Positions 1-64,000 of a stretch of DNA of 64,000 nucleotides are shown here, piece by piece. The notes beneath the pieces are model-generated. The model did not search any database. It saw only the letters and a program-made list of their open reading frames with translations, and was not told where the DNA came from. How positions within the stretch are numbered: position 1 is the first letter of the stretch; each line of letters begins with the position of its first letter. This DNA comes from Hyphomicrobiales bacterium (lineage in GTDB: Bacteria; Pseudomonadota; Alphaproteobacteria; JAPOUT01): positions 1,921 to 65,920 of the forward strand of contig JAPOUT010000109.1 of NCBI GenBank assembly GCA_026708545.1. The letters run 5' to 3'. The translations under genes were made by a program, and so were the position numbers.

Positions 1-767
1 CCGAGTCCCTTAGCCGTATAGAGCAAAGTGACATTGCAGAACCCGTCATCCTCCGACCCTTCAGCTGGCCTATTTTTGCGGTCAACCACAAGAAGGGTCT
101 TATGACGGACAAGAAGATTCGCCGGGCGGTTCAGGCGGCACTGCCGATTGACGACATGCTTTTTGCTGCTTGGGGCGATGAGCAATTCTTCGTTGTTGAC
201 GCCTCGCTCTTTCCCGAGGGTTGGGTATGGGACAATGAAGGCGGAGCCGAACTCTACAATCAGAACGACTCGGAGAAGGCAAGGGCATTACTCGAAGAAG
301 CAGGTTATGATGGTGCGCCGTTACGCATCCTGACTTCCCGGCAATACGAGTATCACTTCAAAATGGCTGAGGTGGCCAAACTTGCATTCGAGACATCTGG
401 CTTTACCGTGCGTATGGATGTCGTGGATTGGGCGACGCTCGGCCAGCGGAGAGACGACCCTGACCTTTGGGACATCTACATCACGCACTCGCCGTTTTTG
501 CCGGAACCCGCTCTCACCACTCTCTGGAACGTTTCCGCTCGCACAGGCTGGGGCAATCCGGAAAAGGAGGCCGCGCTCGCGCAGTTCACGGCAGAGACCG
601 ACTTAGCGGAACGGCAGAAGCTTTTCACCGAAATGCAGCGGCTAAACTACGAGGATGTGGGCTTTATCAAAATTGGTGCATTCAACGCGCTGACGGGTCA
701 GCGGAAAGGCCTTACCGGGGTCCCTCCCAATCCATGGCCGTTCTTCTGGAATGCATCGATAAAGTAA
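1..767 (+). CDS. ABC transporter substrate-binding protein (family 5, peptide/nickel type), C-terminal part; 5' end outside window
   Basis: ORF frame runs to window edge; C-terminal region typical of DppA/OppA-like SBPs; followed by two permeases and two ATPases. Confidence 0.75.
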   Translation, partial: ESLSRIEQSDIAEPVILRPFSWPIFAVNHKKGLMTDKKIRRAVQAALPIDDMLFAAWGDEQFFVVDASLFPEGWVWDNEGGAELYNQNDSEKARALLEEAGYDGAPLRILTSRQYEYHFKMAEVAKLAFETSGFTVRMDVVDWATLGQRRDDPDLWDIYITHSPFLPEPALTTLWNVSARTGWGNPEKEAALAQFTAETDLAERQKLFTEMQRLNYEDVGFIKIGAFNALTGQRKGLTGVPPNPWPFFWNASIK

Positions 768-830
768 CCCTGGCTAGGCCGGACGATCGAAACCGTCTGT
801 GGTTATCGGTAGTTCAGGCGGAGGAGAAGG

Positions 831-1772
831 TTGAAGCACTATCTATTGAGGCGGTTTTTCGGCATGGCCGCGGTGGTGCTGATCGTGCTGACCGTAGCCT
901 TCGTCATTGTGAGACTGGCCCCGGGAGATCCGGCTTCTCTTATGCTCGGCCCCGACGCTACGCCCGAAGAGGCTGCGGAGTTGCGGGCGAGGCTCGGGCT
1001 TGATCGCCCGATAGCTGTTCAGTACTTTACCTTCATTGCGAATGCGGTGAGAGGTGACCTCGGAGACTCTCTCTACTTCAATCAACCGGTCACGAAGGTA
1101 CTCGCGCTCCGAGCCGAGCCTACCGTGTTTCTAGCGCTTCTTTCGTTGATTTTTGCATTGATTGTCGCCGTGCCTATCGGCATCTACGCAGCTTACAGAC
1201 GAGGAAGTTTCTTTGACCAATCCGCGATTTCCGCAGCTATGCTGGCTGCCTCCGTTCCGAGTTTCTGGACGGGATTGATAGCACAACGATGGCTTGCAAC
1301 CGAATATGGCTGGTTTCCCGCTTCCGGTTATGGCGGACCAGATGCGGATTTCCTCAGTCGCATGGCCTACCTTATTCTGCCTTCCTTTGTGCTTGGAATT
1401 GTCAACTCTGCGCTGATTCTCAGGTTTACACGCGCCTCAATGCTTGACGTCCTTGGTGAAGATTACATCCGCACCGCACGATCGAAGGGCATGGGGGAGG
1501 CCCGAGTTGTTCTTCGCCATGCTCTCAGGAATGCCGGAATTCCAATCATTACAGTGGTTGGTCTTACCCTCGCCCTGCTGGTATCAGGTGCCGTGGTGAC
1601 CGAGCGAGTCTTTAATATTCCAGGAATGGGCAATCTTGTGGTCAATGCCGTTTTGAGGCGGGATTATCCGGTGATACAGGGAACGCTAATCGTGGTGGCT
1701 GTGCTTTACGTCCTTATAAACCTTGTCTCCGACCTGCTTTACCTTTTGGTTGACAAAAGAGTGCGCTACTGA
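831..1772 (+). CDS. ABC transporter permease (DppB/OppB-like)
   Basis: 313 aa, N-terminal TM then binding-protein-dependent transport signature; position after SBP. Confidence 0.85.
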   Translation: MKHYLLRRFFGMAAVVLIVLTVAFVIVRLAPGDPASLMLGPDATPEEAAELRARLGLDRPIAVQYFTFIANAVRGDLGDSLYFNQPVTKVLALRAEPTVFLALLSLIFALIVAVPIGIYAAYRRGSFFDQSAISAAMLAASVPSFWTGLIAQRWLATEYGWFPASGYGGPDADFLSRMAYLILPSFVLGIVNSALILRFTRASMLDVLGEDYIRTARSKGMGEARVVLRHALRNAGIPIITVVGLTLALLVSGAVVTERVFNIPGMGNLVVNAVLRRDYPVIQGTLIVVAVLYVLINLVSDLLYLLVDKRVRY

Positions 1773-2629
1773 TGTCCGGAGCAGTCACATATGAAGAGCG
1801 TGGCGTTATAGCCTCGATGCTTTCACGACGGTCAGTGGCGGTAGCGTTTGTCTTTTTTCTTCTTGTGCTTCTGGTCGTGATGGCAGCTCCGTTGCTCGCT
1901 CCCTCGGACCCGGCTGCGATGTCAGTGCGCCAGCGGTTGACGCCACCTGGTGAAGAATTCCTCCTCGGAGCCGATGCATTCGGACGTAGCGTCCTCTCAA
2001 GGATTCTGTACGCAGGCAGGGTAACGCTGGCGATTGGTGCAGGTGTTGCCGTTCTGTCATCCATAGTCGGCATTCTGATTGGGCTAATTGCCGGATTCTT
2101 TCGTTCTCTTGACGGACTGGTCTCGCGGTTCATAGATGCCATGATGTCCTTTCCCGATATCCTGCTTGCAATATCTCTGGTTGCCATCTTGGGAGGATCC
2201 ATGATTAATGTGATTGTTGCCCTGTCCATCGTTTACACGCCCCGTATCGCACGCATCGTCAGAGCGTCAACACTGGTGGTTCGGGAATTGCCTTATATCG
2301 AAGCGGCTCAAGCCCTTGGCTCATCTTCCACTTATATACTTTTGCGGCATGTCTTATTAAATATTCTCTCACCCATCATTGTTCAAGCAACATTTATTTT
2401 TGCGTACGCGATGCTGGCGGAAGCGGGGCTTTCCTTCCTAGGAGTCGGGGTGGATCCATCCACGCCAACTTGGGGAATAATGATTAACGAGGGTAGGCAA
2501 TATATAGACCAGGCACCGTTCCTTATACTTTTTCCCGGTTTGGCTATATCCTTCTGCGTGCTCAGTTTGCAACTGGTCGGTGATGGTCTTCGCGACGCGC
2601 TTGACCCAAGAATAGCGAGGCAGATGTAA
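1772..2629 (+). CDS. ABC transporter permease (DppC/OppC-like)
   Basis: 285 aa; start overlaps upstream stop; DppC-like inner membrane component. Confidence 0.85.
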   Translation: MSGAVTYEERGVIASMLSRRSVAVAFVFFLLVLLVVMAAPLLAPSDPAAMSVRQRLTPPGEEFLLGADAFGRSVLSRILYAGRVTLAIGAGVAVLSSIVGILIGLIAGFFRSLDGLVSRFIDAMMSFPDILLAISLVAILGGSMINVIVALSIVYTPRIARIVRASTLVVRELPYIEAAQALGSSSTYILLRHVLLNILSPIIVQATFIFAYAMLAEAGLSFLGVGVDPSTPTWGIMINEGRQYIDQAPFLILFPGLAISFCVLSLQLVGDGLRDALDPRIARQM

Positions 2630-2630
2630 G

Positions 2631-3758
2631 ATGGCTCTAACAATTACAAATTTCCAACCAGTCGGTTTGGACGAGGCGCCGGCGGAGATTCGCATAGACG
2701 ACAACGGATTTGTGACCAATGAACGCTTTAAAAAATCAGAATTCATTGATGCAAAGGGTGCTTACCTTTCAGCAGGTTGGTGCGACCTTCATGTTCACGT
2801 CTGGCACGGCGGCACGGATATCTCTGTTCGCGCATCCCAGGCAGGCCGTGCAACCGGCGTCACTGCCATGGCAGATGCAGGTTCCGCAGGCGAGGGCAGC
2901 TTTCACGGGTTGCGGGAGTACGTCATCAATCCTGCCGCGGAAACGATACGCGCGTTCATAAACATCGGATCCATCGGGTTGGTGGCGTGTAATCGCATTC
3001 CTGAATTAGCTGACCTTAGGTCCATAGACATTGACCGGACGCTTGAGGTAATCGAGTCTAACCGTGATGTGATTTGTGGCGTCAAGGTGCGAGCTAGCGG
3101 AGCCATTGTCGGGACATGGGGCATCACGCCGCTCCGCATTGCAAAGCGCGTTGCTGAAATCGCCAAACTGCCATTAATGGCTCATATCGGCGAACCGCCG
3201 CCGATGGTCGATGAGGTGCTTCCTATTCTCTCTCAAGGCGATATTGTGACGCACTGCTTCAATGGAAAACCAGCGGGTTCGATTGCTGATACTGACGAAC
3301 TTTGGCGTATGGCACGCCAGGCTGCAGACAGGGGGATTCGTGTGGATGTTGGTCATGGCGCCGCTTCATTTGATATGGACGTTGCGAGGCGGGCAATCGA
3401 GGAAGATTTCGAGCCTTTCTCGATCTCGACCGATCTTCACCTTGGGAACATAAACGGACCCGTATACGACATGGCCTTTACAGTATCCAAGATGCACGCG
3501 CTCGGAATGGAAATTGAAGCCTGTATCGCGGCGATTACCGAGCGTCCGCGCAGCGTTCTTCAACTGCCAGCCCGTCAGAACGCAGCTCTCGGCGCTCGTG
3601 CTGACTTTACTCTCTTCCGGATCATTGATGCCGATGCGGAAGCTACTGACTCCATGGGAAAGACACTTCAACTTTCGAAGTTGTTTAAGCCTTTCGCAAC
3701 CGTCATCGGGTCATCTTATTCTTCCGCTGGCACCCGTCTTCCCAACCGTGAGCTTTAG
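2631..3758 (+). CDS. amidohydrolase-family metallo-dependent hydrolase
   Basis: 375 aa; 'DLHVHVWHGG' metal-binding HxH motif near N-terminus typical of amidohydrolase/deacetylase superfamily. Confidence 0.7.
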   Translation: MALTITNFQPVGLDEAPAEIRIDDNGFVTNERFKKSEFIDAKGAYLSAGWCDLHVHVWHGGTDISVRASQAGRATGVTAMADAGSAGEGSFHGLREYVINPAAETIRAFINIGSIGLVACNRIPELADLRSIDIDRTLEVIESNRDVICGVKVRASGAIVGTWGITPLRIAKRVAEIAKLPLMAHIGEPPPMVDEVLPILSQGDIVTHCFNGKPAGSIADTDELWRMARQAADRGIRVDVGHGAASFDMDVARRAIEEDFEPFSISTDLHLGNINGPVYDMAFTVSKMHALGMEIEACIAAITERPRSVLQLPARQNAALGARADFTLFRIIDADAEATDSMGKTLQLSKLFKPFATVIGSSYSSAGTRLPNREL

Positions 3759-3762
3759 TGCA

Positions 3763-4773
3763 ATGAGTAAACACTGTGAAATCCTGGAGATTGAAGGACT
3801 GCACGTTTCTTTTCAAGACGGGCATTCGAGCGTGACAGCTCTTAGAGATGTAGGTTTCACCATACAAAAAGGCAAGACTCTTGCGCTCGTCGGCGAGAGC
3901 GGTTCGGGTAAATCTGTGACTTCTTTGGCGATTATGGGACTCCTTCCGAATAATGCTCGCATCGAATCCCGTCGCATGCGCTTTTATCCGGTCGCGGACG
4001 GTGACGCATTGGATCTGGACCGGCTAAAACCCAAAACCATGAGGGAACTGCGTGGGCGCCGTATCGCAATGATATTTCAGGAGCCGATGTCGTCACTCAA
4101 TCCACTCTATTCGATTGGAGACCAGATTGGAGAAATGCTTCTTTTGCATGAAGGGTTGGACGCTAGTGCACGAAAGAATCGTGTGATAGAGATACTGGAA
4201 CTTGTCGAAATTCCAAGTGCCGCACAACGCTATAATGCATGGCCTCACGAGTTTTCGGGTGGTATGCGGCAACGAGTTATGATTGCGCTGGCGTTGGTAT
4301 GCAAACCCTCGCTGTTGATAGCGGATGAACCGACCACAGCTTTGGATGTTACCATCCAAGCTCAAATTCTCGATCTAATGCGTCGTCTTCAATCAGAACT
4401 TGAGATGTCTATCCTGTTCATCACGCATGATATGGGTGTCGTAGCCGAAATGGCTGACGATGTGGCGGTTATGTATGCTGGGCAAATCGTTGAACGGACG
4501 GACACCAGAAAGTTGTTTTCTGCACCACGACACCCATACACCCAAGGATTGCTGGCATCAATTCCACGGCATGGCAGGGCCCGGAATCAGCGAATTGTTC
4601 CAATTCCTGGAAGTGTTCCTTCGTTGCGTGCGATGCCGCCGGGTTGCAGCTTTGCACCACGTTGCAGTTTCTCCGAAACGCAGTGCCGGGTCGAAAGTAT
4701 TGACCTGCTGGAGCCGGCACATGGTCATCTATCGAGGTGCATCCGCATGGATAAGGTGCCTGCCAATGGTTAA
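3763..4773 (+). CDS. ABC transporter ATP-binding protein (DppD/OppD-like)
   Basis: Start reassigned to ATG 3763 ([13 protein letters not shown]...), 4 nt after amidohydrolase stop; Walker [14 protein letters not shown]-like FSGGMRQR, C-terminal oligopeptide-type extension. Confidence 0.85.
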
Positions 4774-5722
4774 ACCTCTTGTTTCCATTCGAGGGTTGTC
4801 CAAGACTTTCCCAAGTGACCGAGGTCCGGTCTTTGCCATTCAAGATGTTAGTTTTGACATTCCCAAGGGCAGCATCATGGGTCTTGTCGGAGAGTCAGGG
4901 TCAGGTAAAACCACACTCGGGCGGACCATACTAAGACTAATCGAACCTACATCAGGGACCACAATTTTTGACGATAAGGATTTGAACACTCTCGATGCAA
5001 CAGACATGCGCACCATGCGGCGGAGAATGCAAATTATTTTTCAGGATCCTGTTGCATCGCTCAATCCCAGGATGAGGGTACGAGAAATAATCGCCGAAGG
5101 GCTGGTCGCGCATGGCATCGGTTCCCGTCGCGAGCGTGAAGATAAAGTTGTCGCGTTACTCGAAGAGGTTGGTTTGCAGCCCGAAGATGCACATCGCTTT
5201 CCGCACGAATTCTCCGGGGGACAAAAACAGCGCATTGGGATTGCAAGAGCTCTTGCGCTCGACCCGGATTTCATTGTGGCGGACGAAAGCGTTTCTGCAC
5301 TTGATGTTTCAATTCAGGCTCAAGTGCTCAATCTGCTTCTGGACATCCGTGACCGCCGTAGTTTGACAATGCTGTTCATCGCCCATGATCTGTCTGTCGT
5401 CGAATATCTGTGCGACCTGACAACGGTCATGTACCTCGGCCGTGCCGTGGAAATCGGGCCGTCCCATATCGTTTACACCAAGCCGGTTCATCCTTACACG
5501 CGGGCATTGCTCTCGGCCATTCCAGAACCCAAACCGGATGCGGTGAGTGGCAGGGAAATTCTGCAAGGGGACATCCCGTCGCCTCTGGCACCACCTTCCG
5601 GATGCGTTTTTCGCACGCGATGCCGGCATTCGAATACAACCTGCGCAGAAGCGCTCCCTTTGCTAACCCCTTGGGGTGCAGGACGCGAAGCCGCCTGTAT
5701 CAGGCTTTCTGAAATTTCATGA
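4766..5722 (+). CDS. ABC transporter ATP-binding protein (DppF/OppF-like)
   Basis: Start reassigned to ATG 4766 ([11 protein letters not shown]...), overlapping upstream stop; Walker A GESGSGKT, signature FSGGQKQR. Confidence 0.85.
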   Translation: MVKPLVSIRGLSKTFPSDRGPVFAIQDVSFDIPKGSIMGLVGESGSGKTTLGRTILRLIEPTSGTTIFDDKDLNTLDATDMRTMRRRMQIIFQDPVASLNPRMRVREIIAEGLVAHGIGSRREREDKVVALLEEVGLQPEDAHRFPHEFSGGQKQRIGIARALALDPDFIVADESVSALDVSIQAQVLNLLLDIRDRRSLTMLFIAHDLSVVEYLCDLTTVMYLGRAVEIGPSHIVYTKPVHPYTRALLSAIPEPKPDAVSGREILQGDIPSPLAPPSGCVFRTRCRHSNTTCAEALPLLTPWGAGREAACIRLSEIS

Positions 5723-6201
5723 GCACTTCAATTTCATTCGAAAAGCGGCTTGCCGCGGCAGGTATCAATCTTCCGGAGGCACCTCCGGAGCCTATTGGCT
5801 GTTTCAGAAACGTTATTGTTCATGCGGGCTTGGCGTGGGTGTCGGGCCAAGGGCCCGTGCATCCCGATGGTCGTCTGGAGCGTGGCAAGGTGGGCTCGGA
5901 TGTGACTGCGGAGACTGCTCGCACCCATGCACGCCTTGTCGGTTTGAATATCCTTTCTGCTTTGCGCGCTACCGTCGGTGACCTCGATAAGATTGAGCGC
6001 GTGGTGAAACTTCATGGCCTGGTGAATGCAGTGCCCGATTTCGAGCGTCACCCCTTTGTCATTGATGGTGCGTCAGAATTGATGGCCGAGGTATTTGGCG
6101 AACATGGATTCCATGGCCGCACCTCTTTCGGGGTCGGTTCACTTCCCAACAACATCACCGTCGAAATCGACGGCGTGTTTGCAATTAGGTCCACGAGATG
6201 A
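5719..6201 (+). CDS. RidA family protein (YjgF/TdcF-like reactive intermediate deaminase)
   Basis: 160 aa, YjgF/chorismate-mutase-like fold family length and conserved C-terminal region. Confidence 0.75.
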   Translation: MSTSISFEKRLAAAGINLPEAPPEPIGCFRNVIVHAGLAWVSGQGPVHPDGRLERGKVGSDVTAETARTHARLVGLNILSALRATVGDLDKIERVVKLHGLVNAVPDFERHPFVIDGASELMAEVFGEHGFHGRTSFGVGSLPNNITVEIDGVFAIRSTR

Positions 6202-6215
6202 TGCTGACAAAGGTA

Positions 6216-7007
6216 TCAGCATCCTATCCTGTCCTCAATTGCCGCCGCAGCCTCGCGTACCGCTGCAATCAATTTCGGACCTTTCTTGTCCATCTGCTTT
6301 TCCGACAACACGATGGATATTGTTGCTCTGCACGTGCCGCCAGGGTCGCGAATCGGAGAAGCAATACAAGCGACCGAATACTCCGAATCCGATATCTGAA
6401 TCGACAATCTTGCTGCGAAATCCGTTCGAGCCTGTTTTGCAAGGAGAGCGGGGTTGGTCTCCGCACGGCCTGTCGGAGATGGGCACGCATGAATTGTGAA
6501 AAGTTTGCGTGCCTCGGATTCTGGCAAGTGGCCGAGGAGAAGTTTACCGGAGGCCGTCCAGTTCAAAGGCACACGGGTTCCTACATTCGAAGTGACGCGG
6601 AAGTGACCTTCCCCCTCAGTCATCGCGAGAACTACCATCATTCCTTCGTCACGGCTGCAAATCTGCACCGTCTCTCCGGTTCGTTTCCGGAGGCGTTCCA
6701 TTTCCTTGCGTGCTTCCGAGAAGAAGTCGAGTTTTGTTCGGTAAAGGAGGCCATAGCGCATGAGCCTCGGTCCTAACCAAATCTCTTTTTCGCCTGCGCG
6801 CGATAGGAGACCACGATCGATCATGCCATCGACAGTACGGTATATCGTGGAAATCGGTGCTCCAATCGTTGTTGCGATTTGGTATGCGGTCATCGGTTGC
6901 TGTTGTTCCGTGAGAGCGTCAAGGACTTGTAACGTCCGATCGATGCCAGTCTGGCGTTGCCTGGTTGGCGTATCCGCGCCGGTTGTGGTATGCACCATAT
7001 CATCCAT
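6216..7007 (-). CDS. IclR family transcriptional regulator
   Basis: Start trimmed to internal ATG (MDDMVHTTT...); N-terminal wHTH then IclR effector domain; divergent from the PLP-enzyme gene. Confidence 0.8.
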   Translation of the reverse strand: MDDMVHTTTGADTPTRQRQTGIDRTLQVLDALTEQQQPMTAYQIATTIGAPISTIYRTVDGMIDRGLLSRAGEKEIWLGPRLMRYGLLYRTKLDFFSEARKEMERLRKRTGETVQICSRDEGMMVVLAMTEGEGHFRVTSNVGTRVPLNWTASGKLLLGHLPESEARKLFTIHACPSPTGRAETNPALLAKQARTDFAARLSIQISDSEYSVACIASPIRDPGGTCRATISIVLSEKQMDKKGPKLIAAVREAAAAIEDRIGC

Positions 7008-7059
7008 TGTAATGGAATAGCAGGTAAATAAATGCCAGTCAAACAGAAAGAGTTTCGCA

Positions 7060-8277
7060 GTGGTCAAACATAAAGTTGCATGGCACGTGAGACACGGTTT
7101 TAAACCGCTCATTAATGTTTCGGGTACGATGACCACTCTTGGCGCATCAATTGCTTCGCCCGAAGTTGTTGCTGCAACGGCTGAAGCGATGGAGCATTTT
7201 GTCGTGATACACCAAGCGCAAGCAAGGGCGAGCACGGCTATCGTGCAGGCAACCGGAGCGGAAGCCGGGTGCCTTACGGCTTCGGCAAGTGCAGGGGTTA
7301 CGCTATCAGTTGCAGCGTGCATGACAGGCCTTGATCCTGCACGGGTTCAAGCGTTACCTATCGATCCGGGACCACGAAGTGAAGTTATAGTGCAGGCTGG
7401 GCACCTCTGTGGCTACGGGGCTCCCATCGAGCAGGCCGTGGCCTTAACTGGAGCTCGTGTCAAACCGGTGGGACAATCGACGGTTTGCTCTGACTACCAG
7501 ATAGAGGGGGCCATTGGTGAAAAAACTGCCGCGGGTCTCTACGTGGTATCGCATCACGTCGTACACTATGGACAGTGTCCGCTCGCCCGCTTTGTGGAGT
7601 TGTGCCATGCTGCGGACGTGCCGGTGATTGTGGATGCGGCATCGGAATACGATCTGCGCGGCTTTTTGCAGGCTGGTGCAGACCTCGTAATCTACTCCGC
7701 ACACAAATTCTTAGGCGGACCAACCGCGGGTATCATTGCCGGACAGCGGGACTTGGTCAGAGCAGCTTATCTGCAGAACATTGGCATTGGCCGTGGTATG
7801 AAAGTCGGCAAGGAGAGTATTTTGGGCACGATAGCGGCGCTCGAAGCATGGGGAAAACGTGACCATGCCGCTGTGCGGGCACAAGAAACACAGACGCTGG
7901 AGCTATGGATGGAAACACTTGCTGGTCTAAGCGGTGTGACTGCACGACGGGTACCAGATCCCACAGGCAATCCGCTTGAGCGTCTTCAGGTCGAAATTGA
8001 TTCCAATGTGCTCGGCGTTGAGGCGGCAACGGTGGCTCGCATTCTGTCCGAACGCAGTCCCTCGATAATAGTACGCGACCTTGAGGCCGAACTGGGTTAT
8101 TTTCAACTTGACCCTTGCAATCTGAAAGATAACCAGGCGCAAGAGGTTGCAACTGCTCTGCAGGAAGTGTTGAAAAATCCATTAAATCTGACTAGTCACC
8201 CCGAAGATACCCATCTGGCGGCGCGCAATGGTACTGTTGCAGCATATATGCGCTGGGGTGCGACGAAAACGGAATAG
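7060..8277 (+). CDS. SelA-like / DgaE-family PLP-dependent enzyme (putative ammonia-lyase)
   Basis: 405 aa; 'SAHKFLGGPTAGIIAG' PLP-lysine motif characteristic of SelA-like fold-type I enzymes (DgaE family). Confidence 0.7.
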   Translation: MVKHKVAWHVRHGFKPLINVSGTMTTLGASIASPEVVAATAEAMEHFVVIHQAQARASTAIVQATGAEAGCLTASASAGVTLSVAACMTGLDPARVQALPIDPGPRSEVIVQAGHLCGYGAPIEQAVALTGARVKPVGQSTVCSDYQIEGAIGEKTAAGLYVVSHHVVHYGQCPLARFVELCHAADVPVIVDAASEYDLRGFLQAGADLVIYSAHKFLGGPTAGIIAGQRDLVRAAYLQNIGIGRGMKVGKESILGTIAALEAWGKRDHAAVRAQETQTLELWMETLAGLSGVTARRVPDPTGNPLERLQVEIDSNVLGVEAATVARILSERSPSIIVRDLEAELGYFQLDPCNLKDNQAQEVATALQEVLKNPLNLTSHPEDTHLAARNGTVAAYMRWGATKTE

Positions 8278-8547
8278 AATTAGCAAAACAAACTCGTCAG
8301 GTTCATTGAAAGATATGTGGAAGCATTTTAATTTATTACGACACCAAGATCTAATAAGAACCACCACAAAGATTCCTACTTTGTCAAAACAGGAGATGTC
8401 AAACAGTTAGACACCTTTCTGCGGCAATACTCAAAGCCAAGTCGCTAGAAATCCCACGCCGCACTTGCTACACTGCGAAACAATGAAATCAGCTGGCACA
8501 TTCCGCCGGATGGATATGTATGCCACAAACATCTCAACGGAGTTCGC

Positions 8548-10095
8548 ATGAAACTTGATATGAACCCGCAATTTAAAGAGGCCGTCAGATTGATGGAGAA
8601 AACCGATCAGACCCTCTTTATCACGGGTAAAGCCGGAACGGGAAAATCAACGCTTCTGGATTATTTCTGTAACAAGACCAAGAAAAACCCTGTTGTACTG
8701 GCAACAACAGGGGTAGGCGCGCTGAACGTCAAAGGGCAGACCATTCACAACTTTTTTAATTTCTACATTGATGTCACGGTCAAAAAAATCCGCGACAAAG
8801 ATACAAGACCGCGTGACCCAAAAATGTATAAGAAGTTAAAAGTCATCATTATTGATGAAGTTTCCATGCTGCGTGCCGACCTGCTGGATTGCGTTGATGT
8901 TTTCTTGAGAATGTACGGACCGGATGCCAAGAAGGCCTTTGGCGGCGTTCAGATGGTTTTTGTTGGGGATTTATACCAACTGCCGCCGGTGGTCGGCAAA
9001 GAGGAGCGTAAGATTTTTCGCACGCTTTACAAAACGCCTTACTTCTTTAGTGCCAAGGCGCTGGAATCCGTACCGCTGGAGATGGTGGAACTTGAGACCG
9101 TTTACCGTCAGAAGGATAAGCAGTTTGTTGGCCTGTTGAATAAAATCCGAAACAACTCCGTTGAACCGGAAGATGTAGAGGAACTGAATCAACGATATTT
9201 GCCGGATGCAGAAAATCCGCAAGAAGAATTTGCCATCAACCTGACGACAACCAATGCCAAGGCGGATGAAATCAATGAAAGCCACCTGAACGAGCTTGAC
9301 GGAGAACTTCATAGCAGTGAGGCCCTGATACGTGGTGATTTTGGCAAGGAGTGTTATCCAACGGCAACCAATCTGCAATTCAAGGTCGGCTCCCAAATTA
9401 TGCTGCTGAATAATGACCAGAAGAAACGTTGGGTAAACGGCAGTGTCGGCATTATCGAAGCGGTCGTGTGCGATAGAGACGACGAAGAGTATGTGTGCAT
9501 TCGACTGCGCGATAGAGACAAGCAGGTATATGTCTCGCCGTTCACGTGGGAGGTTTTTAAATTTTCCGCCAAAAAAGGCGTGATTGTTTCCGAGCCTGCG
9601 GGGAGCTTTACGCAATATCCGTTCCGGCTGGCATGGGCTGTTACCATCCACAAAAGCCAGGGCAAAACATTCGACAGCGTGGTGATTGATATTGGGCGAG
9701 GTACTTTTGTTAGCGGTCAAACCTATGTCGCGCTTAGCCGTTGCACTTCTTTTGAGGGTATTCAGTTGAGAGTCCCTATCAAAAAGCAACATATCCGGGC
9801 CGACTACCGCATCTATAAATTTCTGACGTCGTATGCTTACAAAAAAGCGGCTGAAACGCTTTCTTTCGATGACAAATTGGCGATGATTGAAAAAGCCATC
9901 GATGGAAAGCGAAAACTGGAAATGACCTATCTCAAGGCCAATGACACAAAATCCAAGCGGGTGGTTATGCCGCTGACAGTGGGCGGGGAAGTTTATGAGG
10001 GATATGATTTCCCCGGGATGCTCGCTTATTGCACCAAACGGAAAGAAGAACGCATGTTCAATGTTGAACGTATCCTTGAATTGCGAGAGGTATGA
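8548..10095 (+). CDS. Pif1/RecD-family ATP-dependent DNA helicase with C-terminal WYL domain
   Basis: Walker A GKAGTGKST, DExx-like IIIDEVSM, Pif1 motifs (VGDLYQLPPV, TIHKSQG); C-terminal ~85 aa matches WYL pattern (..MTYLK..SKRVVMPL...LAYC..R.FNVERI); gene lies in ~45% GC islet. Confidence 0.8.
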   Translation: MKLDMNPQFKEAVRLMEKTDQTLFITGKAGTGKSTLLDYFCNKTKKNPVVLATTGVGALNVKGQTIHNFFNFYIDVTVKKIRDKDTRPRDPKMYKKLKVIIIDEVSMLRADLLDCVDVFLRMYGPDAKKAFGGVQMVFVGDLYQLPPVVGKEERKIFRTLYKTPYFFSAKALESVPLEMVELETVYRQKDKQFVGLLNKIRNNSVEPEDVEELNQRYLPDAENPQEEFAINLTTTNAKADEINESHLNELDGELHSSEALIRGDFGKECYPTATNLQFKVGSQIMLLNNDQKKRWVNGSVGIIEAVVCDRDDEEYVCIRLRDRDKQVYVSPFTWEVFKFSAKKGVIVSEPAGSFTQYPFRLAWAVTIHKSQGKTFDSVVIDIGRGTFVSGQTYVALSRCTSFEGIQLRVPIKKQHIRADYRIYKFLTSYAYKKAAETLSFDDKLAMIEKAIDGKRKLEMTYLKANDTKSKRVVMPLTVGGEVYEGYDFPGMLAYCTKRKEERMFNVERILELREV

Positions 10096-10241
10096 CGGAT
10101 TTTCTTCATTTTCCGGAGGGAATTTGACCGCATTGCAGGCATCGGCGGCATGGTGCGGCTGATAATCAAAAGTGCTATACATCTACGGGTGTTCTGCGCT
10201 ATGTAGCGGCAGGGATGATGCAGGAAAAAGAAAAGGTTGCA

Positions 10242-11615
10242 ATGAGAAACACGGCAAAGCCCGAAGATGTAAAGCGGCTGGAGGCTTTTTTGCAGCAACA
10301 TCCCGAGGTCGCCCATGTTGATGCGGTTTTCTTTGATATCAACGGTGTGGCCAGGGGCAAGCGGGTGCCTCGTGAACATGCCGGCAAATTATATGCGGGC
10401 GGCTTGACCTTGCCGCGCTCCTTGTTTGTGCTGGATGTTCTCGGAGATGTAAGCAACGGCTTGGGCGTCGGTTTGAGGGATGGCGATCCGGACGGCATTG
10501 GCGTTCCGTTGCAGGGAGACGCGCTTCTTACGCCTTGGACAAGACAGCCGTGCGCGCAATTGTTGATGGACATGGTCGAACCGGACGGCAGTGCTGTTTG
10601 GTTTAATCCGCGTTACCAGTTGGGATTGGTCGTGGAGAAGTTTGCGTCGCTGGGATTGGTTCCGGTTTGCGCGGTGGAGCTGGAATTCTACCTGATCGAC
10701 CCGAAGCGGCGAGGCGAGGGGGGCGAGCCTCTGGCGCCGGTGTCGCCGCTTACGGAAGAGCGCGAACGTCATGCCCGTGTGTATGATTTGGAAGATTTGG
10801 AGTCGTATGGCGTTTTCTTCGAACGGTTGGATAAAATTGCATCGGCATTGTGCCTGCCGCTGAGTGCATCGAGCACGGAGTTTGCCCCGGGACAATTTGA
10901 AGTTAATTTGACGCACGGGAAGGATCCGCTGCTGGCGGGGGATCATGCCTGTTTGTTGCGCCAGGCGGTCGTTCAGACGGCGCGTTTGTGCGGGATGGAA
11001 GCAACTTTCTTGTCGAAGCCTTTTGCCAAAGAGACGGGCAACGGCATGCACATCCACTTGAGCATCCTGGATAACAACGGCAAAAACATTTTCCAATCGA
11101 AAGATGCGTATGGTACGTTTGCACTGCGCGAGGCAGTTCGCGGAATGCAAAAACTGATGGCGGAGTCGTTGGCCGTATTTGCGCCGCATATTAATGCGTA
11201 TCGCCGCCTCGGATCCGGAGGTTTTGCACCGTTCGTGCGCGACTGGTCATACAACAATCGATTAACGGCATTGCGCATTCCCGCGGGTAAGGAAGAAAGC
11301 AAACGCATCGAGCATCGCATGGCCGGAGCCGATGCGAATCCCTATTTGGTGTTGGCGTGCGTGCTGGCGGGGGCGTTGGAGGGTTTGGCGGACGGCATTG
11401 AGGCGGAATCTCCTCTCGAGGCAGGCACGCCGCATGCGCAGACATCGGATTTGCCGCCGAACCTGCCTGCGGCACTCGAGGTTTTCGAGAACGGCACGCG
11501 TTTGCGTGAGTATCTCCAACCGGAATATTTGGAATTGTATGCTTCCGTTAAACGCGGCGAATATGAACGCTTCATGGGAGAGGCTTTTGAGCGGGAGTTT
11601 TCCTGGTATCTGTAA
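10242..11615 (+). CDS. glutamine synthetase family protein (gamma-glutamyl-amine ligase type)
   Basis: GS catalytic-domain motifs (NGMHIHLS, ALRIPAG..R.E.R); start placed at MRNTAKP. Confidence 0.8.
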   Translation: MRNTAKPEDVKRLEAFLQQHPEVAHVDAVFFDINGVARGKRVPREHAGKLYAGGLTLPRSLFVLDVLGDVSNGLGVGLRDGDPDGIGVPLQGDALLTPWTRQPCAQLLMDMVEPDGSAVWFNPRYQLGLVVEKFASLGLVPVCAVELEFYLIDPKRRGEGGEPLAPVSPLTEERERHARVYDLEDLESYGVFFERLDKIASALCLPLSASSTEFAPGQFEVNLTHGKDPLLAGDHACLLRQAVVQTARLCGMEATFLSKPFAKETGNGMHIHLSILDNNGKNIFQSKDAYGTFALREAVRGMQKLMAESLAVFAPHINAYRRLGSGGFAPFVRDWSYNNRLTALRIPAGKEESKRIEHRMAGADANPYLVLACVLAGALEGLADGIEAESPLEAGTPHAQTSDLPPNLPAALEVFENGTRLREYLQPEYLELYASVKRGEYERFMGEAFEREFSWYL

Positions 11616-11618
11616 GCC

Positions 11619-12596
11619 CTACACGCCGTAGTATTCCCGATACCACTCCACAAAACGGGGGATTCCCTGCGCGATGGATGTCTTCGGTTGAAAGTTGAGG
11701 TCGCGCACGCTTTCCGAAATGTCCGCATAAGTTCGGGGCGCATCCCCGGGCTGAAGGGGAGCGAGGCGCTTGTCGGCGCCTTTGCCGAGCGCGCGCTCGA
11801 GTGTCGTAACAAGTGCGCGCAGCGATTCCATTTTGTGGTTGCCAAGATTGTAGACGCCGAGCTCCCCGTGCGGAGGCGCCGTTTGTGTCGCGGCGAGAAC
11901 GCCATCAACAATGTCATCGATGTAAGTGAAGTCCCGTTCCATATCACCGTAATTGAAGAGGGTGATGGGTTTATCTTCAAGAATGGATTTGGTGAATTGA
12001 AACAACGCCATGTCGGGGCGTCCCCATGGTCCGTATACGGTGAAGAATCGCAGGGCGGTTACCGGAATGCTGAAGAGATGGACGTAGGCCCGCGCGATGA
12101 TTTCGCCGGAGTGCTTGGATGCGGCATAGAGGGAGAGGGGTTTCTCGAGCGGATCCTTGACGCTGAAAGGAAGTCTGTCGTTGCCGCCGTATACGGAGGA
12201 CGACGATGCAAACACGAAATGCCTGAGTGTGTTGTTTTGCCGGATGCGCCTGGCGAGTTCGCAGATGACGACCTGTCCCTGCAGGTTGGAGCGTGCGTAG
12301 GAGAAGGGGTCGTCGAGGGAATGACGCACGCCGGCTTGTGCCGCCATGTGAATGATGGTGTGGATGTTGTGTTCTCCGGCTGCGAGTTCGTCAACGACGG
12401 TCTCGTCGGCGATGTCGCGTTTGAGGAAGGAGAAATTCTCATACGGCCGGAGAAGTTCAAGCCGTGCGTTTTTGAGTTCGGGGTCGTAGTATGCGTTGAG
12501 GTTGTCGATGCCGGTGACGCGCTCTCCGCGCTCGAGTAAAGCCTTTGAGATGTGGAAACCGATGAATCCGGCGGCGCCTGTTACGAGGATGGTCAT
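11619..12596 (-). CDS. NAD-dependent epimerase/dehydratase (UDP-glucuronate 4-epimerase-like)
   Basis: N-terminal TGAAGFIG Rossmann motif, YxxxK (YAASK) catalytic motif, GalE-family length. Confidence 0.8.
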   Translation of the reverse strand: MTILVTGAAGFIGFHISKALLERGERVTGIDNLNAYYDPELKNARLELLRPYENFSFLKRDIADETVVDELAAGEHNIHTIIHMAAQAGVRHSLDDPFSYARSNLQGQVVICELARRIRQNNTLRHFVFASSSSVYGGNDRLPFSVKDPLEKPLSLYAASKHSGEIIARAYVHLFSIPVTALRFFTVYGPWGRPDMALFQFTKSILEDKPITLFNYGDMERDFTYIDDIVDGVLAATQTAPPHGELGVYNLGNHKMESLRALVTTLERALGKGADKRLAPLQPGDAPRTYADISESVRDLNFQPKTSIAQGIPRFVEWYREYYGV

Positions 12597-12692
12597 TTCC
12601 CGCGAATGGTAAAACGCCGCGATATTTTTTGCAAAGATGTCGGTGTCGGGCTAGGATGGCGCGGAGGCGGGGAGATTGAAAAGGATGGAAAA

Positions 12693-15176
12693 ATGAAGAA
12701 ACTGCCGCCGTTATCCGTTGAGGAACTGCGCCCGAGCGCGAAGGTGGAAGACTTTTCCTTTACCAGCACGGACGAGTTGGAGCCTGTCGTCAATTTGATA
12801 GGGCAGGAGCGTGCCGTTCGCGCGATTGGATTCGGATCGCGTATCGAGCGGGAAGGCTTCAACATGTTTTTGTCGGGCCCGCAAGGCGCGGGGCGGCATT
12901 ATGCGGTGAGTTCTTTGCTGCGCGGGAAGGCGGCGCAGGAATCGCCGCCGGATGACTGGGTCTATGTGAATAATTTTGACGAACCGCACAAGCCCGTCGC
13001 ACTGCGGATGCCCGCGGGAACGGCGGTTCCGTTTCAAAACGCGATGGGTTCGCTGATGTCGGATTTGGTCGCGGTGTTTCCCGCGCTGCTTGAGGCGGAG
13101 GAATATCGTGCGCGTCGAGGCGAAATCGAAGAAGAGGCCGCCCGGCAGCAGGAAGCCGCGTTCGAGGATTTGAAAGAGCGCGCCGCGCGGGAGAACATCA
13201 CGATACTGCGCACGCCGATGGGATTCATGCTGACGCCCACGCGTGACGGGAAGGTTCTCAAGCCCGAAGATTTCGAAAAGTTGGAAGCCGAAGAGAAGAA
13301 AGCAATAGAATCGAAGATAAAGTCGTTGCAGGAGGACCTGGAGCGCGTGCTGGAGAAATTGCCGGAAATAGAAAAACACCGCCGTAACGGATTGCAAACT
13401 CTTCATGGCAATATAGCGGAAGCGGCCGTGGACAATCTGATGTCGCCGCTTTTGGAAAAGTTCGGGGAGATTGCGCCTGTTGTGCGCCATTTGGAGCGTG
13501 TGAAGGCGGATTTGATTGCGAACGCCGATGCGTTCTTTAAGCCGGAGGAGCAGGCTTCGAAAGGTAGCGCGCCCGCGGTATCCGTATCTGCCGTCGGCGC
13601 GGGAAGCGACCTCGGCTTTCGTCGCTATGGCGTGAATGTGATGGTGTGCGCGCGCGGCATTGACTGCGACGGGCACGACGGGGACGCATCGGGTGCGCCG
13701 CTGGTTGTGGAAGAATTGCCGTCTTTGGGCAATTTGGTCGGAAGAATAGAGCAGATAGCGCACATGGGCTCGCTGATAACGGACTTCATGCTGATAAAGC
13801 CCGGAGCGCTGCACCGGGCGAACGGAGGCTACCTTGTCGTTGACGCACACCGCGTGCTTGGCGAACCGCTGGCCTGGGAGGCGTTGAAGCGTTGTTTGGC
13901 GGGCAGACACATCAAGATAACCTCGCTGTCCGAACGTTACGGCATAGCCTCGACGGTGATGCTGGAGCCCGATCCGATACCGTTGCGTGTGAAGGTCGTG
14001 CTGGTCGGGGACAGGGCGCTTTATTATTTGTTGATGCGGCATGATCCGGATTTTCCCGAACTGTTCAAGGTCCAGGCGGATTTTGACGAGGAGATATCGC
14101 GCACGAAGGAGAATAACGCGCTGTATGCGCGCCTGATTGCGACGACGGTGAAACGGGAGAAATTACTGCCTCTGGGCGCGGATGCGGTCGCGCGCACGAT
14201 TGACGAGGCGGCGCGCATGGCGGATGACAACGAGAAATTGCTTTTGCGCGTCGGAATGTTATCCGACTTGCTGAGCGAAGCGAATTATTTTGCGCTTGAA
14301 TCCGGGCGCGAAAGGATAACGGCGGCGGACGTCGAAGAGGCATGCCGGCAGCGTTTTGACAGGGCTTCACGGATACGCGAGCGCTCGCACGAGCGGATTT
14401 TGCGCAACACGATGCTGATAGCGACCACGGGCGGGGAGGTCGGACAAATCAACGGGCTTTCGGTGGCCACGATCGGAGGATTCCGTTTCGGGCAGCCGGC
14501 CCGCATCACGGCGCAGGTTCGGATGGGCGCGGGCAAGGTCGTGGATATCGAGCGCGAGGTTCATCTGGGCGGGCCGATACATTCGAAGGGCGTGTTGATA
14601 CTCTCGAGTTTCCTGGCGGCGCATTACGCCCTTGATGTGCCGATGTCCTTGTGGGCAAGCTTGGTGTTTGAGCAATCGTACGGGCTGCTTGACGGCGACA
14701 GCGCGTCCTCGGCGGAGTTGTATGCGTTGTTGTCGGCCTTGTCCCGGGCGCCGATTTCACAATCTTTGGCGGTGACCGGCTCGGTCAACCAGAAGGGCGA
14801 GGTGCAGGCGATCGGCGGCGTGAACGAGAAGATCGAAGGCTTTTTTGACATATGCAAAGAGAGGGGACTGACCGGCGGGCAGGGCGTTTTGATCCCCCAA
14901 TCGAATGTGAAAAATCTAATGCTACGTCCCGATGTCGTTAAGGCGGCGGAGGATGGAGATTTCCGCATTTACGGCGTCTCGCACATTCACGAGGGAATTA
15001 CGCTGCTGACCGGCTTGCCCGCAGGCGAGCGCGGCGAAGACGGCAACTTCCCCGAGGGCAGCGTGAACGCAATGGTGGAAGAGCGGTTGCGTGAGTTTGC
15101 GCATGCGCGGCGGCGTTTTAGTTCGGGCGCAAAAGAAAAAAACGGCGAGTCCGAAGCGGAAGGAGGAGGTAAATGA
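12693..15176 (+). CDS. Lon-like protease, LonC-type (AAA+ module with degenerate Walker A/B, S16 Ser-Lys protease domain)
   Basis: Start chosen at ATG 12693 (MKKLPPL) after GGAGG RBS; Walker A position reads GPQGAGRH (Lys->Arg), Walker B region VVDAH lacks Glu; C-terminal 'DGDSASSA' and 'NEKIEGF' match Lon catalytic Ser/Lys. Confidence 0.75.
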   Translation: MKKLPPLSVEELRPSAKVEDFSFTSTDELEPVVNLIGQERAVRAIGFGSRIEREGFNMFLSGPQGAGRHYAVSSLLRGKAAQESPPDDWVYVNNFDEPHKPVALRMPAGTAVPFQNAMGSLMSDLVAVFPALLEAEEYRARRGEIEEEAARQQEAAFEDLKERAARENITILRTPMGFMLTPTRDGKVLKPEDFEKLEAEEKKAIESKIKSLQEDLERVLEKLPEIEKHRRNGLQTLHGNIAEAAVDNLMSPLLEKFGEIAPVVRHLERVKADLIANADAFFKPEEQASKGSAPAVSVSAVGAGSDLGFRRYGVNVMVCARGIDCDGHDGDASGAPLVVEELPSLGNLVGRIEQIAHMGSLITDFMLIKPGALHRANGGYLVVDAHRVLGEPLAWEALKRCLAGRHIKITSLSERYGIASTVMLEPDPIPLRVKVVLVGDRALYYLLMRHDPDFPELFKVQADFDEEISRTKENNALYARLIATTVKREKLLPLGADAVARTIDEAARMADDNEKLLLRVGMLSDLLSEANYFALESGRERITAADVEEACRQRFDRASRIRERSHERILRNTMLIATTGGEVGQINGLSVATIGGFRFGQPARITAQVRMGAGKVVDIEREVHLGGPIHSKGVLILSSFLAAHYALDVPMSLWASLVFEQSYGLLDGDSASSAELYALLSALSRAPISQSLAVTGSVNQKGEVQAIGGVNEKIEGFFDICKERGLTGGQGVLIPQSNVKNLMLRPDVVKAAEDGDFRIYGVSHIHEGITLLTGLPAGERGEDGNFPEGSVNAMVEERLREFAHARRRFSSGAKEKNGESEAEGGGK

Positions 15177-16063
15177 CAATGCCGCGGCGTCCGTTGATTC
15201 CGAAGCGGATAGTCGTTGCGTTGCGTTCGCATTCGGAGGCGGATACAGCCCTGAACGCCGCGACCGTATTGGCGCAGGCGCTGCGGGCGGAGTTGTTCGG
15301 TTTGTTCGTGGAGGAGGAGTCCGTGCTGCAGTCGTCGGATTTGCCGTTTGCGCGGGCGGTCGGAATGCGGCGCGGCGCGCAGGTTTCGCGCGAGAACATG
15401 CTGGCGGCGTTCGAGCAGGATGCCCTGGCGTGCCGGAGGCTGTTGTCGTCAAGCGCGGAGCGGGCGCGCGTATCGTGGCGCTTTGACCGGGTTCGAGGCG
15501 AAAGTTACGAAATATTCTTCGGCGAATCGAAAGAGCGGGACGCCGGGCGCGAAGACATATTGCTGTTGCAGGAGTCCTACGGCGGCGGAAGCGTGCACGG
15601 GATTATTGCGCGCGCGCGCGGAGCCGCGGAACGTTGCGGCGGAATGATATTGCTGGGCCCGTGGCGGCGGCGCCGGGTCGGACCGGTGGTTGCAATTGTT
15701 GAGAACATCGGTTCCGAGGGCGGCATGGATGCGGGCGATGCGGATGAGCGCATTCTGGATTTGGCCGTGCGGATTGCCCGCGAGCAGGGGAGTCGCCTGC
15801 TGGTATTTGTGGTCGGGGAGACGCGCGCCGAGACCGACGAGGCGTTGCGGCAGGCGCAAGCGGGCCTGCCGACGGGAGAATCACTGGAGGGTTACGCGTT
15901 TCTGGGTGACGCCGTCGGCGAGGTTTGCCACGGCTTGGCAGTCAGCGCACCCTCGTTCGTGCTGCTGGATGTCGAAGGCGTGCTGTTTCGCGACGACGCC
16001 CGCGCCGAAAGGCTGCTTCGCAGCGCCCGTTCGCCGGTGGCGCTGCTGAAATCGCGCGATTAG
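15173..16063 (+). CDS. hypothetical protein, tandem universal-stress-protein-like (USP) domains
   Basis: ATGA overlap with Lon-like gene; two ~140-aa halves each with USP-like alternating beta-alpha pattern (RIVVAL.. / PVVAIV..); no recognisable ATP-binding G-x2-G-x9-G(S/T). Confidence 0.45.
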   Translation: MTMPRRPLIPKRIVVALRSHSEADTALNAATVLAQALRAELFGLFVEEESVLQSSDLPFARAVGMRRGAQVSRENMLAAFEQDALACRRLLSSSAERARVSWRFDRVRGESYEIFFGESKERDAGREDILLLQESYGGGSVHGIIARARGAAERCGGMILLGPWRRRRVGPVVAIVENIGSEGGMDAGDADERILDLAVRIAREQGSRLLVFVVGETRAETDEALRQAQAGLPTGESLEGYAFLGDAVGEVCHGLAVSAPSFVLLDVEGVLFRDDARAERLLRSARSPVALLKSRD

Positions 16064-16659
16064 GCGAGATCCGCCGCCAGGGCTTGCCTTTGCTCGGCGG
16101 AGAGCACGATGCGGTAATTGTAGTGGGGATGTTCGATGACGATGTGCACTTCGCTTGCCGAGTCGCGCATGGCATCGATTTGCTTGGGCGTGAGCGGAAA
16201 GTGGAGAAAATGAACGGAAGAGGTTTTTCCTTCCTCGGTTGTCCGCTCGATCTCTTGTTCGGGCTGCGCAACGCTTTTTTCACCGGCGATTTCGATGGCG
16301 GTGTTTAGCTCGATGTCCCCGAGCTGCAGCAGCACGGCTTCGCGTAACGTCTTGGAATCGATCTCGAGCATCATGGTCGCGACAAGTTCGGAGCCGTTCG
16401 GGACGAGGGGGGCGTAAGCGCTGATCTCGTCCTCAAGCTGCTCGTCTCCGCCTTTTTCGATCCAGAGCATTTCCTGAATCTGGTAGAGCATGGTCTCGAA
16501 ATTCTCAAAGTGGAAAACGGCGTAGGGGCCGACGGCAATGCGGCGATGCCGTTTAAGATCGATGATGTCCTTGCGGCGCTGTTTTCGTTCCTTGTTGTAG
16601 CTGGCGTCGTCGAGGATTTTCTCGCGCAATTGTTTCGATGCTGTTGCTGTGTTTGTCAT
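16060..16659 (-). CDS. DUF3501 family protein
   Basis: Start trimmed to ATG 16659 (MTNTATASKQLREK...), 4-nt overlap with upstream Fe-S gene; Arg-rich N-terminal extension of the raw ORF rejected. Confidence 0.7.
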   Translation of the reverse strand: MTNTATASKQLREKILDDASYNKERKQRRKDIIDLKRHRRIAVGPYAVFHFENFETMLYQIQEMLWIEKGGDEQLEDEISAYAPLVPNGSELVATMMLEIDSKTLREAVLLQLGDIELNTAIEIAGEKSVAQPEQEIERTTEEGKTSSVHFLHFPLTPKQIDAMRDSASEVHIVIEHPHYNYRIVLSAEQRQALAADLA

Positions 16660-18029
16660 GCTGTTTTCCTGTTTTCCTGTTCGTTGCCGGGGATGTCGAT
16701 TCCGTATGCTTTTGCGAGCAGCGTGATGGGATAGGATGTCGTCGGCGTCTCCGCCTCGGAGATGTTTTCGAGTTGCTGTTCGAGATGCTTGGCTGCAAGG
16801 GGGCAGTCGGAGACAAGGTGCGCGGCCTGTGTTTTCTGGATGGCCCTGGCGGTCGGTTTTGCAATTTTTACGGCAACGTCGTGTGTTTCGGCGAGGAGTC
16901 CGAATGTTCCGCCGTGTCCGGAGCATCGCTCAATGACATTGATTTCGGCATCGGGGATGAGTTTGAGCATTTCGGCGGCTTTGGGCCCGACGTTTTGCGC
17001 ACGCGCGTGGCACGCCATGTGGACGGCAACGCCTCCGGGGATCGGGCGCAAACCGTCCGCGAGTCCCTCGTTGCGGGCAATGTCAACGACATATTCGTCA
17101 ATGTCGTGCGTGGCTTTGGCAAGAGTTGCAACGGTGCCGTCGTCGGGCAGCAGCAGCGGCCATTCGGATTTGAGCATGAGACCGCAACTGGCCGTTAGCG
17201 TGACGATGTCATAGCCGTCGTTGACCCACTTGACGAGTTCGGCGGAGACTTTTTTGGCTTGGTTTACGACTTCCTCGATGTTTCCGTGCTCGAGGTGCGG
17301 CATTGCGCAGCAACCGGGGTAGACGAGATGCGTCTCGACGCCCTGGAGTTCGAGGACTTGCCGGGCGGCCCTCGCGGCTTGCGTCTGGTAGTAATTGACA
17401 TAACAGGTCGCGAAGATGGCGACTTTTCTGCCCTGCGCTTTTGCATCGGCGGCGGTTTCGAATGCGCCGGCGTTATCGGCAACGGCGGAACGTCTTGCGA
17501 GAGCGGGAAGGGCCGCTCGCGCGTCTATGCCGGAGACGGCCTGGAGGAGTTTGCGGATGAATGTATGGCGCACGTTCGTGACCCAATTGACGAGGGGGGC
17601 AATCCATTGCATGAGTTTGGCATTGCGGTCGATTCGCGCGAGATGCCCGGACGGGAAAGGCGCCTTGCCGCCGTTGTCGCGGAGCTGCTTGGCGCGCGCG
17701 CGCAACATGAGATGCGGAAAGTCGATGTTGAAAGGGTGGGGAGGCACGTAGGGGCATTTTGTCATGAAACACATGTCGCAGAGCGTACAGGCGTCAACAA
17801 CGGGCCCGAAGCCTTCGCTGCCGACGCTGTCGAGTTCGCCGGTCGGCGCCTCGTCGATGAGGTCGAAGAGTCGCGGGAAAGAATCGCACAAGGAGAAACA
17901 GCGTCGGCATCCGTGGCAGACGTCAAAAACCCGGCGCAGTTCGGTATCAAGGGACTCGGTGTTGTAGAAATCGGCGCTCTGCCAGTCGAGGGGATGGCGT
18001 GTAGGCGCCTCAAGGCTTCCTTCTTTCAT
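16656..18029 (-). CDS. (Fe-S)-binding protein with CCG domains (heterodisulfide reductase/GlcF-related)
   Basis: Two ferredoxin-like Cys clusters (CHGCRRCFSLCDSFP; CTLCDMCFMTKCP) plus Cys-rich CCG-type C-terminal repeats. Confidence 0.75.
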   Translation of the reverse strand: MKEGSLEAPTRHPLDWQSADFYNTESLDTELRRVFDVCHGCRRCFSLCDSFPRLFDLIDEAPTGELDSVGSEGFGPVVDACTLCDMCFMTKCPYVPPHPFNIDFPHLMLRARAKQLRDNGGKAPFPSGHLARIDRNAKLMQWIAPLVNWVTNVRHTFIRKLLQAVSGIDARAALPALARRSAVADNAGAFETAADAKAQGRKVAIFATCYVNYYQTQAARAARQVLELQGVETHLVYPGCCAMPHLEHGNIEEVVNQAKKVSAELVKWVNDGYDIVTLTASCGLMLKSEWPLLLPDDGTVATLAKATHDIDEYVVDIARNEGLADGLRPIPGGVAVHMACHARAQNVGPKAAEMLKLIPDAEINVIERCSGHGGTFGLLAETHDVAVKIAKPTARAIQKTQAAHLVSDCPLAAKHLEQQLENISEAETPTTSYPITLLAKAYGIDIPGNEQENRKTA

Positions 18030-18053
18030 GGTCTTTTTACTTTACGGAGGTTG

Positions 18054-18081
18054 GAGGAGGGGCCGTGTGCGGCCCCTCCTC
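18054..18081 (-). terminator. perfect 12-bp stem / 4-nt loop hairpin between rubrerythrin stop and Fe-S gene start (attenuator or terminator without U-tract)
   Basis: GAGGAGGGGCCG-TGTG-CGGCCCCTCCTC read directly; no flanking T/U run on either strand. Confidence 0.4.
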
Positions 18082-18105
18082 GTAATATGCTCGTGATGTG
18101 CGCGC

Positions 18106-18525
18106 CTAAGCGTCGAGAGTGTCGAGGGCTTTTTGGAATCGTCCCGCGTGCGACTTCTCCGCCTTTGCGAGGGTCTCGAACCAATCGGCGATCTCGTCGA
18201 AACCTTCTTCGCGTGCCGTGCGGGCCATGCCGGGGTACATATCGGTGTACTCGTGGGTTTCGCCTTCGATGGCGGATTTAAGGTTGAGGTCGGTCGCGCC
18301 GATGGGCGTGCCGGTGACCGGATCGCCGACTTCCTCAAGGTATTCGAGATGCCCGTGGGCGTGCCCGGTTTCACCTTCGGCGGTGGAGCGGAACACGGCG
18401 GCGACGTCGTTGTAACCCTCAACATCCGCTTTTTGGGCGAAGTAGAGGTATCTGCGATTCGCCTGGCTCTCGCCGGCAAAGGCCTCTTTGAGGTTGTTGA
18501 GTGTTTTGGAATCTTTCAAAGACAT
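18106..18525 (-). CDS. rubrerythrin family protein
   Basis: 139 aa; ferritin-like ExxH motifs ([10 protein letters not shown]; EGETHEY) of the diiron site; no rubredoxin tail. Confidence 0.85.
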
Positions 18526-18553
18526 GATGTTACTCCTGGTTGGTTGCTGGTTT

Positions 18554-18568
18554 TTAGAATGGTTCTAA
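18554..18568. promoter_or_regulatory. perfect 6-3-6 palindrome TTAGAA-TGG-TTCTAA upstream of rubrerythrin; candidate Fur/PerR-family operator
   Basis: Located ~30 nt upstream of rubrerythrin start, between it and the Fur-family gene; resembles Fur/PerR-box AT-rich inverted-repeat architecture as I recall it. Confidence 0.4.
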
Positions 18569-18653
18569 ACAAAACTATCACGGGTGCAACGCCTGTCAAC
18601 AAAAAAATGAAAAAAATTCATTCAACGCGAATTTACGGCCCATTTGCAAAGGG

Positions 18654-19097
18654 TTACGAATCTTTTTCTTGCAGGTGAATAACGACGTTCACACGCGAAA
18701 TTTTCGAATCGGGGGGCGGTGCCGGAAGGGTTCCGATTCCCACTTCCCCTTGCGATATATCGACGAGTTCTCCGGTCTCTTCGTGGAAGAAATGATGGTG
18801 ATCGGAGAGATTCGTGTCGAAGTACGTCGCCTTGGAATCAATGACGACCTCGCGCAACAACCCGATTTCGACGAACTGGTGGAGCGTGTTGTAGATGGTT
18901 GCAAGCGACATGCGCATTTTGTGCTTGTCGGTTTCGCGCACGAGGTCCGCGGCGGTGATGTGGCGATTCTTTTGGTCTTCGAAGAGAAGTTTTGCGAGAA
19001 AGAGTCTCTGTCGGGTGAGCCGGAGCCCTCTTTCACGAATGAGCTCGGGAAGGCGCTCCCATGAGGATGCAGGTGCGGATGTGTTGTCTTTTTTCAT
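18654..19097 (-). CDS. Fur family transcriptional regulator (PerR/Irr-like)
   Basis: 147 aa; Fur-type DNA-binding helix (ATIYNTLHQFVEIGLL) and His-rich metal site (DHHHFFHEETGE). Confidence 0.8.
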   Translation of the reverse strand: MKKDNTSAPASSWERLPELIRERGLRLTRQRLFLAKLLFEDQKNRHITAADLVRETDKHKMRMSLATIYNTLHQFVEIGLLREVVIDSKATYFDTNLSDHHHFFHEETGELVDISQGEVGIGTLPAPPPDSKISRVNVVIHLQEKDS

Positions 19098-19300
19098 GAG
19101 TTTGACTCCTTTACCGTTGTCTCGGACCGGGCGCTAAGCCGGTAGAGCGTGGAGCAATACGGACAGACGATTTGATCATCGTCGCCCATATCAAGGAAGA
19201 TGTGTGGATGGTCGAAAGGCGGGGTCGCACCGATGCACTCGAATTCACGCGTATCGATCTGGATTTCCTCTTTACCACTGTCATTGGCAATTTTTAACAT
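19094..19300 (-). CDS. zinc-finger domain protein (zf-CHCC, NDUFS6-like)
   Basis: 68 aa after trimming to ATG 19300; 'HPHIFLDMG...CPYCSTLYRL' matches zf-CHCC pattern; 4-nt overlap with Fur-family gene. Confidence 0.6.
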   Translation of the reverse strand: MLKIANDSGKEEIQIDTREFECIGATPPFDHPHIFLDMGDDDQIVCPYCSTLYRLSARSETTVKESNS

Positions 19301-19397
19301 GGTGAGACCTCTCGAAACGACGCCCGATTGTATACCCGAAAATCGGAGAATGCAAGCATTATTGACGGGACGGTTTTGAAGCCTTAAGTTTTGTTTG

Positions 19398-20867
19398 ATG
19401 TTCAATGATTTAGGCGAACGGCTTGGCGGCATACTCGAGCGGCTCCGCGGGCGCGGCGTGCTTACGGGCGACGATGTTGCAACGGCGGTGCGGTCGCTGG
19501 GCGATGCGCTCCTGGAGGCGGACGTCGCCGCTTCGCTGGTGGACGAGATTCTCGAGAAGGTGTCGTCCCGGGCGGTTGGCAAGGATTTGCTCGAATCGGT
19601 AACGCCGGGGCAACAGGTTGCGAAGATCGTCCATGATGTTCTGGTCGAGGCGCTGGGCGGCGGTCCCGATTCGTCAAGCCGTCTGCGTTTGGACGGGAAG
19701 CCCCCCGCGGTGATTCTGATGGTTGGCCTGCAGGGCGTGGGCAAGACGACCACAAGCGCAAAATTGGCAAAATTTTTGAAAAGTGACGCCCGCAGGGTTT
19801 TGCTGGCATCACTGGACGTGTCGCGCCCGGCGGCCCGGGAGCAGTTGCGCGTGCTGGGAGAATCGGCGGACGTCAAGGTTGTTCCCGAGATGGAAGGCGA
19901 GATGCCTGTGGACATAGCGCGTCGCGCCGTTCAGATAGGAGAGTTGGGCGGTCACGATGTTGTGGTGCTGGATACGGCCGGACGCGGCCAGATAGACGAG
20001 GCGTTAATGCATGAGATGTCCTCGATACACGGGGCGGTGTCGCCTTCGGAGACATTGTTGGTCGTGGATTCCCTGAGCGGACAGAACGCCGCCTCGATGG
20101 CACGGGAGTTTTCGAAGCGTGTTCCTTTGAGCGGGTTGATATTGACGCGCGTGGATGGTGATTCTCGCGGAGGCGCGGCGTTGTCGGCGCGCCATGTGAG
20201 CGGAGTGCCCATAAAATTCATGGGCGTTGGCGAGGGACTGGATGCGTTGGAACCGTTTCAGGCGGAGCGGATTGCCTCGCGGATATTGGGAATGGGCGAT
20301 GTTGCAGGGCTGGTCGAAAAGGCGCAAAGCGTCGCGCAGGAACGCGGCGACGCGGAGGCAAGGCGCAAGAAGCCCCCGGGCACTTTCGATATGGAAGATC
20401 TCGCCGAGCAGTTGCGCGCCATGGGCAAGATGGGAGGCTTGGGGGGCATTTTGGGGATGCTTCCCGGGGCGGGAGGAATGGGAAAACTGAAAAAACGCAT
20501 GGGCGGCACGGGGTTGGACGATGGAAGTTTGGAGCGTTTGGTGGCGATAATCTCGTCCATGACGCGGGGAGAGCGGTCCAATCCGAAGATATTCAATGCG
20601 TCCCGAAAGCGTCGCGTCGCGCAGGGTTCCGGCTCGTCAATCCAGGAAGTGAATCGTTTGTTGAAATTTCATAGACAAATCGCCGATGTTATGCGAAAGT
20701 CGGGCAAGCACGGATTTCCCTCCCTCGAAGGCGCGCCCGGCGCGGCGGGGATGGGGGGAATGCCGGGGATGCCTTTTGGCGCGGGGGGCATGGGAATGCC
20801 TGCGGGGCGTCCGGGGGGGTCGCGCGGTGTCACGAAGCGTCGTGGCTCCAAGCGGAAGAAGAAATGA
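19398..20867 (+). CDS. ffh: signal recognition particle protein Ffh
   Basis: N-domain, SRP54 GTPase (GLQGVGKTTT, DTAGR), Met/Gly-rich M-domain tail. Confidence 0.95.
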   Translation: MFNDLGERLGGILERLRGRGVLTGDDVATAVRSLGDALLEADVAASLVDEILEKVSSRAVGKDLLESVTPGQQVAKIVHDVLVEALGGGPDSSSRLRLDGKPPAVILMVGLQGVGKTTTSAKLAKFLKSDARRVLLASLDVSRPAAREQLRVLGESADVKVVPEMEGEMPVDIARRAVQIGELGGHDVVVLDTAGRGQIDEALMHEMSSIHGAVSPSETLLVVDSLSGQNAASMAREFSKRVPLSGLILTRVDGDSRGGAALSARHVSGVPIKFMGVGEGLDALEPFQAERIASRILGMGDVAGLVEKAQSVAQERGDAEARRKKPPGTFDMEDLAEQLRAMGKMGGLGGILGMLPGAGGMGKLKKRMGGTGLDDGSLERLVAIISSMTRGERSNPKIFNASRKRRVAQGSGSSIQEVNRLLKFHRQIADVMRKSGKHGFPSLEGAPGAAGMGGMPGMPFGAGGMGMPAGRPGGSRGVTKRRGSKRKKK

Positions 20868-20891
20868 AACAACAGAAAGTAGTGATTGATT

Positions 20892-21383
20892 ATGGCACTG
20901 AAGATTAGACTTGCGCGCGGCGGAACGAAGAAACGTCCGCATTATCGAATTGTGGTGGCGGACATCCGCGCGCCCAGGGACGGACGCTTTCTTGAGAAGG
21001 TTGGAGCGTACGACCCCTTGATATCGAAGGACGACCCCCAGCGCGTCGTTTTGCAGGAGGACAGGGTCCGGTACTGGTACGAGCGTGGCGCGCGTCCGAC
21101 GGACAGGGTCGCCCGGTTCTTGGACGCCGCGGGAATAGCGGTTCGCAAGCCCCGGAACAATCCGCAAAAAGCAAAGCCCCGGGCAAAGACCTTGGAGCGC
21201 ATTGCCGCCAAGGAGGCGGCCGCCGCGGCCGCGGCGGAAGCTCCCGCGGAAGAGGCGGCTCCTGCAGAAAAGGCTCCCGCGGAGGAAGCATCTCCTGTCG
21301 AGGAAGCAACTCCGGCAGAGGAGACTTCCGCCGGCGAATCGCCCGCGGAGGAGTCATCCTCGAAAGAGGCTCCGGAGGGATAG
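20892..21383 (+). CDS. rpsP: 30S ribosomal protein S16 with Ala/Glu/Pro-rich C-terminal extension
   Basis: [24 protein letters not shown]... canonical S16 N-terminus; operon position after ffh. Confidence 0.9.
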
Positions 21384-21407
21384 ACGGGCGTTTCGAAGAA
21401 TATCTGT

Positions 21408-21911
21408 TTGGGGGTGGTTATTTCCGCGTTCGGGGTGCGCGGAGAGGTTCGAATACGGCCGTTCACGTCACAACCGGAAAACATCGCGCGCTATGGCGAA
21501 ATCTTTGACGAGTCCGGCGAGCGCCGTTTTTCGGTTGAGGGATTCCGCGTAAAAGACGGAACCGTGCTTGCGAGACTTTCCGGTATCGGAACCCGGAATG
21601 CCGCCGAAGCGTTGGCAGGAATGCATTTATACGTGTCGCGGCAATCCTTGCCGCAGACGGAAGAGGACGAGTGGTATTATGCCGAACTGATAGGCTTGGA
21701 GGCCTATGGCGACGACGGCGCGCTGTGGGGTCGTGTCAAGGCGGTGTGGGATTTTGGTGCGGGGGATGTTTTGGAACTGGAGCACATGGAAGATAAAAAG
21801 CAGAGCCTGCTGATTCCGTTCACGCGCGAGAATGTTGCCGGGGTTTCGGTGCCGGATGCGCGAATAACTTTGACGGAAATGGCACGGCGTTTTGAGTGGC
21901 AGCGTTCATGA
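21408..21911 (+). CDS. rimM: ribosome maturation factor RimM
   Basis: TTG start; 'GVRGEVRIRPFTSQPE' RimM N-terminal motif and PRC barrel region; conserved position. Confidence 0.8.
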   Translation: MGVVISAFGVRGEVRIRPFTSQPENIARYGEIFDESGERRFSVEGFRVKDGTVLARLSGIGTRNAAEALAGMHLYVSRQSLPQTEEDEWYYAELIGLEAYGDDGALWGRVKAVWDFGAGDVLELEHMEDKKQSLLIPFTRENVAGVSVPDARITLTEMARRFEWQRS

Positions 21912-22618
21912 ACACGCAAACGCACGGCACATGGGACGCCTGGGTGCTGACGCTGTTGCCGGAAGTCTTCCCGGGCGTGTTGGGAGCGAGCGTTGTGGGA
22001 AAGGCTCTGGAGCGCGGCTGTTGGAGATTGCATGTCGAGGACATTCGCGCGTTTGCGACAGACGCCCGCCGCAGCGTTGACGACACGCCTGCGGGCGGCG
22101 GAGCGGGGATGGTCATGCGTGCCGATGTTGTCGGCGCGGCGGTGGATTCGGTCGCGGAGCGCATGCCCGGGAACTGCGTGTTTTTATGCATGAGCGCAAG
22201 GGGGGAGCGGCTGACCCAGGAACGGGTGAAGCGTTTGTCGGAGGCGGACGGCGTGGGAATATTATGCGGGCGCTTCGAGGGCATCGACCAGCGCGTGCTG
22301 GATGCGCGCGGGATCGAGGAAGTGAGCGTCGGGGATTTCGTGCTGGCCGGGGGCGAGATTTCGGCGATGGCGCTGATAGAGGCTTGCGTTCGGCTGCTTC
22401 CTGGGGTAATGGGAAACGGAGCGTCGGTCGGCGAAGAAAGTTTCGAGGCGGGGCTGTTGGAGTATCCGCAGTATACGCGTCCGCGCATTTGGGAGGGACT
22501 CGAGATTCCGGATGTGTTATTATCCGGGAACCACGAACGGGTGCGCCGCTGGCGCGCGGAGGAGGCCGAGGCGGCAACGCGCAAGCGTCGGCCGGATTTA
22601 TGGCAGAAGAAGGAATGA
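21908..22618 (+). CDS. trmD: tRNA (guanine37-N1)-methyltransferase TrmD
   Basis: ATGA overlap with rimM; SPOUT motifs ([21 protein letters not shown]). Confidence 0.9.
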
Positions 22619-22628
22619 GGTAATTGAG

Positions 22629-23132
22629 ATGAATCTGATAGCGCAGTTGGAACAGGAACGCATTAAGGAGTTAACGCCTGAAAAAGGCGTCACGGATTTT
22701 TCCGTAGGCGACCAGTTGCGCGTCCATGTCAAAATAGTTGAGGGGAGCCGTGAACGCGTTCAGGCTTACGAAGGCGTTTGCATTGCGCGTTCGGGATCGG
22801 GACTGCATGAGAGTTTCACGGTTCGAAAGATTTCTTACGGCGAAGGTGTCGAGCGTGTGTTTGCGCTGTATTCGCCGGTGATAGCCGCAATAGAGGTTTT
22901 GCGCAAGGGCAAGGTCCGTCGTGCAAAACTGTATTATCTGCGCGAGCGTCGTGGCAAGGCCGCGCGCATTGCGGAGAAACGGACGTCCCGCCCGTCCAAG
23001 GCGGATGCGCAGGCGGTGCAATTGGAGGCGGATGCTCCCAAAGAGGAACCCGTCGAGGAAATTGTCGAAGAACTGAACGAAGTGAGCGAGGCAAAGGATT
23101 CAAACGAAGCGAAGGAGTCTTCGGGTAGTTGA
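22629..23132 (+). CDS. rplS: 50S ribosomal protein L19 with acidic C-terminal tail
   Basis: Start trimmed to [10 protein letters not shown]; L19 core ([26 protein letters not shown]). Confidence 0.9.
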
Positions 23133-24136
23133 GTTCTTCGCGTGCATTCATCTGCGGTTGCGAAGGTGATGCGCTAACGGATTCGGAGCGGCAGTTTTTC
23201 CGCGAAAGTTCGCCGTGGGGGTTTATTCTTTTTCAGCGAAATATTTCCACGCCCGGCCAGACGATTCGCCTGGTGGAATCCATGCGTGAGGCGGTTGGTC
23301 ATGACGCGCCCGTTTTGATCGACCAGGAGGGCGGAAGGGTCGCGCGCTTGCGCCCGCCCCATTGGGACGAATATCCGCCGGCAAAGCGCTTCGGTGATTT
23401 GGCGAAACACGACTTCAACAAAGGCGCAAAGGCACTGGACTTGTGCCTGCGTTTGATGTCGCGCGATGTCGCCGCTTTGGGCGTGGATGTGATGTGTCTT
23501 CCGGTGTTGGATGTTTCTGTCGCGGATGCCCATGATGTCATCGGCGACCGCGCCTATGGCGATGACGCCGGATTGGTTGCGGGACTCGGGCGTGTTGCAA
23601 CGGAAACGTTGCTGGATGCCGGCGTGCTGCCGGTTGCCAAGCATGTCCCGGGGCATGGGCGCGCCCGCGCCGACAGCCACGTATCCTTGCCTGTGGTGGA
23701 TTCAAGCGTGTCGGATTTGGCGCGGCATGACTTCGCTCCGTTCAAGGCGTTATCGCATGTCCCGATGATGATGACGGCGCATATTTTATACACGGCGCTG
23801 GATCCGGACGCGCCTGCGACCTTCTCCGCGCATGTGATTGGCGAGACGATTCGCACAAGTATCGGCTTTGACGGTCTCCTGATAAGCGATGATCTCTCCA
23901 TGAATGCCCTCAGCGGCACGATGGATGAGCGCGCCCGCCGTGCACTCAAAGCGGGCTGCGATATTGCGCTCCATTGCAATGGAAAGATGCCGGAGATGGA
24001 GGCATTGGCGGGGGCGGCGCCGTTGCTTGCGGACGGCCCGGCCCGCCGTTCGGAAAAAGCACTCTCGCTCCGGCAGGGGAGAGCGGCGGAGATTCCCCCG
24101 GATGCAAGGGCCCGGTTAAACGATATGCTTGCTTGA
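23129..24136 (+). CDS. nagZ: beta-N-acetylhexosaminidase (NagZ, GH3)
   Basis: TTG start overlapping rplS stop; GH3 N-terminal domain motifs ([16 protein letters not shown]). Confidence 0.8.
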
Positions 24137-24162
24137 TATTCCTACTCTATTATCATTACAAC

Positions 24163-24972
24163 ATGGAGATTAACGAAGAACCAGAGCAGTTTGAAACCGT
24201 CGCGGTTGGCGAGGGCTTGGTCATAGACATTGACGGCTACGCCGGCCCCCTTGATGTCCTTTTGCAGTTGGCACATGCGCAGAAGGTTGATTTAGCGAAC
24301 ATCTCGGTATTGGCGCTGTGCGAGCAATATCTCTCGTTCGTGGAAGAGTCCGAAGCGCTGGAGATAGAACTGGCGGCCGATTATTTGGTGATGGCCGCGT
24401 GGCTTGTATATTTGAAATCCCGGCTGTTGCTGGCGAGTGCGCAGCCCGAGGAGGAGGGAGAATCACCCGAGGAGATGGCACTGGCATTGAAGTTCCGGTT
24501 GCGCCGGTTGGAGGCGATGCGGGAAAGTGCCGAAAAGTTGATGGCAAGGCCGTTGCTGGGGAGGGACGTGTTTGCGCGGGGCAGTCCCGAGGCGGTGGTA
24601 ACGGACGAGGCGGCGGAATATATCGTTTCGTTGTATGATTTCCTTCGTTCATATGGAGAATATCGTGCGCGTCGGGATGCTCGTCCGTGGTCCCGCGCGC
24701 CCTTGGAAGTGGTTACGCTGGAGGAGGCGAGAGAGATGTTGCAGATGGCTTTGGCAAAAGCTCGGGAAGGAGCACGCGAATGGGTGGAATTCCGCTTGTT
24801 ACTGGGAATATGCCCGTTCGGAGCGAGAGTGCCCGGGCGTTCGCGGGTGGCGAGCACGTTTGGCGCGGCCCTGATACTGGCGCGGGAGGGAGAATTGGAA
24901 TTTCAACAACGCCGCAGTTTCGGCGAGATACATCTGCGCCGCCGCGAATCACCCGGAACGGTGCCGCAATGA
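24163..24972 (+). CDS. scpA: segregation and condensation protein A
   Basis: Start trimmed to MEINEEPEQ; ScpA kleisin N-terminal motif (IDIDGYAGPLDVLLQLAHAQKVDLANISVLAL). Confidence 0.85.
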   Translation: MEINEEPEQFETVAVGEGLVIDIDGYAGPLDVLLQLAHAQKVDLANISVLALCEQYLSFVEESEALEIELAADYLVMAAWLVYLKSRLLLASAQPEEEGESPEEMALALKFRLRRLEAMRESAEKLMARPLLGRDVFARGSPEAVVTDEAAEYIVSLYDFLRSYGEYRARRDARPWSRAPLEVVTLEEAREMLQMALAKAREGAREWVEFRLLLGICPFGARVPGRSRVASTFGAALILAREGELEFQQRRSFGEIHLRRRESPGTVPQ

Positions 24973-25646
24973 GTGACACGCACGGACGTCGGATAGTTGA
25001 GGCGTTGTTGTTTGCAAGCGAAACGCCAATAGGGGCGGAGGCTCTGGCCGAGCGTTTGCCGGAGGATGCCGATGTTAAGGCAATTCTGTCGGGCTTGAAG
25101 GAAGAGTATGCCGAACGCGGCGTCGTGCTGGTGGAGGTCGGGGGAAAATGGATGTTTCGCACGGCGGAGGACCTGGGTTTTTTGCTGCGCAAGGAGGTTG
25201 TCGTACGGAGAAAATTATCACGCGCGGCACTCGAGACGCTTGCAATCATCGCTTATCACCAGCCGGTTTCCCGTGCCGAGATAGAAGAGGTTCGCGGCGT
25301 GGCGGTTTCGAAAGGCACGATTGATGTGTTGTTGGAAACAGGCTGGGTGAAGTTGGGGCGTCGTCGCCGGATTCCCGGACGTCCCCTCACTTACATCACG
25401 AGCGAGGCGTTTTTAACGCATTTCGGTTTTGCCGATTTGGGCGACCTCCCGGGCGCGGAGGAGTTGAAAGCGGCAGGATTGCTGGATTCGATTGTGCCTC
25501 TTGATTTTGAGAAAGAACTTGAAGAAGGTGAAATAATCCCTTCTGAAACAATGGAAAATTCTGAATCGTCCTTCGACGAAAATGAACCAGAACCCTACGA
25601 GGAGGAATTGCAGGCCATCGGGGAAAAACCGGACGCGCAAGGATGA
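24969..25646 (+). CDS. scpB: segregation and condensation protein B
   Basis: ATGA overlap with scpA; ScpB wHTH motifs (IVEALLFASETPI; LAIIAYHQPVSRAEIEEVRGV). Confidence 0.85.
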   Translation: MSDTHGRRIVEALLFASETPIGAEALAERLPEDADVKAILSGLKEEYAERGVVLVEVGGKWMFRTAEDLGFLLRKEVVVRRKLSRAALETLAIIAYHQPVSRAEIEEVRGVAVSKGTIDVLLETGWVKLGRRRRIPGRPLTYITSEAFLTHFGFADLGDLPGAEELKAAGLLDSIVPLDFEKELEEGEIIPSETMENSESSFDENEPEPYEEELQAIGEKPDAQG

Positions 25647-26704
25647 CGCGCGGGAGGGACGACTCTCCGATAGTCGTATTGGAACATGTCTCGCGTCGAT
25701 ATGATGACTTGGCGGCGGTTTGGGATGTGGGTTTGTCGGTATCCGCCGGAGAGGTTTTGTGCCTGTTGGGGCCTTCGGGTTGCGGCAAGACGACGACATT
25801 GCGGATGGTTGCGGGCGTTGAGCGTCCCGACAGCGGCCGGATATTCATCGAGGGCGTGGAGGTGGACAGCGAGGATTGCTTCGTTCCGCCGGAGCGGCGC
25901 AACATCGGGCTGATGTTTCAGGACCATGCGTTGTTTCCCCACATGAGCGTCGTGGAAAATGTCGCCTTCGGACTGCGGGGCATGAATGCATCGGAGCGTC
26001 GCGAGAAGGCGTTGCGCGGATTGGAGCGTGTGGACATGCGCGCGGCCGCGGATTTCTACCCGGACAGGCTCTCGGGCGGCGAGCAGCAGCGCGTGGCGCT
26101 GGCAAGGGCATTGGCGCCGGGACCGGGCGTGATGCTGATGGACGAGCCTTTTTCAGGACTGGATAAACGCCTGCGCGACAGCATCCGCGACGACACTTTG
26201 ACGTTGCTGAAGTCAATAGGCGCATGCTCGTTGCTGGTCACGCACGATCCCGAAGAGGCGATGCGCATGGGCGACAAAATCGCCTTGATGCGCCGGGGGC
26301 GCCTGCTGCAGCTGGGTTCGCCGGAGGATATGTATTACCGCCCCGTCGATGCCGAGGTCGCCTTTTTCTTCAGTGATTTCAATGAAATTCGAGGGGTCGT
26401 TAAGCAGGGTTTAATCGCCACCCCCTTCGGCTCGATAGGCCCGCGCGAGCGCTTTAACGAATCGCAAGAAGTTTGCGTGCTGGTTCGCCAGGAAGCGTTC
26501 GGCTTGGCGGGCGGCGAGGGCCGTATCTGCGTTCGTGCGCGTGTGTGGCGCGCCCGCCTGCTGGGGAGCGACTCGCTTATCGAGTTCCGTCTCGGCGAGG
26601 GTGAGGAGCTTTTTCGCGCCCGCCTGCCGGGAATCACGCTTCCGGCGCAGGGAGATTGGCTGGATTTATACTTTGATCCGGCAAAGGTCCTGGTCTTCGC
26701 ATGA
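25643..26704 (+). CDS. ABC transporter ATP-binding protein (FbpC/PotA-like importer ATPase)
   Basis: Walker A GPSGCGKTT, LSGGEQQRVALARAL, C-terminal TOBE-like domain; no cognate permease/SBP adjacent. Confidence 0.75.
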   Translation: MTRGRDDSPIVVLEHVSRRYDDLAAVWDVGLSVSAGEVLCLLGPSGCGKTTTLRMVAGVERPDSGRIFIEGVEVDSEDCFVPPERRNIGLMFQDHALFPHMSVVENVAFGLRGMNASERREKALRGLERVDMRAAADFYPDRLSGGEQQRVALARALAPGPGVMLMDEPFSGLDKRLRDSIRDDTLTLLKSIGACSLLVTHDPEEAMRMGDKIALMRRGRLLQLGSPEDMYYRPVDAEVAFFFSDFNEIRGVVKQGLIATPFGSIGPRERFNESQEVCVLVRQEAFGLAGGEGRICVRARVWRARLLGSDSLIEFRLGEGEELFRARLPGITLPAQGDWLDLYFDPAKVLVFA

Positions 26705-26781
26705 ACAATGCATCTTTACCTTCTTGCTGAAAAGGGTTAAACTGCTCCCATGTTCAAAAACACACAGTCGAGGTTGTTCTG

Positions 26782-27060
26782 ATGGGACCTGGTTGGCTTC
26801 AGATATTATTGGTGGTTGCGCTGGTGCTGGTGCTGTTCGGCGGCAGGGGCAAGATTTCTAGCTTGATGGGAGACGTTGCCAAAGGCATCAAGAGTTTCCG
26901 CTCGGGACTCTCGGAGGCGGAGAAGATGGAGTCGGACGATGCCTCGAAGGATTCGAACGTATCGCCGAAGGTGATCGAGCACGAGGCGGGTACGCACGAA
27001 AATGTCACCGCCGATTCCACCGGGACGGAGAAGAGTGACGCCTCCCACCGAGGCTCGTGA
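26782..27060 (+). CDS. tatA: twin-arginine translocase subunit TatA
   Basis: Single TM ([16 protein letters not shown]) then amphipathic helix; upstream of tatB/tatC. Confidence 0.85.
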
Positions 27061-27106
27061 TTTTTGCGCCGTGCGGGCGCACTCGGACAATAGAGGTTGA
27101 TGCACG

Positions 27107-27469
27107 ATGCTCGACATAGGCTGGAGCGAGTTGCTTGTTATTGCGATAGTCGCGGTTGTCGTGGTCGGCCCGAAGGACTTGCCGCGGCTGATGCGCACTG
27201 TCGGACGTTATACGAGCAAGGCGCGGGGATTGGCCCGAGAGTTTCGTGCAAGTTTTGAGGAACTCGGACGTGAAACCGAACTGGAGGAGATAAACCGCGA
27301 GATGGAACGCATCCGCCGCGAGGATCCGATACGACAACGCACCAACGCGATAGCCCCGCCGTTGCCTAAACCGGCAAAGAAGGGGGAAACGGCTCCCGCT
27401 GAAACGAAAGAGTCGCCGCCCGCTTCGAAAGAGGAAACGCGCCCGCCCTCAAAAGAAGCCACCGAGTAA
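27107..27469 (+). CDS. tatB: twin-arginine translocase subunit TatB
   Basis: TatA/B-family N-terminus (LDIGWSELLVIAIVAVVVVGPKDLP) with longer charged C-terminus. Confidence 0.8.
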   Translation: MLDIGWSELLVIAIVAVVVVGPKDLPRLMRTVGRYTSKARGLAREFRASFEELGRETELEEINREMERIRREDPIRQRTNAIAPPLPKPAKKGETAPAETKESPPASKEETRPPSKEATE

Positions 27470-27475
27470 AGCGTC

Positions 27476-28270
27476 ATGGAGGAAGATGCGCTTGAGGAGG
27501 ATGAAGTTGAATCGAGCAAGGCAAGCCTGCTCGAGCATCTCGTGGAACTGCGGCAGCGGCTGATATATTCGTTGATAGCTTTGCTGGTTTGCTTTGCGGG
27601 ATGTTTCTATTTTGCCGCCGAGATTTACGATTTGCTGTTATATCCCTATGTTCGCGCGTCCGGCAACGCCCCGGACCTGCGCCTGATTTACACGGCACCG
27701 CAGGAGTTTTTCTTTACGCAATTGAAAGTTGCCCTGTTCGGCGGCTTGTTTATCGGTTTTCCCGTCATAGCGGCGCAATTGTACATGTTTGTTGCGCCGG
27801 GATTGTATCGCAATGAACGTCGGGCTTTTCTGCCGTTCTTGGTAGCGACGCCTGTGCTGTTCTTGCTGGGAGCGTTTCTGGTTTATTATATCGTAATGCC
27901 GTTGGCGTTGCGGTTTTTTATCGGAATGGAACAACAGGGCGGCGGCGGCGAAGTTGCGATAGAATTGTTGCCCCGCGTGAGCGAGTACCTCGGTTTGGTG
28001 ATGACATTGATATTTGCATTCGGGATATGTTTTCAATTGCCGGTATTGTTGTGTTTGCTGGCACGCGTTGGACTGCTCGGAGCGGACAGTTTGCGTTCGA
28101 AACGCAAATACGCCATTGTCGGGGTGTTCGCGGTCGCGGCATTGCTGACGCCGCCGGATTTCATTTCGCAATTGGGATTGGGCCTGCCGACCTTGCTGCT
28201 GTATGAATTGTCAATAGTGTGTGTCGCAATGATTGAGCGGCGCCACTTTCCCCAGGAGGATGAGGTTTAA
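27476..28270 (+). CDS. tatC: twin-arginine translocase subunit TatC
   Basis: 6-TM TatC; N-terminal LEHLVELRQRLI motif. Confidence 0.9.
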   Translation: MEEDALEEDEVESSKASLLEHLVELRQRLIYSLIALLVCFAGCFYFAAEIYDLLLYPYVRASGNAPDLRLIYTAPQEFFFTQLKVALFGGLFIGFPVIAAQLYMFVAPGLYRNERRAFLPFLVATPVLFLLGAFLVYYIVMPLALRFFIGMEQQGGGGEVAIELLPRVSEYLGLVMTLIFAFGICFQLPVLLCLLARVGLLGADSLRSKRKYAIVGVFAVAALLTPPDFISQLGLGLPTLLLYELSIVCVAMIERRHFPQEDEV

Positions 28271-28273
28271 CCC

Positions 28274-29560
28274 GTGCTGGACATTAAATGGATACGCGAG
28301 AACAAAGACGCTTTTGAAAAAGCGTTGGCGCGTCGTGGTTTTGATGCGGACGCGCAGAATCTACTCGAACTTGACAGAAAACGTCGTATTAACATTGAAG
28401 CGGCGGACGGGTTCAGGCATCGGCGCAAACAACTTTCCGCGCAGGTGGCGCAAGCCAAAGAACGCCAGGATTCAAAGGAAGCGGAAAAACTCAGCGAAAG
28501 TGTAAAAAGCCTTAAGGCGCAAATACAAAAGCACGAGGAAGAGGATCGTTTCTTTTTGGAGAGGATGGAAGAGATTCTCCTGTCGATACCCAACTGTCCC
28601 CTGGATGATGTTCCCGACGGAAAAGACGAAAGCGGCAATATCGAACAACATTATGTTGGAGACAAGCCCGTGTTCGACTTCAAACCGGTCGACCACACCG
28701 ACATTGGTGAAGGTTTGGGAATGATGGATTTTTCCACCGCGACAAAACTTTCGGGTGCACGCTTTGTGGTATTGCGCGGTGCGCTGGCACGATTGGAGCG
28801 CGCTCTCGCGTCCTTCATGCTGGACATCCACACGCAGGAATTCGGCTACCAGGAAGTCGTTCCGCCGTTTTTGGTGCGGGAGGATTCCATGTACGGCACG
28901 GCGCAACTGCCAAAGTTTGCGGACGACCAATTTTCCACACAATCGGGTTTGTGGCTGATTCCCACTGCCGAGGTTCCCCTAACCAACCTCGCACGCGAAC
29001 ACATCTTCGACGAGAAAGAATTGCCTCTGCGCTTCACTGCGGCAACGCCTTGCTTTCGAAAAGAGGCAGGCGCGGCGGGACGGGATACCCGTGGCATGAT
29101 ACGACAGCACCAATTCTCGAAAGTCGAATTGGTAAGCATCGTGCGTCCGGTAGATTCGCCGAATGAGTTGAAGCGCATGCTTGGCTGCGCCGAGGAAGTT
29201 CTCAAACGCCTCGAGCTTCACTATCGGGTCGTATTGCTGTGTACGGGGGATATGGGCTTTGCGGCCTCGAAAACCTATGACATTGAAGTTTGGCTTCCGG
29301 GCGAGGACAAATACCGCGAGATTTCGAGTTGCTCTTCGTGCGGAGATTTTCAAGCGCGCCGGATGAAGGCACGTTATCGTCGCAACTATGACAGAAGAAT
29401 TGAAACTGTGCACACGCTGAACGGTTCGGGTGTTGCGCTGGGGCGTGCGCTGTTGGCGCTGCTGGAGCAGAAACAATGCGCCGACGGCAGCGTGCTTATT
29501 CCGGAGGCTCTGCGCCCCTATATGGGCGGCATGGAGCGAATTGAAAGGAGAGACCTTTGA
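28274..29560 (+). CDS. serS: serine--tRNA ligase
   Basis: GTG start; N-terminal coiled coil then class II aaRS motifs. Confidence 0.95.
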   Translation: MLDIKWIRENKDAFEKALARRGFDADAQNLLELDRKRRINIEAADGFRHRRKQLSAQVAQAKERQDSKEAEKLSESVKSLKAQIQKHEEEDRFFLERMEEILLSIPNCPLDDVPDGKDESGNIEQHYVGDKPVFDFKPVDHTDIGEGLGMMDFSTATKLSGARFVVLRGALARLERALASFMLDIHTQEFGYQEVVPPFLVREDSMYGTAQLPKFADDQFSTQSGLWLIPTAEVPLTNLAREHIFDEKELPLRFTAATPCFRKEAGAAGRDTRGMIRQHQFSKVELVSIVRPVDSPNELKRMLGCAEEVLKRLELHYRVVLLCTGDMGFAASKTYDIEVWLPGEDKYREISSCSSCGDFQARRMKARYRRNYDRRIETVHTLNGSGVALGRALLALLEQKQCADGSVLIPEALRPYMGGMERIERRDL

Positions 29561-30330
29561 GAATACTCTTGACAAATGATGACGGCATTCATGCACCGGG
29601 CCTGGAGGTTCTTGAAGAAATAGCCGCGCAACTGAGCTCGGATGTCTGGGTGGTCGCACCCGACGACGAGCAGAGCGGTGCGTCGCATTCGCTGACGATA
29701 TCCGAGCCTTTGCGAATGCGGCGGATTAGCGAACGTCGTTTTGCGGTGAGGGGAACGCCGACCGACTGCGTCTTGCTGGCGGTACAGCACCTTGTTGAAG
29801 GAAAGCCCCCGGACCTGCTGCTGTCCGGAGTCAATCGAGGCGGCAACATCGCCGACGACATTACGTATTCCGGGACGGTTGCAGGCGCCATGGAAGGGAC
29901 AATTTTGTCGATACCCTCGATAGCCTTGAGCCAGATTCGATCGAACAGCAACGTGGCATCAACGCGCTGGGGAACGGCGCGGGCACACGGCGCGGAGGTG
30001 ATTTCATTTTTGCTGAAACAAGGATGGCCGGGCGATGTGCTAATCAATGTGAATTTCCCGGATGTTCCTGCCGAAGATGTCGCAGGCGTAAGGCTGGCAA
30101 GGCAGGGTAAACGTGACCAGTCGCTCACGCGCATCGATAAACGCGTCGACCCCCGGGGAATTCCTTATTACTGGATAGGTTTTGACGATGCCCCCGAGAG
30201 TCCCGTTCCGGAGAGTGATCTTGCTTGCATTCAGGCCGACTGCATAACCGTCACGCCGTTGCATTTGAATCTCACCCATGATGAGACTTTTTCACATCTT
30301 TCGAAGCATCTTGGCGAGTTAAATCGATGA
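29557..30330 (+). CDS. surE: 5'/3'-nucleotidase SurE
   Basis: TTG start after AAGGAG RBS; 'ILLTNDDGIHAPGL' SurE N-terminal motif. Confidence 0.9.
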   Translation: MRILLTNDDGIHAPGLEVLEEIAAQLSSDVWVVAPDDEQSGASHSLTISEPLRMRRISERRFAVRGTPTDCVLLAVQHLVEGKPPDLLLSGVNRGGNIADDITYSGTVAGAMEGTILSIPSIALSQIRSNSNVASTRWGTARAHGAEVISFLLKQGWPGDVLINVNFPDVPAEDVAGVRLARQGKRDQSLTRIDKRVDPRGIPYYWIGFDDAPESPVPESDLACIQADCITVTPLHLNLTHDETFSHLSKHLGELNR

Positions 30331-30890
30331 CATCGCCACGCACATTTATCGCAATATGCTTGTTGTCGTTATCGGCCTGCGGGGGAGGGGAGAAGCCCTG
30401 GTTTGCGGATTTCGAGGAAGTGCAGGAATCATACGGGCTTTCCGATGTTCCTTTTCCCATGCAACCGCTCCGAAATGCACCGAATACTTCCGTCGGTTTT
30501 GAAGAGAGCGGCAGCGACGCAGATTTTATTTGGCCGGCCCGCGGAAAACTGCTTGCCGACTTCGGCGCTCAAGAGGGAGGGCTCCACAATGACGGCATCA
30601 ACATCGCGCTGCCGTACGGCAGCCCGGTTCATGCAATCGCTTCAGGGCGTGTTGTGTATGTCGGCAATGAACTAAAGGGTTATGGCAATTTGCTGTTGAT
30701 AGCTCATGCGGATGACTGGGTTAGCGCGTACGCGCACAATGCAGAGATTCTGGTTCGACGAGGGGACATGGTTCTTCAAGGGGATGTAGTCGCGCGGTCT
30801 GGTTCGAGCGGAAATGTTGCGGAACCTCAACTGCACTTTGAACTACGTCGAGGATCTCGCGCGGTCAACCCGATGCAGTATATGGGATGA
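30327..30890 (+). CDS. M23 family metallopeptidase lipoprotein (NlpD-like)
   Basis: Lipobox LLSLSAC; M23 LytM motifs (HNDGINIA, GSSG...PQLHFELRRG). Confidence 0.8.
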   Translation: MTSPRTFIAICLLSLSACGGGEKPWFADFEEVQESYGLSDVPFPMQPLRNAPNTSVGFEESGSDADFIWPARGKLLADFGAQEGGLHNDGINIALPYGSPVHAIASGRVVYVGNELKGYGNLLLIAHADDWVSAYAHNAEILVRRGDMVLQGDVVARSGSSGNVAEPQLHFELRRGSRAVNPMQYMG

Positions 30891-30892
30891 TG

Positions 30893-31726
30893 TCAGAGGC
30901 GTTGTCCTAACCGGCCTGCAAGGTCCTGGATGAATTGCCAGGCGACTCGCCCCGACCGGGCGCCCCGTTCCATGCTCCATTCGAGGGCTTCTTGTTGAAG
31001 TTCGTCGGGGGAAATATTCAGCTCGTAATGCTTTGCATAAGCGGTGACCATTTCGAGATACTCGTCCTGCGAGCAGTGGTGAAAGCCTATCCACAGACCG
31101 AAACGGTCCGAGAGAGACACTTTTTCTTGCACGGTTTCGGTGGAATGGATTGTGTTGTCGTTCTCATCGATGGTTCTGCGGAGAAGATGCCGCCGGTTGG
31201 ATGTGGCGTAAAAGAGGCAGTTGTCCGGGCGTCCTTCAATGCCTCCTTCCAGGGCGGCTTTGAGCGACTTGTACGAGAGGTCTTCCTGCTCGAAAGAGAG
31301 GTCGTCACAGAAGACGACGAAACGTCTCTCGAGCGGGCGCAAACTGCCAAGTAGTCTGGGAAGGTCCTGGATGTCTTCCCGGTGGATTTCGACGAGGGCG
31401 AGTTTCCCCGGGTGCTGCGCGCTGAGAGCTACGTGCACGGCCTTGATTAACGAGCTCTTCCCCATTCCCCTTGCGCCCCAGAGCAACGCGTTGTTGGCAG
31501 GGAGTCCTTCGAGAAAACGCTCGGTATTCCGCAGTAAAGTCTCTTTCGCGCGGTCAATGGCCCGCAGTAATTGCGGCTCAATACTTGCGACTTGATGCAC
31601 GGCTTCGAATCCTGCCGGCCGGGGGTGCCACACGAAGGCGTCGGCACCGGAAGCGGGAGGCTTTACATTTGAGCGTGGCGCGAGGCGCTCGAGGGCGTTG
31701 GCAATACGCTTTAAATCACGGAACAT
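30893..31726 (-). CDS. ATP-binding protein, DUF815 family (AAA-like)
   Basis: Start trimmed to MFRDLKRIAN; Walker A GARGMGKSS, Walker B VVFCDD; conserved divergent partner of yajC-secDF. Confidence 0.7.
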   Translation of the reverse strand: MFRDLKRIANALERLAPRSNVKPPASGADAFVWHPRPAGFEAVHQVASIEPQLLRAIDRAKETLLRNTERFLEGLPANNALLWGARGMGKSSLIKAVHVALSAQHPGKLALVEIHREDIQDLPRLLGSLRPLERRFVVFCDDLSFEQEDLSYKSLKAALEGGIEGRPDNCLFYATSNRRHLLRRTIDENDNTIHSTETVQEKVSLSDRFGLWIGFHHCSQDEYLEMVTAYAKHYELNISPDELQQEALEWSMERGARSGRVAWQFIQDLAGRLGQRL

Positions 31727-31818
31727 TGAGAGAATCCTGTTGCAAGGGGTTGTATTTGACCTTACTATTATCCAGCGCGAGGTCAAGACGATATCGCGTG
31801 ATTTTGTGAAACGGAGTT

Positions 31819-32199
31819 ATGATGATGGAGACGAGTTTGCTCGAAATGTTTGTATCAACGGCGCATGCGCAGACGGGTACACAGGGTGGTGCGGGAGATT
31901 TCCTGATAGGAATACTTCCCTTTGTTGCAGTATTTGCGATTATCTATTTTTTGATATTGCGTCCCCAGCAGAAGAAATTGCGCGATCACCGCGCCATGGT
32001 TGAGGCAGTCCGTCGCGGCGATGTCGTCGTGACAGGAGGGGGATTGATAGGCAAGGTCTACCGTGTCGTTGACGGCCACGAGTGTATTGTGGAACTGGCC
32101 GAAGGCGTGCGCGTGCGCGTGTTGAAAAACACCCTGAGCGATGTGCGTTCGAAGACCGAGCCTGTTTCCGAAGAAGCAACGCCAAAAGACAAAAACTAG
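31819..32199 (+). CDS. yajC: preprotein translocase subunit YajC
   Basis: Single TM (LIGILPFVAVFAIIYFLILRPQQKK) and YajC C-terminal motif (GGLIGKV). Confidence 0.85.
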   Translation: MMMETSLLEMFVSTAHAQTGTQGGAGDFLIGILPFVAVFAIIYFLILRPQQKKLRDHRAMVEAVRRGDVVVTGGGLIGKVYRVVDGHECIVELAEGVRVRVLKNTLSDVRSKTEPVSEEATPKDKN

Positions 32200-32214
32200 C
32201 GCACACGACTCCAA

Positions 32215-33975
32215 ATGTTATATTTCACGAAATGGAAGATTGTTTTCGTTTTGGCTGTGTGCGCGGCGGGTCTGCTGTTTGCCTTGCCGAACGCCTTCCC
32301 GCAAAGAATTTTAGATACGCTTCCCGACTGGTTGCCGCGCGATAAAGTCGTGCTGGGGCTTGACCTGCAGGGTGGTTCGCATTTGCTCTTGGAAGTTGAT
32401 GTTGATACGGCCGTGCGCGAACGTCTTGAGACCCTTGTGGATGACGCGCGCTCGGGTTTGCGGGGCGAGCGTATAGGCTATCGCAATCTTGGGGTTCGAG
32501 GAGACGCGCTTCGTGTGGAAATTATTGAGGAAGAAGAGGAGGAGGAGGAGGAGAGCGAGGAAGGCGGAGAAAACGGAGAGAGTGTAGAAAGCGCAGAAGA
32601 CGAAGAACAGGTCGTTGAGGTTGTTGAAGCCGTTGAGGAAGAAGAGATCGATATGGTCGCCGCCGCATTGGATGTGCTGGGAGAGTTGTCCGAGCCGATA
32701 GCGGCGACCGTATTCACGCCGGTGCCGGTAGAAGAGTTGGAGATTACCGCCAACGGAAACGTTGTTGAGGCCCGTTTAAGCGAGCAGGCACGTTTGCAAC
32801 GAACGACCTCGGCGGTGTCGCAATCGATAGAGATTATCCGTCGCCGCATTGACGAACTCGGCACGCGGGAGCCGACCATCCAGCGCCAAGGCGAGCGGCG
32901 CATTCTTGTTCAGGCGCCGGGCTTGGACGACCCCGAACGATTGAAGGAATTGCTCGGTCAAACGGCAAAACTGAGCTTCCACCTGGTTGATTCTTCAATG
33001 ACGCCCGAACGCGCCGAAGAGGGGAGGCCCCCGACCGGGTCCGAGTTGCTGTATTCGGATACAGAGCCGAAGATTCCATATTTAATTCGAAAGCGCATTA
33101 TGGTTAGCGGAGAAAATCTTGTGGATGCGCAGCCGGCATTTGAGCAGATCAGCAACCGCCCTGTGGTGAACTTTCGTTTCGATAACACCGGTGCGCGGCG
33201 TTTTGGAAAGGCGACGCAAGAAAACGTCGGGCAGCCCTTTGCAATCGTTTTGGACGGGGAGGTGATTAGTGCACCGGTTATTCGCGAGCCGATACTGGGA
33301 GGGTCGGGTCAGATAAGCGGGAATTTCACGGTTGAGAGTGCAAACGACCTCTCGATTTTGCTGCGGGCGGGAGCGTTGCCTGCTCCATTGGAAATTATTG
33401 AAGAGCGCACTGTTGGACCGGGATTGGGAGCGGATTCCATTCGTGCGGGCGCGATTGCCTGCGTGATAGGCTTGGCGGCGGTTTTGATGTTCATGTTTTT
33501 TGCCTACGGGCGATTCGGAATGTTTGCCGATGTCGCCTTGCTGGTGAATTTGATTTTGTTGCTGGGAGCGTTATCGCTGTTGGGTGCAACCCTGACTTTG
33601 CCGGGAATTGCCGGAATTGTCTTGACGATAGGCATGGCGGTTGACGCGAATGTCTTGATATTCGAGCGCATTGACGAGGAGACCTCCACCAATAAATCGC
33701 CCCTGAACGCCGTTGATGCCGGCTATCGGCGCGCTCTGGGAACGATATTGGACGCCAACATCACAACCTTGATAGCGGCGTTGGTGTTGTTTCAAGTCGG
33801 CTCAGGACCGGTTCGAGGCTTTGCGGTTACCTTGGCGATAGGAATTATCACTTCGGTTTTCACGGCGTTCATTTTGACCCGGATGCTGATGGTACTGTGG
33901 TTGCGGGGCGTTCGTCCGAAGACACTGCGCATTCGACGCGTCCGCCTGGGTGCACAAATTGAGGAAGGCGCATGA
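32215..33975 (+). CDS. secD: protein translocase subunit SecD (with ~45-aa Glu-rich insertion)
   Basis: SecD periplasmic P1 domain and C-terminal 6-TM SecD/F motifs; insert EEEEEEEEESEEGGENGESVESAEDEEQVV... Confidence 0.9.
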   Translation: MLYFTKWKIVFVLAVCAAGLLFALPNAFPQRILDTLPDWLPRDKVVLGLDLQGGSHLLLEVDVDTAVRERLETLVDDARSGLRGERIGYRNLGVRGDALRVEIIEEEEEEEEESEEGGENGESVESAEDEEQVVEVVEAVEEEEIDMVAAALDVLGELSEPIAATVFTPVPVEELEITANGNVVEARLSEQARLQRTTSAVSQSIEIIRRRIDELGTREPTIQRQGERRILVQAPGLDDPERLKELLGQTAKLSFHLVDSSMTPERAEEGRPPTGSELLYSDTEPKIPYLIRKRIMVSGENLVDAQPAFEQISNRPVVNFRFDNTGARRFGKATQENVGQPFAIVLDGEVISAPVIREPILGGSGQISGNFTVESANDLSILLRAGALPAPLEIIEERTVGPGLGADSIRAGAIACVIGLAAVLMFMFFAYGRFGMFADVALLVNLILLLGALSLLGATLTLPGIAGIVLTIGMAVDANVLIFERIDEETSTNKSPLNAVDAGYRRALGTILDANITTLIAALVLFQVGSGPVRGFAVTLAIGIITSVFTAFILTRMLMVLWLRGVRPKTLRIRRVRLGAQIEEGA

Positions 33976-34892
33976 ACATACGTTTTAAATTTCTCCGTTA
34001 TCGTCGCCTGGCGCTTGCAGCGTCGGGTGCTCTCTTGGTCGGGTCGGTTCTGTTGTTTTCGTTGCTGGGATTGAATTACGGGATAGATTTTCGCGGCGGT
34101 GTGATGATTGACATTGGCACGAAGGGTGCGGCGGACATAGGGGCGCTGCGCTCGCAAATAGGTTCATTGGGCTTGGGAGATGTGCAAATTCAGCGTTTCG
34201 GCGAACCGGACAATGTGCTTATCCGCGTAGAGGAGCAGACCGCTTCGGGCGAAACCGCAGAGGAAAGCGCGGCGGACCTGGATGTCGTCACGCAAATACG
34301 AGAGGTGTTGGGCGAAGAGGTGGAATATCGGCGTGTCGAGGTGGTCGGTCCCAAAGTGAGCGGGGAGCTGATTCGGTCCGGCACGCTCGCCATTCTCGGC
34401 GCGATGGCGTTGGTGCTGGTGTACATATGGTTCCGGTTTGAATGGCAATTCAGTATCGGGGCGATATTGGCGTTGGTGCACGACGTCGTGGTGACGATAG
34501 GGGTGTTCTCGCTTTTACGCCTGGAATTCAACCTGTCAATAATCGCGGCAATATTGACGATTGTGGGGTATTCGCTGAATGACACGGTTGTTATTTATGA
34601 CCGGGTGCGGGAGAATTTACGCAAGTATAAGAAGATGCCGTTGGAGGAATTGCTGGACTTGTCGGTGAACCAGACGCTTTCGCGCACGTTGATAACCTCG
34701 GTAACGACCTTGTTGGCGCTGGCGGCGCTGTATATTTTCGGCGGCGAAGTGATTCGAGGATTTGTATTCGCGATGATTTGGGGAGTGTTTGTCGGAACGT
34801 ATTCATCGGTGTTTATAGCGGCACCGCTGTTATTGGGGCTCGGTGTGAAGCGCGACTGGAGCGGCTTGGACAGCAAAGGCGAGGGGGTATAG
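33972..34892 (+). CDS. secF: protein translocase subunit SecF
   Basis: ATGA overlap with secD; SecF TM core motifs. Confidence 0.9.
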   Translation: MNIRFKFLRYRRLALAASGALLVGSVLLFSLLGLNYGIDFRGGVMIDIGTKGAADIGALRSQIGSLGLGDVQIQRFGEPDNVLIRVEEQTASGETAEESAADLDVVTQIREVLGEEVEYRRVEVVGPKVSGELIRSGTLAILGAMALVLVYIWFRFEWQFSIGAILALVHDVVVTIGVFSLLRLEFNLSIIAAILTIVGYSLNDTVVIYDRVRENLRKYKKMPLEELLDLSVNQTLSRTLITSVTTLLALAALYIFGGEVIRGFVFAMIWGVFVGTYSSVFIAAPLLLGLGVKRDWSGLDSKGEGV

Positions 34893-34958
34893 CCGCGGCG
34901 GTTGCAATGTTGTATACTCCCGCAGGGGGTAACGAGTTTCATCAACGGGAGAGGTATT

Positions 34959-35561
34959 ATGTCTGCGATTTTGACGTCTTTACGTAACACTGTGGTGGCC
35001 AGCTTTGTGTTGGCTGCGGGTTTATTTGTGCTGTATCTGGGATGGGGTGGGGGTGTTGACTATACCTTTTGGACTTTCCTGTTCCGGTGGCTGCATGTGA
35101 TTTCGGGAGTGATGTGGATAGGGTTGTTGTGGTATTTCAACTTTGTTCAAATCCCGGGCATGCCGAATATCCCCGATGAGCAAAAACCTGCGATATCGAA
35201 GGTGATCGCGCCTTCGGCCTTGTGGTGGTTTCGGTGGGGCGCAATGGCGACGATTGTGACAGGCATCGTGCTTGCGTCGTTGAACGGCTATCTGCTGGAA
35301 GCATACACGCTGGGTGCGATGGAAGGTTTTTACGTCCAAAAACACATTATGATTGGAATTGGAATGTGGCTGGGGACGATCATGTGGTTCAATGTCTGGT
35401 TCGTAATCTGGCCGAACCAGAAGATCGCACTGGGTATTGTCCCGGCGGAAGCGGACGTCAAGGCCGCGAGTGCACGCCGTGCGATGTTGTTCTCAAGGAC
35501 AAACACGCTCCTTTCCATGCCGATGTTGTTTGCAATGGTCTCGGCGCAGAACTTATTCTAA
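34959..35561 (+). CDS. membrane protein, HemJ/CopD-like 4-5 TM family (tentative)
   Basis: Start trimmed to ATG 34959 after GGGAGAGG RBS; 'WLHVISGVMWIGLLWYF' resembles the H-x3-G-x2-W-x-G helix of HemJ-type proteins; assignment uncertain. Confidence 0.4.
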   Translation: MSAILTSLRNTVVASFVLAAGLFVLYLGWGGGVDYTFWTFLFRWLHVISGVMWIGLLWYFNFVQIPGMPNIPDEQKPAISKVIAPSALWWFRWGAMATIVTGIVLASLNGYLLEAYTLGAMEGFYVQKHIMIGIGMWLGTIMWFNVWFVIWPNQKIALGIVPAEADVKAASARRAMLFSRTNTLLSMPMLFAMVSAQNLF

Positions 35562-35638
35562 GGTAACGAAAGAAGTGCAAGGGGCCCGGCCCCTTGCACC
35601 CTTTTCATCCCCGGCAGGGACCCGCGCCCCTGCATCTC

Positions 35639-36048
35639 TTAATTCGGTTTAATCGCTTGCTCCAGTTGCTCCAAGCGCTCTAGATTTGCCTTTGCCCCTT
35701 CGAGAGCCTCTTCATCCTTGGCATCCGCCACATCCTCTCGGGCATTTTGAATCTTTTGCGCCAACTCTCCTGCATCCAAATCATCAAGCAGCACAATCTC
35801 CTCTGCCAGTACGACCACGTCTCCGGCAAGCACCTCGGCAAATCCGTCCCGCACGAAAATTCGCTTGTTTCCCTCTTTACTCGAATGAACCTCCACGACC
35901 CCGGAACGCAACATGGAAACCATTGGCGCGTGGCTCGGCAAAATCCCGAAATCCCCCTCAACTCCGGGAATCACTGCCATCTCGACCTCATCGAAGCCGA
36001 GCTGGAATTCCGGACATACCAGGTTGAAATGGAACCCGTTTCCGGACA

Positions 36049-36049
<1 letters not shown>
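35639..36049 (-). CDS. atpC: F0F1 ATP synthase subunit epsilon
   Basis: 136 aa; N-terminal beta-sandwich (FHFNLVCPE...) and C-terminal helical hairpin; immediately downstream of atpD. Confidence 0.9.
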
Positions 36050-37614
<1,565 letters not shown>

Positions 37615-37768
37615 TCATCGTTCGGGGTGGAGTCGCATCGAATCGATTGCCCGGACGACAAACGGAGACGATGCCGCCGGGACGAAGGCGGGCGCAATGG
37701 TGATATTTCCGCAATAGCCCATGCCGCAGTTGTGGCGTTACTGCCGGAGAATGCTCTATACTCGGTTT

Positions 37769-38230
37769 ATGCGTTGTCCTCATTGCCAGGCGGAAGATAC
37801 ACAGGTGAAAGATTCACGTCCGAGTGAGGGCGGCGGCGTGGTTCGCCGCCGGCGTAGTTGCAGCCAGTGCCAAGCGAGATTTACAACTTTTGAACGTGTT
37901 CACATACCGGAAGTGAACGTCTTGAAAAAGGACGGACGAAAAGTTTCTTTCGACAGGGAGAAGCTGGCGCGTTCGATACGAATTGCCTTGCGCAAGCGCC
38001 CGATCGCGCCGGAGGATGTGGAACGGATGATTGCGGAATTGCTAAATCGAATCGAGGGCTTGGGCAAAAGCGTGATAGAATCGGCGCGGATAGGTCAAAT
38101 GGCGATGGACATGCTGCAGCAGGTTGACGCGGTTGCTTATGTGAGATTCGCGTCCGTGTACAAGGATTTTCGCGAACCGGGAGATTTCCGTGATTTTGTG
38201 AAACGATTGCGCCCGCCCGAAACTCGATGA
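37769..38230 (+). CDS. nrdR: transcriptional repressor NrdR
   Basis: Start trimmed to MRCPHCQ...; N-terminal Zn ribbon (CPHCQ...CSQCQ) and ATP-cone. Confidence 0.9.
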   Translation: MRCPHCQAEDTQVKDSRPSEGGGVVRRRRSCSQCQARFTTFERVHIPEVNVLKKDGRKVSFDREKLARSIRIALRKRPIAPEDVERMIAELLNRIEGLGKSVIESARIGQMAMDMLQQVDAVAYVRFASVYKDFREPGDFRDFVKRLRPPETR

Positions 38231-39345
38231 CCCCGGGTGATGACCGCTATCTAATGGGCGTTGCACTCATGTTGGCGCGTCGCGTGTTGGGGGAAGTCGC
38301 GCCCAATCCCGCGGTCGGTTGCGTGCTTGCTCGAAAAGAAAAGGGCTCCGTGCGCATCATTGCCCGTTCGCACACGTCGAAAAGCGGACGCCCCCATGCG
38401 GAAACGCAAGCATTAAAATCGGCGGACGGTAAGGCGGAGAACGCGAGCATGTATGTAACGCTGGAACCTTGCGCCCATACGGGGGAAACGCCTCCCTGCG
38501 TGGATGCGATAATCGCGTCGGGTGTGTCACGCGTCGTTTACGCCCTCGGAGATCCCGACCCGCGCGTTTCGGGCCGGGGGCGGCAGCGCCTGGAAGATGC
38601 GGGTATCAAGGTCGAATCGGGAGTGTTGCGCGAAGAGGCGGAGCAATTGAATGCGGGCTATTTAATGCACCGTATTCGAGGGCGCCCTCTGGTGATTTTG
38701 AAAGTGGCGAGTTCTCTGGACGGATGTATCACATCGCCGAAAAGCCGCTGGGTAACGGGGAAAACGGCCCGGCGGCGCGGGCATTTGCTACGGGCAATGT
38801 GTGACGGGATTTTGATTGGAAGCGAATGCGCAATGAAGGACGATCCGATGTTGACTTGCCGTTTGCCGGGAATGGAATCACGCTCGCCGGTTCGCATTGT
38901 TGCCGACGGTCGGCTTCGCTTGCCGTTGGAGAGCCAATTGCCGAAGAGTGCGGACGAAGCCGGTTTGTGGATTCTCACGCGTGCCGGCTCCTCCGCCGAG
39001 AAGCGCAAAGCATTGGAAAAACACGGTGTGATCCTTCTCGAAGTTCCGGAAAAAAACGGCCGTCTCGACATATCGAAAGCGTTGGAGCTGTTGGCGGGCC
39101 GGGGAATAACCCGCCTGCTGGTGGAAGGCGGCGCCCGGCTGGCGACTTCGTTTTTGCGCGCCGGTTTGGTGGATAGGGTTGAATGGTTTCGTGCGCCCGT
39201 GGTTTTCGGGGAAGGGGGCCTGCCGGCTTTTGGTGACTTGTGCCGCGGGGCAATTCCGGGCGGGGACGCCTTTATCTCGGCCGGATGTTGTAAAGTCGGT
39301 GAAGACACCCATGAGACCTATGTCTCAAAACGAAACGAGGACTAG
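38227..39345 (+). CDS. ribD: bifunctional diaminohydroxyphosphoribosylaminopyrimidine deaminase / 5-amino-6-(5-phosphoribosylamino)uracil reductase
   Basis: N-terminal CMP/dCMP deaminase zinc motif (HAE...PCAHTG.TPPC) plus C-terminal reductase domain. Confidence 0.9.
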   Translation: MTPGDDRYLMGVALMLARRVLGEVAPNPAVGCVLARKEKGSVRIIARSHTSKSGRPHAETQALKSADGKAENASMYVTLEPCAHTGETPPCVDAIIASGVSRVVYALGDPDPRVSGRGRQRLEDAGIKVESGVLREEAEQLNAGYLMHRIRGRPLVILKVASSLDGCITSPKSRWVTGKTARRRGHLLRAMCDGILIGSECAMKDDPMLTCRLPGMESRSPVRIVADGRLRLPLESQLPKSADEAGLWILTRAGSSAEKRKALEKHGVILLEVPEKNGRLDISKALELLAGRGITRLLVEGGARLATSFLRAGLVDRVEWFRAPVVFGEGGLPAFGDLCRGAIPGGDAFISAGCCKVGEDTHETYVSKRNED

Positions 39346-39346
39346 C

Positions 39347-39958
39347 ATGTTTACCGGAATTATCACGGATATCGGCAAAATTGTCCGCTTGGAGAATCGC
39401 GAAGACGGTGTTCTGTGCGCTCGAGTTTCCTGCTCGACGCCCGGGAACGACCTTGGTGTCGGCGATTCCATTGCTTGCTCCGGCGTATGCATGACGATAG
39501 TCGAGTCCGGCACAGAGGGTGATTCGAATTGGTTCGAAGTTCATGCATCAGAAGAGACTCGCCGTATAACCACTTTACAAAACTGGAAAATTAATGATTT
39601 TATAAATCTGGAACCGGCCTTGCGTATCGGTGCGCCTCTCGGGGGCCATCTGGTATCGGGGCATGTGGACGGCATGGCACGGGTGGTTTCGATGGAGGAG
39701 GTCGAAGGTTGTCTGCGTATATGGTTGACTTGCCCTGCGGAGTTGTCGCGTTATGTCGCGACGAAATGCTCGATAGGCCTGGACGGCATCTCGTTGACGG
39801 TCAACGAGACAGACGAGGCTGATTTGTTTCGTTTTCGTGTTGAGATAATTCCGCATACGCGGTCGGCCACCAGTTGGAAAAGTCTGGCGGAAGGGGCCCT
39901 TGTGAATATGGAGGTTGATATGTTGGCGCGTTACGTTGAACGACTGGTGACAAAATGA
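39347..39958 (+). CDS. ribE: riboflavin synthase
   Basis: MFTGIITDIG...LGGHLVSGHVDG internal duplication characteristic of riboflavin synthase alpha. Confidence 0.9.
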   Translation: MFTGIITDIGKIVRLENREDGVLCARVSCSTPGNDLGVGDSIACSGVCMTIVESGTEGDSNWFEVHASEETRRITTLQNWKINDFINLEPALRIGAPLGGHLVSGHVDGMARVVSMEEVEGCLRIWLTCPAELSRYVATKCSIGLDGISLTVNETDEADLFRFRVEIIPHTRSATSWKSLAEGALVNMEVDMLARYVERLVTK

Positions 39959-40572
39959 TTGCTTCGATTGATGAGATTCTGGATGAGGCCCGGGAGGGCA
40001 GGGTCTTCATTCTGGTGGATGCGGAAGACCGCGAAAACGAAGGCGACTTGGTCATTCCGGCGCAGCACTGCAATGCCGATGCCGTGAATTTCATGGCGAC
40101 TCATGGACGCGGATTGATCTGTCTGGCATTGACGCAACAGCGGGCAAAAGAATTGGATTTGGAACAAATGACCGGGCGTAACCATTCGCGTTATCGCACC
40201 GCTTTCACGGTTTCGATTGAAGCGAGAGAGGGTGTCACGTCGGGAATCTCGGCCTACGACAGGGCGCGCACAATCGCCGTTGCCATAGACTCGAACAAAA
40301 GCGCCGAGGATGTGGTGTCACCCGGGCATATGTTCCCGCTGGTTGCCCGGGAAGGCGGCGTATTGGAAAGGGCAGGGCACACGGAAGCGGCCATCGATAT
40401 CGCACGGATGGCGGGCATGTTTCCTGCCGGGGTATTGTGCGAAGTCATGAACGATGACGGAACAATGGCGCGGCTGCCGGATTTGGAAAGGTTCGCGCAA
40501 AAACATAATCTTAAGATTGCGACGATTGCGGACCTTATCGAGTATCGTCGTAACCGGAAAGGGGCGGCGTAA
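39955..40572 (+). CDS. ribB: 3,4-dihydroxy-2-butanone-4-phosphate synthase (monofunctional)
   Basis: DHBP synthase motifs (DRENEGDL, HTEAAIDIARMAG); no GTP cyclohydrolase II domain. Confidence 0.85.
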   Translation: MIASIDEILDEAREGRVFILVDAEDRENEGDLVIPAQHCNADAVNFMATHGRGLICLALTQQRAKELDLEQMTGRNHSRYRTAFTVSIEAREGVTSGISAYDRARTIAVAIDSNKSAEDVVSPGHMFPLVAREGGVLERAGHTEAAIDIARMAGMFPAGVLCEVMNDDGTMARLPDLERFAQKHNLKIATIADLIEYRRNRKGAA

Positions 40573-40998
40573 ATGGCGAAACGAAATTTTCACATCGCGA
40601 TTGTTGATGCGAGATATTATGAATCCATCTCCGAAAGTCTTATGAACGGCGCACTCTCCGCGCTGGCGGAAGTCAATGCGACCCACGAACATATTTTGGT
40701 TCCCGGTGCGCTTGAGATTCCCGCGGCCGTCCGCTTGCGCCATAACTCGAATCGCGAGGTTGACGGCTTTGTGGCGCTGGGATGTGTCATTCGGGGGGAG
40801 ACGAGCCACTACGATATCGTTGCGGGGGAATCCGCCCGAGGCTTGATGGATTTGACCGTTCGGGAGGGCATTCTAGTGGGCAATGCAATCCTCACCGTCG
40901 AAAACCTCAAGCAAGCCGAAAAACGCGCCATAAGCAAGGGTGGCGCCGCAGTGGGTGCGGTGTTGTCCTTGCTCGGGCTGAGAGAAAACTTGAAGTGA
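40573..40998 (+). CDS. ribH: 6,7-dimethyl-8-ribityllumazine synthase
   Basis: 141 aa; 'HIAIVDARYYESISESL...VPGALEIP' lumazine synthase core. Confidence 0.9.
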   Translation: MAKRNFHIAIVDARYYESISESLMNGALSALAEVNATHEHILVPGALEIPAAVRLRHNSNREVDGFVALGCVIRGETSHYDIVAGESARGLMDLTVREGILVGNAILTVENLKQAEKRAISKGGAAVGAVLSLLGLRENLK

Positions 40999-41411
40999 CC
41001 TCTCCCGCGCGTTTGCAGCTTGTGCAGGCCCTCTACCAGATGGATATGACGGCTCTTGATGCCGAGGAACTCATAAACGAATTTTCGGAACGTGAAGATT
41101 CCGACCTCAACGAGATCGAACGGGAAAGTTTCGAAGCGTTACTGCGCGGGGTGGTCGAGCATCTCAGCGAGGTTGACTCCAAACTGGGGAGCGCCTTGGC
41201 GGAAGGTTGGCGGGCGGAGCGGATAGACCGAACCATGCGGGCAATCCTCCGGGCGGGTCTGTATGAAATTCTGTTCAGCCGCTTGATACCGGCGAGCAAG
41301 ACCATTGGAGAATATCGAGAGATTGCCGGGTCGTTCTTTTCACCGAAACAGACCCGCCTGGTTCCGGGAGTCTTGGAGCGGGTGGCTCGAGAGGCCGGCC
41401 GATATGAATGA
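40995..41411 (+). CDS. nusB: transcription antitermination factor NusB
   Basis: GTG start overlapping ribH stop; NusB helical motifs (AR..ALQALYQ-like, RAILRAGLYEIL). Confidence 0.85.
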   Translation: MTSPARLQLVQALYQMDMTALDAEELINEFSEREDSDLNEIERESFEALLRGVVEHLSEVDSKLGSALAEGWRAERIDRTMRAILRAGLYEILFSRLIPASKTIGEYREIAGSFFSPKQTRLVPGVLERVAREAGRYE

Positions 41412-42372
41412 ATTCGAACGAATCGAAAAATTTTTCAAGCCGCTCACCCGGGGGCATCGAGGCGCTCTCGGGTTGCGCGACGATGCCGCTTTGCTCGATG
41501 TTCCCGAAGGATGCGAGATGGTTGTGAGTGCGGATATGTCGGTCGAAGGGGTACATTTTCGAAAAGAAGACGAACTCGAAAACATTGCGTGCAAGGCATT
41601 GCGGGTCAATCTTTCCGATATGGCCGCAAAGGGCGCGAAACCGCTGGGCTATTTTCTGTCTTTGTGCTGGCCCGGAAGATTGCGCGAATCCGATATGAAA
41701 GCTTTTGCCGGAGGTTTGGCGCATGACGGCGATGCTTTCGATATTTCTTTGTTGGGCGGCGATTTGACGGCAGGAGAGCAACTCACCATCGCCGTCACCA
41801 TTTTGGGAATTATAGCCAAGGATTCGATGCCGTTGCGCTCGAATGCCGAAGCGGGGGACGATATTTATGTTTCCGGCACTATCGGAGACGGTGCGCTGGG
41901 GCTCTTGTTGCTCGAAGGGCGGCAGAGCGCCCTGTCGACGCAAGAACGCCGTTATCTGCATCAAAGATATTTCCTGCCAACTCCTCGACTCGAATTGGGA
42001 CGGGCGCTGGTCGGAAACATCGGCGCAAGCATCGATGTCTCCGACGGGCTGCTCGGAGACCTCGAACATATTTGCAAAGCCTCGGGAGTCGGGGCCCGCA
42101 TCTTCGAAGCAAGAATTCCGCTTTCCCGGGCGGCGGGAACGATGCTCGCCGAGGATGATTCTCTCCTGGAACGAATCCTCACGGGCGGAGACGATTACGA
42201 GATATTGTTCTGCGCCGCACCCGCGCAGCGCGCTGCCATAGACAAAATCGGGTCCGAATTGCGCACCCCCCTCGCACGCATCGGTGAAATCGCCAAAAAC
42301 AGCGATATTGCCCTCATTCGCCCCGATGGAAACGAGACCATTCCCGCGACAAAAAGTTTCCGGCACTTCTAA
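41404..42372 (+). CDS. thiL: thiamine-monophosphate kinase
   Basis: Start trimmed to MNEFERIEKFF; AIR-synthase-related fold motifs (DDAALLD, VSADMSVEGVHF). Confidence 0.85.
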   Translation: MNEFERIEKFFKPLTRGHRGALGLRDDAALLDVPEGCEMVVSADMSVEGVHFRKEDELENIACKALRVNLSDMAAKGAKPLGYFLSLCWPGRLRESDMKAFAGGLAHDGDAFDISLLGGDLTAGEQLTIAVTILGIIAKDSMPLRSNAEAGDDIYVSGTIGDGALGLLLLEGRQSALSTQERRYLHQRYFLPTPRLELGRALVGNIGASIDVSDGLLGDLEHICKASGVGARIFEARIPLSRAAGTMLAEDDSLLERILTGGDDYEILFCAAPAQRAAIDKIGSELRTPLARIGEIAKNSDIALIRPDGNETIPATKSFRHF

Positions 42373-42473
42373 AACAGGTTGCGTTTTTCGCATTTTCTGC
42401 CTATAAGGCATTCTTGTATGGGGCGCCGCCTCAATAAACCCATCACGCAGACAACAGCACAGGAATACTCCAA

Positions 42474-44597
42474 ATGATTATGTGGAGCCTCACCGGCATC
42501 ATCCTAACCAGCATCATCGCAATCCTATACGGCATCTGGGCCAGCCGCTCCGTGCTCGCCTCCGATAGCGGAAACGAGCAAATGAGGTCCATTGCGACGG
42601 CTATCCAAGAAGGCGCATCCGCGTTCCTCAACCGGCAGTACACGACCATCGGGGCCGTCGGCGCTGTCATTTTCCTCGTGCTGTGGTGGCTACTCGGAAT
42701 CGCCGTTGGCATCGGCTTCCTCATCGGGGCCGTGCTCTCCGCGGCGGCGGGATACATCGGCATGCACGTATCCGTCCGCGCAAACGTCCGAACCGCCCAG
42801 GCCGCCGCAAATTCCCTGGCCGCGGGACTTTCCGTCGCTTTCAGGGCGGGCGCCGTAACGGGGATGCTTGTCGCCGGACTTGCGCTGCTTTCCGTTGCCG
42901 CATACTACACCGTTCTGACATTGGGCTTCGACTTCACGCCGGACAACCGCGTAGTCATTGATGCGTTGGTGGCGCTCGGCTTTGGCGCATCGCTCATCTC
43001 CATTTTTGCTCGCTTGGGCGGCGGCATCTTCACAAAAGGTGCGGATGTGGGCGGCGACCTCGTCGGCAAAGTGGAAGCGGGAATCCCGGAAGACGACCCG
43101 AGAAACCCCGCTACCATCGCAGACAACGTCGGCGATAATGTCGGGGACTGCGCAGGCATGGCCGCGGACCTCTTCGAAACCTATGTCGTCACGCTCGTCG
43201 CGACCATGGTGCTGACTTCGCTTTTCTTCATCGGGCGGCTCGCAACCTTCATGATGCTGTACCCGATGGCTATCTGTGCCGTATGCGTGCTGACCTCAAT
43301 CCTCGGAACTTTCTTCGTGCGACTCGGCAAGTCGCGCAATATCATGGGCGCGCTTTACAAAGGCTTCATCGCGACAGCCTTGTTTTCCGTCGTTGGATTG
43401 TTCCTCATCACTTACGGACTTATCGGACTTGAGCGAACCTTTCCCATCGGCGATGGGGATGTCACGGGATGGAGCCTCTTTTGGTGCGGGATAACGGGGC
43501 TCGTTGTCACGGGCGCAATCATCTGGATCACCGAGTATTATACCGGAATCAATTTTCGTCCCGTCCAAAGCGTCGCGAAAGCATCGGAGTCCGGACACGG
43601 AACAAACGTTATCCAGGGGCTGGCAGTTTCGATGGAGGCGACCGCACTGCCTGCACTCGTCATCGTGCTGGGAATAGCGCTTGCGCACTATTTTGCCGGG
43701 CTTTACGGCATCGCAATCGCCGTAACCACCATGCTCTCGCTTGCCGGAATGGTCGTTGCCCTTGACGCCTTCGGGCCCGTTACCGACAACGCCGGCGGAA
43801 TCGCGGAGATGTCAAATCTCCCTGCTGACGTCCGTGACACGACCGACGCCCTCGACGCTGTCGGAAACACCACCAAAGCCGTCACAAAAGGATATGCCAT
43901 CGGTTCGGCCGGGCTAGGGGCTTTGGTGCTCTTCGCCGCCTATACGCAGGATTTGCGCTTCTTCACGGACAATGCCGACCTGTATCCTTATTTTGAGGGG
44001 GTCGTCGCCGATTTCTCGCTCTCCAATCCCTATGTGGTGATAGGGCTGTTCGTCGGAGGGATGCTGCCCTATCTGTTCGCCGCCTTGGGAATGATGGCGG
44101 TTGGGCGGGCAGGTGCCGCCGTTGTCGAAGAGGTGCGCCAGCAGTTTCGGGAAAATCCGGGAATCATGCAGGGAACATCCAAACCCGATTATGCCAGGGC
44201 CGTCGATATGCTAACGCGCGCGGCGATACGCGAGATGGTCGTGCCGTCATTGCTGCCGGTATTATCACCGATCGTGTTGTTCTTCGTCGTGAGTTGGTTC
44301 GCGGGAACGGGTGCTGGATTCTCCGCACTCGGCGCTATGTTGCTGGGGGTTATCATCACCGGGCTTTTCCTCGCTTTGTCAATGACATCCGGAGGAGGGG
44401 CGTGGGATAACGCTAAGAAGTATATCGAGGACGGGAATCTTGGAGGAAAAGGCTCGGAGGCCCACAAAGCCGCCGTCACCGGCGACACCGTCGGAGACCC
44501 TTACAAGGACACCGCAGGACCGGCCATTAATCCGATGATCAAGATCACGAACATTGTGGCACTGCTACTGCTTGCCATTCTAGCGCACGGAGTTTGA
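42474..44597 (+). CDS. hppA: membrane-bound proton/sodium-translocating pyrophosphatase
   Basis: 707 aa, ~16 TM; H+-PPase signature ([19 protein letters not shown]). Confidence 0.9.
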
Positions 44598-44666
44598 TGA
44601 TTCGGTCGACCGGGGCGGGAATTTGCTTCCCGTCCGCCTGCCGTCCGTTTTTGCGGATTTGCTCCG

Positions 44667-45122
44667 CTAGGGCTGGGGCAGCCCCGCCGGGGTGAAACGC
44701 CCGATGTTTCCGAATATCTCTTCGAGAAGGGACAGATTCCGTCCGCGCGAAGGGGTCACATCATCAACGAAACTAACGTCAACCCCGTCCTCCAATCCGT
44801 ACATCTCAACGCTCTCGACCAGCCCGTCCTCACCAAAATGGAACGCGACAACCTTACGGTCAAGAATTGTCGGGTAAAAAAACGCAAAACGCTCAACATC
44901 TCCGCCTACATAGTACCAGACATTCCCGCCGGATACCGGCAAGACCGTCGGCGAACCCATCACACGGGCGACGTCTGCACGCAGAACCTCGCCAATCTGG
45001 ATACTCGCAACCTTCTCATCGTCAAAAATGTGACCACGCTGGTCAACACTTGCCGCACACGCCGACACAGCCAGCATCCCGGCTATGACCATAAACCCGC
45101 GAAATCCCAAATATCCAGCCAT
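44667..45122 (-). CDS. bamE: outer membrane protein assembly factor BamE (SmpA/OmlA lipoprotein)
   Basis: Lipobox LAVSACAAS; SmpA_OmlA-type small beta domain length. Confidence 0.65.
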   Translation of the reverse strand: MAGYLGFRGFMVIAGMLAVSACAASVDQRGHIFDDEKVASIQIGEVLRADVARVMGSPTVLPVSGGNVWYYVGGDVERFAFFYPTILDRKVVAFHFGEDGLVESVEMYGLEDGVDVSFVDDVTPSRGRNLSLLEEIFGNIGRFTPAGLPQP

Positions 45123-45221
45123 CTGTCAAACTCCGATCCAAAATGTGAATTGTAAAAACATACCCGATAAGGTATGAAACAAGTTTGCAACCCTACACCT
45201 TTTCCGCCACCATGTAAAGCC

Positions 45222-45737
45222 ATGTCCGAATTCACAAGACAACTCAAACTCGGCGATATTCTCACTTTGCAGTCCAGGCAGGAGATTCGCCGCAGTATCT
45301 CCGCTCAACCGGCCGAATGCGCCGCTCTCGCGAAACGATTCGGCCTCGTGGCTGTCAACGGTCTCAACGCCGAAGTCGTCATCCACCCGTGGAACAACTC
45401 GGGTGTCCGTGTCAGCGGAACAATCAATGCCGACGTCATCCAGAGGTGCGTTGTCTCGCTCAAGCCCGTTGAGCAAAAAGTGTGCGAAAGTTTCACCTCC
45501 TTCTTTGAACAGCCAAACACCCGGCATGAGGAGGCCGATATCGATACGCCTGTTCACGTCGAAGATCCCGAGGACATCACGCCCGAAGGCATCGATATCG
45601 GAGAACTTGTCGCCCAGCAACTTTCTCTCGTTCTCGATCCCTACCCGCACATTCCCGGAGCCGTACTGCCGGAGCCCATCAACACAACAATGCCAATGCC
45701 GCGAAAATCTCCCTTCGCTATCCTCCAAAAACAATAA
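45222..45737 (+). CDS. yceD: YceD/DUF177 family protein
   Basis: Acidic protein with paired Cys motifs, immediately upstream of plsX (TAATG overlap). Confidence 0.65.
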   Translation: MSEFTRQLKLGDILTLQSRQEIRRSISAQPAECAALAKRFGLVAVNGLNAEVVIHPWNNSGVRVSGTINADVIQRCVVSLKPVEQKVCESFTSFFEQPNTRHEEADIDTPVHVEDPEDITPEGIDIGELVAQQLSLVLDPYPHIPGAVLPEPINTTMPMPRKSPFAILQKQ

Positions 45738-46810
45738 TGGCAATCCGACGAAACATCCCGACCGTTGCCGTCGATGCCATGGGAGGCGACGACGCGCCCG
45801 GCGCAATTATCGCTGGCATCAACCAGTGCCTCAAGGAAGAACAGCCCTTCAAAGTTCTCCTGCACGGAGACGAGCAGCAACTTGAACCCTTCCTGGATGC
45901 GTATCCCCTCGTGCGTGAGGCTTCCACTGTCAAACACGCCGACATCGCCATCACGATGGACGAGACGCTCTCGCAAGCGCTCAGGCGGGGGCGCAAGACC
46001 TCAAGCATGTGGAACGCCATCAGCGATCTCAACGAAGGAAACGCACAAATGGCGGTATCCGCGGGAAACACCGGCGCTCTGCTGGCAATGTCAAACCTCA
46101 TCCTTGGAACCATGGAAGGAATTGAACGTCCGGCCCTGGCCGTGCTGTTCCCTTCCGTGCGCAGCGATGTCGTCTTCTTGGATGTGGGCGCAAACCTGAG
46201 ACCCAGCAGCCTCCAACTCGCCCAGTTTGCCATCATGGGAGCCGCTTATGCCCGCATGATACTCGGAATCGAAACCCCGAGAGTTGCCCTTCTCAATATT
46301 GGAATCGAAGAGGTCAAAGGGACAAAAGCCATCCGCGATGCGGCGCAGTGGCTACAAAATGCGAACCTCCCGATGGAATTCCACGGATTCGTTGAAGGCA
46401 ACGACCTCACAAACGGGCTGTGCGACGTCATCGTTACCGGCGGCTTCACCGGAAATGTCGCCCTCAAAACCGCAGAAGGCGCCGCCGACTTCATTGCTTA
46501 CCTCATGCGCTCCATTATCAAACGGTCCATGCTCGCACGTTTTGGCTACCTCTTCATGCGCGACGCCTTCGATATGCTCTGGCGGAAAATGGAACCCCAA
46601 GAATTCAACGGCGGAGTTATGCTCGGACTCAATCGACTGGTCGTCAAAAGCCACGGTCACGCCACAAGCACGGGATTTTCATCGGCGCTGGGTGTCGCAC
46701 TTGAAATGTCCAACCTTGGACTCGTCGACCACGTCAAAAGCGATCTGCAAAACGTCGACCTCCAAGCCCTTGAGACGCAAGCGAACGCAACAAATTCAAT
46801 GGACGAATGA
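45737..46810 (+). CDS. plsX: phosphate acyltransferase PlsX
   Basis: N-terminal IAVDAMGGDDAPGAII motif, full-length PlsX. Confidence 0.9.
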   Translation: MAIRRNIPTVAVDAMGGDDAPGAIIAGINQCLKEEQPFKVLLHGDEQQLEPFLDAYPLVREASTVKHADIAITMDETLSQALRRGRKTSSMWNAISDLNEGNAQMAVSAGNTGALLAMSNLILGTMEGIERPALAVLFPSVRSDVVFLDVGANLRPSSLQLAQFAIMGAAYARMILGIETPRVALLNIGIEEVKGTKAIRDAAQWLQNANLPMEFHGFVEGNDLTNGLCDVIVTGGFTGNVALKTAEGAADFIAYLMRSIIKRSMLARFGYLFMRDAFDMLWRKMEPQEFNGGVMLGLNRLVVKSHGHATSTGFSSALGVALEMSNLGLVDHVKSDLQNVDLQALETQANATNSMDE

Positions 46811-47787
46811 GCACTTCCACCCGTAGCATTTTTCTGGGAGTCGGAGGATATCTTCCCGAGCGAATCGTCACCAATCACGATCTCGCCGAATGGGTCGACA
46901 CGAACGATGAATGGATTCGAGAACGCACCGGTATCCGCGCGCGGCATTTTGCAGCAGAAGGGGAATTCACTTCCGACCTCGCAGTTAGAGCCGCGGCCGA
47001 AGCCCTCGAAAACAGCGGAATCGCCGCCGAACAAATCGACCTCATTATCCTTGCAACCACCACGCCCGATAACACCTTCCCCGCAACCGCATCCCTCGTG
47101 CAACAGCGACTCGGAGCCTTCCGCAGCGCCGCCTTCGATATCCAGGCGGTTTGCGCCGGATTTATCTTTGGGCTTGCTACCGCCGACGCCTTCCTGCGAG
47201 TCCATCGAGCTCGCCATGCTCTCGTCATCGGCGCCGAAACCTTCTCGCGAATTCTCGACTGGAAAGACCGGACCACATGCGTCCTGTTCGGCGACGGAGC
47301 AGGTGCCGTCGTCCTTGAAGCACGCGAAGGCGAAGGGGGGCTTGGAGATCACGGAATCCTCTCCGCACGACTCCATACCGACGGGAGACACTACGACAAA
47401 CTCTATGTCGACGGGGGGCCTTCAACAACCGGAACAAGCGGATTTGTTCGAATGGTCGGACGCGAGGTGTTTCGCCAAGCCGTTGCACGAACCGTCGAGA
47501 GCATTGAGACACTCCTTCAAGAAAACCAACTCGCAATCACCGACATTGACCACTTCATCTTGCACCAGGCGAACGAACGAATCCTTAAAGCGGCAATGGA
47601 AAAACTTGGCGCGCCTTTCGAAAAAGCCGTTCTCACCATCTCCGAACAAGGCAATACTTCCGCAGCATCCGTCCCCCTCGCGATGCGACACGCGCACCAA
47701 GAAGGAATCCTCAAACGCGGCGACCTCATCGTTCTTGAGGCGCTCGGCGGCGGGCTTTCATGGGGAACCCTGCTTGCTAGATGGTAA
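46807..47787 (+). CDS. fabH: 3-oxoacyl-ACP synthase III
   Basis: ATGA overlap with plsX; catalytic Cys region (AFDIQAVCAGFIFGL), His/Asn motifs near C-terminus. Confidence 0.9.
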   Translation: MSTSTRSIFLGVGGYLPERIVTNHDLAEWVDTNDEWIRERTGIRARHFAAEGEFTSDLAVRAAAEALENSGIAAEQIDLIILATTTPDNTFPATASLVQQRLGAFRSAAFDIQAVCAGFIFGLATADAFLRVHRARHALVIGAETFSRILDWKDRTTCVLFGDGAGAVVLEAREGEGGLGDHGILSARLHTDGRHYDKLYVDGGPSTTGTSGFVRMVGREVFRQAVARTVESIETLLQENQLAITDIDHFILHQANERILKAAMEKLGAPFEKAVLTISEQGNTSAASVPLAMRHAHQEGILKRGDLIVLEALGGGLSWGTLLARW

Positions 47788-47914
47788 AAATGGGCTTTTA
47801 TTTTTTTCTTGTAATTCAGAACCATATCGGTCACAATCAATCCTTTACTTTCAGTGCGTCGCCGATTCTTTCGGTAACAAGCGAGTATGTATGTCGTATG
47901 TCGAGCGTATGTAA

Positions 47915-48229
47915 ATGAATGACAAAAACACTTTGACCCGGCTCAAACTGAGCAAGGCGGTCTACAGGGAAATCGGGCTATCACACCGCGAATCAAGCGA
48001 GCTCGTCGAGGTTGTACTCGAAGAAATCATCCAAGCGTTGTTGCGCAAGGAGAACGTGAAGCTTTCGTCTTTCGGGTCCTTTTCACTTCGATACCGGCAC
48101 GAAAGCCTAGGGCGAAATCCCCAAACCGGAAAAGAAACGACTATTCCGCCTCGTTACGTGATAAGTTTCAAACCATCCCACATCCTCAAAAGTCACGTCG
48201 ACATTTATGCCGACGAAGACAAAGCCTAG
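47915..48229 (+). CDS. ihfA: integration host factor subunit alpha
   Basis: 104 aa HU/IHF fold; '[22 protein letters not shown]' arm. Confidence 0.9.
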
Positions 48230-48234
48230 ACATC

Positions 48235-48771
48235 ATGGCGCTGAAACCCCGCCCAAAAGAATCCGGCGTCTCCTACACGACGCTGAAGTCGCCGGAGGCC
48301 TTTCGCTCTATCTCCGAAGTTTCAGGCCTTTTAGGGGTGCCCCAGCATGTCCTGCGGTTTTGGGAAAGTAAATTCACACAGCTCAGACCGCTCAAGCGCA
48401 GGGGAGGCCGCAGATACTACCGACTCTCCGATATCGAGCTTCTTTTCGGCATACACAAACTCCTTCATGTCGACCGCTATACCATCGAGGGCGTGCAGAA
48501 GGTCTTCGCTCAACAAGGCACATACTTCGTCATAGACGCCGGCAGGAAAGCCCTGAACGCCTCAAGTGAAAATGTCAACACTAACAAAAATGCCAGCATC
48601 GTTTCGGCTCCACCTCCTCAAGAGCCTTTTGAAGAAGTCGCACAAGCCGCTTCAATGCCAAATCCCTCAGCCGAACAATTCTCCAACATCAACGAAGGTG
48701 CTCGGCACACAATCCTCAATGCTCTCGATGAACTGGACGACATCGCAAACGCGATGCAAGCAAAAGAATAA
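48235..48771 (+). CDS. MerR family transcriptional regulator
   Basis: HTH_MerR N-terminus ([23 protein letters not shown]); conserved ihfA-merR-tRNA-Pro arrangement. Confidence 0.8.
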
Positions 48772-48780
48772 CTCAACGGT

Positions 48781-48857
48781 CGGAGCGTAGCGCAGCCCGG
48801 TAGCGCACTTGTCTGGGGGACAAGGGGTCGTGGGTTCAAATCCCGCCGCTCCGACCA
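48781..48857 (+). tRNA. tRNA-Pro (anticodon GGG)
   Basis: Manually folded cloverleaf: acceptor CGGAGCG/CGCTCCG, D arm GCGC, anticodon loop CUGGGGG, T loop TTCAAAT, discriminator A, encoded CCA. Confidence 0.85.
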
Positions 48858-48859
48858 TT

Positions 48860-48928
48860 CCCCTGTTTTCTAATGTCTAGGGATGTCTGCTGAAACCCGA
48901 TTTATCGCGGAAAATGGCGAAAAAAGTT
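48860..48928. repeat. direct repeat copy 1 (69 nt) abutting tRNA-Pro 3' end
   Basis: ~87% identical to 49366..49433; similarity extends a few nt into tRNA 3' end (ccgct..gacca). Confidence 0.65.
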
Positions 48929-49200
48929 AAAAAACGGCTTATACACTGCATCGACGGCTATCAAAGACCACTGACCGCGCATCAAGAATCCCGAGATATT
49001 CCCGCCTGATTCCCCATCGATTCGCAAGAAAACTGTCCATTTTCCGGCAAAAATCCAACTGATTCGCTTAAAATCCGCATAATTTCTCCTCTGGCATATC
49101 AAGATTATTCCTATCCCTGCCACATAACTCCGGGAAAAAGCTTGAAATTCCGTCAAAACCGGGACGTGATGGCTATGTCGTTTGCAGACCAACTCAAAGG

Positions 49201-49241
49201 GAATTCGCCCCGCACTTCTTCATTGATTTGCGGGGCGAATT
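49201..49241 (+). terminator. palindromic intrinsic-terminator-like hairpin (12-bp stem GAATTCGCCCCGC / GCGGGGCGAATT, 16-nt loop) followed by TTTT
   Basis: Read directly; lies between the two direct repeats downstream of tRNA-Pro. Confidence 0.5.
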
Positions 49242-49365
49242 TTAACGGCTTCGGTATAACGCAAACGAGGCTGGCAATGACAAAATCCATAACGGCATCC
49301 CTAACGCTATCAATGACAATCCAAGCAACAATCCATTCGGCAAACGATAACGACCGCTGACCACC

Positions 49366-49433
49366 CCCCTGTTTTCTAATGTATGGGGATGCCTGGTGAA
49401 ACCCGATTTATAGCGGAAAATGGCAGAAAATGT
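49366..49433. repeat. direct repeat copy 2 (68 nt)
   Basis: Matches 48860..48928 with ~8 substitutions and 1 indel. Confidence 0.65.
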
Positions 49434-49579
49434 TGCCTGATAGGGTCTAAAATAATCTGTTGGTATATGGGGTAAAATCCCGGGCGGCGCAAAAAATCAG
49501 TGCCGCCGTTTCGAATACCTCAATAACGGGAGTTAATTCCTGATTCCCGCCGCCAATCATTCTCCCAAAAAGATCCCCG

Positions 49580-49595
49580 AAAAAAAAAAAAAAAA
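49580..49595. repeat. A16 homopolymer (T16 on minus strand, 2 nt after the tRNA-Thr 3' CCA)
   Basis: Counted directly; exceptional in a GC-rich context. Confidence 0.9.
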
Positions 49596-49597
49596 GA

Positions 49598-49882
49598 TGG
49601 TGCCGCCGGAGTGAATCGGACACTCGACCTCACCCTTCTCACCAACTACCGCTTTCGCGGCCGCAAACATCCGTCCGCGTTTGTGGTCCGGACCATCCCT
49701 TAACCCAAAAAGGGTTCTGCCCGTCTGGTCTCTACACCTTCCCCCTAGGAGGCTTGGCTCGGGATTGCCATAGGCCAAATGCCCGTAGGATTCCCCGAAT
49801 TTGAGCAGTTAACACCTGCCTGTTTCCAAGCAGGGAGGCAAATTATCACCAAGGGTGCGCTCTACCACTGAGCTACGGCGGC
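49598..49882 (-). tRNA. tRNA-Thr (anticodon GGU) interrupted by a group I intron; exons 49848..49882 and 49598..49637
   Basis: Minus-strand exons give GCCGCCG-UA-GCUC-AGUGGUA-GAGC-G-CACCC-UUGGU|AA-GGGUG-AGGUC-GAGUG-UCCGAUU-CACUC-CGGCGGC-A-CCA. D arm, anticodon arm and variable loop match E. coli tRNA-Thr(GGU) as recalled; 7-bp acceptor pairs perfectly. Confidence 0.8.
49638..49847 (-). ncRNA. group I intron (IC3-like, ~210 nt) inserted between tRNA positions 36 and 37
   Basis: Contains CAAAUUCGGGGAAUCCUACGGG, UAUGGCAAUCCCGAGCCAAGC and GAAGGUGUAGAGACCAGACGGGCAG, near-matching conserved P3-P7 strings of the Azoarcus tRNA-Ile intron as recalled; IGS GCC (after 8-nt L1) pairs with exon GGU; terminal G precedes 3' exon; peripheral GNRA hairpin CCGC-GAAA-GCGG. 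Confidence 0.75.
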
Positions 49883-49960
49883 AGAACCATCACGGGCATA
49901 TTAGAGGATGAAATCGCAGTTTTCAACGACAAAAGCCTTAAAAAATAGTATTTTCTCCCT

Positions 49961-51358
49961 ATGAAACACTCTACGGCAACCCTCCCTGATCGAGAGCAAC
50001 GCCTCGCAAAGGCGTTGCGAAGCAATCTGCGCAGGCGAAAACAGAGCATATCCTCGGACGAGAGAATCGAGGAAGCGGGCGAGGGGAACGACATCCTTTC
50101 CGTCAAGGGGGGAACTCGATTGGTTGGAGAAATACCCATCAGCGGAGCAAAGAACGCGGCGCTCCCGTTGCTCGTGGCAAGTTTGTTGACCGATGAAGAA
50201 ATGCGATTCGATAATATCCCGAGGGTTAGCGATGTTCGTATACTGCTCGAACTTCTCAATATGCTCGGTTGCTGCAGTGAGAATATTGACGGCACATGGA
50301 AACTCCAAGCCAAAAATATTACGCAAACTACCGCGCCTTACGAAATAGTCTCGAAAATGCGTGCTGGCTTCTGGGTCATCGCGCCGCTCCTCGCTCGATG
50401 CGGCGAAGCATGCGTGTCACTTCCCGGTGGTTGTGCCATCGGCGCGCGTCCCGTTAACCTTTATATCAAGGCTCTTGAAGCCATGGGTGCGGACATTTCA
50501 CTGGAGGAAGGGTACATCCGCGCCAATGCTCAAAACGGACTTTCCGGTGCGCATATTCATCTGCCATTCGTGTCCGTTGGCGCAACGCACGTCGTCGCAA
50601 TGGCGGCATCGTTGGCAAAAGGCCGAACCGTTCTTGAGAACGCTGCCCGCGAGCCCGAAGTCGTCACTCTTCTCGAGTGTCTCAAAAAAATGGGCGCAAA
50701 CATCAAGGGTGTCGGAACATCACGCATAACCATTGAGGGGGTTGGCGGACTCCTGCACGGCACGGGGCACACCGTTCCGCCTGACAGGATAGAGGCTGGC
50801 ACCTACGCTATCGCCGTCGCAATCACCGGGGGAGAAGCGGTTTTAAGGGGCATAGGCATCGACATGCTTGAAAGCCTGCGCGATATTCTCGTTGCCGCAG
50901 GCGTTGACGTCACCGAAAACGCCGAGGGACTGCTCGTTGCACGACGCACGCCCCGATGTAGCGCTGTGTCCATTGAAACCGCGCCTTATCCCGGGTTTCC
51001 AACGGACCTGCAGGCACAATTCATGGCGATGATGTGCCTTGCGGATGGAAATACCACGATTACCGAAACCATCTTTGAAAATCGCTTCATGCATGTCCCC
51101 GAGCTCATCCGTATGGGCGCAAACATCAATCTCCGGCGTGATAAGGCCGTTGTGCACGGTGTGCCCGAACTTGCCGGCGCAAGCGTCAAAGCAACCGACC
51201 TGCGCGCCTCCGTTTGCCTCGTGCTCGCAGGACTTGCCGCGCAAGGCGAAACCCGTGTACGGCATATTCATCACCTGGATAGAGGTTTCGAAAACCTCGA
51301 AGACAAACTCTCGGCGTGTGGCGCGAATATTCAACGCTTGAAGGAGACGCCCGCATGA
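49961..51358 (+). CDS. murA: UDP-N-acetylglucosamine 1-carboxyvinyltransferase (with ~45-aa N-terminal extension as called)
   Basis: MurA core from '...SVKGGTRLVGEIPISGAKNAALPLL'; catalytic Cys loop; no in-frame ATG/GTG/TTG near canonical N-terminus, so first ATG used. Confidence 0.85.
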   Translation: MKHSTATLPDREQRLAKALRSNLRRRKQSISSDERIEEAGEGNDILSVKGGTRLVGEIPISGAKNAALPLLVASLLTDEEMRFDNIPRVSDVRILLELLNMLGCCSENIDGTWKLQAKNITQTTAPYEIVSKMRAGFWVIAPLLARCGEACVSLPGGCAIGARPVNLYIKALEAMGADISLEEGYIRANAQNGLSGAHIHLPFVSVGATHVVAMAASLAKGRTVLENAAREPEVVTLLECLKKMGANIKGVGTSRITIEGVGGLLHGTGHTVPPDRIEAGTYAIAVAITGGEAVLRGIGIDMLESLRDILVAAGVDVTENAEGLLVARRTPRCSAVSIETAPYPGFPTDLQAQFMAMMCLADGNTTITETIFENRFMHVPELIRMGANINLRRDKAVVHGVPELAGASVKATDLRASVCLVLAGLAAQGETRVRHIHHLDRGFENLEDKLSACGANIQRLKETPA

Positions 51359-51816
51359 ACAAACCACTCAAACTTCGAGGGAACGACAGCGAGGACGTTG
51401 CCATTATCGCATCCTGTCTGCAAGAATCCGTCGGAAAAATCGGCAATATGATCTATCAACCGAAACGCCGGAGTTTCTACTGCCTCCTTAATCGTTTTGC
51501 ATGGGAACGACGAAACGAAACGGACGAAGGCGCTGTCGAAAACGTAGGCTGCCTGCTCTATTTCCACTGCGTTCTCGGAGCACATAGGCGTAAACTCGAC
51601 AAACTCGAGCGAGACGATTCGCTTTGTCTTCTCACTCTGTATTTCCACGAAAGCGTCCCGCCCGGCGGAATGGTGCGCATGCTGTTCGCCAACGAGGGAG
51701 AAATTTGCCTGGATGTTGAAGCTCTCGACGTATATCTTCTTGATGTCGGCAGGCCATGGTCCTCCATTGTCAAACCGGACGATGCCTTGCTCAATATGGA
51801 GGCGTGGCAATCATGA
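51355..51816 (+). CDS. DUF2948 family protein
   Basis: ATGA overlap with murA, AAGGAG RBS; conserved murA-DUF2948-hisD arrangement. Confidence 0.65.
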   Translation: MNKPLKLRGNDSEDVAIIASCLQESVGKIGNMIYQPKRRSFYCLLNRFAWERRNETDEGAVENVGCLLYFHCVLGAHRRKLDKLERDDSLCLLTLYFHESVPPGGMVRMLFANEGEICLDVEALDVYLLDVGRPWSSIVKPDDALLNMEAWQS

Positions 51817-53111
51817 GTCACCGGTTCGATACGACGCAAAAAGATTTTCACTCCCGATTTCGCAAATTTCTCGAACGCCAGCGCGAATCCGGCGGGGACG
51901 TCTCACGCCAGGTTGCCGACATACTCGAGTGCGTGCGACTCAAAGGGGATACCGCTCTGCGCGAATACACCAAAAAATTCGACCATTTCGAACTGCCTCA
52001 CAACGAAGCCTTCACTATTCCCGAAGAGGCAATTATCACCGCTTTTGAGATGTGTGAAACTGAAACGATTGACGCCTTGCAACTTGCCGCCGAACGCATT
52101 GAAGTCTTCCACCGCCGGCAAATGCCCGAAGATATCTTCTTCACCGATGGTATCGGCGTTGGACTCGGATACCGCTGGAAACCCTTAAAATCCGTCGGAC
52201 TCTATGTCCCGGGCGGAACTGCAAGCTATCCGAGTTCTGTCCTCATGAATGCAATCCCCGCCCGCATCGCCGGCGTCCAACGCATGGTTATCACAACGCC
52301 GACACCGCGTGGCGCTATCCAGCCACTTGTGCTCGCCGCTGCGCATATCGCCGGCGTCACGGAGATCTACCGCCTCGGCGGAGCTCAGGCCATCGCGGCG
52401 CTCGCCTTTGGTTCCGATAGCATCGAACGGGTCGATAAAATTATAGGGCCCGGCAACATATTCGTCGCCGAAGCCAAACGGCAAGTCTTTGGCAAATGCG
52501 GTATTGATGCCATCGCGGGACCGTCCGAAATCATTGTGCTCGCCGAGGGCGACAACAACGCCGAGTGGATTGCCGCAGATCTCCTCTCGCAAGCGGAGCA
52601 CGATACGTCGGCACGCGCCATCCTCGTCACCGATAATGCCGCGCTCGGCAATAAGGTCGCCGACGCCGTTGAAATGCAACTCGCAAACCTTCCACGCAAA
52701 GACATTGCGGGGGAAAGCTGGAAAAACTTTGGTGCAATCATCCTGGTCAAGTCAATGGAAGAGGGCGTCGAAATCGTTGACCTGCTCGCCCCCGAGCATC
52801 TCGAAGTCTTCTCAACAAATGCCGAGCAAATCGCCGAAAACATCCACAACGCCGGCGCCATCTTCCTCGGTGCTCATACTCCCGAAACCATCGGCGATTA
52901 CCTCGGCGGTTCAAACCACGTGCTGCCCACAAATGCGAGCGCGCGTTTTGCTTCCGGCTTGTCGACTCTCGACTTCCTCAAGCGAACGTCACTGCTGCAA
53001 TGCCCCCCTGAGGCGCTTGCGAAACTCGCGCCGGCGGCCATCACCCTCGCACAAGCTGAAGGACTTGACGCCCACGCACAAGCCGTAAAACTGCGCGTGA
53101 AAAAACCATGA
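51813..53111 (+). CDS. hisD: histidinol dehydrogenase
   Basis: Start trimmed to MSHRFDT; HisD motifs (GPGNIFVAEAKRQVFG, AEHD). Confidence 0.9.
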   Translation: MSHRFDTTQKDFHSRFRKFLERQRESGGDVSRQVADILECVRLKGDTALREYTKKFDHFELPHNEAFTIPEEAIITAFEMCETETIDALQLAAERIEVFHRRQMPEDIFFTDGIGVGLGYRWKPLKSVGLYVPGGTASYPSSVLMNAIPARIAGVQRMVITTPTPRGAIQPLVLAAAHIAGVTEIYRLGGAQAIAALAFGSDSIERVDKIIGPGNIFVAEAKRQVFGKCGIDAIAGPSEIIVLAEGDNNAEWIAADLLSQAEHDTSARAILVTDNAALGNKVADAVEMQLANLPRKDIAGESWKNFGAIILVKSMEEGVEIVDLLAPEHLEVFSTNAEQIAENIHNAGAIFLGAHTPETIGDYLGGSNHVLPTNASARFASGLSTLDFLKRTSLLQCPPEALAKLAPAAITLAQAEGLDAHAQAVKLRVKKP

Positions 53112-53596
53112 CCCCCGATAAACGCAAGGGAGACTTCTTCCTTATCAGCGTTGACCTTGATGATACAACCGCTTTTCAACGTTCCGAGACCGTAGAACAT
53201 GAATGCAAGGTCGCCATTTACGATTTACTCGAGCGCAACTATTTTGCGCCGGTTCAAAGTGACGGGGGACCGTATCGATTGCGTCTTGGAGTCGAAGACA
53301 ACCGGCTTCTCTTCGATATCGCAACAAAAGACAACAATCCGCACGGGCGACTCCTCCTCTCGCTCTCGCCGTTTCAAAAACTTCTGAAAGATTATTTTCT
53401 CATTTGCCAAAGCTATTGGAAAGCCATGCAGGCGGGGTCGTCTGCACATATCGAGGCTATCGACATGGGGCGGCGGGGCCTGCACGACGATGGCTCTAGG
53501 CTGTTGCAGGAACGCCTCGAGGGAAAAATCGACGTTGACTGGGAAACATCCAGGCGACTCTTCACTCTTATCTGTGTGCTGCATATCAACGAATAA
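53108..53596 (+). CDS. UPF0262 family protein
   Basis: 162 aa; conserved downstream partner of hisD. Confidence 0.65.
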   Translation: MTPDKRKGDFFLISVDLDDTTAFQRSETVEHECKVAIYDLLERNYFAPVQSDGGPYRLRLGVEDNRLLFDIATKDNNPHGRLLLSLSPFQKLLKDYFLICQSYWKAMQAGSSAHIEAIDMGRRGLHDDGSRLLQERLEGKIDVDWETSRRLFTLICVLHINE

Positions 53597-53604
53597 GTGA
53601 CAAG

Positions 53605-54087
53605 ATGGGCAAAAACCTACAACTCCCTGATGCCGTATTGTTTGCTTGCAATCAAAACTCCATCCGCTCGCCAATGGCGGAAGCTATTCTTAAACATATC
53701 TTGGGCGACAAAATCTATGTCGATTCATGCGGACTCGTTGCAAGCGAAATCGATCCTTTCGTTCTTGCTGTCATGGACGAAATCAACATTGATCTCTCCA
53801 AGCACAAAGCCAAAAGTTTCGATAACCTCGCAGACACATCCTTCAATCTCATCATCGCGCTCACACCGGAGTCACTCGAATGCGCAAACGAATTTACCCG
53901 TGCAATTTCCGTTGCGGTGGAGTATTGGCCAACCTCGAATCCATCCGACACCATAGGCAGCCGCGAACACAAACTTGAGGCCTACCGGCGCGTACGCGAC
54001 GACCTTATTAAGCAAATTCAAAAACGCTTTGAAATACATTCCAAAATATTGCCGGATTCTACAAAACATGTTAAACGAAAACCATGA
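53605..54087 (+). CDS. low molecular weight phosphotyrosine protein phosphatase / ArsC-like
   Basis: CX5R P-loop 'CNQNSIRSPMAE' near N-terminus. Confidence 0.75.
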   Translation: MGKNLQLPDAVLFACNQNSIRSPMAEAILKHILGDKIYVDSCGLVASEIDPFVLAVMDEINIDLSKHKAKSFDNLADTSFNLIIALTPESLECANEFTRAISVAVEYWPTSNPSDTIGSREHKLEAYRRVRDDLIKQIQKRFEIHSKILPDSTKHVKRKP

Positions 54088-55469
54088 ATAAAACGCGCTC
54101 CAACACAACCGCAACGCTTGCTGAATACGACAACCGGCACTATCTCCATCCGTGGGAGGCGATGGAATCCTACGGGAATGCCAACCGGCTCATCGCTACA
54201 AAAGCCGAAGGCGTCTATATCTACGATCAACACGGGCGCAAACTCATTGACGGGCCGGGAGGTATGTGGTGCGTGCAAATCGGTCATGGACGCAAGGAAA
54301 TCGCAGACGCTATCACCGAACAAATCGATACGCTCTCCTATTGCTCGCCGTGGTTCATGACGTCCGCACCCGGCGCAACCCTCGCGCAGACACTTGCAAA
54401 TATGGCACCCGGCGACCTGAACAATGTTTTCTTCACAACCGGAGGTTCAACCGCCGTCGACACCGCAATCCGAACCATGCACTTCTACAACAACCGGCTC
54501 GGACGACCTAATAAAAAAATCATGATTGCACGAGAGAAGGGCTACCACGGTTCGACTTTCTTGGCCGCAAGCGTCTCGGGAAAAGAACGTGACAAAAGCT
54601 GGTTCGACATCAACAGCCCTCTTGTACGCATCCTTCCCAATGTTAATCCGAATTTGCGCCCCGAAGGCATGAGCCCCGAGGAATGGTGCGATGTGAAAGT
54701 CAAAGATCTCGAGGACACCATCCTCGAAGCCGGCGAGGAGAATGTTGGTGGTTTCATTGCCGAGCCGGTGCTTGCTTCCGGCGGAGTCATCATTCCCCCG
54801 CCGGGTTATCACCAAAAAACGCTTGAAGTCTGTCGCAAACATGATGTGTTATATATTTCCGATGAGGTGGTTTGCGCTTTTGGGAGACTGGGACATTGGT
54901 TTTCATCGCAGGAGGTTTTCGGTATTACACCCGATATCATTACTTGCGCCAAGGGACTCACTTCGGGCTATCAGCCTCTCGGAGCGTGCATTATCTCCGA
55001 CCGCATCATCAACACCATCAGCGGCGACGGACAAAAGGACGTTCTTTTCTCCAACGGTTACACCTATTCCGGTCACCCCATTCCCTGCGCCGTTGCACTT
55101 AAAAACATCGAAATCATGCGGCGCGAGAATATCCTCGAACATGTGCGCGATATTTCTCCCTACTTCCTTGAACGCCTCGAATCCCTCAAGCGCTACCCCG
55201 TTGTCGGAGACGCCAGGGCTATCGGACTCGTCGGGTGCATCGAGGGGCGTATCCGGTCGCAAAAAGACTCCGAGCCCGAACGCCTCCAACTCGACAGAGA
55301 CATCGGGGAGCAAATTGACCAAGCCTGTGAGGAAAAAGGGCTCATTGTGCGTCCCCTGATCAACATGTGTGTATTCTCGCCCCCGCTGGTCATCACTCGC
55401 GACGAGCTCTCCCGTATGATGGATATCCTCGAGAGCGCCATCGCGGAACTATCGGAGAAATCCGCATAA
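54084..55469 (+). CDS. class III (omega) aminotransferase, PLP-dependent
   Basis: 461 aa; motifs HGYHGST, DEVVCAFGRLG, TCAKGLTSG (Schiff-base Lys). Confidence 0.85.
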   Translation: MNKTRSNTTATLAEYDNRHYLHPWEAMESYGNANRLIATKAEGVYIYDQHGRKLIDGPGGMWCVQIGHGRKEIADAITEQIDTLSYCSPWFMTSAPGATLAQTLANMAPGDLNNVFFTTGGSTAVDTAIRTMHFYNNRLGRPNKKIMIAREKGYHGSTFLAASVSGKERDKSWFDINSPLVRILPNVNPNLRPEGMSPEEWCDVKVKDLEDTILEAGEENVGGFIAEPVLASGGVIIPPPGYHQKTLEVCRKHDVLYISDEVVCAFGRLGHWFSSQEVFGITPDIITCAKGLTSGYQPLGACIISDRIINTISGDGQKDVLFSNGYTYSGHPIPCAVALKNIEIMRRENILEHVRDISPYFLERLESLKRYPVVGDARAIGLVGCIEGRIRSQKDSEPERLQLDRDIGEQIDQACEEKGLIVRPLINMCVFSPPLVITRDELSRMMDILESAIAELSEKSA

Positions 55470-55764
55470 TTGCCAAAATAACCGTCCATGTGCTAGACTT
55501 CGTGTCTGTAGCATTTCTGTATAAGGAGTAGCCCCATGAACGAAATTTTCCAAACTCTTGCCATGAGATGTGCCATAGCTTGTCGGCAGGGCATGTCGTT
55601 TAGGCCGGTGTCGCCTGTTGCGGTGGTATGACTTATTGCCATATGGAACTCGTCACCGTCAGCGAACCCATTATTGTGACCATGTGTAACACGGACAGAC
55701 CCATTCTCTCTGCCGAAGAACAGGCGAGCATCGGATGTTCACCATCGACATCGAGGGCACTTTC

Positions 55765-56553
55765 ATGACGCTTGCACGCATTAATATCCTTGTGTCTGCA
55801 ATGTTGTTACTCTCGGCTTGTTCGTTGGGTTCGCCGCAGGATACCCTCCCGCCGCTTTCAGGCAACTATAAAATCGGCAAACCATATCAGATTTCGGGAC
55901 AGTGGTATCATCCGCACCATAATCCCGAGTATGATGAAGTTGGGATTGCGTCGTGGTATGGCCCTGGCTTTCACGGCAACACGACTGCCAACGGCGAGAT
56001 TTACGACCAAAACGCGCTCACGGCTGCGCATCCGACTTTGCCGATGCCCGTGCTTGTGCGCGTGACCAATCTCGAGAACGGACGTTCGTTGGTCTTGCGT
56101 GTGAATGATCGTGGTCCTTTTGTAGGCGGGCGCATTATAGATGTATCGCGTCGTGCGGCGGAGCGGTTGGGATTTTGGCGTCAAGGTACTGCTTGGGTTC
56201 GAGTGAAATATCTCTCCGGTGGTCCGGATAGCCAGCCCGCGACGCAAAAAACACAAGCAACAGAATCCCCTGATCCTTCACAGAGGCAGTTATTTGTACA
56301 AGCGGATTCGCTACGGGCGTATGAAAATGCTGCGACCTTGCGTGATACGTTGCACGGCTTTGGAAATGCTCGCATTGATGAGATTGTTACGAATGATGAG
56401 TCTGTCTATCGAATTCGTTTAGGCCCTTGGGAAGACTGGGATTCGGCGTATGATGTTCTGCAGATGGTCCTCTCTCGGGGCCATTCCCGTGCGCAAATCA
56501 TCTCGGTTGAAGAGCGCATCCTTGGGGGTGCAGGCTTGTTTACATCACAGTAA
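55765..56553 (+). CDS. rlpA: septal ring lytic transglycosylase RlpA family lipoprotein with SPOR-like C-terminus
   Basis: Start trimmed to MTLARINILVSAMLLLSACS (lipobox); DPBB motifs (GIASWYGPGFHGNTTANGE, VRVTNLENGRS..VRVNDRGP). Confidence 0.8.
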   Translation: MTLARINILVSAMLLLSACSLGSPQDTLPPLSGNYKIGKPYQISGQWYHPHHNPEYDEVGIASWYGPGFHGNTTANGEIYDQNALTAAHPTLPMPVLVRVTNLENGRSLVLRVNDRGPFVGGRIIDVSRRAAERLGFWRQGTAWVRVKYLSGGPDSQPATQKTQATESPDPSQRQLFVQADSLRAYENAATLRDTLHGFGNARIDEIVTNDESVYRIRLGPWEDWDSAYDVLQMVLSRGHSRAQIISVEERILGGAGLFTSQ

Positions 56554-56571
56554 CGCAAGGAGAAAAGGGGT

Positions 56572-57729
56572 ATGAACCCGAAATTGTATTTTTTTGCCGG
56601 TATAATTTTTGGACTTGCGTTTTTACCGTTTCGTCCTGCTGCGGCACAGCAGGAAACTCTTGCCTCTTATGCGGTTTTAATGGATGCGGGAAGTGGAACG
56701 GTCTTATTTGAGAAAAACGCTGATGTCCCGATGATGCCGGCGAGCATGAGCAAATTGATGTCGATGTTGCTACTGTTTGACAAGATTGAGGCGGGAGAGA
56801 TTTCGCTGGAAGACGAGTTGCTGGTGAGTGTGGATGCTTGGGAGCGGGGAGGGGCGAAATCTGGTTCATCGACGATGTTTGCGGACCCGAATTCCCTCAT
56901 TCGTTTGGAGGATTTGGTTCGTGGCGTCATCGTGCAGTCGGCAAATGATGCATCCATTGCCATCGCTGAGGGTATTGCCGGTTCGGAAGAAGCTTTTGCC
57001 ACGCAAATGAATCATCGTGCGGAGGAGTTAGGACTAGAGCACTCGAACTTTGTCAATGCCAGCGGCTGGCCCGATCCGAAGCATTATGCTTCGGCGGTGG
57101 ACCTTGCCCGGATAGCGCGATACATTTTATTCGAGCAGCCTGAGCATTATGCTTACTATGCGGAGAGGGATTTTGAATGGAACGGCATCAGACAATCCAA
57201 TCGCAATCCGCTACTGGGTGCCGAAACGGGAGTGGATGGATTAAAAACCGGACACACGGAGGAGTCCGGATATGGATTGGTTGTTTCTGCCAAGCGAGGG
57301 GGACGTCGGCTTATTCTTGTTGTGAATGGGCTCGGATCGAAACAGGAGCGAGCGCAAGAGGCGCGACGATTGTTGCATTGGGGATTCTCTGCATTTCGTT
57401 CTTATCGCTTGCTTAGTGCGGGAGAATCGGTTGCCAGGGTCCCGGTGTGGCACGGAGAGCATCGTCATGCGAATCTAATTACGCGCGAACCGGTCGAAAT
57501 TGTCTGGACTCCGGAACAACGACGCCAACTTGAAGCGAAGTTAATTTATGAGAATCCCTTGCATGCTCCCGTTAGTGCCGACACACCTGTTGCACGTCTG
57601 GTATTTAGTGCGCCGCAAGCGCAGAGTGTTGAGGTTCCGTTGTGGAGCAAGCATGCGATAAAACGTTCAGGAATGCTTTCGCGGGCGCTTGCGACTCTTG
57701 AGGCGATGGTTTACCCACCTGTTCCTTGA
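56572..57729 (+). CDS. D-alanyl-D-alanine carboxypeptidase (PBP5/6 family)
   Basis: Signal peptide; SxxK (PASMSKLM), SGN (QSAND), KTG (LKTGHT) motifs. Confidence 0.85.
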   Translation: MNPKLYFFAGIIFGLAFLPFRPAAAQQETLASYAVLMDAGSGTVLFEKNADVPMMPASMSKLMSMLLLFDKIEAGEISLEDELLVSVDAWERGGAKSGSSTMFADPNSLIRLEDLVRGVIVQSANDASIAIAEGIAGSEEAFATQMNHRAEELGLEHSNFVNASGWPDPKHYASAVDLARIARYILFEQPEHYAYYAERDFEWNGIRQSNRNPLLGAETGVDGLKTGHTEESGYGLVVSAKRGGRRLILVVNGLGSKQERAQEARRLLHWGFSAFRSYRLLSAGESVARVPVWHGEHRHANLITREPVEIVWTPEQRRQLEAKLIYENPLHAPVSADTPVARLVFSAPQAQSVEVPLWSKHAIKRSGMLSRALATLEAMVYPPVP

Positions 57730-58379
57730 TGGAAGGGGTGCGCGGATATTTTCTTTCCTTCGAAGGAGGGGAGGGCACGGGCAAGTCGACTCAGGTTAAT
57801 TTATTGCGGCACCGGCTTGAAGAGTTGGATATTGCGAGCATGACGACACGCGAACCGGGCGGCACGGAGATTGGCAGGCATGTGCGGGAGATTCTCCTTC
57901 ACACAAAGGATGAATCGATGCGCCTTTCTCCGATGAGTGAAGCTTTGCTTTTCGGACTCGACCGCTTCGAGCATCTGCAAAAAGTCATTCGACCTGCTTT
58001 AGAGAAGGGGAAATGGGTGTTGTGCGACCGTTTTGCCGATTCGACACTTGCCTACCAGGGATATGTTTTGGGTGGTGATGTTAGGGATATAGAAGCGTTG
58101 AATGCTCTGGTAGTTGGAAAAACGCAACCTGACCTGACTTTCGTGTTGGATATTGCAGCAGAGAAATCTCTGGCGCGAGCACATGAACGTCATGAAGAAT
58201 CCTCTTATTATGACGACAAGATGATCGAATTTCATGAAAAGATTCGTGCGGCGTTCTTAGCAATTGCCAAAGATAATCCCGAACGCTGCATTGTTATCGA
58301 TACTGACGCACCTGTTGAGAAAGTCGCTATGCGCATCGAAACAACCTGCCGGGAGCGTTTAGGTGTAGAATTCTCATGA
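57726..58379 (+). CDS. tmk: dTMP kinase
   Basis: P-loop FEGGEGTGKST, DRF motif. Confidence 0.9.
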   Translation: MMEGVRGYFLSFEGGEGTGKSTQVNLLRHRLEELDIASMTTREPGGTEIGRHVREILLHTKDESMRLSPMSEALLFGLDRFEHLQKVIRPALEKGKWVLCDRFADSTLAYQGYVLGGDVRDIEALNALVVGKTQPDLTFVLDIAAEKSLARAHERHEESSYYDDKMIEFHEKIRAAFLAIAKDNPERCIVIDTDAPVEKVAMRIETTCRERLGVEFS

Positions 58380-59362
58380 GCAAAGTACACGGGCATGACT
58401 CGGCAATTGCGCTTTGGAATTCGGCCTTGCAGGGAGGGCGAATGCATCACGCTTGGCTGCTGTGCGGACGACGAGGAATCGGTAAAGCGGGTCTGGCGCA
58501 CGGTTTCGCAAAGCAATTGCTCAACATTCCCGGAGATGATGATACTATCGTCGCGCATCCTGACCTGCTCGTATTGGAGCGCGAATGGGATGACAAGCGC
58601 AAGCGTCGAAAATCTTTTATATCGGTGGAGAATGTTCGACGCGTTTCAGATTTCTTTGCCAAGAGTGCCTCACATAATGGTTGGCGCGCTTGTATTATCG
58701 ATAGCGCCGACGAGATGAACCTCAATGCCGCCAATGCTTTGCTGAAGATTTTAGAGGAACCGCCACGACAAAGTCTATTTCTGTTAGTATCGCATCAACC
58801 GGAACGCCTTTTACCAACGTTGCTTTCGCGTTGCAGGCGCTTGCGGCTTAACCCTTTGAGTGATGATGATATGCTTGCGCTGTTGCAAGAAAGCCACCCC
58901 GATCTTGCTGCCGAGCAGCATGATAGATTGCTGTTGTTGTCAGAGGGAAGTCCCGGACGCGCTTTTGCGCTGATGGAAGGTGGTGGGCTAGAACTTTATG
59001 CGGATATGATATCATTGTTTGAAGGTCTGCCGGATCGTTTCGATATGTCGGCGGCGCATGTATTTGCCGACCGTTTGAGTGCGCTTGACCAGGAAAAACT
59101 CTATCGTGAGTTCATGGAATTGTTGCGAGGTTTTTTAGAACGGTTTATTCGCGCCTTGGTTGGGGGAGGGGCCCTGCCAGCGGGAGAGTCCCGCTTGTTG
59201 GAGCACCTTGCTTCGGACTGTATGATTGATTTATGGATTGGTGTGTGGGAAAAGATTGATAACTGGCTGGATGGCGTTGAGCGTTTGCAAATGAATCGCA
59301 AACAGACATTGTTGCTTGCCTTCGCACAGATAGAGGCGGCCGCACAGAAAAGAGAGATTTGA
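58376..59362 (+). CDS. holB: DNA polymerase III subunit delta'
   Basis: AAA+ clamp-loader fold, degenerate P-loop (GRRGIGKAG), ALLKILEEPP box. Confidence 0.8.
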   Translation: MSKVHGHDSAIALWNSALQGGRMHHAWLLCGRRGIGKAGLAHGFAKQLLNIPGDDDTIVAHPDLLVLEREWDDKRKRRKSFISVENVRRVSDFFAKSASHNGWRACIIDSADEMNLNAANALLKILEEPPRQSLFLLVSHQPERLLPTLLSRCRRLRLNPLSDDDMLALLQESHPDLAAEQHDRLLLLSEGSPGRAFALMEGGGLELYADMISLFEGLPDRFDMSAAHVFADRLSALDQEKLYREFMELLRGFLERFIRALVGGGALPAGESRLLEHLASDCMIDLWIGVWEKIDNWLDGVERLQMNRKQTLLLAFAQIEAAAQKREI

Positions 59363-60906
59363 TGGAGCATTTTTATATTACCACCGCAATTTCATACCCG
59401 AACGGACCTCCGCACATCGGTCACGCCTATGAAGTAATTGCAACGGATGCAATTGCCCGTTTTTGGCGCCTGGATGGTCGACGAGTGATGTTCCTTACTG
59501 GCACCGACGACCATGGACAAAAAATGTATCAGACAGCTCGAGAGCAGGGGATATCGCCGCAAGAAGTTGCTGACACAATGGTTCCGCGTTTTGTCGATAT
59601 GACTCGTTGCCTGAATATTTCGAACGATGACTTCATCCGCACTTCGGAACAACGGCACCATCTCGCCGTCCAAGAATTATGGCGCCGCATGGAATCCAAC
59701 GGAGATATTTACCTGGGTTCTTATAACGGGTGGTATTCGGTTCGTGATGAGCAGTTCTTTACTAAAGACGAGTTGGATGCTGATGGGGAGGGAGGCTTTC
59801 AAACGAAGGCTGGCACTAAGGTCGAGTGGCTCGAGGAGGAAAGTTACTTTTTCCGTCTGTCCAAATATCAAGAGCCATTGTTGAAGCATTTTCATGAAAA
59901 CCCCGACTTCGTTATGCCGGAATCTCGCCGCAATGAGATGTTGCGTTTTATTGAATCCGGCTTGCATGACTTGTCACTTTCACGCACGAGTTTTTCGTGG
60001 GGTGTCCCGGTTCCGGATAACCCCAAACATATTGTATATGTGTGGGCGGATGCGTTGACGAATTACATTAGTGCTCTGGGTTATCCCAATGCGAGTGACG
60101 AACGTTTTGAAAGTTTTTGGCCCGCGAGTGTTCACCTAATCGGCAAAGACATTGTGCGGTTTCACTCCATCTATTGGCCTGCATTTTTGATGTCTGCGGG
60201 GCTGCCTTTACCGAAACGAATTTTCTCCCATGGATTTTTACTGGCTCGGGGTGGCGAGAAGATGTCAAAGTCGTTGGGCAATGTCGTTGATCCGTTTGTG
60301 ATGGCGGAGACGTATGGTGTCGATGCAATGCGTTACTTCTTCCTGCGTGAAGTTCCTTTTGGCGAAGACGGTAGCTATGATCATGAAGCAATGGTTCGCC
60401 GAATAGACTCGGAACTTTCAAACGACTTTGGCAATTTGGCGCAACGTTCCTTGTCGATGATTGCGAAGAACTGCGAGAGCAAGGTGCCGGAACCTTCGCA
60501 ACTGCAAGAAGAGGACGAAGCGTTACTTTCGAAGGCGGACGGTCTTGTTGAAAGGTCGCGTGCGCATGTACAGGAACAGCGACTGCATCTGCTGACGTCG
60601 GAAATTATCGAGTTAATAGGCGAGGCTAACCGCTATTTTTCCGCTCAGGAACCCTGGGCTCTCCGCAAGACGGATCCTGTACGCATGTCGACTGTGTTGT
60701 ATGTGACAGCCGAGATTGTGCGTCAAGCAGCGTTGGTCGGGCAGGCATTGATGCCGCTTTCATGCACAAAGATGCTGAATCTGCTCGGCGTTGCGGATAA
60801 TACTCGCGATTTCACCTTTGCAGGTGCGCGTGGAAGGCTTGTACCGGGAACGTCTCTACCGACACCCGAAGTTGTTTTTCCGCGCTTTCCCCGGGGGAAA
60901 GATTAA
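59359..60906 (+). CDS. metG: methionine--tRNA ligase
   Basis: HIGH (PNGPPHIGH) and KMSKS motifs. Confidence 0.95.
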   Translation: MMEHFYITTAISYPNGPPHIGHAYEVIATDAIARFWRLDGRRVMFLTGTDDHGQKMYQTAREQGISPQEVADTMVPRFVDMTRCLNISNDDFIRTSEQRHHLAVQELWRRMESNGDIYLGSYNGWYSVRDEQFFTKDELDADGEGGFQTKAGTKVEWLEEESYFFRLSKYQEPLLKHFHENPDFVMPESRRNEMLRFIESGLHDLSLSRTSFSWGVPVPDNPKHIVYVWADALTNYISALGYPNASDERFESFWPASVHLIGKDIVRFHSIYWPAFLMSAGLPLPKRIFSHGFLLARGGEKMSKSLGNVVDPFVMAETYGVDAMRYFFLREVPFGEDGSYDHEAMVRRIDSELSNDFGNLAQRSLSMIAKNCESKVPEPSQLQEEDEALLSKADGLVERSRAHVQEQRLHLLTSEIIELIGEANRYFSAQEPWALRKTDPVRMSTVLYVTAEIVRQAALVGQALMPLSCTKMLNLLGVADNTRDFTFAGARGRLVPGTSLPTPEVVFPRFPRGKD

Positions 60907-61686
60907 ATGTTGGTGGATAGCCATTGCCATTTAAATATGGACGCATTCACTGATGATGTCGAAATGGTGGTTGCTCGTGCACACGCGGCAGGGGTGGAGC
61001 GACTCGTTACGATATGTACACGGTTGGATGAGTTTGCCCAAGTGGTTGCCATTGCTGAACGCTTTGAGGGTGTATATTGTTCCGTGGGCGTTCATCCTCA
61101 CGAAGTTGCCAAAGAGGAGGTCGTCACCGTCGAGCGTATTATGGAGCTTGCACGCCATCCCAAGACTGTTGCTATCGGCGAGACGGGGCTTGATTACTAC
61201 TATGAACATTCTCCGCGTGAGGTGCAGCAACGAAGCTTTCGCGCCCATATCGATGCGGCGCGCCGAAGTGGATTACCGCTTGTCATTCATAGCCGCCAGG
61301 CTGACGAGGACATGGAGACGATTTTACGTGAAGAAAATGAGAAGGGAGCGTTTCCTGCAGTGCTCCATTGCTTTAGTTCGGGAGAACAACTTGCACATAC
61401 CGCTGTTGAATTGGGAATATATATATCGCTTTCGGGAATTGTGACTTTTTCTAAGGCGGAAGAGTTACGTGACATTGTCACTAGAATTCCCGCTGAGTAT
61501 ATCCTTGTCGAAACCGATTCACCCTATCTTGCGCCGATACCACACCGGGGTAAACGCAACGAACCCGCTTTTGTCATACACACAGCTGCGAAGGGAGCGC
61601 AATTGCTGGGGATGGAAGAAAAAGCGTTTGCTCGGCAGACCAGTGATAATTTTTACCGTTTGTTTTCGAAGGTCGCGCGGGCATGA
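60907..61686 (+). CDS. TatD family deoxyribonuclease/hydrolase
   Basis: MLVDSHCHL N-terminus, metal-binding His/Glu pattern of TatD. Confidence 0.85.
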   Translation: MLVDSHCHLNMDAFTDDVEMVVARAHAAGVERLVTICTRLDEFAQVVAIAERFEGVYCSVGVHPHEVAKEEVVTVERIMELARHPKTVAIGETGLDYYYEHSPREVQQRSFRAHIDAARRSGLPLVIHSRQADEDMETILREENEKGAFPAVLHCFSSGEQLAHTAVELGIYISLSGIVTFSKAEELRDIVTRIPAEYILVETDSPYLAPIPHRGKRNEPAFVIHTAAKGAQLLGMEEKAFARQTSDNFYRLFSKVARA

Positions 61687-62486
61687 GTCTGCGTGTGCGG
61701 ATTCTAGGTTGTGGTTCATCCGGGGGAGTCCCGAGAATCGGGGGAGACTGGGGTGTTTGCGATCCTGACGAGCCACGCAATCAAAGGCGTCGCTGTTCTA
61801 TACTGCTGGAGAAAACCGGTGCGAACGGTAAGACCACCGTCCTCATCGATACTTCTCCGGATCTTCGGATGCAATTGCTGGATGCTGGTGTCACCCGCCT
61901 TGATGCTGTCGCTTATACGCATGACCATGCCGACCAAACTCATGGCATCGATGATTTGCGTGCGTTGTATCTGCGTAATGGCGAGATGATGGATGCATAT
62001 ATGGATAGCGTTACACGTAAGCAACTCTTCACGCGCTTTGCTTATTGCTTCGAGAAAATTGAAAAAAGTGATTATCGTCCCATTCTAAGGGCACATGAAA
62101 TCCGTGTAGATGAAAAATGGAATATTGAAGGGGGAGGGGGCACTATAGCCCTGCAGGCCTTCGACCAAATTCACGGCAAAATCCATTCACTCGGGTTCCG
62201 CTGTGGACCGGTTGCCTATAGTAGCGACGTGAACATACTGCCGGAGGAAAGTTTTCGTGCCCTCGAAGGCATCGACACTTGGATTGTTGACGCTCTTCGG
62301 CACACTCCGCATCCAACTCATGCCAACGTTGAGACTGCTCTTGAGTGGATTGGAAGGGTCCAACCGAGGCGTGGAATTCTTACCAACCTGCATGTCGACC
62401 TTGATTATGCCGCGCTCGCACGCTCGCTTCCCCAGGGTGTCGAGCCGGCGTATGACGGAATGGAACTCGTTTTTGAAGAAATCTAG
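61683..62486 (+). CDS. MBL-fold metallo-hydrolase
   Basis: HxHxDH motif (YTHDHADQTHG). Confidence 0.8.
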   Translation: MSLRVRILGCGSSGGVPRIGGDWGVCDPDEPRNQRRRCSILLEKTGANGKTTVLIDTSPDLRMQLLDAGVTRLDAVAYTHDHADQTHGIDDLRALYLRNGEMMDAYMDSVTRKQLFTRFAYCFEKIEKSDYRPILRAHEIRVDEKWNIEGGGGTIALQAFDQIHGKIHSLGFRCGPVAYSSDVNILPEESFRALEGIDTWIVDALRHTPHPTHANVETALEWIGRVQPRRGILTNLHVDLDYAALARSLPQGVEPAYDGMELVFEEI

Positions 62487-62626
62487 GCGACGAGGGCAAA
62501 CTCGGTGCTCCAAATTCAGTGCGATTCTCGCTCCATTTTCCTTTATCATTTTTGCGCAGAATACATATTATGGGAAATAAATAAGCAATCTCATATGAAA
62601 ATTTGTTTATAACCTACTGAAAACAA

Positions 62627-63958
62627 TCAATTTTCTTCCAATCTCCTTACCACACTCGGAAACCTCTTGAAGAGACTTCCTAACGCTGCTGAACTCAATG
62701 CCACGCGCAGATGAACCCGTCCGCGGGCATCACGCTCCTGCGATTCGATATGCCCATGGCGATACAGCCATGCTCGGCAAGCCTCCTCTTCAGGTTCCAA
62801 CCGTAGCGTGATACCTCGAGACAGGCGGGAAATCCGCCCTCTCAACAACTGTGACAAATTCTTGAATCCCTCGCCCGTTAGCGCAGAGATCAAACAAGCG
62901 TTACCTTCGCGCCTCGACTGATTCTCCAGCAGAATGCGCGTCGCTTCATCTGCCGCATCCATCTTGTTATAGACATGAACAATCCGCTCCCCCCAATCCT
63001 CACCAATCCCCAAACTCCGCAGAATCTCCTCGACATTCTCGCCTTGACGGCAACGCTCATCATCGCTTTGAGAAGCATCATGGACGTGTAGTAAAATATC
63101 CGCCTCAACAATCTCTTCTAGCGTCGCGCGAAACGACATCACCAAATCCGTCGGCAAGTTACGAATGAATCCAACTGTGTCTGACAAGAGAAACCTGCCG
63201 ACACCATCCATCTCAATGCCTCGAACAGTCGGGTCCAATGTTGCAAACAGCATGTTGCGTGCTAAAACATTCGATGCGCTCAGCCGGTTGAATAATGTCG
63301 ACTTGCCACAGTTGGTATAACCTACCAATGACACTAACGGCAAATCCTTCTTATTTCGTTTTTTCCGATGCTCCCGGCGCGTGCGCCTAACATTTTCTAA
63401 TTGTCGCGATAATCTCGAAATCCGTTGTTGCAACAAACGACGGTCCGCCTCTATCTGGGTCTCTCCTGGTCCACCGACAAAGCCTAATCCACCACGCTGC
63501 CGTTCTAAATGGGTCCATCCGCGAACTAGTCGTGTTTTCTGATAAGTCAGGCGCGCCAATTCAACTTGCAAGCGTCCCTCGCGCGAACGCGCACGAGCCG
63601 CAAATATCTCTAGTATCAATCCAGTACGGTCGAGCACCTTCACACTCCAAGCACGCTCAAGATTGCGTTGTTGTATTGGTGATAAGTCCGCATCCACAAC
63701 CGCCAACGTAATTCTTTCCCGCGAAAACCTCGCTCCTAATTCCGAAACCTTCCCCGAACCTAGCAAAGTTGACGAACGTGCCTTAATAATTTTCACACGC
63801 TCGACGCAAACGATGTCAAGATTAATCGCACGAGCCAATGCAACACTCTCTTCCATTTCGCCGTGTCCATGCGGCCTGCCTACAAACGCACAGGAGATAA
63901 TATATGCGCGAGTTCCATCCTCTTCGTATTCGATTCCGCCGCTATTCATGCTCGCCAA
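62627..63958 (-). CDS. hflX: GTPase HflX
   Basis: HflX N-domain then G-domain (GYTNCGKSTLFN, DTVGF, NKMD). Confidence 0.85.
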   Translation of the reverse strand: MASMNSGGIEYEEDGTRAYIISCAFVGRPHGHGEMEESVALARAINLDIVCVERVKIIKARSSTLLGSGKVSELGARFSRERITLAVVDADLSPIQQRNLERAWSVKVLDRTGLILEIFAARARSREGRLQVELARLTYQKTRLVRGWTHLERQRGGLGFVGGPGETQIEADRRLLQQRISRLSRQLENVRRTRREHRKKRNKKDLPLVSLVGYTNCGKSTLFNRLSASNVLARNMLFATLDPTVRGIEMDGVGRFLLSDTVGFIRNLPTDLVMSFRATLEEIVEADILLHVHDASQSDDERCRQGENVEEILRSLGIGEDWGERIVHVYNKMDAADEATRILLENQSRREGNACLISALTGEGFKNLSQLLRGRISRLSRGITLRLEPEEEACRAWLYRHGHIESQERDARGRVHLRVALSSAALGSLFKRFPSVVRRLEEN

Positions 63959-64000
63959 TACGTTGGCAGAAATAATCCCAATAACAATAATATCTCGACT

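Follow-up and report, generated by a model that had tools for sequence, protein, structure and literature searches.

Layout of the locus

The 64-kb stretch of DNA analyzed here (the window) reaches its minimum in GC content at positions 8278-10214 (1937 nt), where the GC content is 46.4% compared to a mean of 54.9% over the window (z = -2.9 against non-overlapping windows). Only 0.28% of sliding windows of the same length are equally low, and every one of these overlaps 8278-10214. A first-pass annotation had put this stretch at about 45% GC, which the sliding-window analysis bears out, and its flanks at 55-65%, which is slightly too high, the adjoining 2 kb on the two sides having 54.0% and 56.1%. 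It had also placed a single gene here with metabolic genes on either side, and this is what we find. One open reading frame on the forward strand (8548..10095, stop codon included), recognized from the ORF itself, Pfam matches, and full-length homology as the gene for a predicted Pif1-WYL helicase of 515 aa, lies between the gene of a SelA/DgaE-related PLP enzyme (7060-8277) upstream and a glutamine-synthetase-family (GlnA-like) gene (10215-11615) downstream. AT-rich non-coding DNA had been described on both sides of the helicase gene, and that is true of the upstream intergenic spacer (8278..8547, forward strand, 270 nt, 42% GC; assigned from sequence, GC, blastn boundaries, and alignment) but not of the downstream spacer 5' of the GlnA-like gene (10096..10214, forward strand, 119 nt; GC and blastn boundaries), which has 52% GC.

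A ribosome-binding site, GGAG (8539-8542), is located five bases 5' of the ATG. Only the 3' part of the upstream spacer is kept in the syntenic relatives, from 8445 with relative L001 and from 8384 with relative L002 (blastn). A sigma-70 consensus scan gave no promoter-like match upstream of the helicase gene, a scan of the downstream spacer (10096-10214) gave no intrinsic-terminator-like site, and reading the upstream spacer by eye did not reveal the alphaproteobacterial SOS/LexA box GTTC-N7-GTTC. Two further open reading frames were considered and rejected as genes. One of 403 aa, antisense to the helicase gene (8971-10182), is open only in the window and is reduced to 66-203 aa in 13 homologous genes, and because it is unconserved across homologs we regard it as a shadow ORF. 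The other, a small ORF at 8228-8410, matches no family and falls outside the part of the upstream spacer that is conserved.

Domains of the predicted helicase

The gene product is a predicted Pif1-family SF1B helicase. The Pfam PIF1 profile (PF05970) matches aa 15-206 with 96.5 bits (cut-off 25.9), and the Pif1/RecD motifs reported in the first-pass annotation could be located and are all intact: Walker A, GKAGTGKST (aa 27-35); Walker B, IIIDEVSM (100-107); FGGVQMVFVGDLYQLPPV (131-148); VYRQKD (185-190); TIHKSQGKTF (366-375); and YVALSRC (393-399). The motif III region of Pif1-type helicases has the consensus FGG[IV]Q...GD..QLPPV, which is quoted here as general background and not as a scored match to this protein. 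From the motifs and from alignments to solved Pif1 cores, the SF1B core is assigned to aa 1-415 (8548..9792, forward strand), and its homology extends to yeast and human PIF1. The alignments to solved Pif1 structures span the entire core with its 2B/SH3 insertion. The separate Pfam profiles for this insertion remained below threshold, Pif1_2B_dom with 17.8 bits (cut-off 23.9) and SH3_13 with 22 bits (cut-off 41).

The core is followed by a helical linker (aa 416-456; 9793..9915, forward strand), assigned from the AlphaFold model, the alignment to DdPif1, and the published description of the latter (Rety et al., 2023, PMC9964779). In the model it consists of two helices, at approximately aa 425-437 and 440-453, and its residue R421 aligns without gaps to K414 of DdPif1, a modelled ssDNA contact. 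The linker leads to a WYL β-barrel at aa 457-514 (9916..10089, forward strand), for which Pfam, the AlphaFold model, Foldseek, and residue mapping were used. The Pfam WYL profile (PF13280) matches aa 443-513 over profile positions 2-69 of 70 with 35.1 bits (cut-off 21.8), and the WYL model of PADLOC also matches (E = 6.6e-8). A search of the PDB with the C-terminus as a single sequence reached no WYL proteins outside Pif1, and a profile search of PDB sequences found BrxR and PafC first outside Pif1, weakly (E = 0.2-0.3). After these null or weak sequence searches, it was the fold search that settled the WYL identity of the C-terminus. With the AlphaFold model of aa 424-515 (pLDDT 86.5), the best 32 Foldseek matches in the PDB are all WYL proteins, comprising 31 named as such, including BrxR, PafBC, CapW, and DriD bound to ssDNA, together with 6OAW, deposited as a CRISPR Cas-related protein, which we take to be WYL1 (TM 0.59-0.68). 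For the regulators BrxR, CapW, PafBC, and DriD, the rmsd is 2.1-3.4 Å over 72-78 residues (E = 5e-5 to 8e-3), and WYL matches that include CapW and ssDNA-bound DriD are at TM 0.6-0.68 and rmsd 2.1-2.6 Å.

Four of the five arginines of the DdPif1 WYL domain that are modelled as ssDNA contacts are kept, with R471, R498, R502, and R508 aligning gaplessly to R464, R491, R495, and R501 of DdPif1. The fifth, R498 of DdPif1, is replaced by Asn505, and K413 of DdPif1 by Tyr420. By motif position, Arg471, Cys495, and Arg502 would correspond to R470, C494, and R501 of TePif1, a correspondence deduced via DdPif1 and the residue list in 10.1101/163188. The C-terminal WYL domain of the first-pass annotation is therefore upheld by the Pfam match, the predicted fold, and end-to-end homology to published proteins, and its basic residues stand at positions of the ssDNA-channel residues of DdPif1.

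Composition of the helicase gene

The low GC content had been taken as a sign that the gene is compositionally foreign. Its codons do not support this. GC2 of the helicase gene (0.333) is the lowest of the 54 ORFs, while GC3 (0.537) ranks 13 of 54 (z = -0.9) and is within the host range. Approximately 30% of the GC deficit is contributed by GC1, 44% by GC2, and 26% by GC3, so that about three quarters of it resides in codon positions 1 and 2 and mirrors amino acid composition. Moreover, GC2 across the helicase family is 0.31-0.36 and is constant irrespective of host GC, with family genes at 0.39-0.50 GC and their hosts at 0.37-0.59. We conclude that the low GC is mainly due to a protein rich in Lys, Glu, Phe, Asn, and Ile, whose composition is constant across hosts, and the case shows that a GC dip may stem from protein composition rather than from foreign origin. 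The GC3 of the helicase gene equals that of the upstream genes (0.50-0.57) but is 0.07-0.14 lower than that of the downstream block (0.63-0.76) in all three syntenic carriers, which leaves room for an older foreign origin.

Residence at the site

In two relatives, L001 and L002, the helicase gene lies directly 5' of the same GlnA-like/epimerase/LonC block as in the window. Nucleotide identity to the window is 87.4% (L001) and 83.9% (L002) for the helicase gene and 88.8% and 81.6% for the flanks, and a third comparison gives 83.4% for the helicase against 81.2% for the flanking block. Divergence of the helicase therefore parallels that of its flanks, which argues against a recent import. A third relative, L006, has no helicase gene at this site and its homology with the window starts only at 10241; it was the sole close relative in a genome scan with the GlnA-like protein, the other 79 loci being set aside as paralogs or distant homologs (38-46% identity). 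Four-point distances give the unrooted four-taxon tree ((window,L001),(L002,L006)), on which loss is the simplest account of the gene missing from L006. Since this close relative does without it at the site, the gene is dispensable or replaceable. Placing the root on the L006 branch would convert the loss to a gain.

These data bear on the proposal of the first-pass annotation that the gene is a recently acquired single-gene islet whose low GC is that of unameliorated DNA from a lower GC donor. It is indeed the lowest GC stretch of the window, it is missing from the same site in L006, its GC3 is below that of the downstream block, and the family, as described below, changes location from genome to genome and shows hints of deep transfer. 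Against this, the gene occupies the same site in two relatives and has co-diverged with flanks that are 81-89% identical, its GC3 is that of its host and upstream neighbors, and most of the deficit is in codon positions 1 and 2. The boundaries of an insertion are also lacking. There are no integrase, IS, or mobility genes near the helicase gene, its neighbors being metabolic, and no tRNA gene within 38 kb, the sole tRNA gene of the window being at 48781. Flanking repeats were considered as insertion scars and rejected, as only imperfect matches of 12-22 nt were found, which is at chance level. The recent acquisition is largely refuted by synteny with co-divergence and we consider it very improbable. 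What would speak most directly against it, carriage at the same position with host-like composition, is largely what the relatives show (L001 and L002), with the qualifications that L006 lacks the gene and that GC3 is below the downstream block. The helicase gene was probably at this site before the lineages of the window, L001, and L002 split, as a long-resident chromosomal gene.

Genomic contexts of homologs

In more distant homologs (64-80% identity), the gene has a different location in every genome sampled. Among 13 independent contexts, 6, the window included, have housekeeping or metabolic surroundings, for example, 3' of the atp operon or between cydAB and pheST, and the other 7 (a raw tally with no background control) are defense or mobile-element islands that contain restriction-modification genes, Lamassu, IS elements, or conjugative-element remnants. 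No partner gene is conserved across the 13. With a different place in each genome and about half of the copies in islands, the family looks mobile over long timescales. When the same genome pairs are compared, the helicases are 68% identical where AtpD is 66%, and 64% where HflX is 45.5%, and a helicase as similar as AtpD and more so than HflX hints at transfer at deeper levels. An old acquisition combined with long-term mobility of the family is thus plausible, given also the absence in L006 and a GC3 lower than that of the downstream block.

One origin that we considered is that the gene once served the replication or processing of an ICE or prophage and was kept after the element decayed. 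The L004 homolog (78% identity) is 7 kb from a tRNA-Ser gene, together with an integrase fragment, TraH, TrbC, a TraF-like peptidase, Toprim, and an rve transposase; the L086 and L087 copies adjoin transposases; a 3-kb stretch of small ORFs with 37% GC lies directly 5' of the helicase gene in L002 (neither of two tested ORFs has a family match); and phages commonly encode Pif1/Dda-like cores. Yet searches of 50,697 phage records, of 72,556 plasmids, and of IMG/VR yielded no full-length Pif1-WYL protein and no viral contig, the matches listed being WYL-less helicase cores of at most 46% identity. Homology among non-syntenic copies is limited to the ORF and at most ~50 nt upstream, so no common element backbone is visible, and that the gene has stayed intact and conserved points to selection in the host. 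A domesticated remnant of this kind appears improbable.

A second possibility is a stand-alone defense gene, against phages as the first-pass annotation suggested or against plasmids. In this reading the WYL domain would sense invader ssDNA and anchor a helicase that dismantles replication or recombination intermediates. Homologs of 67-80% identity do lie beside defense genes. The L106 homolog is 72 nt downstream, on the same strand, of a complete type I restriction-modification system with an AlpA-like HTH gene ahead of it, that of L091 adjoins a type I HsdR fragment and a Fic gene, that of L088 has a complete Lamassu LmuABC with PDC-S01 at a distance of 3.5 kb, and that of L089 adjoins a type IIG restriction-modification fragment, PDC-S45, and T5orf172. 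PDC-S01-like AAA_14/DUF4143 genes are near the helicase genes of L086, L087, and L088. In addition, the nearest solved WYL folds are those of defense regulators, the WYL regulators CapW, BrxR, and DriD offer a parallel for ssDNA sensing, and close relatives differ in whether they carry the gene. With 7 of the 13 contexts in islands, a conflict-related role would fit better than a core role.

Direct support for defense was not obtained, however. PADLOC-DB 2.0 gave only partial matches, to PDC-S68, RecD-like, PDC-M16A, and WYL models, and none spans the protein. PDC-S68, PDC-M16A, and the RecD-like helicases of type IV CRISPR systems have the SF1B P-loop core in common with it (E = 1e-12 to 1e-21, aa 15-250 or 15-329), but partial cover of profiles of 690-1273 positions, with 1273 for PDC-S68, and a differing architecture indicate that the helicase is not a member of these families. 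It has no effector domain, it shares with the family the lack of a conserved partner, the island tally has no background to be set against, and five other contexts are, like that of the window, purely metabolic or housekeeping. In the window there are no defense genes beside the helicase gene, and we found no paper in the literature that ties Pif1-WYL to defense. A defense role for the window copy is in our view possible but unlikely. A broader form of this idea, that Pif1-WYL is a mobile single-gene conflict module in which the WYL tail detects invader ssDNA and the motor strips or unwinds intermediates, with the window copy as the islet left by an island, is in our opinion somewhat more doubtful again. 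If true, it would account for a gene that moves among restriction-modification, Lamassu, and IS islands of marine Alphaproteobacteria and that only some congeners carry.

Proposed function

Based on the domain identity, intact motifs, WYL fold, channel arginines, synteny, and co-divergence presented above, we put forward a reading to which we assign a probability of roughly 60%, namely that the gene encodes an ssDNA-anchored 5'-3' Pif1-WYL accessory helicase with a job in replication or repair that is long resident and not a recent import. We propose that the gene is transcribed singly from the conserved 100-160 nt upstream, without a partner gene. The ATP-driven SF1B motor would load onto single-stranded DNA and move in the 5' to 3' direction, while the WYL barrel would grip that strand in its 5' portion, raising ssDNA affinity and linking ATP hydrolysis to productive unwinding of DNA that is forked, 5'-tailed, or structured. 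The polarity, the binding of ssDNA by the WYL domain, and the substrates are what we infer from homologs, and its physiological role we can only infer; most likely it would be that of an accessory replication and repair helicase that frees forks or breaks with 5' tails from DNA structures or bound proteins. What bacterial Pif1 helicases do physiologically has gone without a test in the literature (PMC3113762, PMC9964779). A solitary gene that changes location and is found in about half of its contexts in restriction-modification, Lamassu, or IS islands provides a testable lead on this long-open question of their role in vivo.

Comparison with characterized helicases and WYL proteins

Pif1-WYL fusions had been noted as known in bacteria, and the published examples bear this out. 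The helicase here is co-linear with SsPif1 of Sulfurihydrogenibium sp. (8BNS; aa 3-515 to 5-516, ~50% identity, E = 2e-167), and its alignment with DdPif1 of Deferribacter desulfuricans (8BNV/8BNX; E = 3e-147) likewise spans the whole protein. Both were described by Rety et al. (2023, PMC9964779) as Pif1-WYL helicases, and they have the core, helical linker, and C-terminal WYL domain in common with the helicase here. Such end-to-end alignment means that this kind of protein has already been described. By sequence it belongs to the Pif1-WYL subfamily of TePif1, SsPif1, and DdPif1, in which it is an ordinary member. The homologs listed (at least 120) are mostly 515-537 aa in length and most have a precomputed PF13280 match. 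A C-terminal profile retrieved 424 cluster representatives (50% identity clusters) at E ≤ 0.001, in whose full-length members the WYL domain is usually C-terminal, with a few longer proteins extending beyond it. The hosts of SsPif1 and DdPif1 are thermophiles, whereas the host here is a mesophilic marine alphaproteobacterium (Parvibaculaceae/'Hyphomicrobiales bacterium' MAGs). It has been suggested in print that the WYL tail is an adaptation of thermophiles, with which the abundance of close full-length Pif1-WYL homologs in Alphaproteobacteria-labelled MAGs, several from ocean metagenomes, does not fit.

Other known relatives have one or the other part of the protein. BaPif1 of Bacteroides (5FHD/5FTB) aligns with the core at aa 8-429 (E = 1e-80) and ToPif1 of Thermus oshimai (6S3E) at aa 22-414 (E = 5e-69), but neither continues past the core into a WYL domain. 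BrxR, CapW, PafBC, and DriD have the Sm-like WYL barrel in common with the helicase, and several of them bind ssDNA via the same channel, but they are dimeric regulators with wHTH domains, whereas the helicase here lacks an HTH and has its WYL domain joined to a motor enzyme. A functional guide is TePif1 of Thermotoga elfii, the biochemically characterized Pif1-WYL helicase (Andis et al., 2018, 10.1101/163188) whose domain order, as described, matches that of the helicase here. TePif1 is monomeric and its WYL domain binds ssDNA, and when that domain is deleted or mutated, high-affinity ssDNA binding is abolished, ATPase activity rises 3.5-5.7 fold, and unwinding falls 10-200 fold (10.1101/163188). 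By homology to TePif1, the helicase here would be expected to have an ssDNA-stimulated ATPase and to unwind fork-like, 5'-tailed, and G4 substrates, with the WYL domain serving as an accessory ssDNA-binding module.

A single helicase gene in a low-GC stretch

The stretch at 8278-10214 has a GC content of 46.4%, against 54.9% over all 64 kb of the window and 54.0% and 56.1% in the adjoining 2-kb flanks. Relative to non-overlapping windows its z is -2.9, and the 0.28% of same-length sliding windows that are equally low all overlap it, so that the GC dip described in the first-pass annotation is borne out, as is the claim of one gene. The sole credible gene is that of the Pif1-WYL helicase at 8548-10095 (+), which encodes 515 aa and has GGAG 5 bases ahead of its ATG. 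An antisense ORF at 8971-10182 (-; 403 aa) is open in the window alone and interrupted in all 13 homologous genes examined, whose longest antisense runs without a stop are of 66-203 aa, and we therefore regard it as a chance shadow ORF. AT-rich non-coding DNA had been described on both sides, and this is true of the upstream spacer (270 nt, 42% GC) and not of the downstream one (119 nt, 52% GC). Annotation of the neighbours confirms that the helicase lies between metabolic genes, with an oligopeptide-type ABC ATPase, a YjgF-like protein and a SelA/DgaE-related PLP enzyme upstream and a glutamine-synthetase-family gene, an NAD-dependent epimerase and a LonC-like protease downstream. The epimerase gene (11619-12596, -) and the LonC-like ORF (12552-15176, +) are divergently oriented, and the GTG start listed for the latter overlaps the 5' end of the former by 45 nt; because relatives are called with shorter LonC-like products (827-856 aa), the true start is probably further downstream.

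Composition of the helicase gene

That the gene is compositionally foreign, as had been claimed, mostly does not hold. Compared by codon position with the other 53 window ORFs that reach 150 aa, the helicase has the second lowest total GC among the 54 (z = -2.2) and the lowest GC2 (0.333), while its GC3 of 0.537 ranks 13th (z = -0.9) and is level with that of the upstream genes (0.50-0.57). The GC deficit falls chiefly on the first two codon positions, the shares of positions 1, 2, and 3 being about 30%, 44%, and 26%. Across ten loci in hosts of 37-59% GC, helicase GC2 stays at 0.31-0.36 and total GC at 0.39-0.50, and therefore the dip mainly reflects a protein rich in Lys, Glu, Phe, Asn, and Ile. 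There is a residual signal, in that helicase GC3 is 0.07-0.14 under that of the conserved downstream block in the window and in two related loci (L001 and L002), and across hosts it follows flank GC3 loosely (r = 0.54) and is pulled toward ~0.5, a pattern that either past transfers or weak codon selection could account for. Composition is uneven within the window, GC3 being 0.76 in a conserved hypothetical gene (15173-16063) and 0.47-0.62 in the genes at ~53.6-62.5 kb (53605-62486), and the helicase is therefore not its sole low-GC3 region.

Residence of the helicase in close relatives

The window protein clusters at 90% identity with proteins from MAGs labelled "Hyphomicrobiales bacterium". 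The Tara Oceans contigs L001 and L002/L003 carry the helicase at 86% and 83% amino acid identity, directly 5' of a gene block shared with the window, comprising GlnA-like, epimerase, LonC, hypothetical, DUF3501, and CCG genes. Nucleotide identities of the helicase track those of this flanking block, at 87.4% and 88.8%, respectively, between the window and L001, 83.9% and 81.6% between the window and L002, and 83.4% and 81.2% between L001 and L002; at the protein level the helicase of this close group diverges slightly faster than the flanks. The closest genome located via the flanking GlnA-like gene, the Parvibaculaceae MAG chromosome L006 (OY734805.1), contains the whole block (87-90% amino acid identity; nucleotide identity 85.8% to the window and 83.9% to each of L001 and L002), but its homology to the window begins only at 10241 and there is no helicase in the 10 kb upstream of the block. 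Abutting the GlnA-like gene in place of the helicase (L006:2636-9861) are a TRAP transporter (DctQMP), a second GS-like gene, glutamate-synthase-like genes, and a GATase, a set that resembles a coherent cluster for amine/glutamate handling. In this group, synteny has a breakpoint where the GlnA-like gene starts.

The four-point condition on block distances gives the unrooted tree ((window,L001),(L002,L006)), and the simplest reading is that the group's common ancestor already had the helicase at this site and that L006 lost or replaced it. It is possible that the tree is rooted on the L006 branch, from which it would follow that the helicase was gained by the others rather than lost in L006. 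Whether by loss or by gain, the helicase is no recent arrival at this locus. The recent horizontal acquisition put forward in the first-pass annotation is not supported, and the comparison of position and composition in relatives largely refutes it, as L001 and L002 carry the gene at the same site, co-diverging with its flanks.

To the left of the helicase the loci differ, with a SelA/DgaE-like gene in the window, a non-homologous sequence in the 400 nt available in L001, and, directly upstream of the helicase in L002 (L002:1-2950), 3 kb at 37% GC (locus mean 47%) with small ORFs, two of which gave no Pfam match and one other only faint TPR hits. This low-GC stretch may be what is left of a larger variable island, with the helicase as its innermost gene. 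Shared sequence upstream of the helicase starts at 8445 (L001) or 8384 (L002), and no tRNA gene, repeat, or mobility gene was found at the helicase borders.

Genomic contexts and the question of defence

A protein homology search gave at least 8000 matches, the best 120 of which are mostly of 515-537 aa on a smooth gradient from 86% to 61% identity and, where named, come from MAGs labelled Alphaproteobacteria, several of the closest full-length ones from ocean metagenomes. Searches of phage, plasmid, and IMG/VR collections found no full-length relative and, among the matches listed, gave WYL-less cores of at most 46% identity. At 80% identity or below, synteny with the window is gone, and homology of the non-syntenic copies is confined to the ORF and at most ~50 nt upstream. 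AtpD of the window (36049-37542) and of the related locus L103 are 66% identical and the helicases 68%, while for L093 the values are 45.5% for HflX (62627-63958) and 64% for the helicase; these two rough rate comparisons hint that, at depth, the helicase was transferred laterally or is under unusually strong constraint.

With the window, L001, and L002 treated as a single context, we examined 13 independent contexts, of which seven are island-like. The helicase is accompanied by a tRNA-Ser followed by an integrase fragment, TraH, TrbC, a TraF-like peptidase, Toprim, and an rve transposase (L004), by AAA_14/DUF4143, a GH25 lysozyme, and a DDE transposase (L086), by a cluster of IS elements (L087), by a complete Lamassu LmuABC, PDC-S01, Uma2, and Fic (L088), by a type IIG R-M fragment, PDC-S45, T5orf172, and a ResIII helicase (L089), by a type I HsdR fragment, YgjP, and Fic (L091), or by an AlpA-like HTH gene and a complete type I R-M system ending 72 nt before it on the same strand (L106). 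The other six are housekeeping or metabolic, comprising the window group and positions after a sugar ABC transporter (L102), after the atp operon near parAB (L103), between cydAB and a P-type ATPase near pheST (L104), between rsmA/kdsB-like genes and tsaD (L105), and between chemotaxis genes and pgm/hflX (L093). No neighbour recurs across the 13 contexts, and the helicase is therefore solitary everywhere.

Some of the islands merit description. In two independent contigs (L106:1912-9614 and L107:699-5389), 80%-identical Pif1-WYL genes lie on the same strand as, and 72 nt past, a complete type I R-M system (AlpA-like HTH, HsdM, HsdS, and HsdR genes). In L088:854-6241, Lamassu LmuA, LmuC, and LmuB (PADLOC), a PDC-S01-like AAA_14/DUF4143 gene, and a Uma2 endonuclease lie at most 7 kb upstream of a 71%-identical Pif1-WYL, and AAA_14/DUF4143 genes are near the helicase in L086 and L087 too.

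The island association (7/13, a raw count without background control) is what speaks for Pif1-WYL being a defence gene, a minority hypothesis that we consider unlikely; the window locus itself has no defence context. PADLOC gave partial matches only, of the helicase core to the much longer candidates PDC-S68, PDC-M16A, and RecD-like and of the C-terminus to generic WYL models, NCBIfam gave no match above its cut-offs, and literature searches turned up no proposal that Pif1-WYL is a defence gene. What bacterial Pif1 helicases do in vivo is described as unknown (PMC3113762, PMC9964779), and we propose with moderate confidence that the window helicase is most likely an accessory replication/repair helicase. 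The gene may have been acquired long ago, the family may be mobile in the long run, and a conflict-related role is possible; the gene neighbourhoods of Pif1-WYL provide a testable lead on the in vivo role.

Comparison with characterized Pif1-WYL helicases

The claim of a Pif1 helicase with a C-terminal WYL domain is confirmed by profiles, predicted fold, and full-length matches. Pfam PIF1 matches aa 15-206 (96.5 bits, cut-off 25.9) and Pfam WYL aa 443-513 (35.1 bits, cut-off 21.8), and every motif from Walker A and Walker B to the later SF1B ones is intact. Residues 424-515 were modelled with AlphaFold from 25 homologous C-termini; the model has a mean pLDDT of 86.5 and shows two helices leading into a five-stranded barrel. 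Its top 32 Foldseek matches in the PDB are WYL proteins throughout (TM-scores 0.59-0.68; rmsd 2.1-2.6 Å in the best matches), namely BrxR, PafBC, CapW, DriD (ssDNA complexes included), and 6OAW, deposited as a CRISPR Cas-related protein, which we take to be WYL1. A C-terminal linker+WYL profile found 424 representatives of 50%-identity clusters (E ≤ 0.001), in which the module is usually C-terminal in full-length proteins and a few longer proteins extend past it. The longer cluster representatives P0139 (710 aa), P0150 (706 aa), P0239 (965 aa), and P0260 (700 aa) have it either at the extreme C-terminus of a 700-aa protein or with 200-450 residues beyond, and such proteins are unexplored architectures within the subfamily.

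End-to-end PDB matches are to 8BNS (aa 3-515 to 5-516, E 2e-167, ~50% identity) and 8BNV/8BNX (E 3e-147), all deposited as "AAA ATPase", followed by WYL-less Pif1 cores of Bacteroides, Thermus oshimai, yeast, and human. These entries are SsPif1 (Sulfurihydrogenibium; 8BNS) and DdPif1 (Deferribacter desulfuricans; 8BNV/8BNX), Pif1 helicases with a C-terminal WYL (PMC9964779). The window helicase is thus a mesophilic alphaproteobacterial member of a known, biochemically characterized kind, ~50% identical to the Aquificota protein SsPif1. The published idea that Pif1 may carry its WYL tail as an adaptation to thermophily (PMC9964779) has a counter-example in this protein and in its closest full-length homologues, which come from the MAGs labelled Alphaproteobacteria.

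In TePif1 of Thermotoga elfii, deletion of the WYL domain or mutation of four channel residues abolishes high-affinity ssDNA binding, raises ATPase activity 3.5-5.7 fold and lowers unwinding 10-200 fold, and the enzyme favours fork-like and 5'-tailed substrates and also unwinds G4 DNA (10.1101/163188). In the DdPif1 model, an 18-nt strand passes with its 3' part through the helicase channel, with the WYL domain gripping its 5' end (PMC9964779). The C-terminus of the window helicase aligns with that of DdPif1 without gaps (numbering DdPif1 + 7), and by motif position its Cys495 is placed at C494 of TePif1. Because of this co-linearity and the conserved residues, the mechanism of TePif1 and DdPif1 is the best-supported one by which the window helicase would act. 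Four modelled ssDNA contacts of DdPif1, R464, R491, R495, and R501, are kept as R471, R498, R502, and R508, whereas a fifth, R498, is replaced by Asn505.

Follow-up and report, generated by a model that had tools for sequence, protein, structure and literature searches.

A tRNA-Thr(GGU) gene in a Hyphomicrobiales contig, probably interrupted at U36/A37 by a small Thr.5Ug group I intron

On the minus strand of the Hyphomicrobiales contig considered here, two pieces resembling the halves of a tRNA-Thr(GGU) gene lie 210 nt apart. The locus raises the question of whether they form a single gene, what kind of element separates them, how the transcript would be spliced, and whether Thr(GGU) is a new host for such an element. 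All positions given below refer to the window, i.e., the whole stretch of DNA analyzed, which is 64 kb long. The reading favored here, to which we would give a probability of about 0.9, is that a group I intron of the Thr.5Ug class, 210 nt long and without an ORF, interrupts a tRNA-Thr(GGU) gene between U36 and A37 and, judging from its sequence, should splice in the manner proposed below.

The split gene and its surroundings

The layout of the gene and of the putative signals on either side of it is as follows.

49926..49898, minus strand (49898..49926): sigma-70-like promoter, TTGAAA, 17-nt spacer, TATAAT-like TAATAT; a consensus match only
49882..49848, minus strand: tRNA-Thr(GGU) exon 1, 35 nt, letters GCCGCCGUAGCUCAGUGGUAGAGCGCACCCUUGGU; acceptor 5' strand, D arm, 5' strand of the anticodon stem and loop nucleotides U32 U33 G34 G35 U36
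49847..49638, minus strand: group I (IC3-type) intron, 210 nt, following U36 and ending in G
49637..49598, minus strand: tRNA-Thr(GGU) exon 2, 40 nt, letters AAGGGUGAGGUCGAGUGUCCGAUUCACUCCGGCGGCACCA, with CCA encoded; A37 A38, 3' strand of the anticodon stem, 5-nt variable loop, T arm, acceptor 3' strand, A73 and CCA
49580..49595, minus strand: 16-T run, beginning two bases past CCA

A preliminary description had proposed that the two minus-strand exons assemble into a tRNA-Thr(GGU) with the loop UUGGU/AA, and both the sequence and ARAGORN agree with it. Joined, the exons are 75 nt long and are called as tRNA-Thr(ggt) with a normal cloverleaf, and the spliced anticodon loop, UUGGUAA, has the normal 7 nt. 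The anticodon arm, CACCCUUGGUAAGGGUG, together with the 5-nt variable loop, fits a class I Thr tRNA. Cloverleaf and anticodon arm are canonical, but the T-loop is not: it reads UCCGAUU, with U54-C55-C56-G57-A58 at 49620..49616 (C55 at 49619), in place of the canonical U54-U55-C56-R57-A58. No second Thr(GGU) copy or half was found within the 64-kb window, where the only tRNA called by ARAGORN without intron mode is a tRNA-Pro(GGG) at 48781..48857.

The genes around the locus are murA, DUF2948, hisD and UPF0262; together with the nearest relatives, they suggest an alphaproteobacterial origin. The closest MurA and HisD among the other loci compared are only 48–57% identical to those of the window. 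As in the window, murA adjoins at least 12 other intron-bearing Thr(GGU) genes, genomic and metagenomic. Upstream, the candidate promoter matches the consensus at 9 of 12 positions, is the sole site found by the consensus scan in 49300..50100, and ends about 15 nt before tRNA position 1. Downstream of the tRNA no canonical terminator hairpin was scored; the 16-T run, the length of which varies among strains, is the likely transcription stop.

Strain-level comparison was made possible by the neighboring MurA protein, which was found on 21 contigs, six of whose loci were compared. The split gene is present in all six, at a regional identity of about 99%. Across these contigs the 75 nt of the exons do not show a single change, C55 included, and the intron has accumulated five substitutions, found in three of the six. 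Two of the five lie in stems, without loss of pairing (U-A to U-G in P2; beside P4, U to C facing a G); the remaining ones are located in loops or joining regions.

Family, fold and covariation of the insert

The insert had been said to carry the core strings of the Azoarcus IC3 intron and to end in G. This holds: the Azoarcus-like strings CAAAUUCGG, UAUGGCAAUCCCGAGCCAAGC and GAAGGUGUAGAGACCAGACGG are present, and the full-length identity to the Azoarcus olearius Ile2.5Ug intron is 62%. Among the other seed introns compared over their full length, the identity is 65% for Rur1.Arg.5Ug, 69% for Rba53.Thr.5Ug and 72% for Ncf2.Leu.3Ug. The search with Rfam Intron_gpI (RF00028) suggested at that stage gave a mixed answer. 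On the local region the model is matched end to end (model positions 1–253, E=3.3e-7), but the 34.5 bits obtained fall under the gathering score of 50, as do the scores of other Thr.5Ug loci. The Rfam seed contains no bacterial sequences, which is why cut-offs of 18–20 bits were adopted in the survey of Williams (doi 10.1101/2020.01.27.920355). A more closely related model was obtained by using the J6/7-P7-P3 string GGTGTAGAGACNAGACGG to scan representative genomes of GTDB, which retrieved at least 120 loci. From 22 diverse intron cores among the loci listed, all in non-Thr hosts, a covariance model was built that has a single match over the 64-kb window, at 49690..49808 on the minus strand, with 106.6 bits and E=7.6e-26, a score somewhat inflated by the retrieval of the training set with an 18-nt pattern taken from the window intron itself.

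Helices P1 to P9 were drawn by homology with the Williams consensus and are all encoded on the minus strand:

49837..49850, minus strand: P1, in which G34 G35 U36 and intron G+1 (49850..49847) pair with U-G-C-C (49840..49837)
49815..49834, minus strand: P2, 8 bp, with a GAAA tetraloop (L2) at 49826..49823
49803..49808, minus strand: P3 5' strand, CUGCUC, pairing with 49722..49717
49759..49798, minus strand: P4 (UCGGGG/UCCCGA), enclosing P5
49789..49768, minus strand: P5, CCUACG...UAUGG, an A-C-platform variant of the 11-nt GAAA-tetraloop receptor
49736..49758, minus strand: P6 (GCC/GGU) and P6a (CCUC/GGGG, loop CUAG)
49726..49732, minus strand: P7 5' strand, G-(A bulge)-GACCA, pairing with 49695..49690
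49717..49722, minus strand: P3 3' strand, GGGCAG, forming with P7 the P3/P7 pseudoknot
49703..49715, minus strand: P8, ACCC-UUUUU-GGGU, 4 bp with a U5 loop
49690..49695, minus strand: P7 3' strand, UGGUCC
49641..49687, minus strand: P9 domain, with an outer helix ACCAC / GU(U)GGU carrying a one-nucleotide bulge
49679..49662, minus strand: P9a, a 7-bp hairpin
49660..49649, minus strand: P9b, CCGC-GAAA-GCGG, followed by GAG ending in omega-G

Across P1–P9, 59 of 59 pairs are canonical, and an unconstrained minimum free energy fold recovers P2, P3, P4, P5, P6a, P8, P9a and P9b; the single-sequence fold z-score is only -1.42. It had been anticipated that P3–P7 with a G-binding site could be drawn, and this proved feasible: P3 and P7 form a pseudoknot, and the P7 pair G49730-C49691 (G118-C157 of the intron), with the bulged A 49731 adjacent to it, is homologous in sequence position to the G-binding pair G129-C176 of Azoarcus (PMC13168695). 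In P1, the wobble pair U36-G would stand at the 5' splice site, and the internal guide GCC occupies 49839..49837. The earlier view of this region was right in that GCC forms canonical pairs with GGU; its 8-nt L1, in turn, is probably 6 nt long (AUAAUU), since the U preceding GCC is available for pairing with intron G+1. The CCGC-GAAA-GCGG hairpin, formerly regarded as an addition to the intron, is P9b, found in most relatives.

The overall architecture resembles that of an IC3 intron, without P5abc, with GAAA in both L2 and L9b, and with a variant of the 11-nt receptor in P5; A-C platforms are among the features described for natural 11-nt receptors in PMC3300017. The unusual element is P8. 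With 15 nt from one flanking strand to the other, it ties for the shortest among the 113 relatives measured (median 29 nt; one relative, L109, is equally short). Most relatives, as well as Azoarcus, carry in P8 a CCUAAG..UAUGG receptor motif that is missing here, which leaves one of the two expected tetraloop contacts with no obvious partner.

Pairing was evaluated by covariation in a MAFFT alignment of 19 distinct tRNA-Thr(GGU) introns. In this alignment 91.4% of the cells are paired, versus 27–48% when the partners are slid by 1–3 columns; 31 pairs change on both sides, and the observed values were reached in none of 500 shuffles. Double changes affect 8 of 8 pairs in P2, 4 of 6 in P3, 3 of 4 in P6a, 2 of 6 in P7, 3 of 4 in P8 and 2 of 4 in P9b, and all cells of P3 and P7 are paired. 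P4 and P6 are invariant in the 19 sequences and are consequently uninformative, neither for nor against pairing. The last few nucleotides were misaligned, with the outer helix of P9 only 50% paired, and were hence recounted with anchoring. A perfect 5-bp outer helix lying 2–3 nt before omega-G is then found in 29 of 33 Thr.5Ug introns, where it is covarying and formed by at least nine sequence pairs.

The P1 pairing GGU/GCC is kept in all 19 aligned Thr.5Ug introns, bar a single cell in which the U-G position is unpaired. The proposal that the guide matches the anticodon was extended to other hosts by applying the rule of a U at -1 and a terminal omega-G to the genomic loci retrieved (at least 120), with the following result.

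Leu.3Ug: exon triplet CUU, guide triplet GAG
Ile2/Met.5Ug: exon triplet CAU, guide triplet GUG
Arg.5Ug: exon triplet CCU, guide triplet GGG
Thr.5Ug: exon triplet GGU, guide triplet GCC (4 of the 4 loci in the guide survey)

Across host classes, the guide triplet thus tracks the exon triplet, as would be expected from that proposal. Taken with the family matches, these data support the identification of the insert as a small group I intron of the Azoarcus-like (IC3) kind, hosted by tRNA-Thr(GGU) and with a guide matching the anticodon.

Two other accounts of the insert have to be weighed, both linked to the behavior of annotation tools. Default ARAGORN makes no call at the split tRNA, and a scan of the window at the Rfam gathering threshold reports the tRNA-Pro(GGG) only and no intron entry. 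It could accordingly be supposed that the insert is no ribozyme but an unrelated insertion, such as a fragment of a mobile element or a protein-spliced intron of the bulge-helix-bulge type. This failure to call the insert is, however, the only observation in favor of such a view; it reflects the sensitivity of the tools and not absence, and standard tools also miss the gene in the MAGs of a Magnetovibrio (L013), an Acetobacteraceae (L022) and a Hyphomicrobiales (L048) member. Against it stand the score of the covariance model derived from other tRNA group I introns, the complete and covarying P1–P9 architecture, an insertion at 36/37 with U-1 and omega-G instead of a bulge-helix-bulge at 37/38, and an insert in whose 210 nt neither an ORF nor terminal repeats were found, so that an origin of this kind can practically be dismissed. 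The other account concerns the register. In intron mode (-i), the split gene is detected by ARAGORN, with the intron set 2 nt upstream and the product named Leu(gag). The ambiguity arises from GGUGA at both junctions, with which several registers yield a 7-nt loop; it was described by Williams and settled there by the U-1/omega-G rule (doi 10.1101/2020.01.27.920355). At the present locus, this rule places the intron between U36 and A37, with U at -1 and omega-G (49638) directly before A37, a register that holds in all the Thr(GGU) loci collected and is the only one offering guide pairing. In the register of ARAGORN the -1 nucleotide is G and not U, and the other register compatible with U-1 and omega-G, which would give the loop UUGAGAA (anticodon GAG), is without guide pairing. 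Bacterial Leu tRNAs belong to class II and have a long variable arm, unlike the 5-nt, class I variable loop of the window tRNA. Moreover, its anticodon arm and acceptor match those of the Thr(GGU) tRNAs at 35 homologous loci, where the splice follows GGU in every case. A tRNA-Leu(GAG) product was rejected on these grounds, and the chance that another register is the one in use seems negligible.

Membership in the Thr.5Ug class

Whether the host is new can be answered from the literature. Reviews list four classical bacterial host types for tRNA group I introns, and a tRNA-Thr(GGU) host was initially thought to extend that list. It does not. Williams mapped 5292 split tRNA genes to 21 host/site types, Thr.5Ug among them, and the seed alignment holds Rba53.Thr.5Ug (ggU/A-GAUU-UGcc...) as well as Thr.3Ug and Thr.2Ug members (bioRxiv 2020, doi 10.1101/2020.01.27.920355). 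Introns of this class are also common in public genomes. Among the genomic loci listed, tRNA-Thr(GGU) introns occur in the three MAGs named above, and a Thr-specific pattern retrieved at least 30 validated loci, of which at least 28 are distinct, from metagenomes. The window intron is a further example of Thr.5Ug, the class already described in 2020, membership in which is taken here from the Williams seed alignment: its host is a tRNA-Thr, it is inserted after loop position 5 (36/37), and it has U-1 and omega-G.

Its placement within the family was examined by neighbor joining on 195 conserved columns. The window intron falls in a 17-member Thr.5Ug cluster, with a sister group composed of Thr.5Ug introns only in 73 of 100 bootstraps, a placement that does not point to a recent move from a different anticodon loop. 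Beyond the species itself, the BLAST neighbors divide about evenly between Leu.3Ug and Thr.5Ug introns. A recent retargeting of a Leu.3Ug intron was also considered and is unsupported, given the grouping with Thr.5Ug. Leu.3Ug introns share the family and the core, and some from Rhodobacterales MAGs are 73–75% identical to the window intron over 167–180 nt, a level also seen with other Thr.5Ug introns. Unlike the window intron, however, Leu.3Ug introns are inserted between 34 and 35 and use the guide GAG with CUU.

Comparison with Rba53.Thr.5Ug, the 69% identical class member in the seed alignment, shows which features are shared. Host (Thr(GGU)), site (36/37), U-1, omega-G and a P1 of the form ggU(A/G)...UGcc are the same, the core strings CAAAUUCGGGGAA, GGCAAUCCCGAGCCAAG, GAAGGUGUAGAGACCAGACGGG and AAGGGAUGGUCC are identical, and both introns have GAAA on P2 and a P9/P9a/P9b(GAAA) layout. 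On the other hand, Rba53.Thr.5Ug is 258 nt long versus 210 nt, its P8 takes up about 60 nt versus 13 nt, and its P5 is a plain helix where the window intron has the receptor-like CCUACG..UAUGG. Intron position +1 is A in Rba53.Thr.5Ug and G in the window, and only the window intron has the one-nucleotide bulge in the 3' strand of P9. The Azoarcus tRNA-Ile(CAU) intron (Aol6.Ile2.5Ug) is more distant but resembles the window intron in being small, ORF-less and inserted at 36/37, in its core sequences and P3/P7 pseudoknot, in the GAAA loops on P2 and P9, and in a motif of the 11-nt-receptor type in P5. It differs by a guide GUG (pairing with CAU) instead of GCC (pairing with GGU), by a P9 made of a single hairpin instead of three parts (P9, P9a and P9b), and by the P8 receptor CCUAAG..UAUGG, which the window intron lacks. 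The Azoarcus intron self-splices.

Proposed splicing, condition of the gene and significance

While anatomy, conservation and covariation were computed here, the mechanism is inferred from what is established for the splicing of group I introns. Transcription from the TTGAAA/TAATAT promoter would yield a precursor of about 300 nt, in which the intron would fold into P2, the P3–P8 core and the P9 domain. P1 would form by pairing of GGU, the anticodon, and of intron G+1 with the guide UGCC, so that the 5' splice site is marked by the U36-G wobble. The first attack, after U36, would come from a free guanosine bound to the G-C pair of P7 (49730/49691); the terminal G (49638) would subsequently take the same pocket, and the 3'-OH of U36 would attack before A37. 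Ligation of the exons would join ...CCCUUGGU to AAGGGUG and thereby produce the 7-nt loop UUGGUAA. Within the folded intron, the tetraloops are predicted to make contacts from L9b to the P5 receptor and from L2 to the short P8. Self-splicing of the window intron is inferred from these features of its sequence.

It can be asked whether the gene is still in working order. U55 is found in the tRNAs of all 35 other Thr(GGU) loci collected, versus C55 in the window tRNA, and this T-loop change possibly impairs the tRNA; likewise, a 4-bp P8, truncated and without the usual receptor motif, could weaken folding. These two traits would be consistent with a decaying relic that splices inefficiently or gives rise to a non-functional tRNA, another gene supplying tRNA-Thr(GGU). 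Such decay is nonetheless quite unlikely in view of the rest of the evidence: every core pair of the intron is intact, the Azoarcus intron has the same core strings, the strains do not differ in the exons and keep their base pairs where stems carry substitutions, a good promoter match precedes the tRNA gene, the window contains no other Thr(GGU) copy or half, and L109 has a P8 just as short as that of the window intron. The same two traits can be read differently, as marks of a lineage with a naturally minimized Thr.5Ug ribozyme, in which the P8 receptor has been lost alongside a C55 tRNA and in which intron and tRNA are co-dependent or fold and splice conditionally. The tRNA body or a protein cofactor might then replace the lost L2–P8 contact. 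This idea is regarded as unlikely; if true, it would make the minimized ribozyme a distinct functional variant and not a routine copy. The reading retained is that of a tRNA-Thr(GGU) gene interrupted by a Thr.5Ug intron and spliced as proposed above.

With regards to the significance of the locus, the window copy leaves the knowledge of group I introns unchanged, and its main value lies in annotation. Since neither the tRNA nor the intron is picked up by ARAGORN in default mode or at the Rfam gathering threshold, in the window and in related genomes alike, such genomes seem to be without tRNA-Thr(GGU), which decodes ACC and ACU. As a compact natural variant, 210 nt long with a minimal P8, the intron may be of interest for ribozyme engineers. 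For the family, the Thr.5Ug class, which has so far rested on a preprint, is independently corroborated by covariation and environmental breadth, and the guide triplet is seen to track the host anticodon from one class to another.

T-loop of tRNA-Thr(GGU) and P8 of its intron

Two features of the split tRNA-Thr(GGU) gene, one in the tRNA and one in the intron, distinguish it from all or most of the relatives compared.

49616..49620, minus strand: T-loop U54-C55-C56-G57-A58 of the spliced tRNA-Thr(GGU), with C55 at 49619
49703..49715, minus strand: intron helix P8, ACCC-UUUUU-GGGU

In tRNAs, U55 is as a rule pseudouridylated and pairs with G18. While U55 is present in 35/35 other intron-bearing Thr(GGU) tRNAs among the matches listed, the window tRNA has C55. 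This residue is no sequencing error, since it is found in all six strain-level contigs carrying the same locus (L121-L126).

Regarding the intron, P8 is the joint shortest among the 113 related introns measured, with 15 nt between the flanking strands versus a median of 29. It is devoid of the CCUAAG..UAUGG tetraloop-receptor motif, which is harbored by the P8 of most relatives; the GAAA loop of P2 is thus left without an obvious docking site.

Sequences flanking the tRNA genes and other genes of the window

49580..49595, minus strand: homopolymer T run after the tRNA-Thr CCA
48853..48928 and 49359..49434: two copies of a 76-nt direct repeat, 87% identical and 506 nt apart
12552..15176, plus strand: LonB/LonC-like AAA protease, 874 aa
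42474..44597, plus strand: membrane H+-pyrophosphatase, 707 aa

The T run comprises 16 T in the window versus 6-7 T in the strain variants L122-L125, and this length-variable tract is presumed to be the site of a transcription stop. At a distance of 100 nt on the downstream side of the gene, a GGCGGC...GCCGCC palindrome contains an 18-nt imperfect copy (49491..49508, 78% identical) of 49591..49608, i.e., of the 3' end of tRNA-Thr and the T run; this copy may be due to chance or be the leftover of a duplicated tRNA end.

The first copy of the 76-nt repeat starts within the last 5 nt of tRNA-Pro(GGG), and the repeat looks like either a small duplication or an att-type scar left by the integration or excision of an element. 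The strain-level contig L121 departs from the window sequence upstream of ~48930-48962, where an intimin-like IAT_beta gene is found instead. The protease and the pyrophosphatase are ordinary housekeeping genes.

Group I introns at other loci

At L011, one of the genomic loci matched in the genome scan, two search-motif matches are found on opposite strands, ~0.5 kb apart, and a split tRNA is called at just one of the two. For L023, from an Anaerolineae MAG, and its relative L082, ARAGORN first gave Thr(cgt); this assignment was rejected, as the U-1/omega-G rule leads to CAU.2Ug, of the Met/fMet type. Among the matches listed (L001-L120), Leu(UAA) is the host of most group I introns, while Lys(CUU) position 4 is represented by the single locus L017; another single locus, L031, may have its intron at Phe(GAA) position 2.
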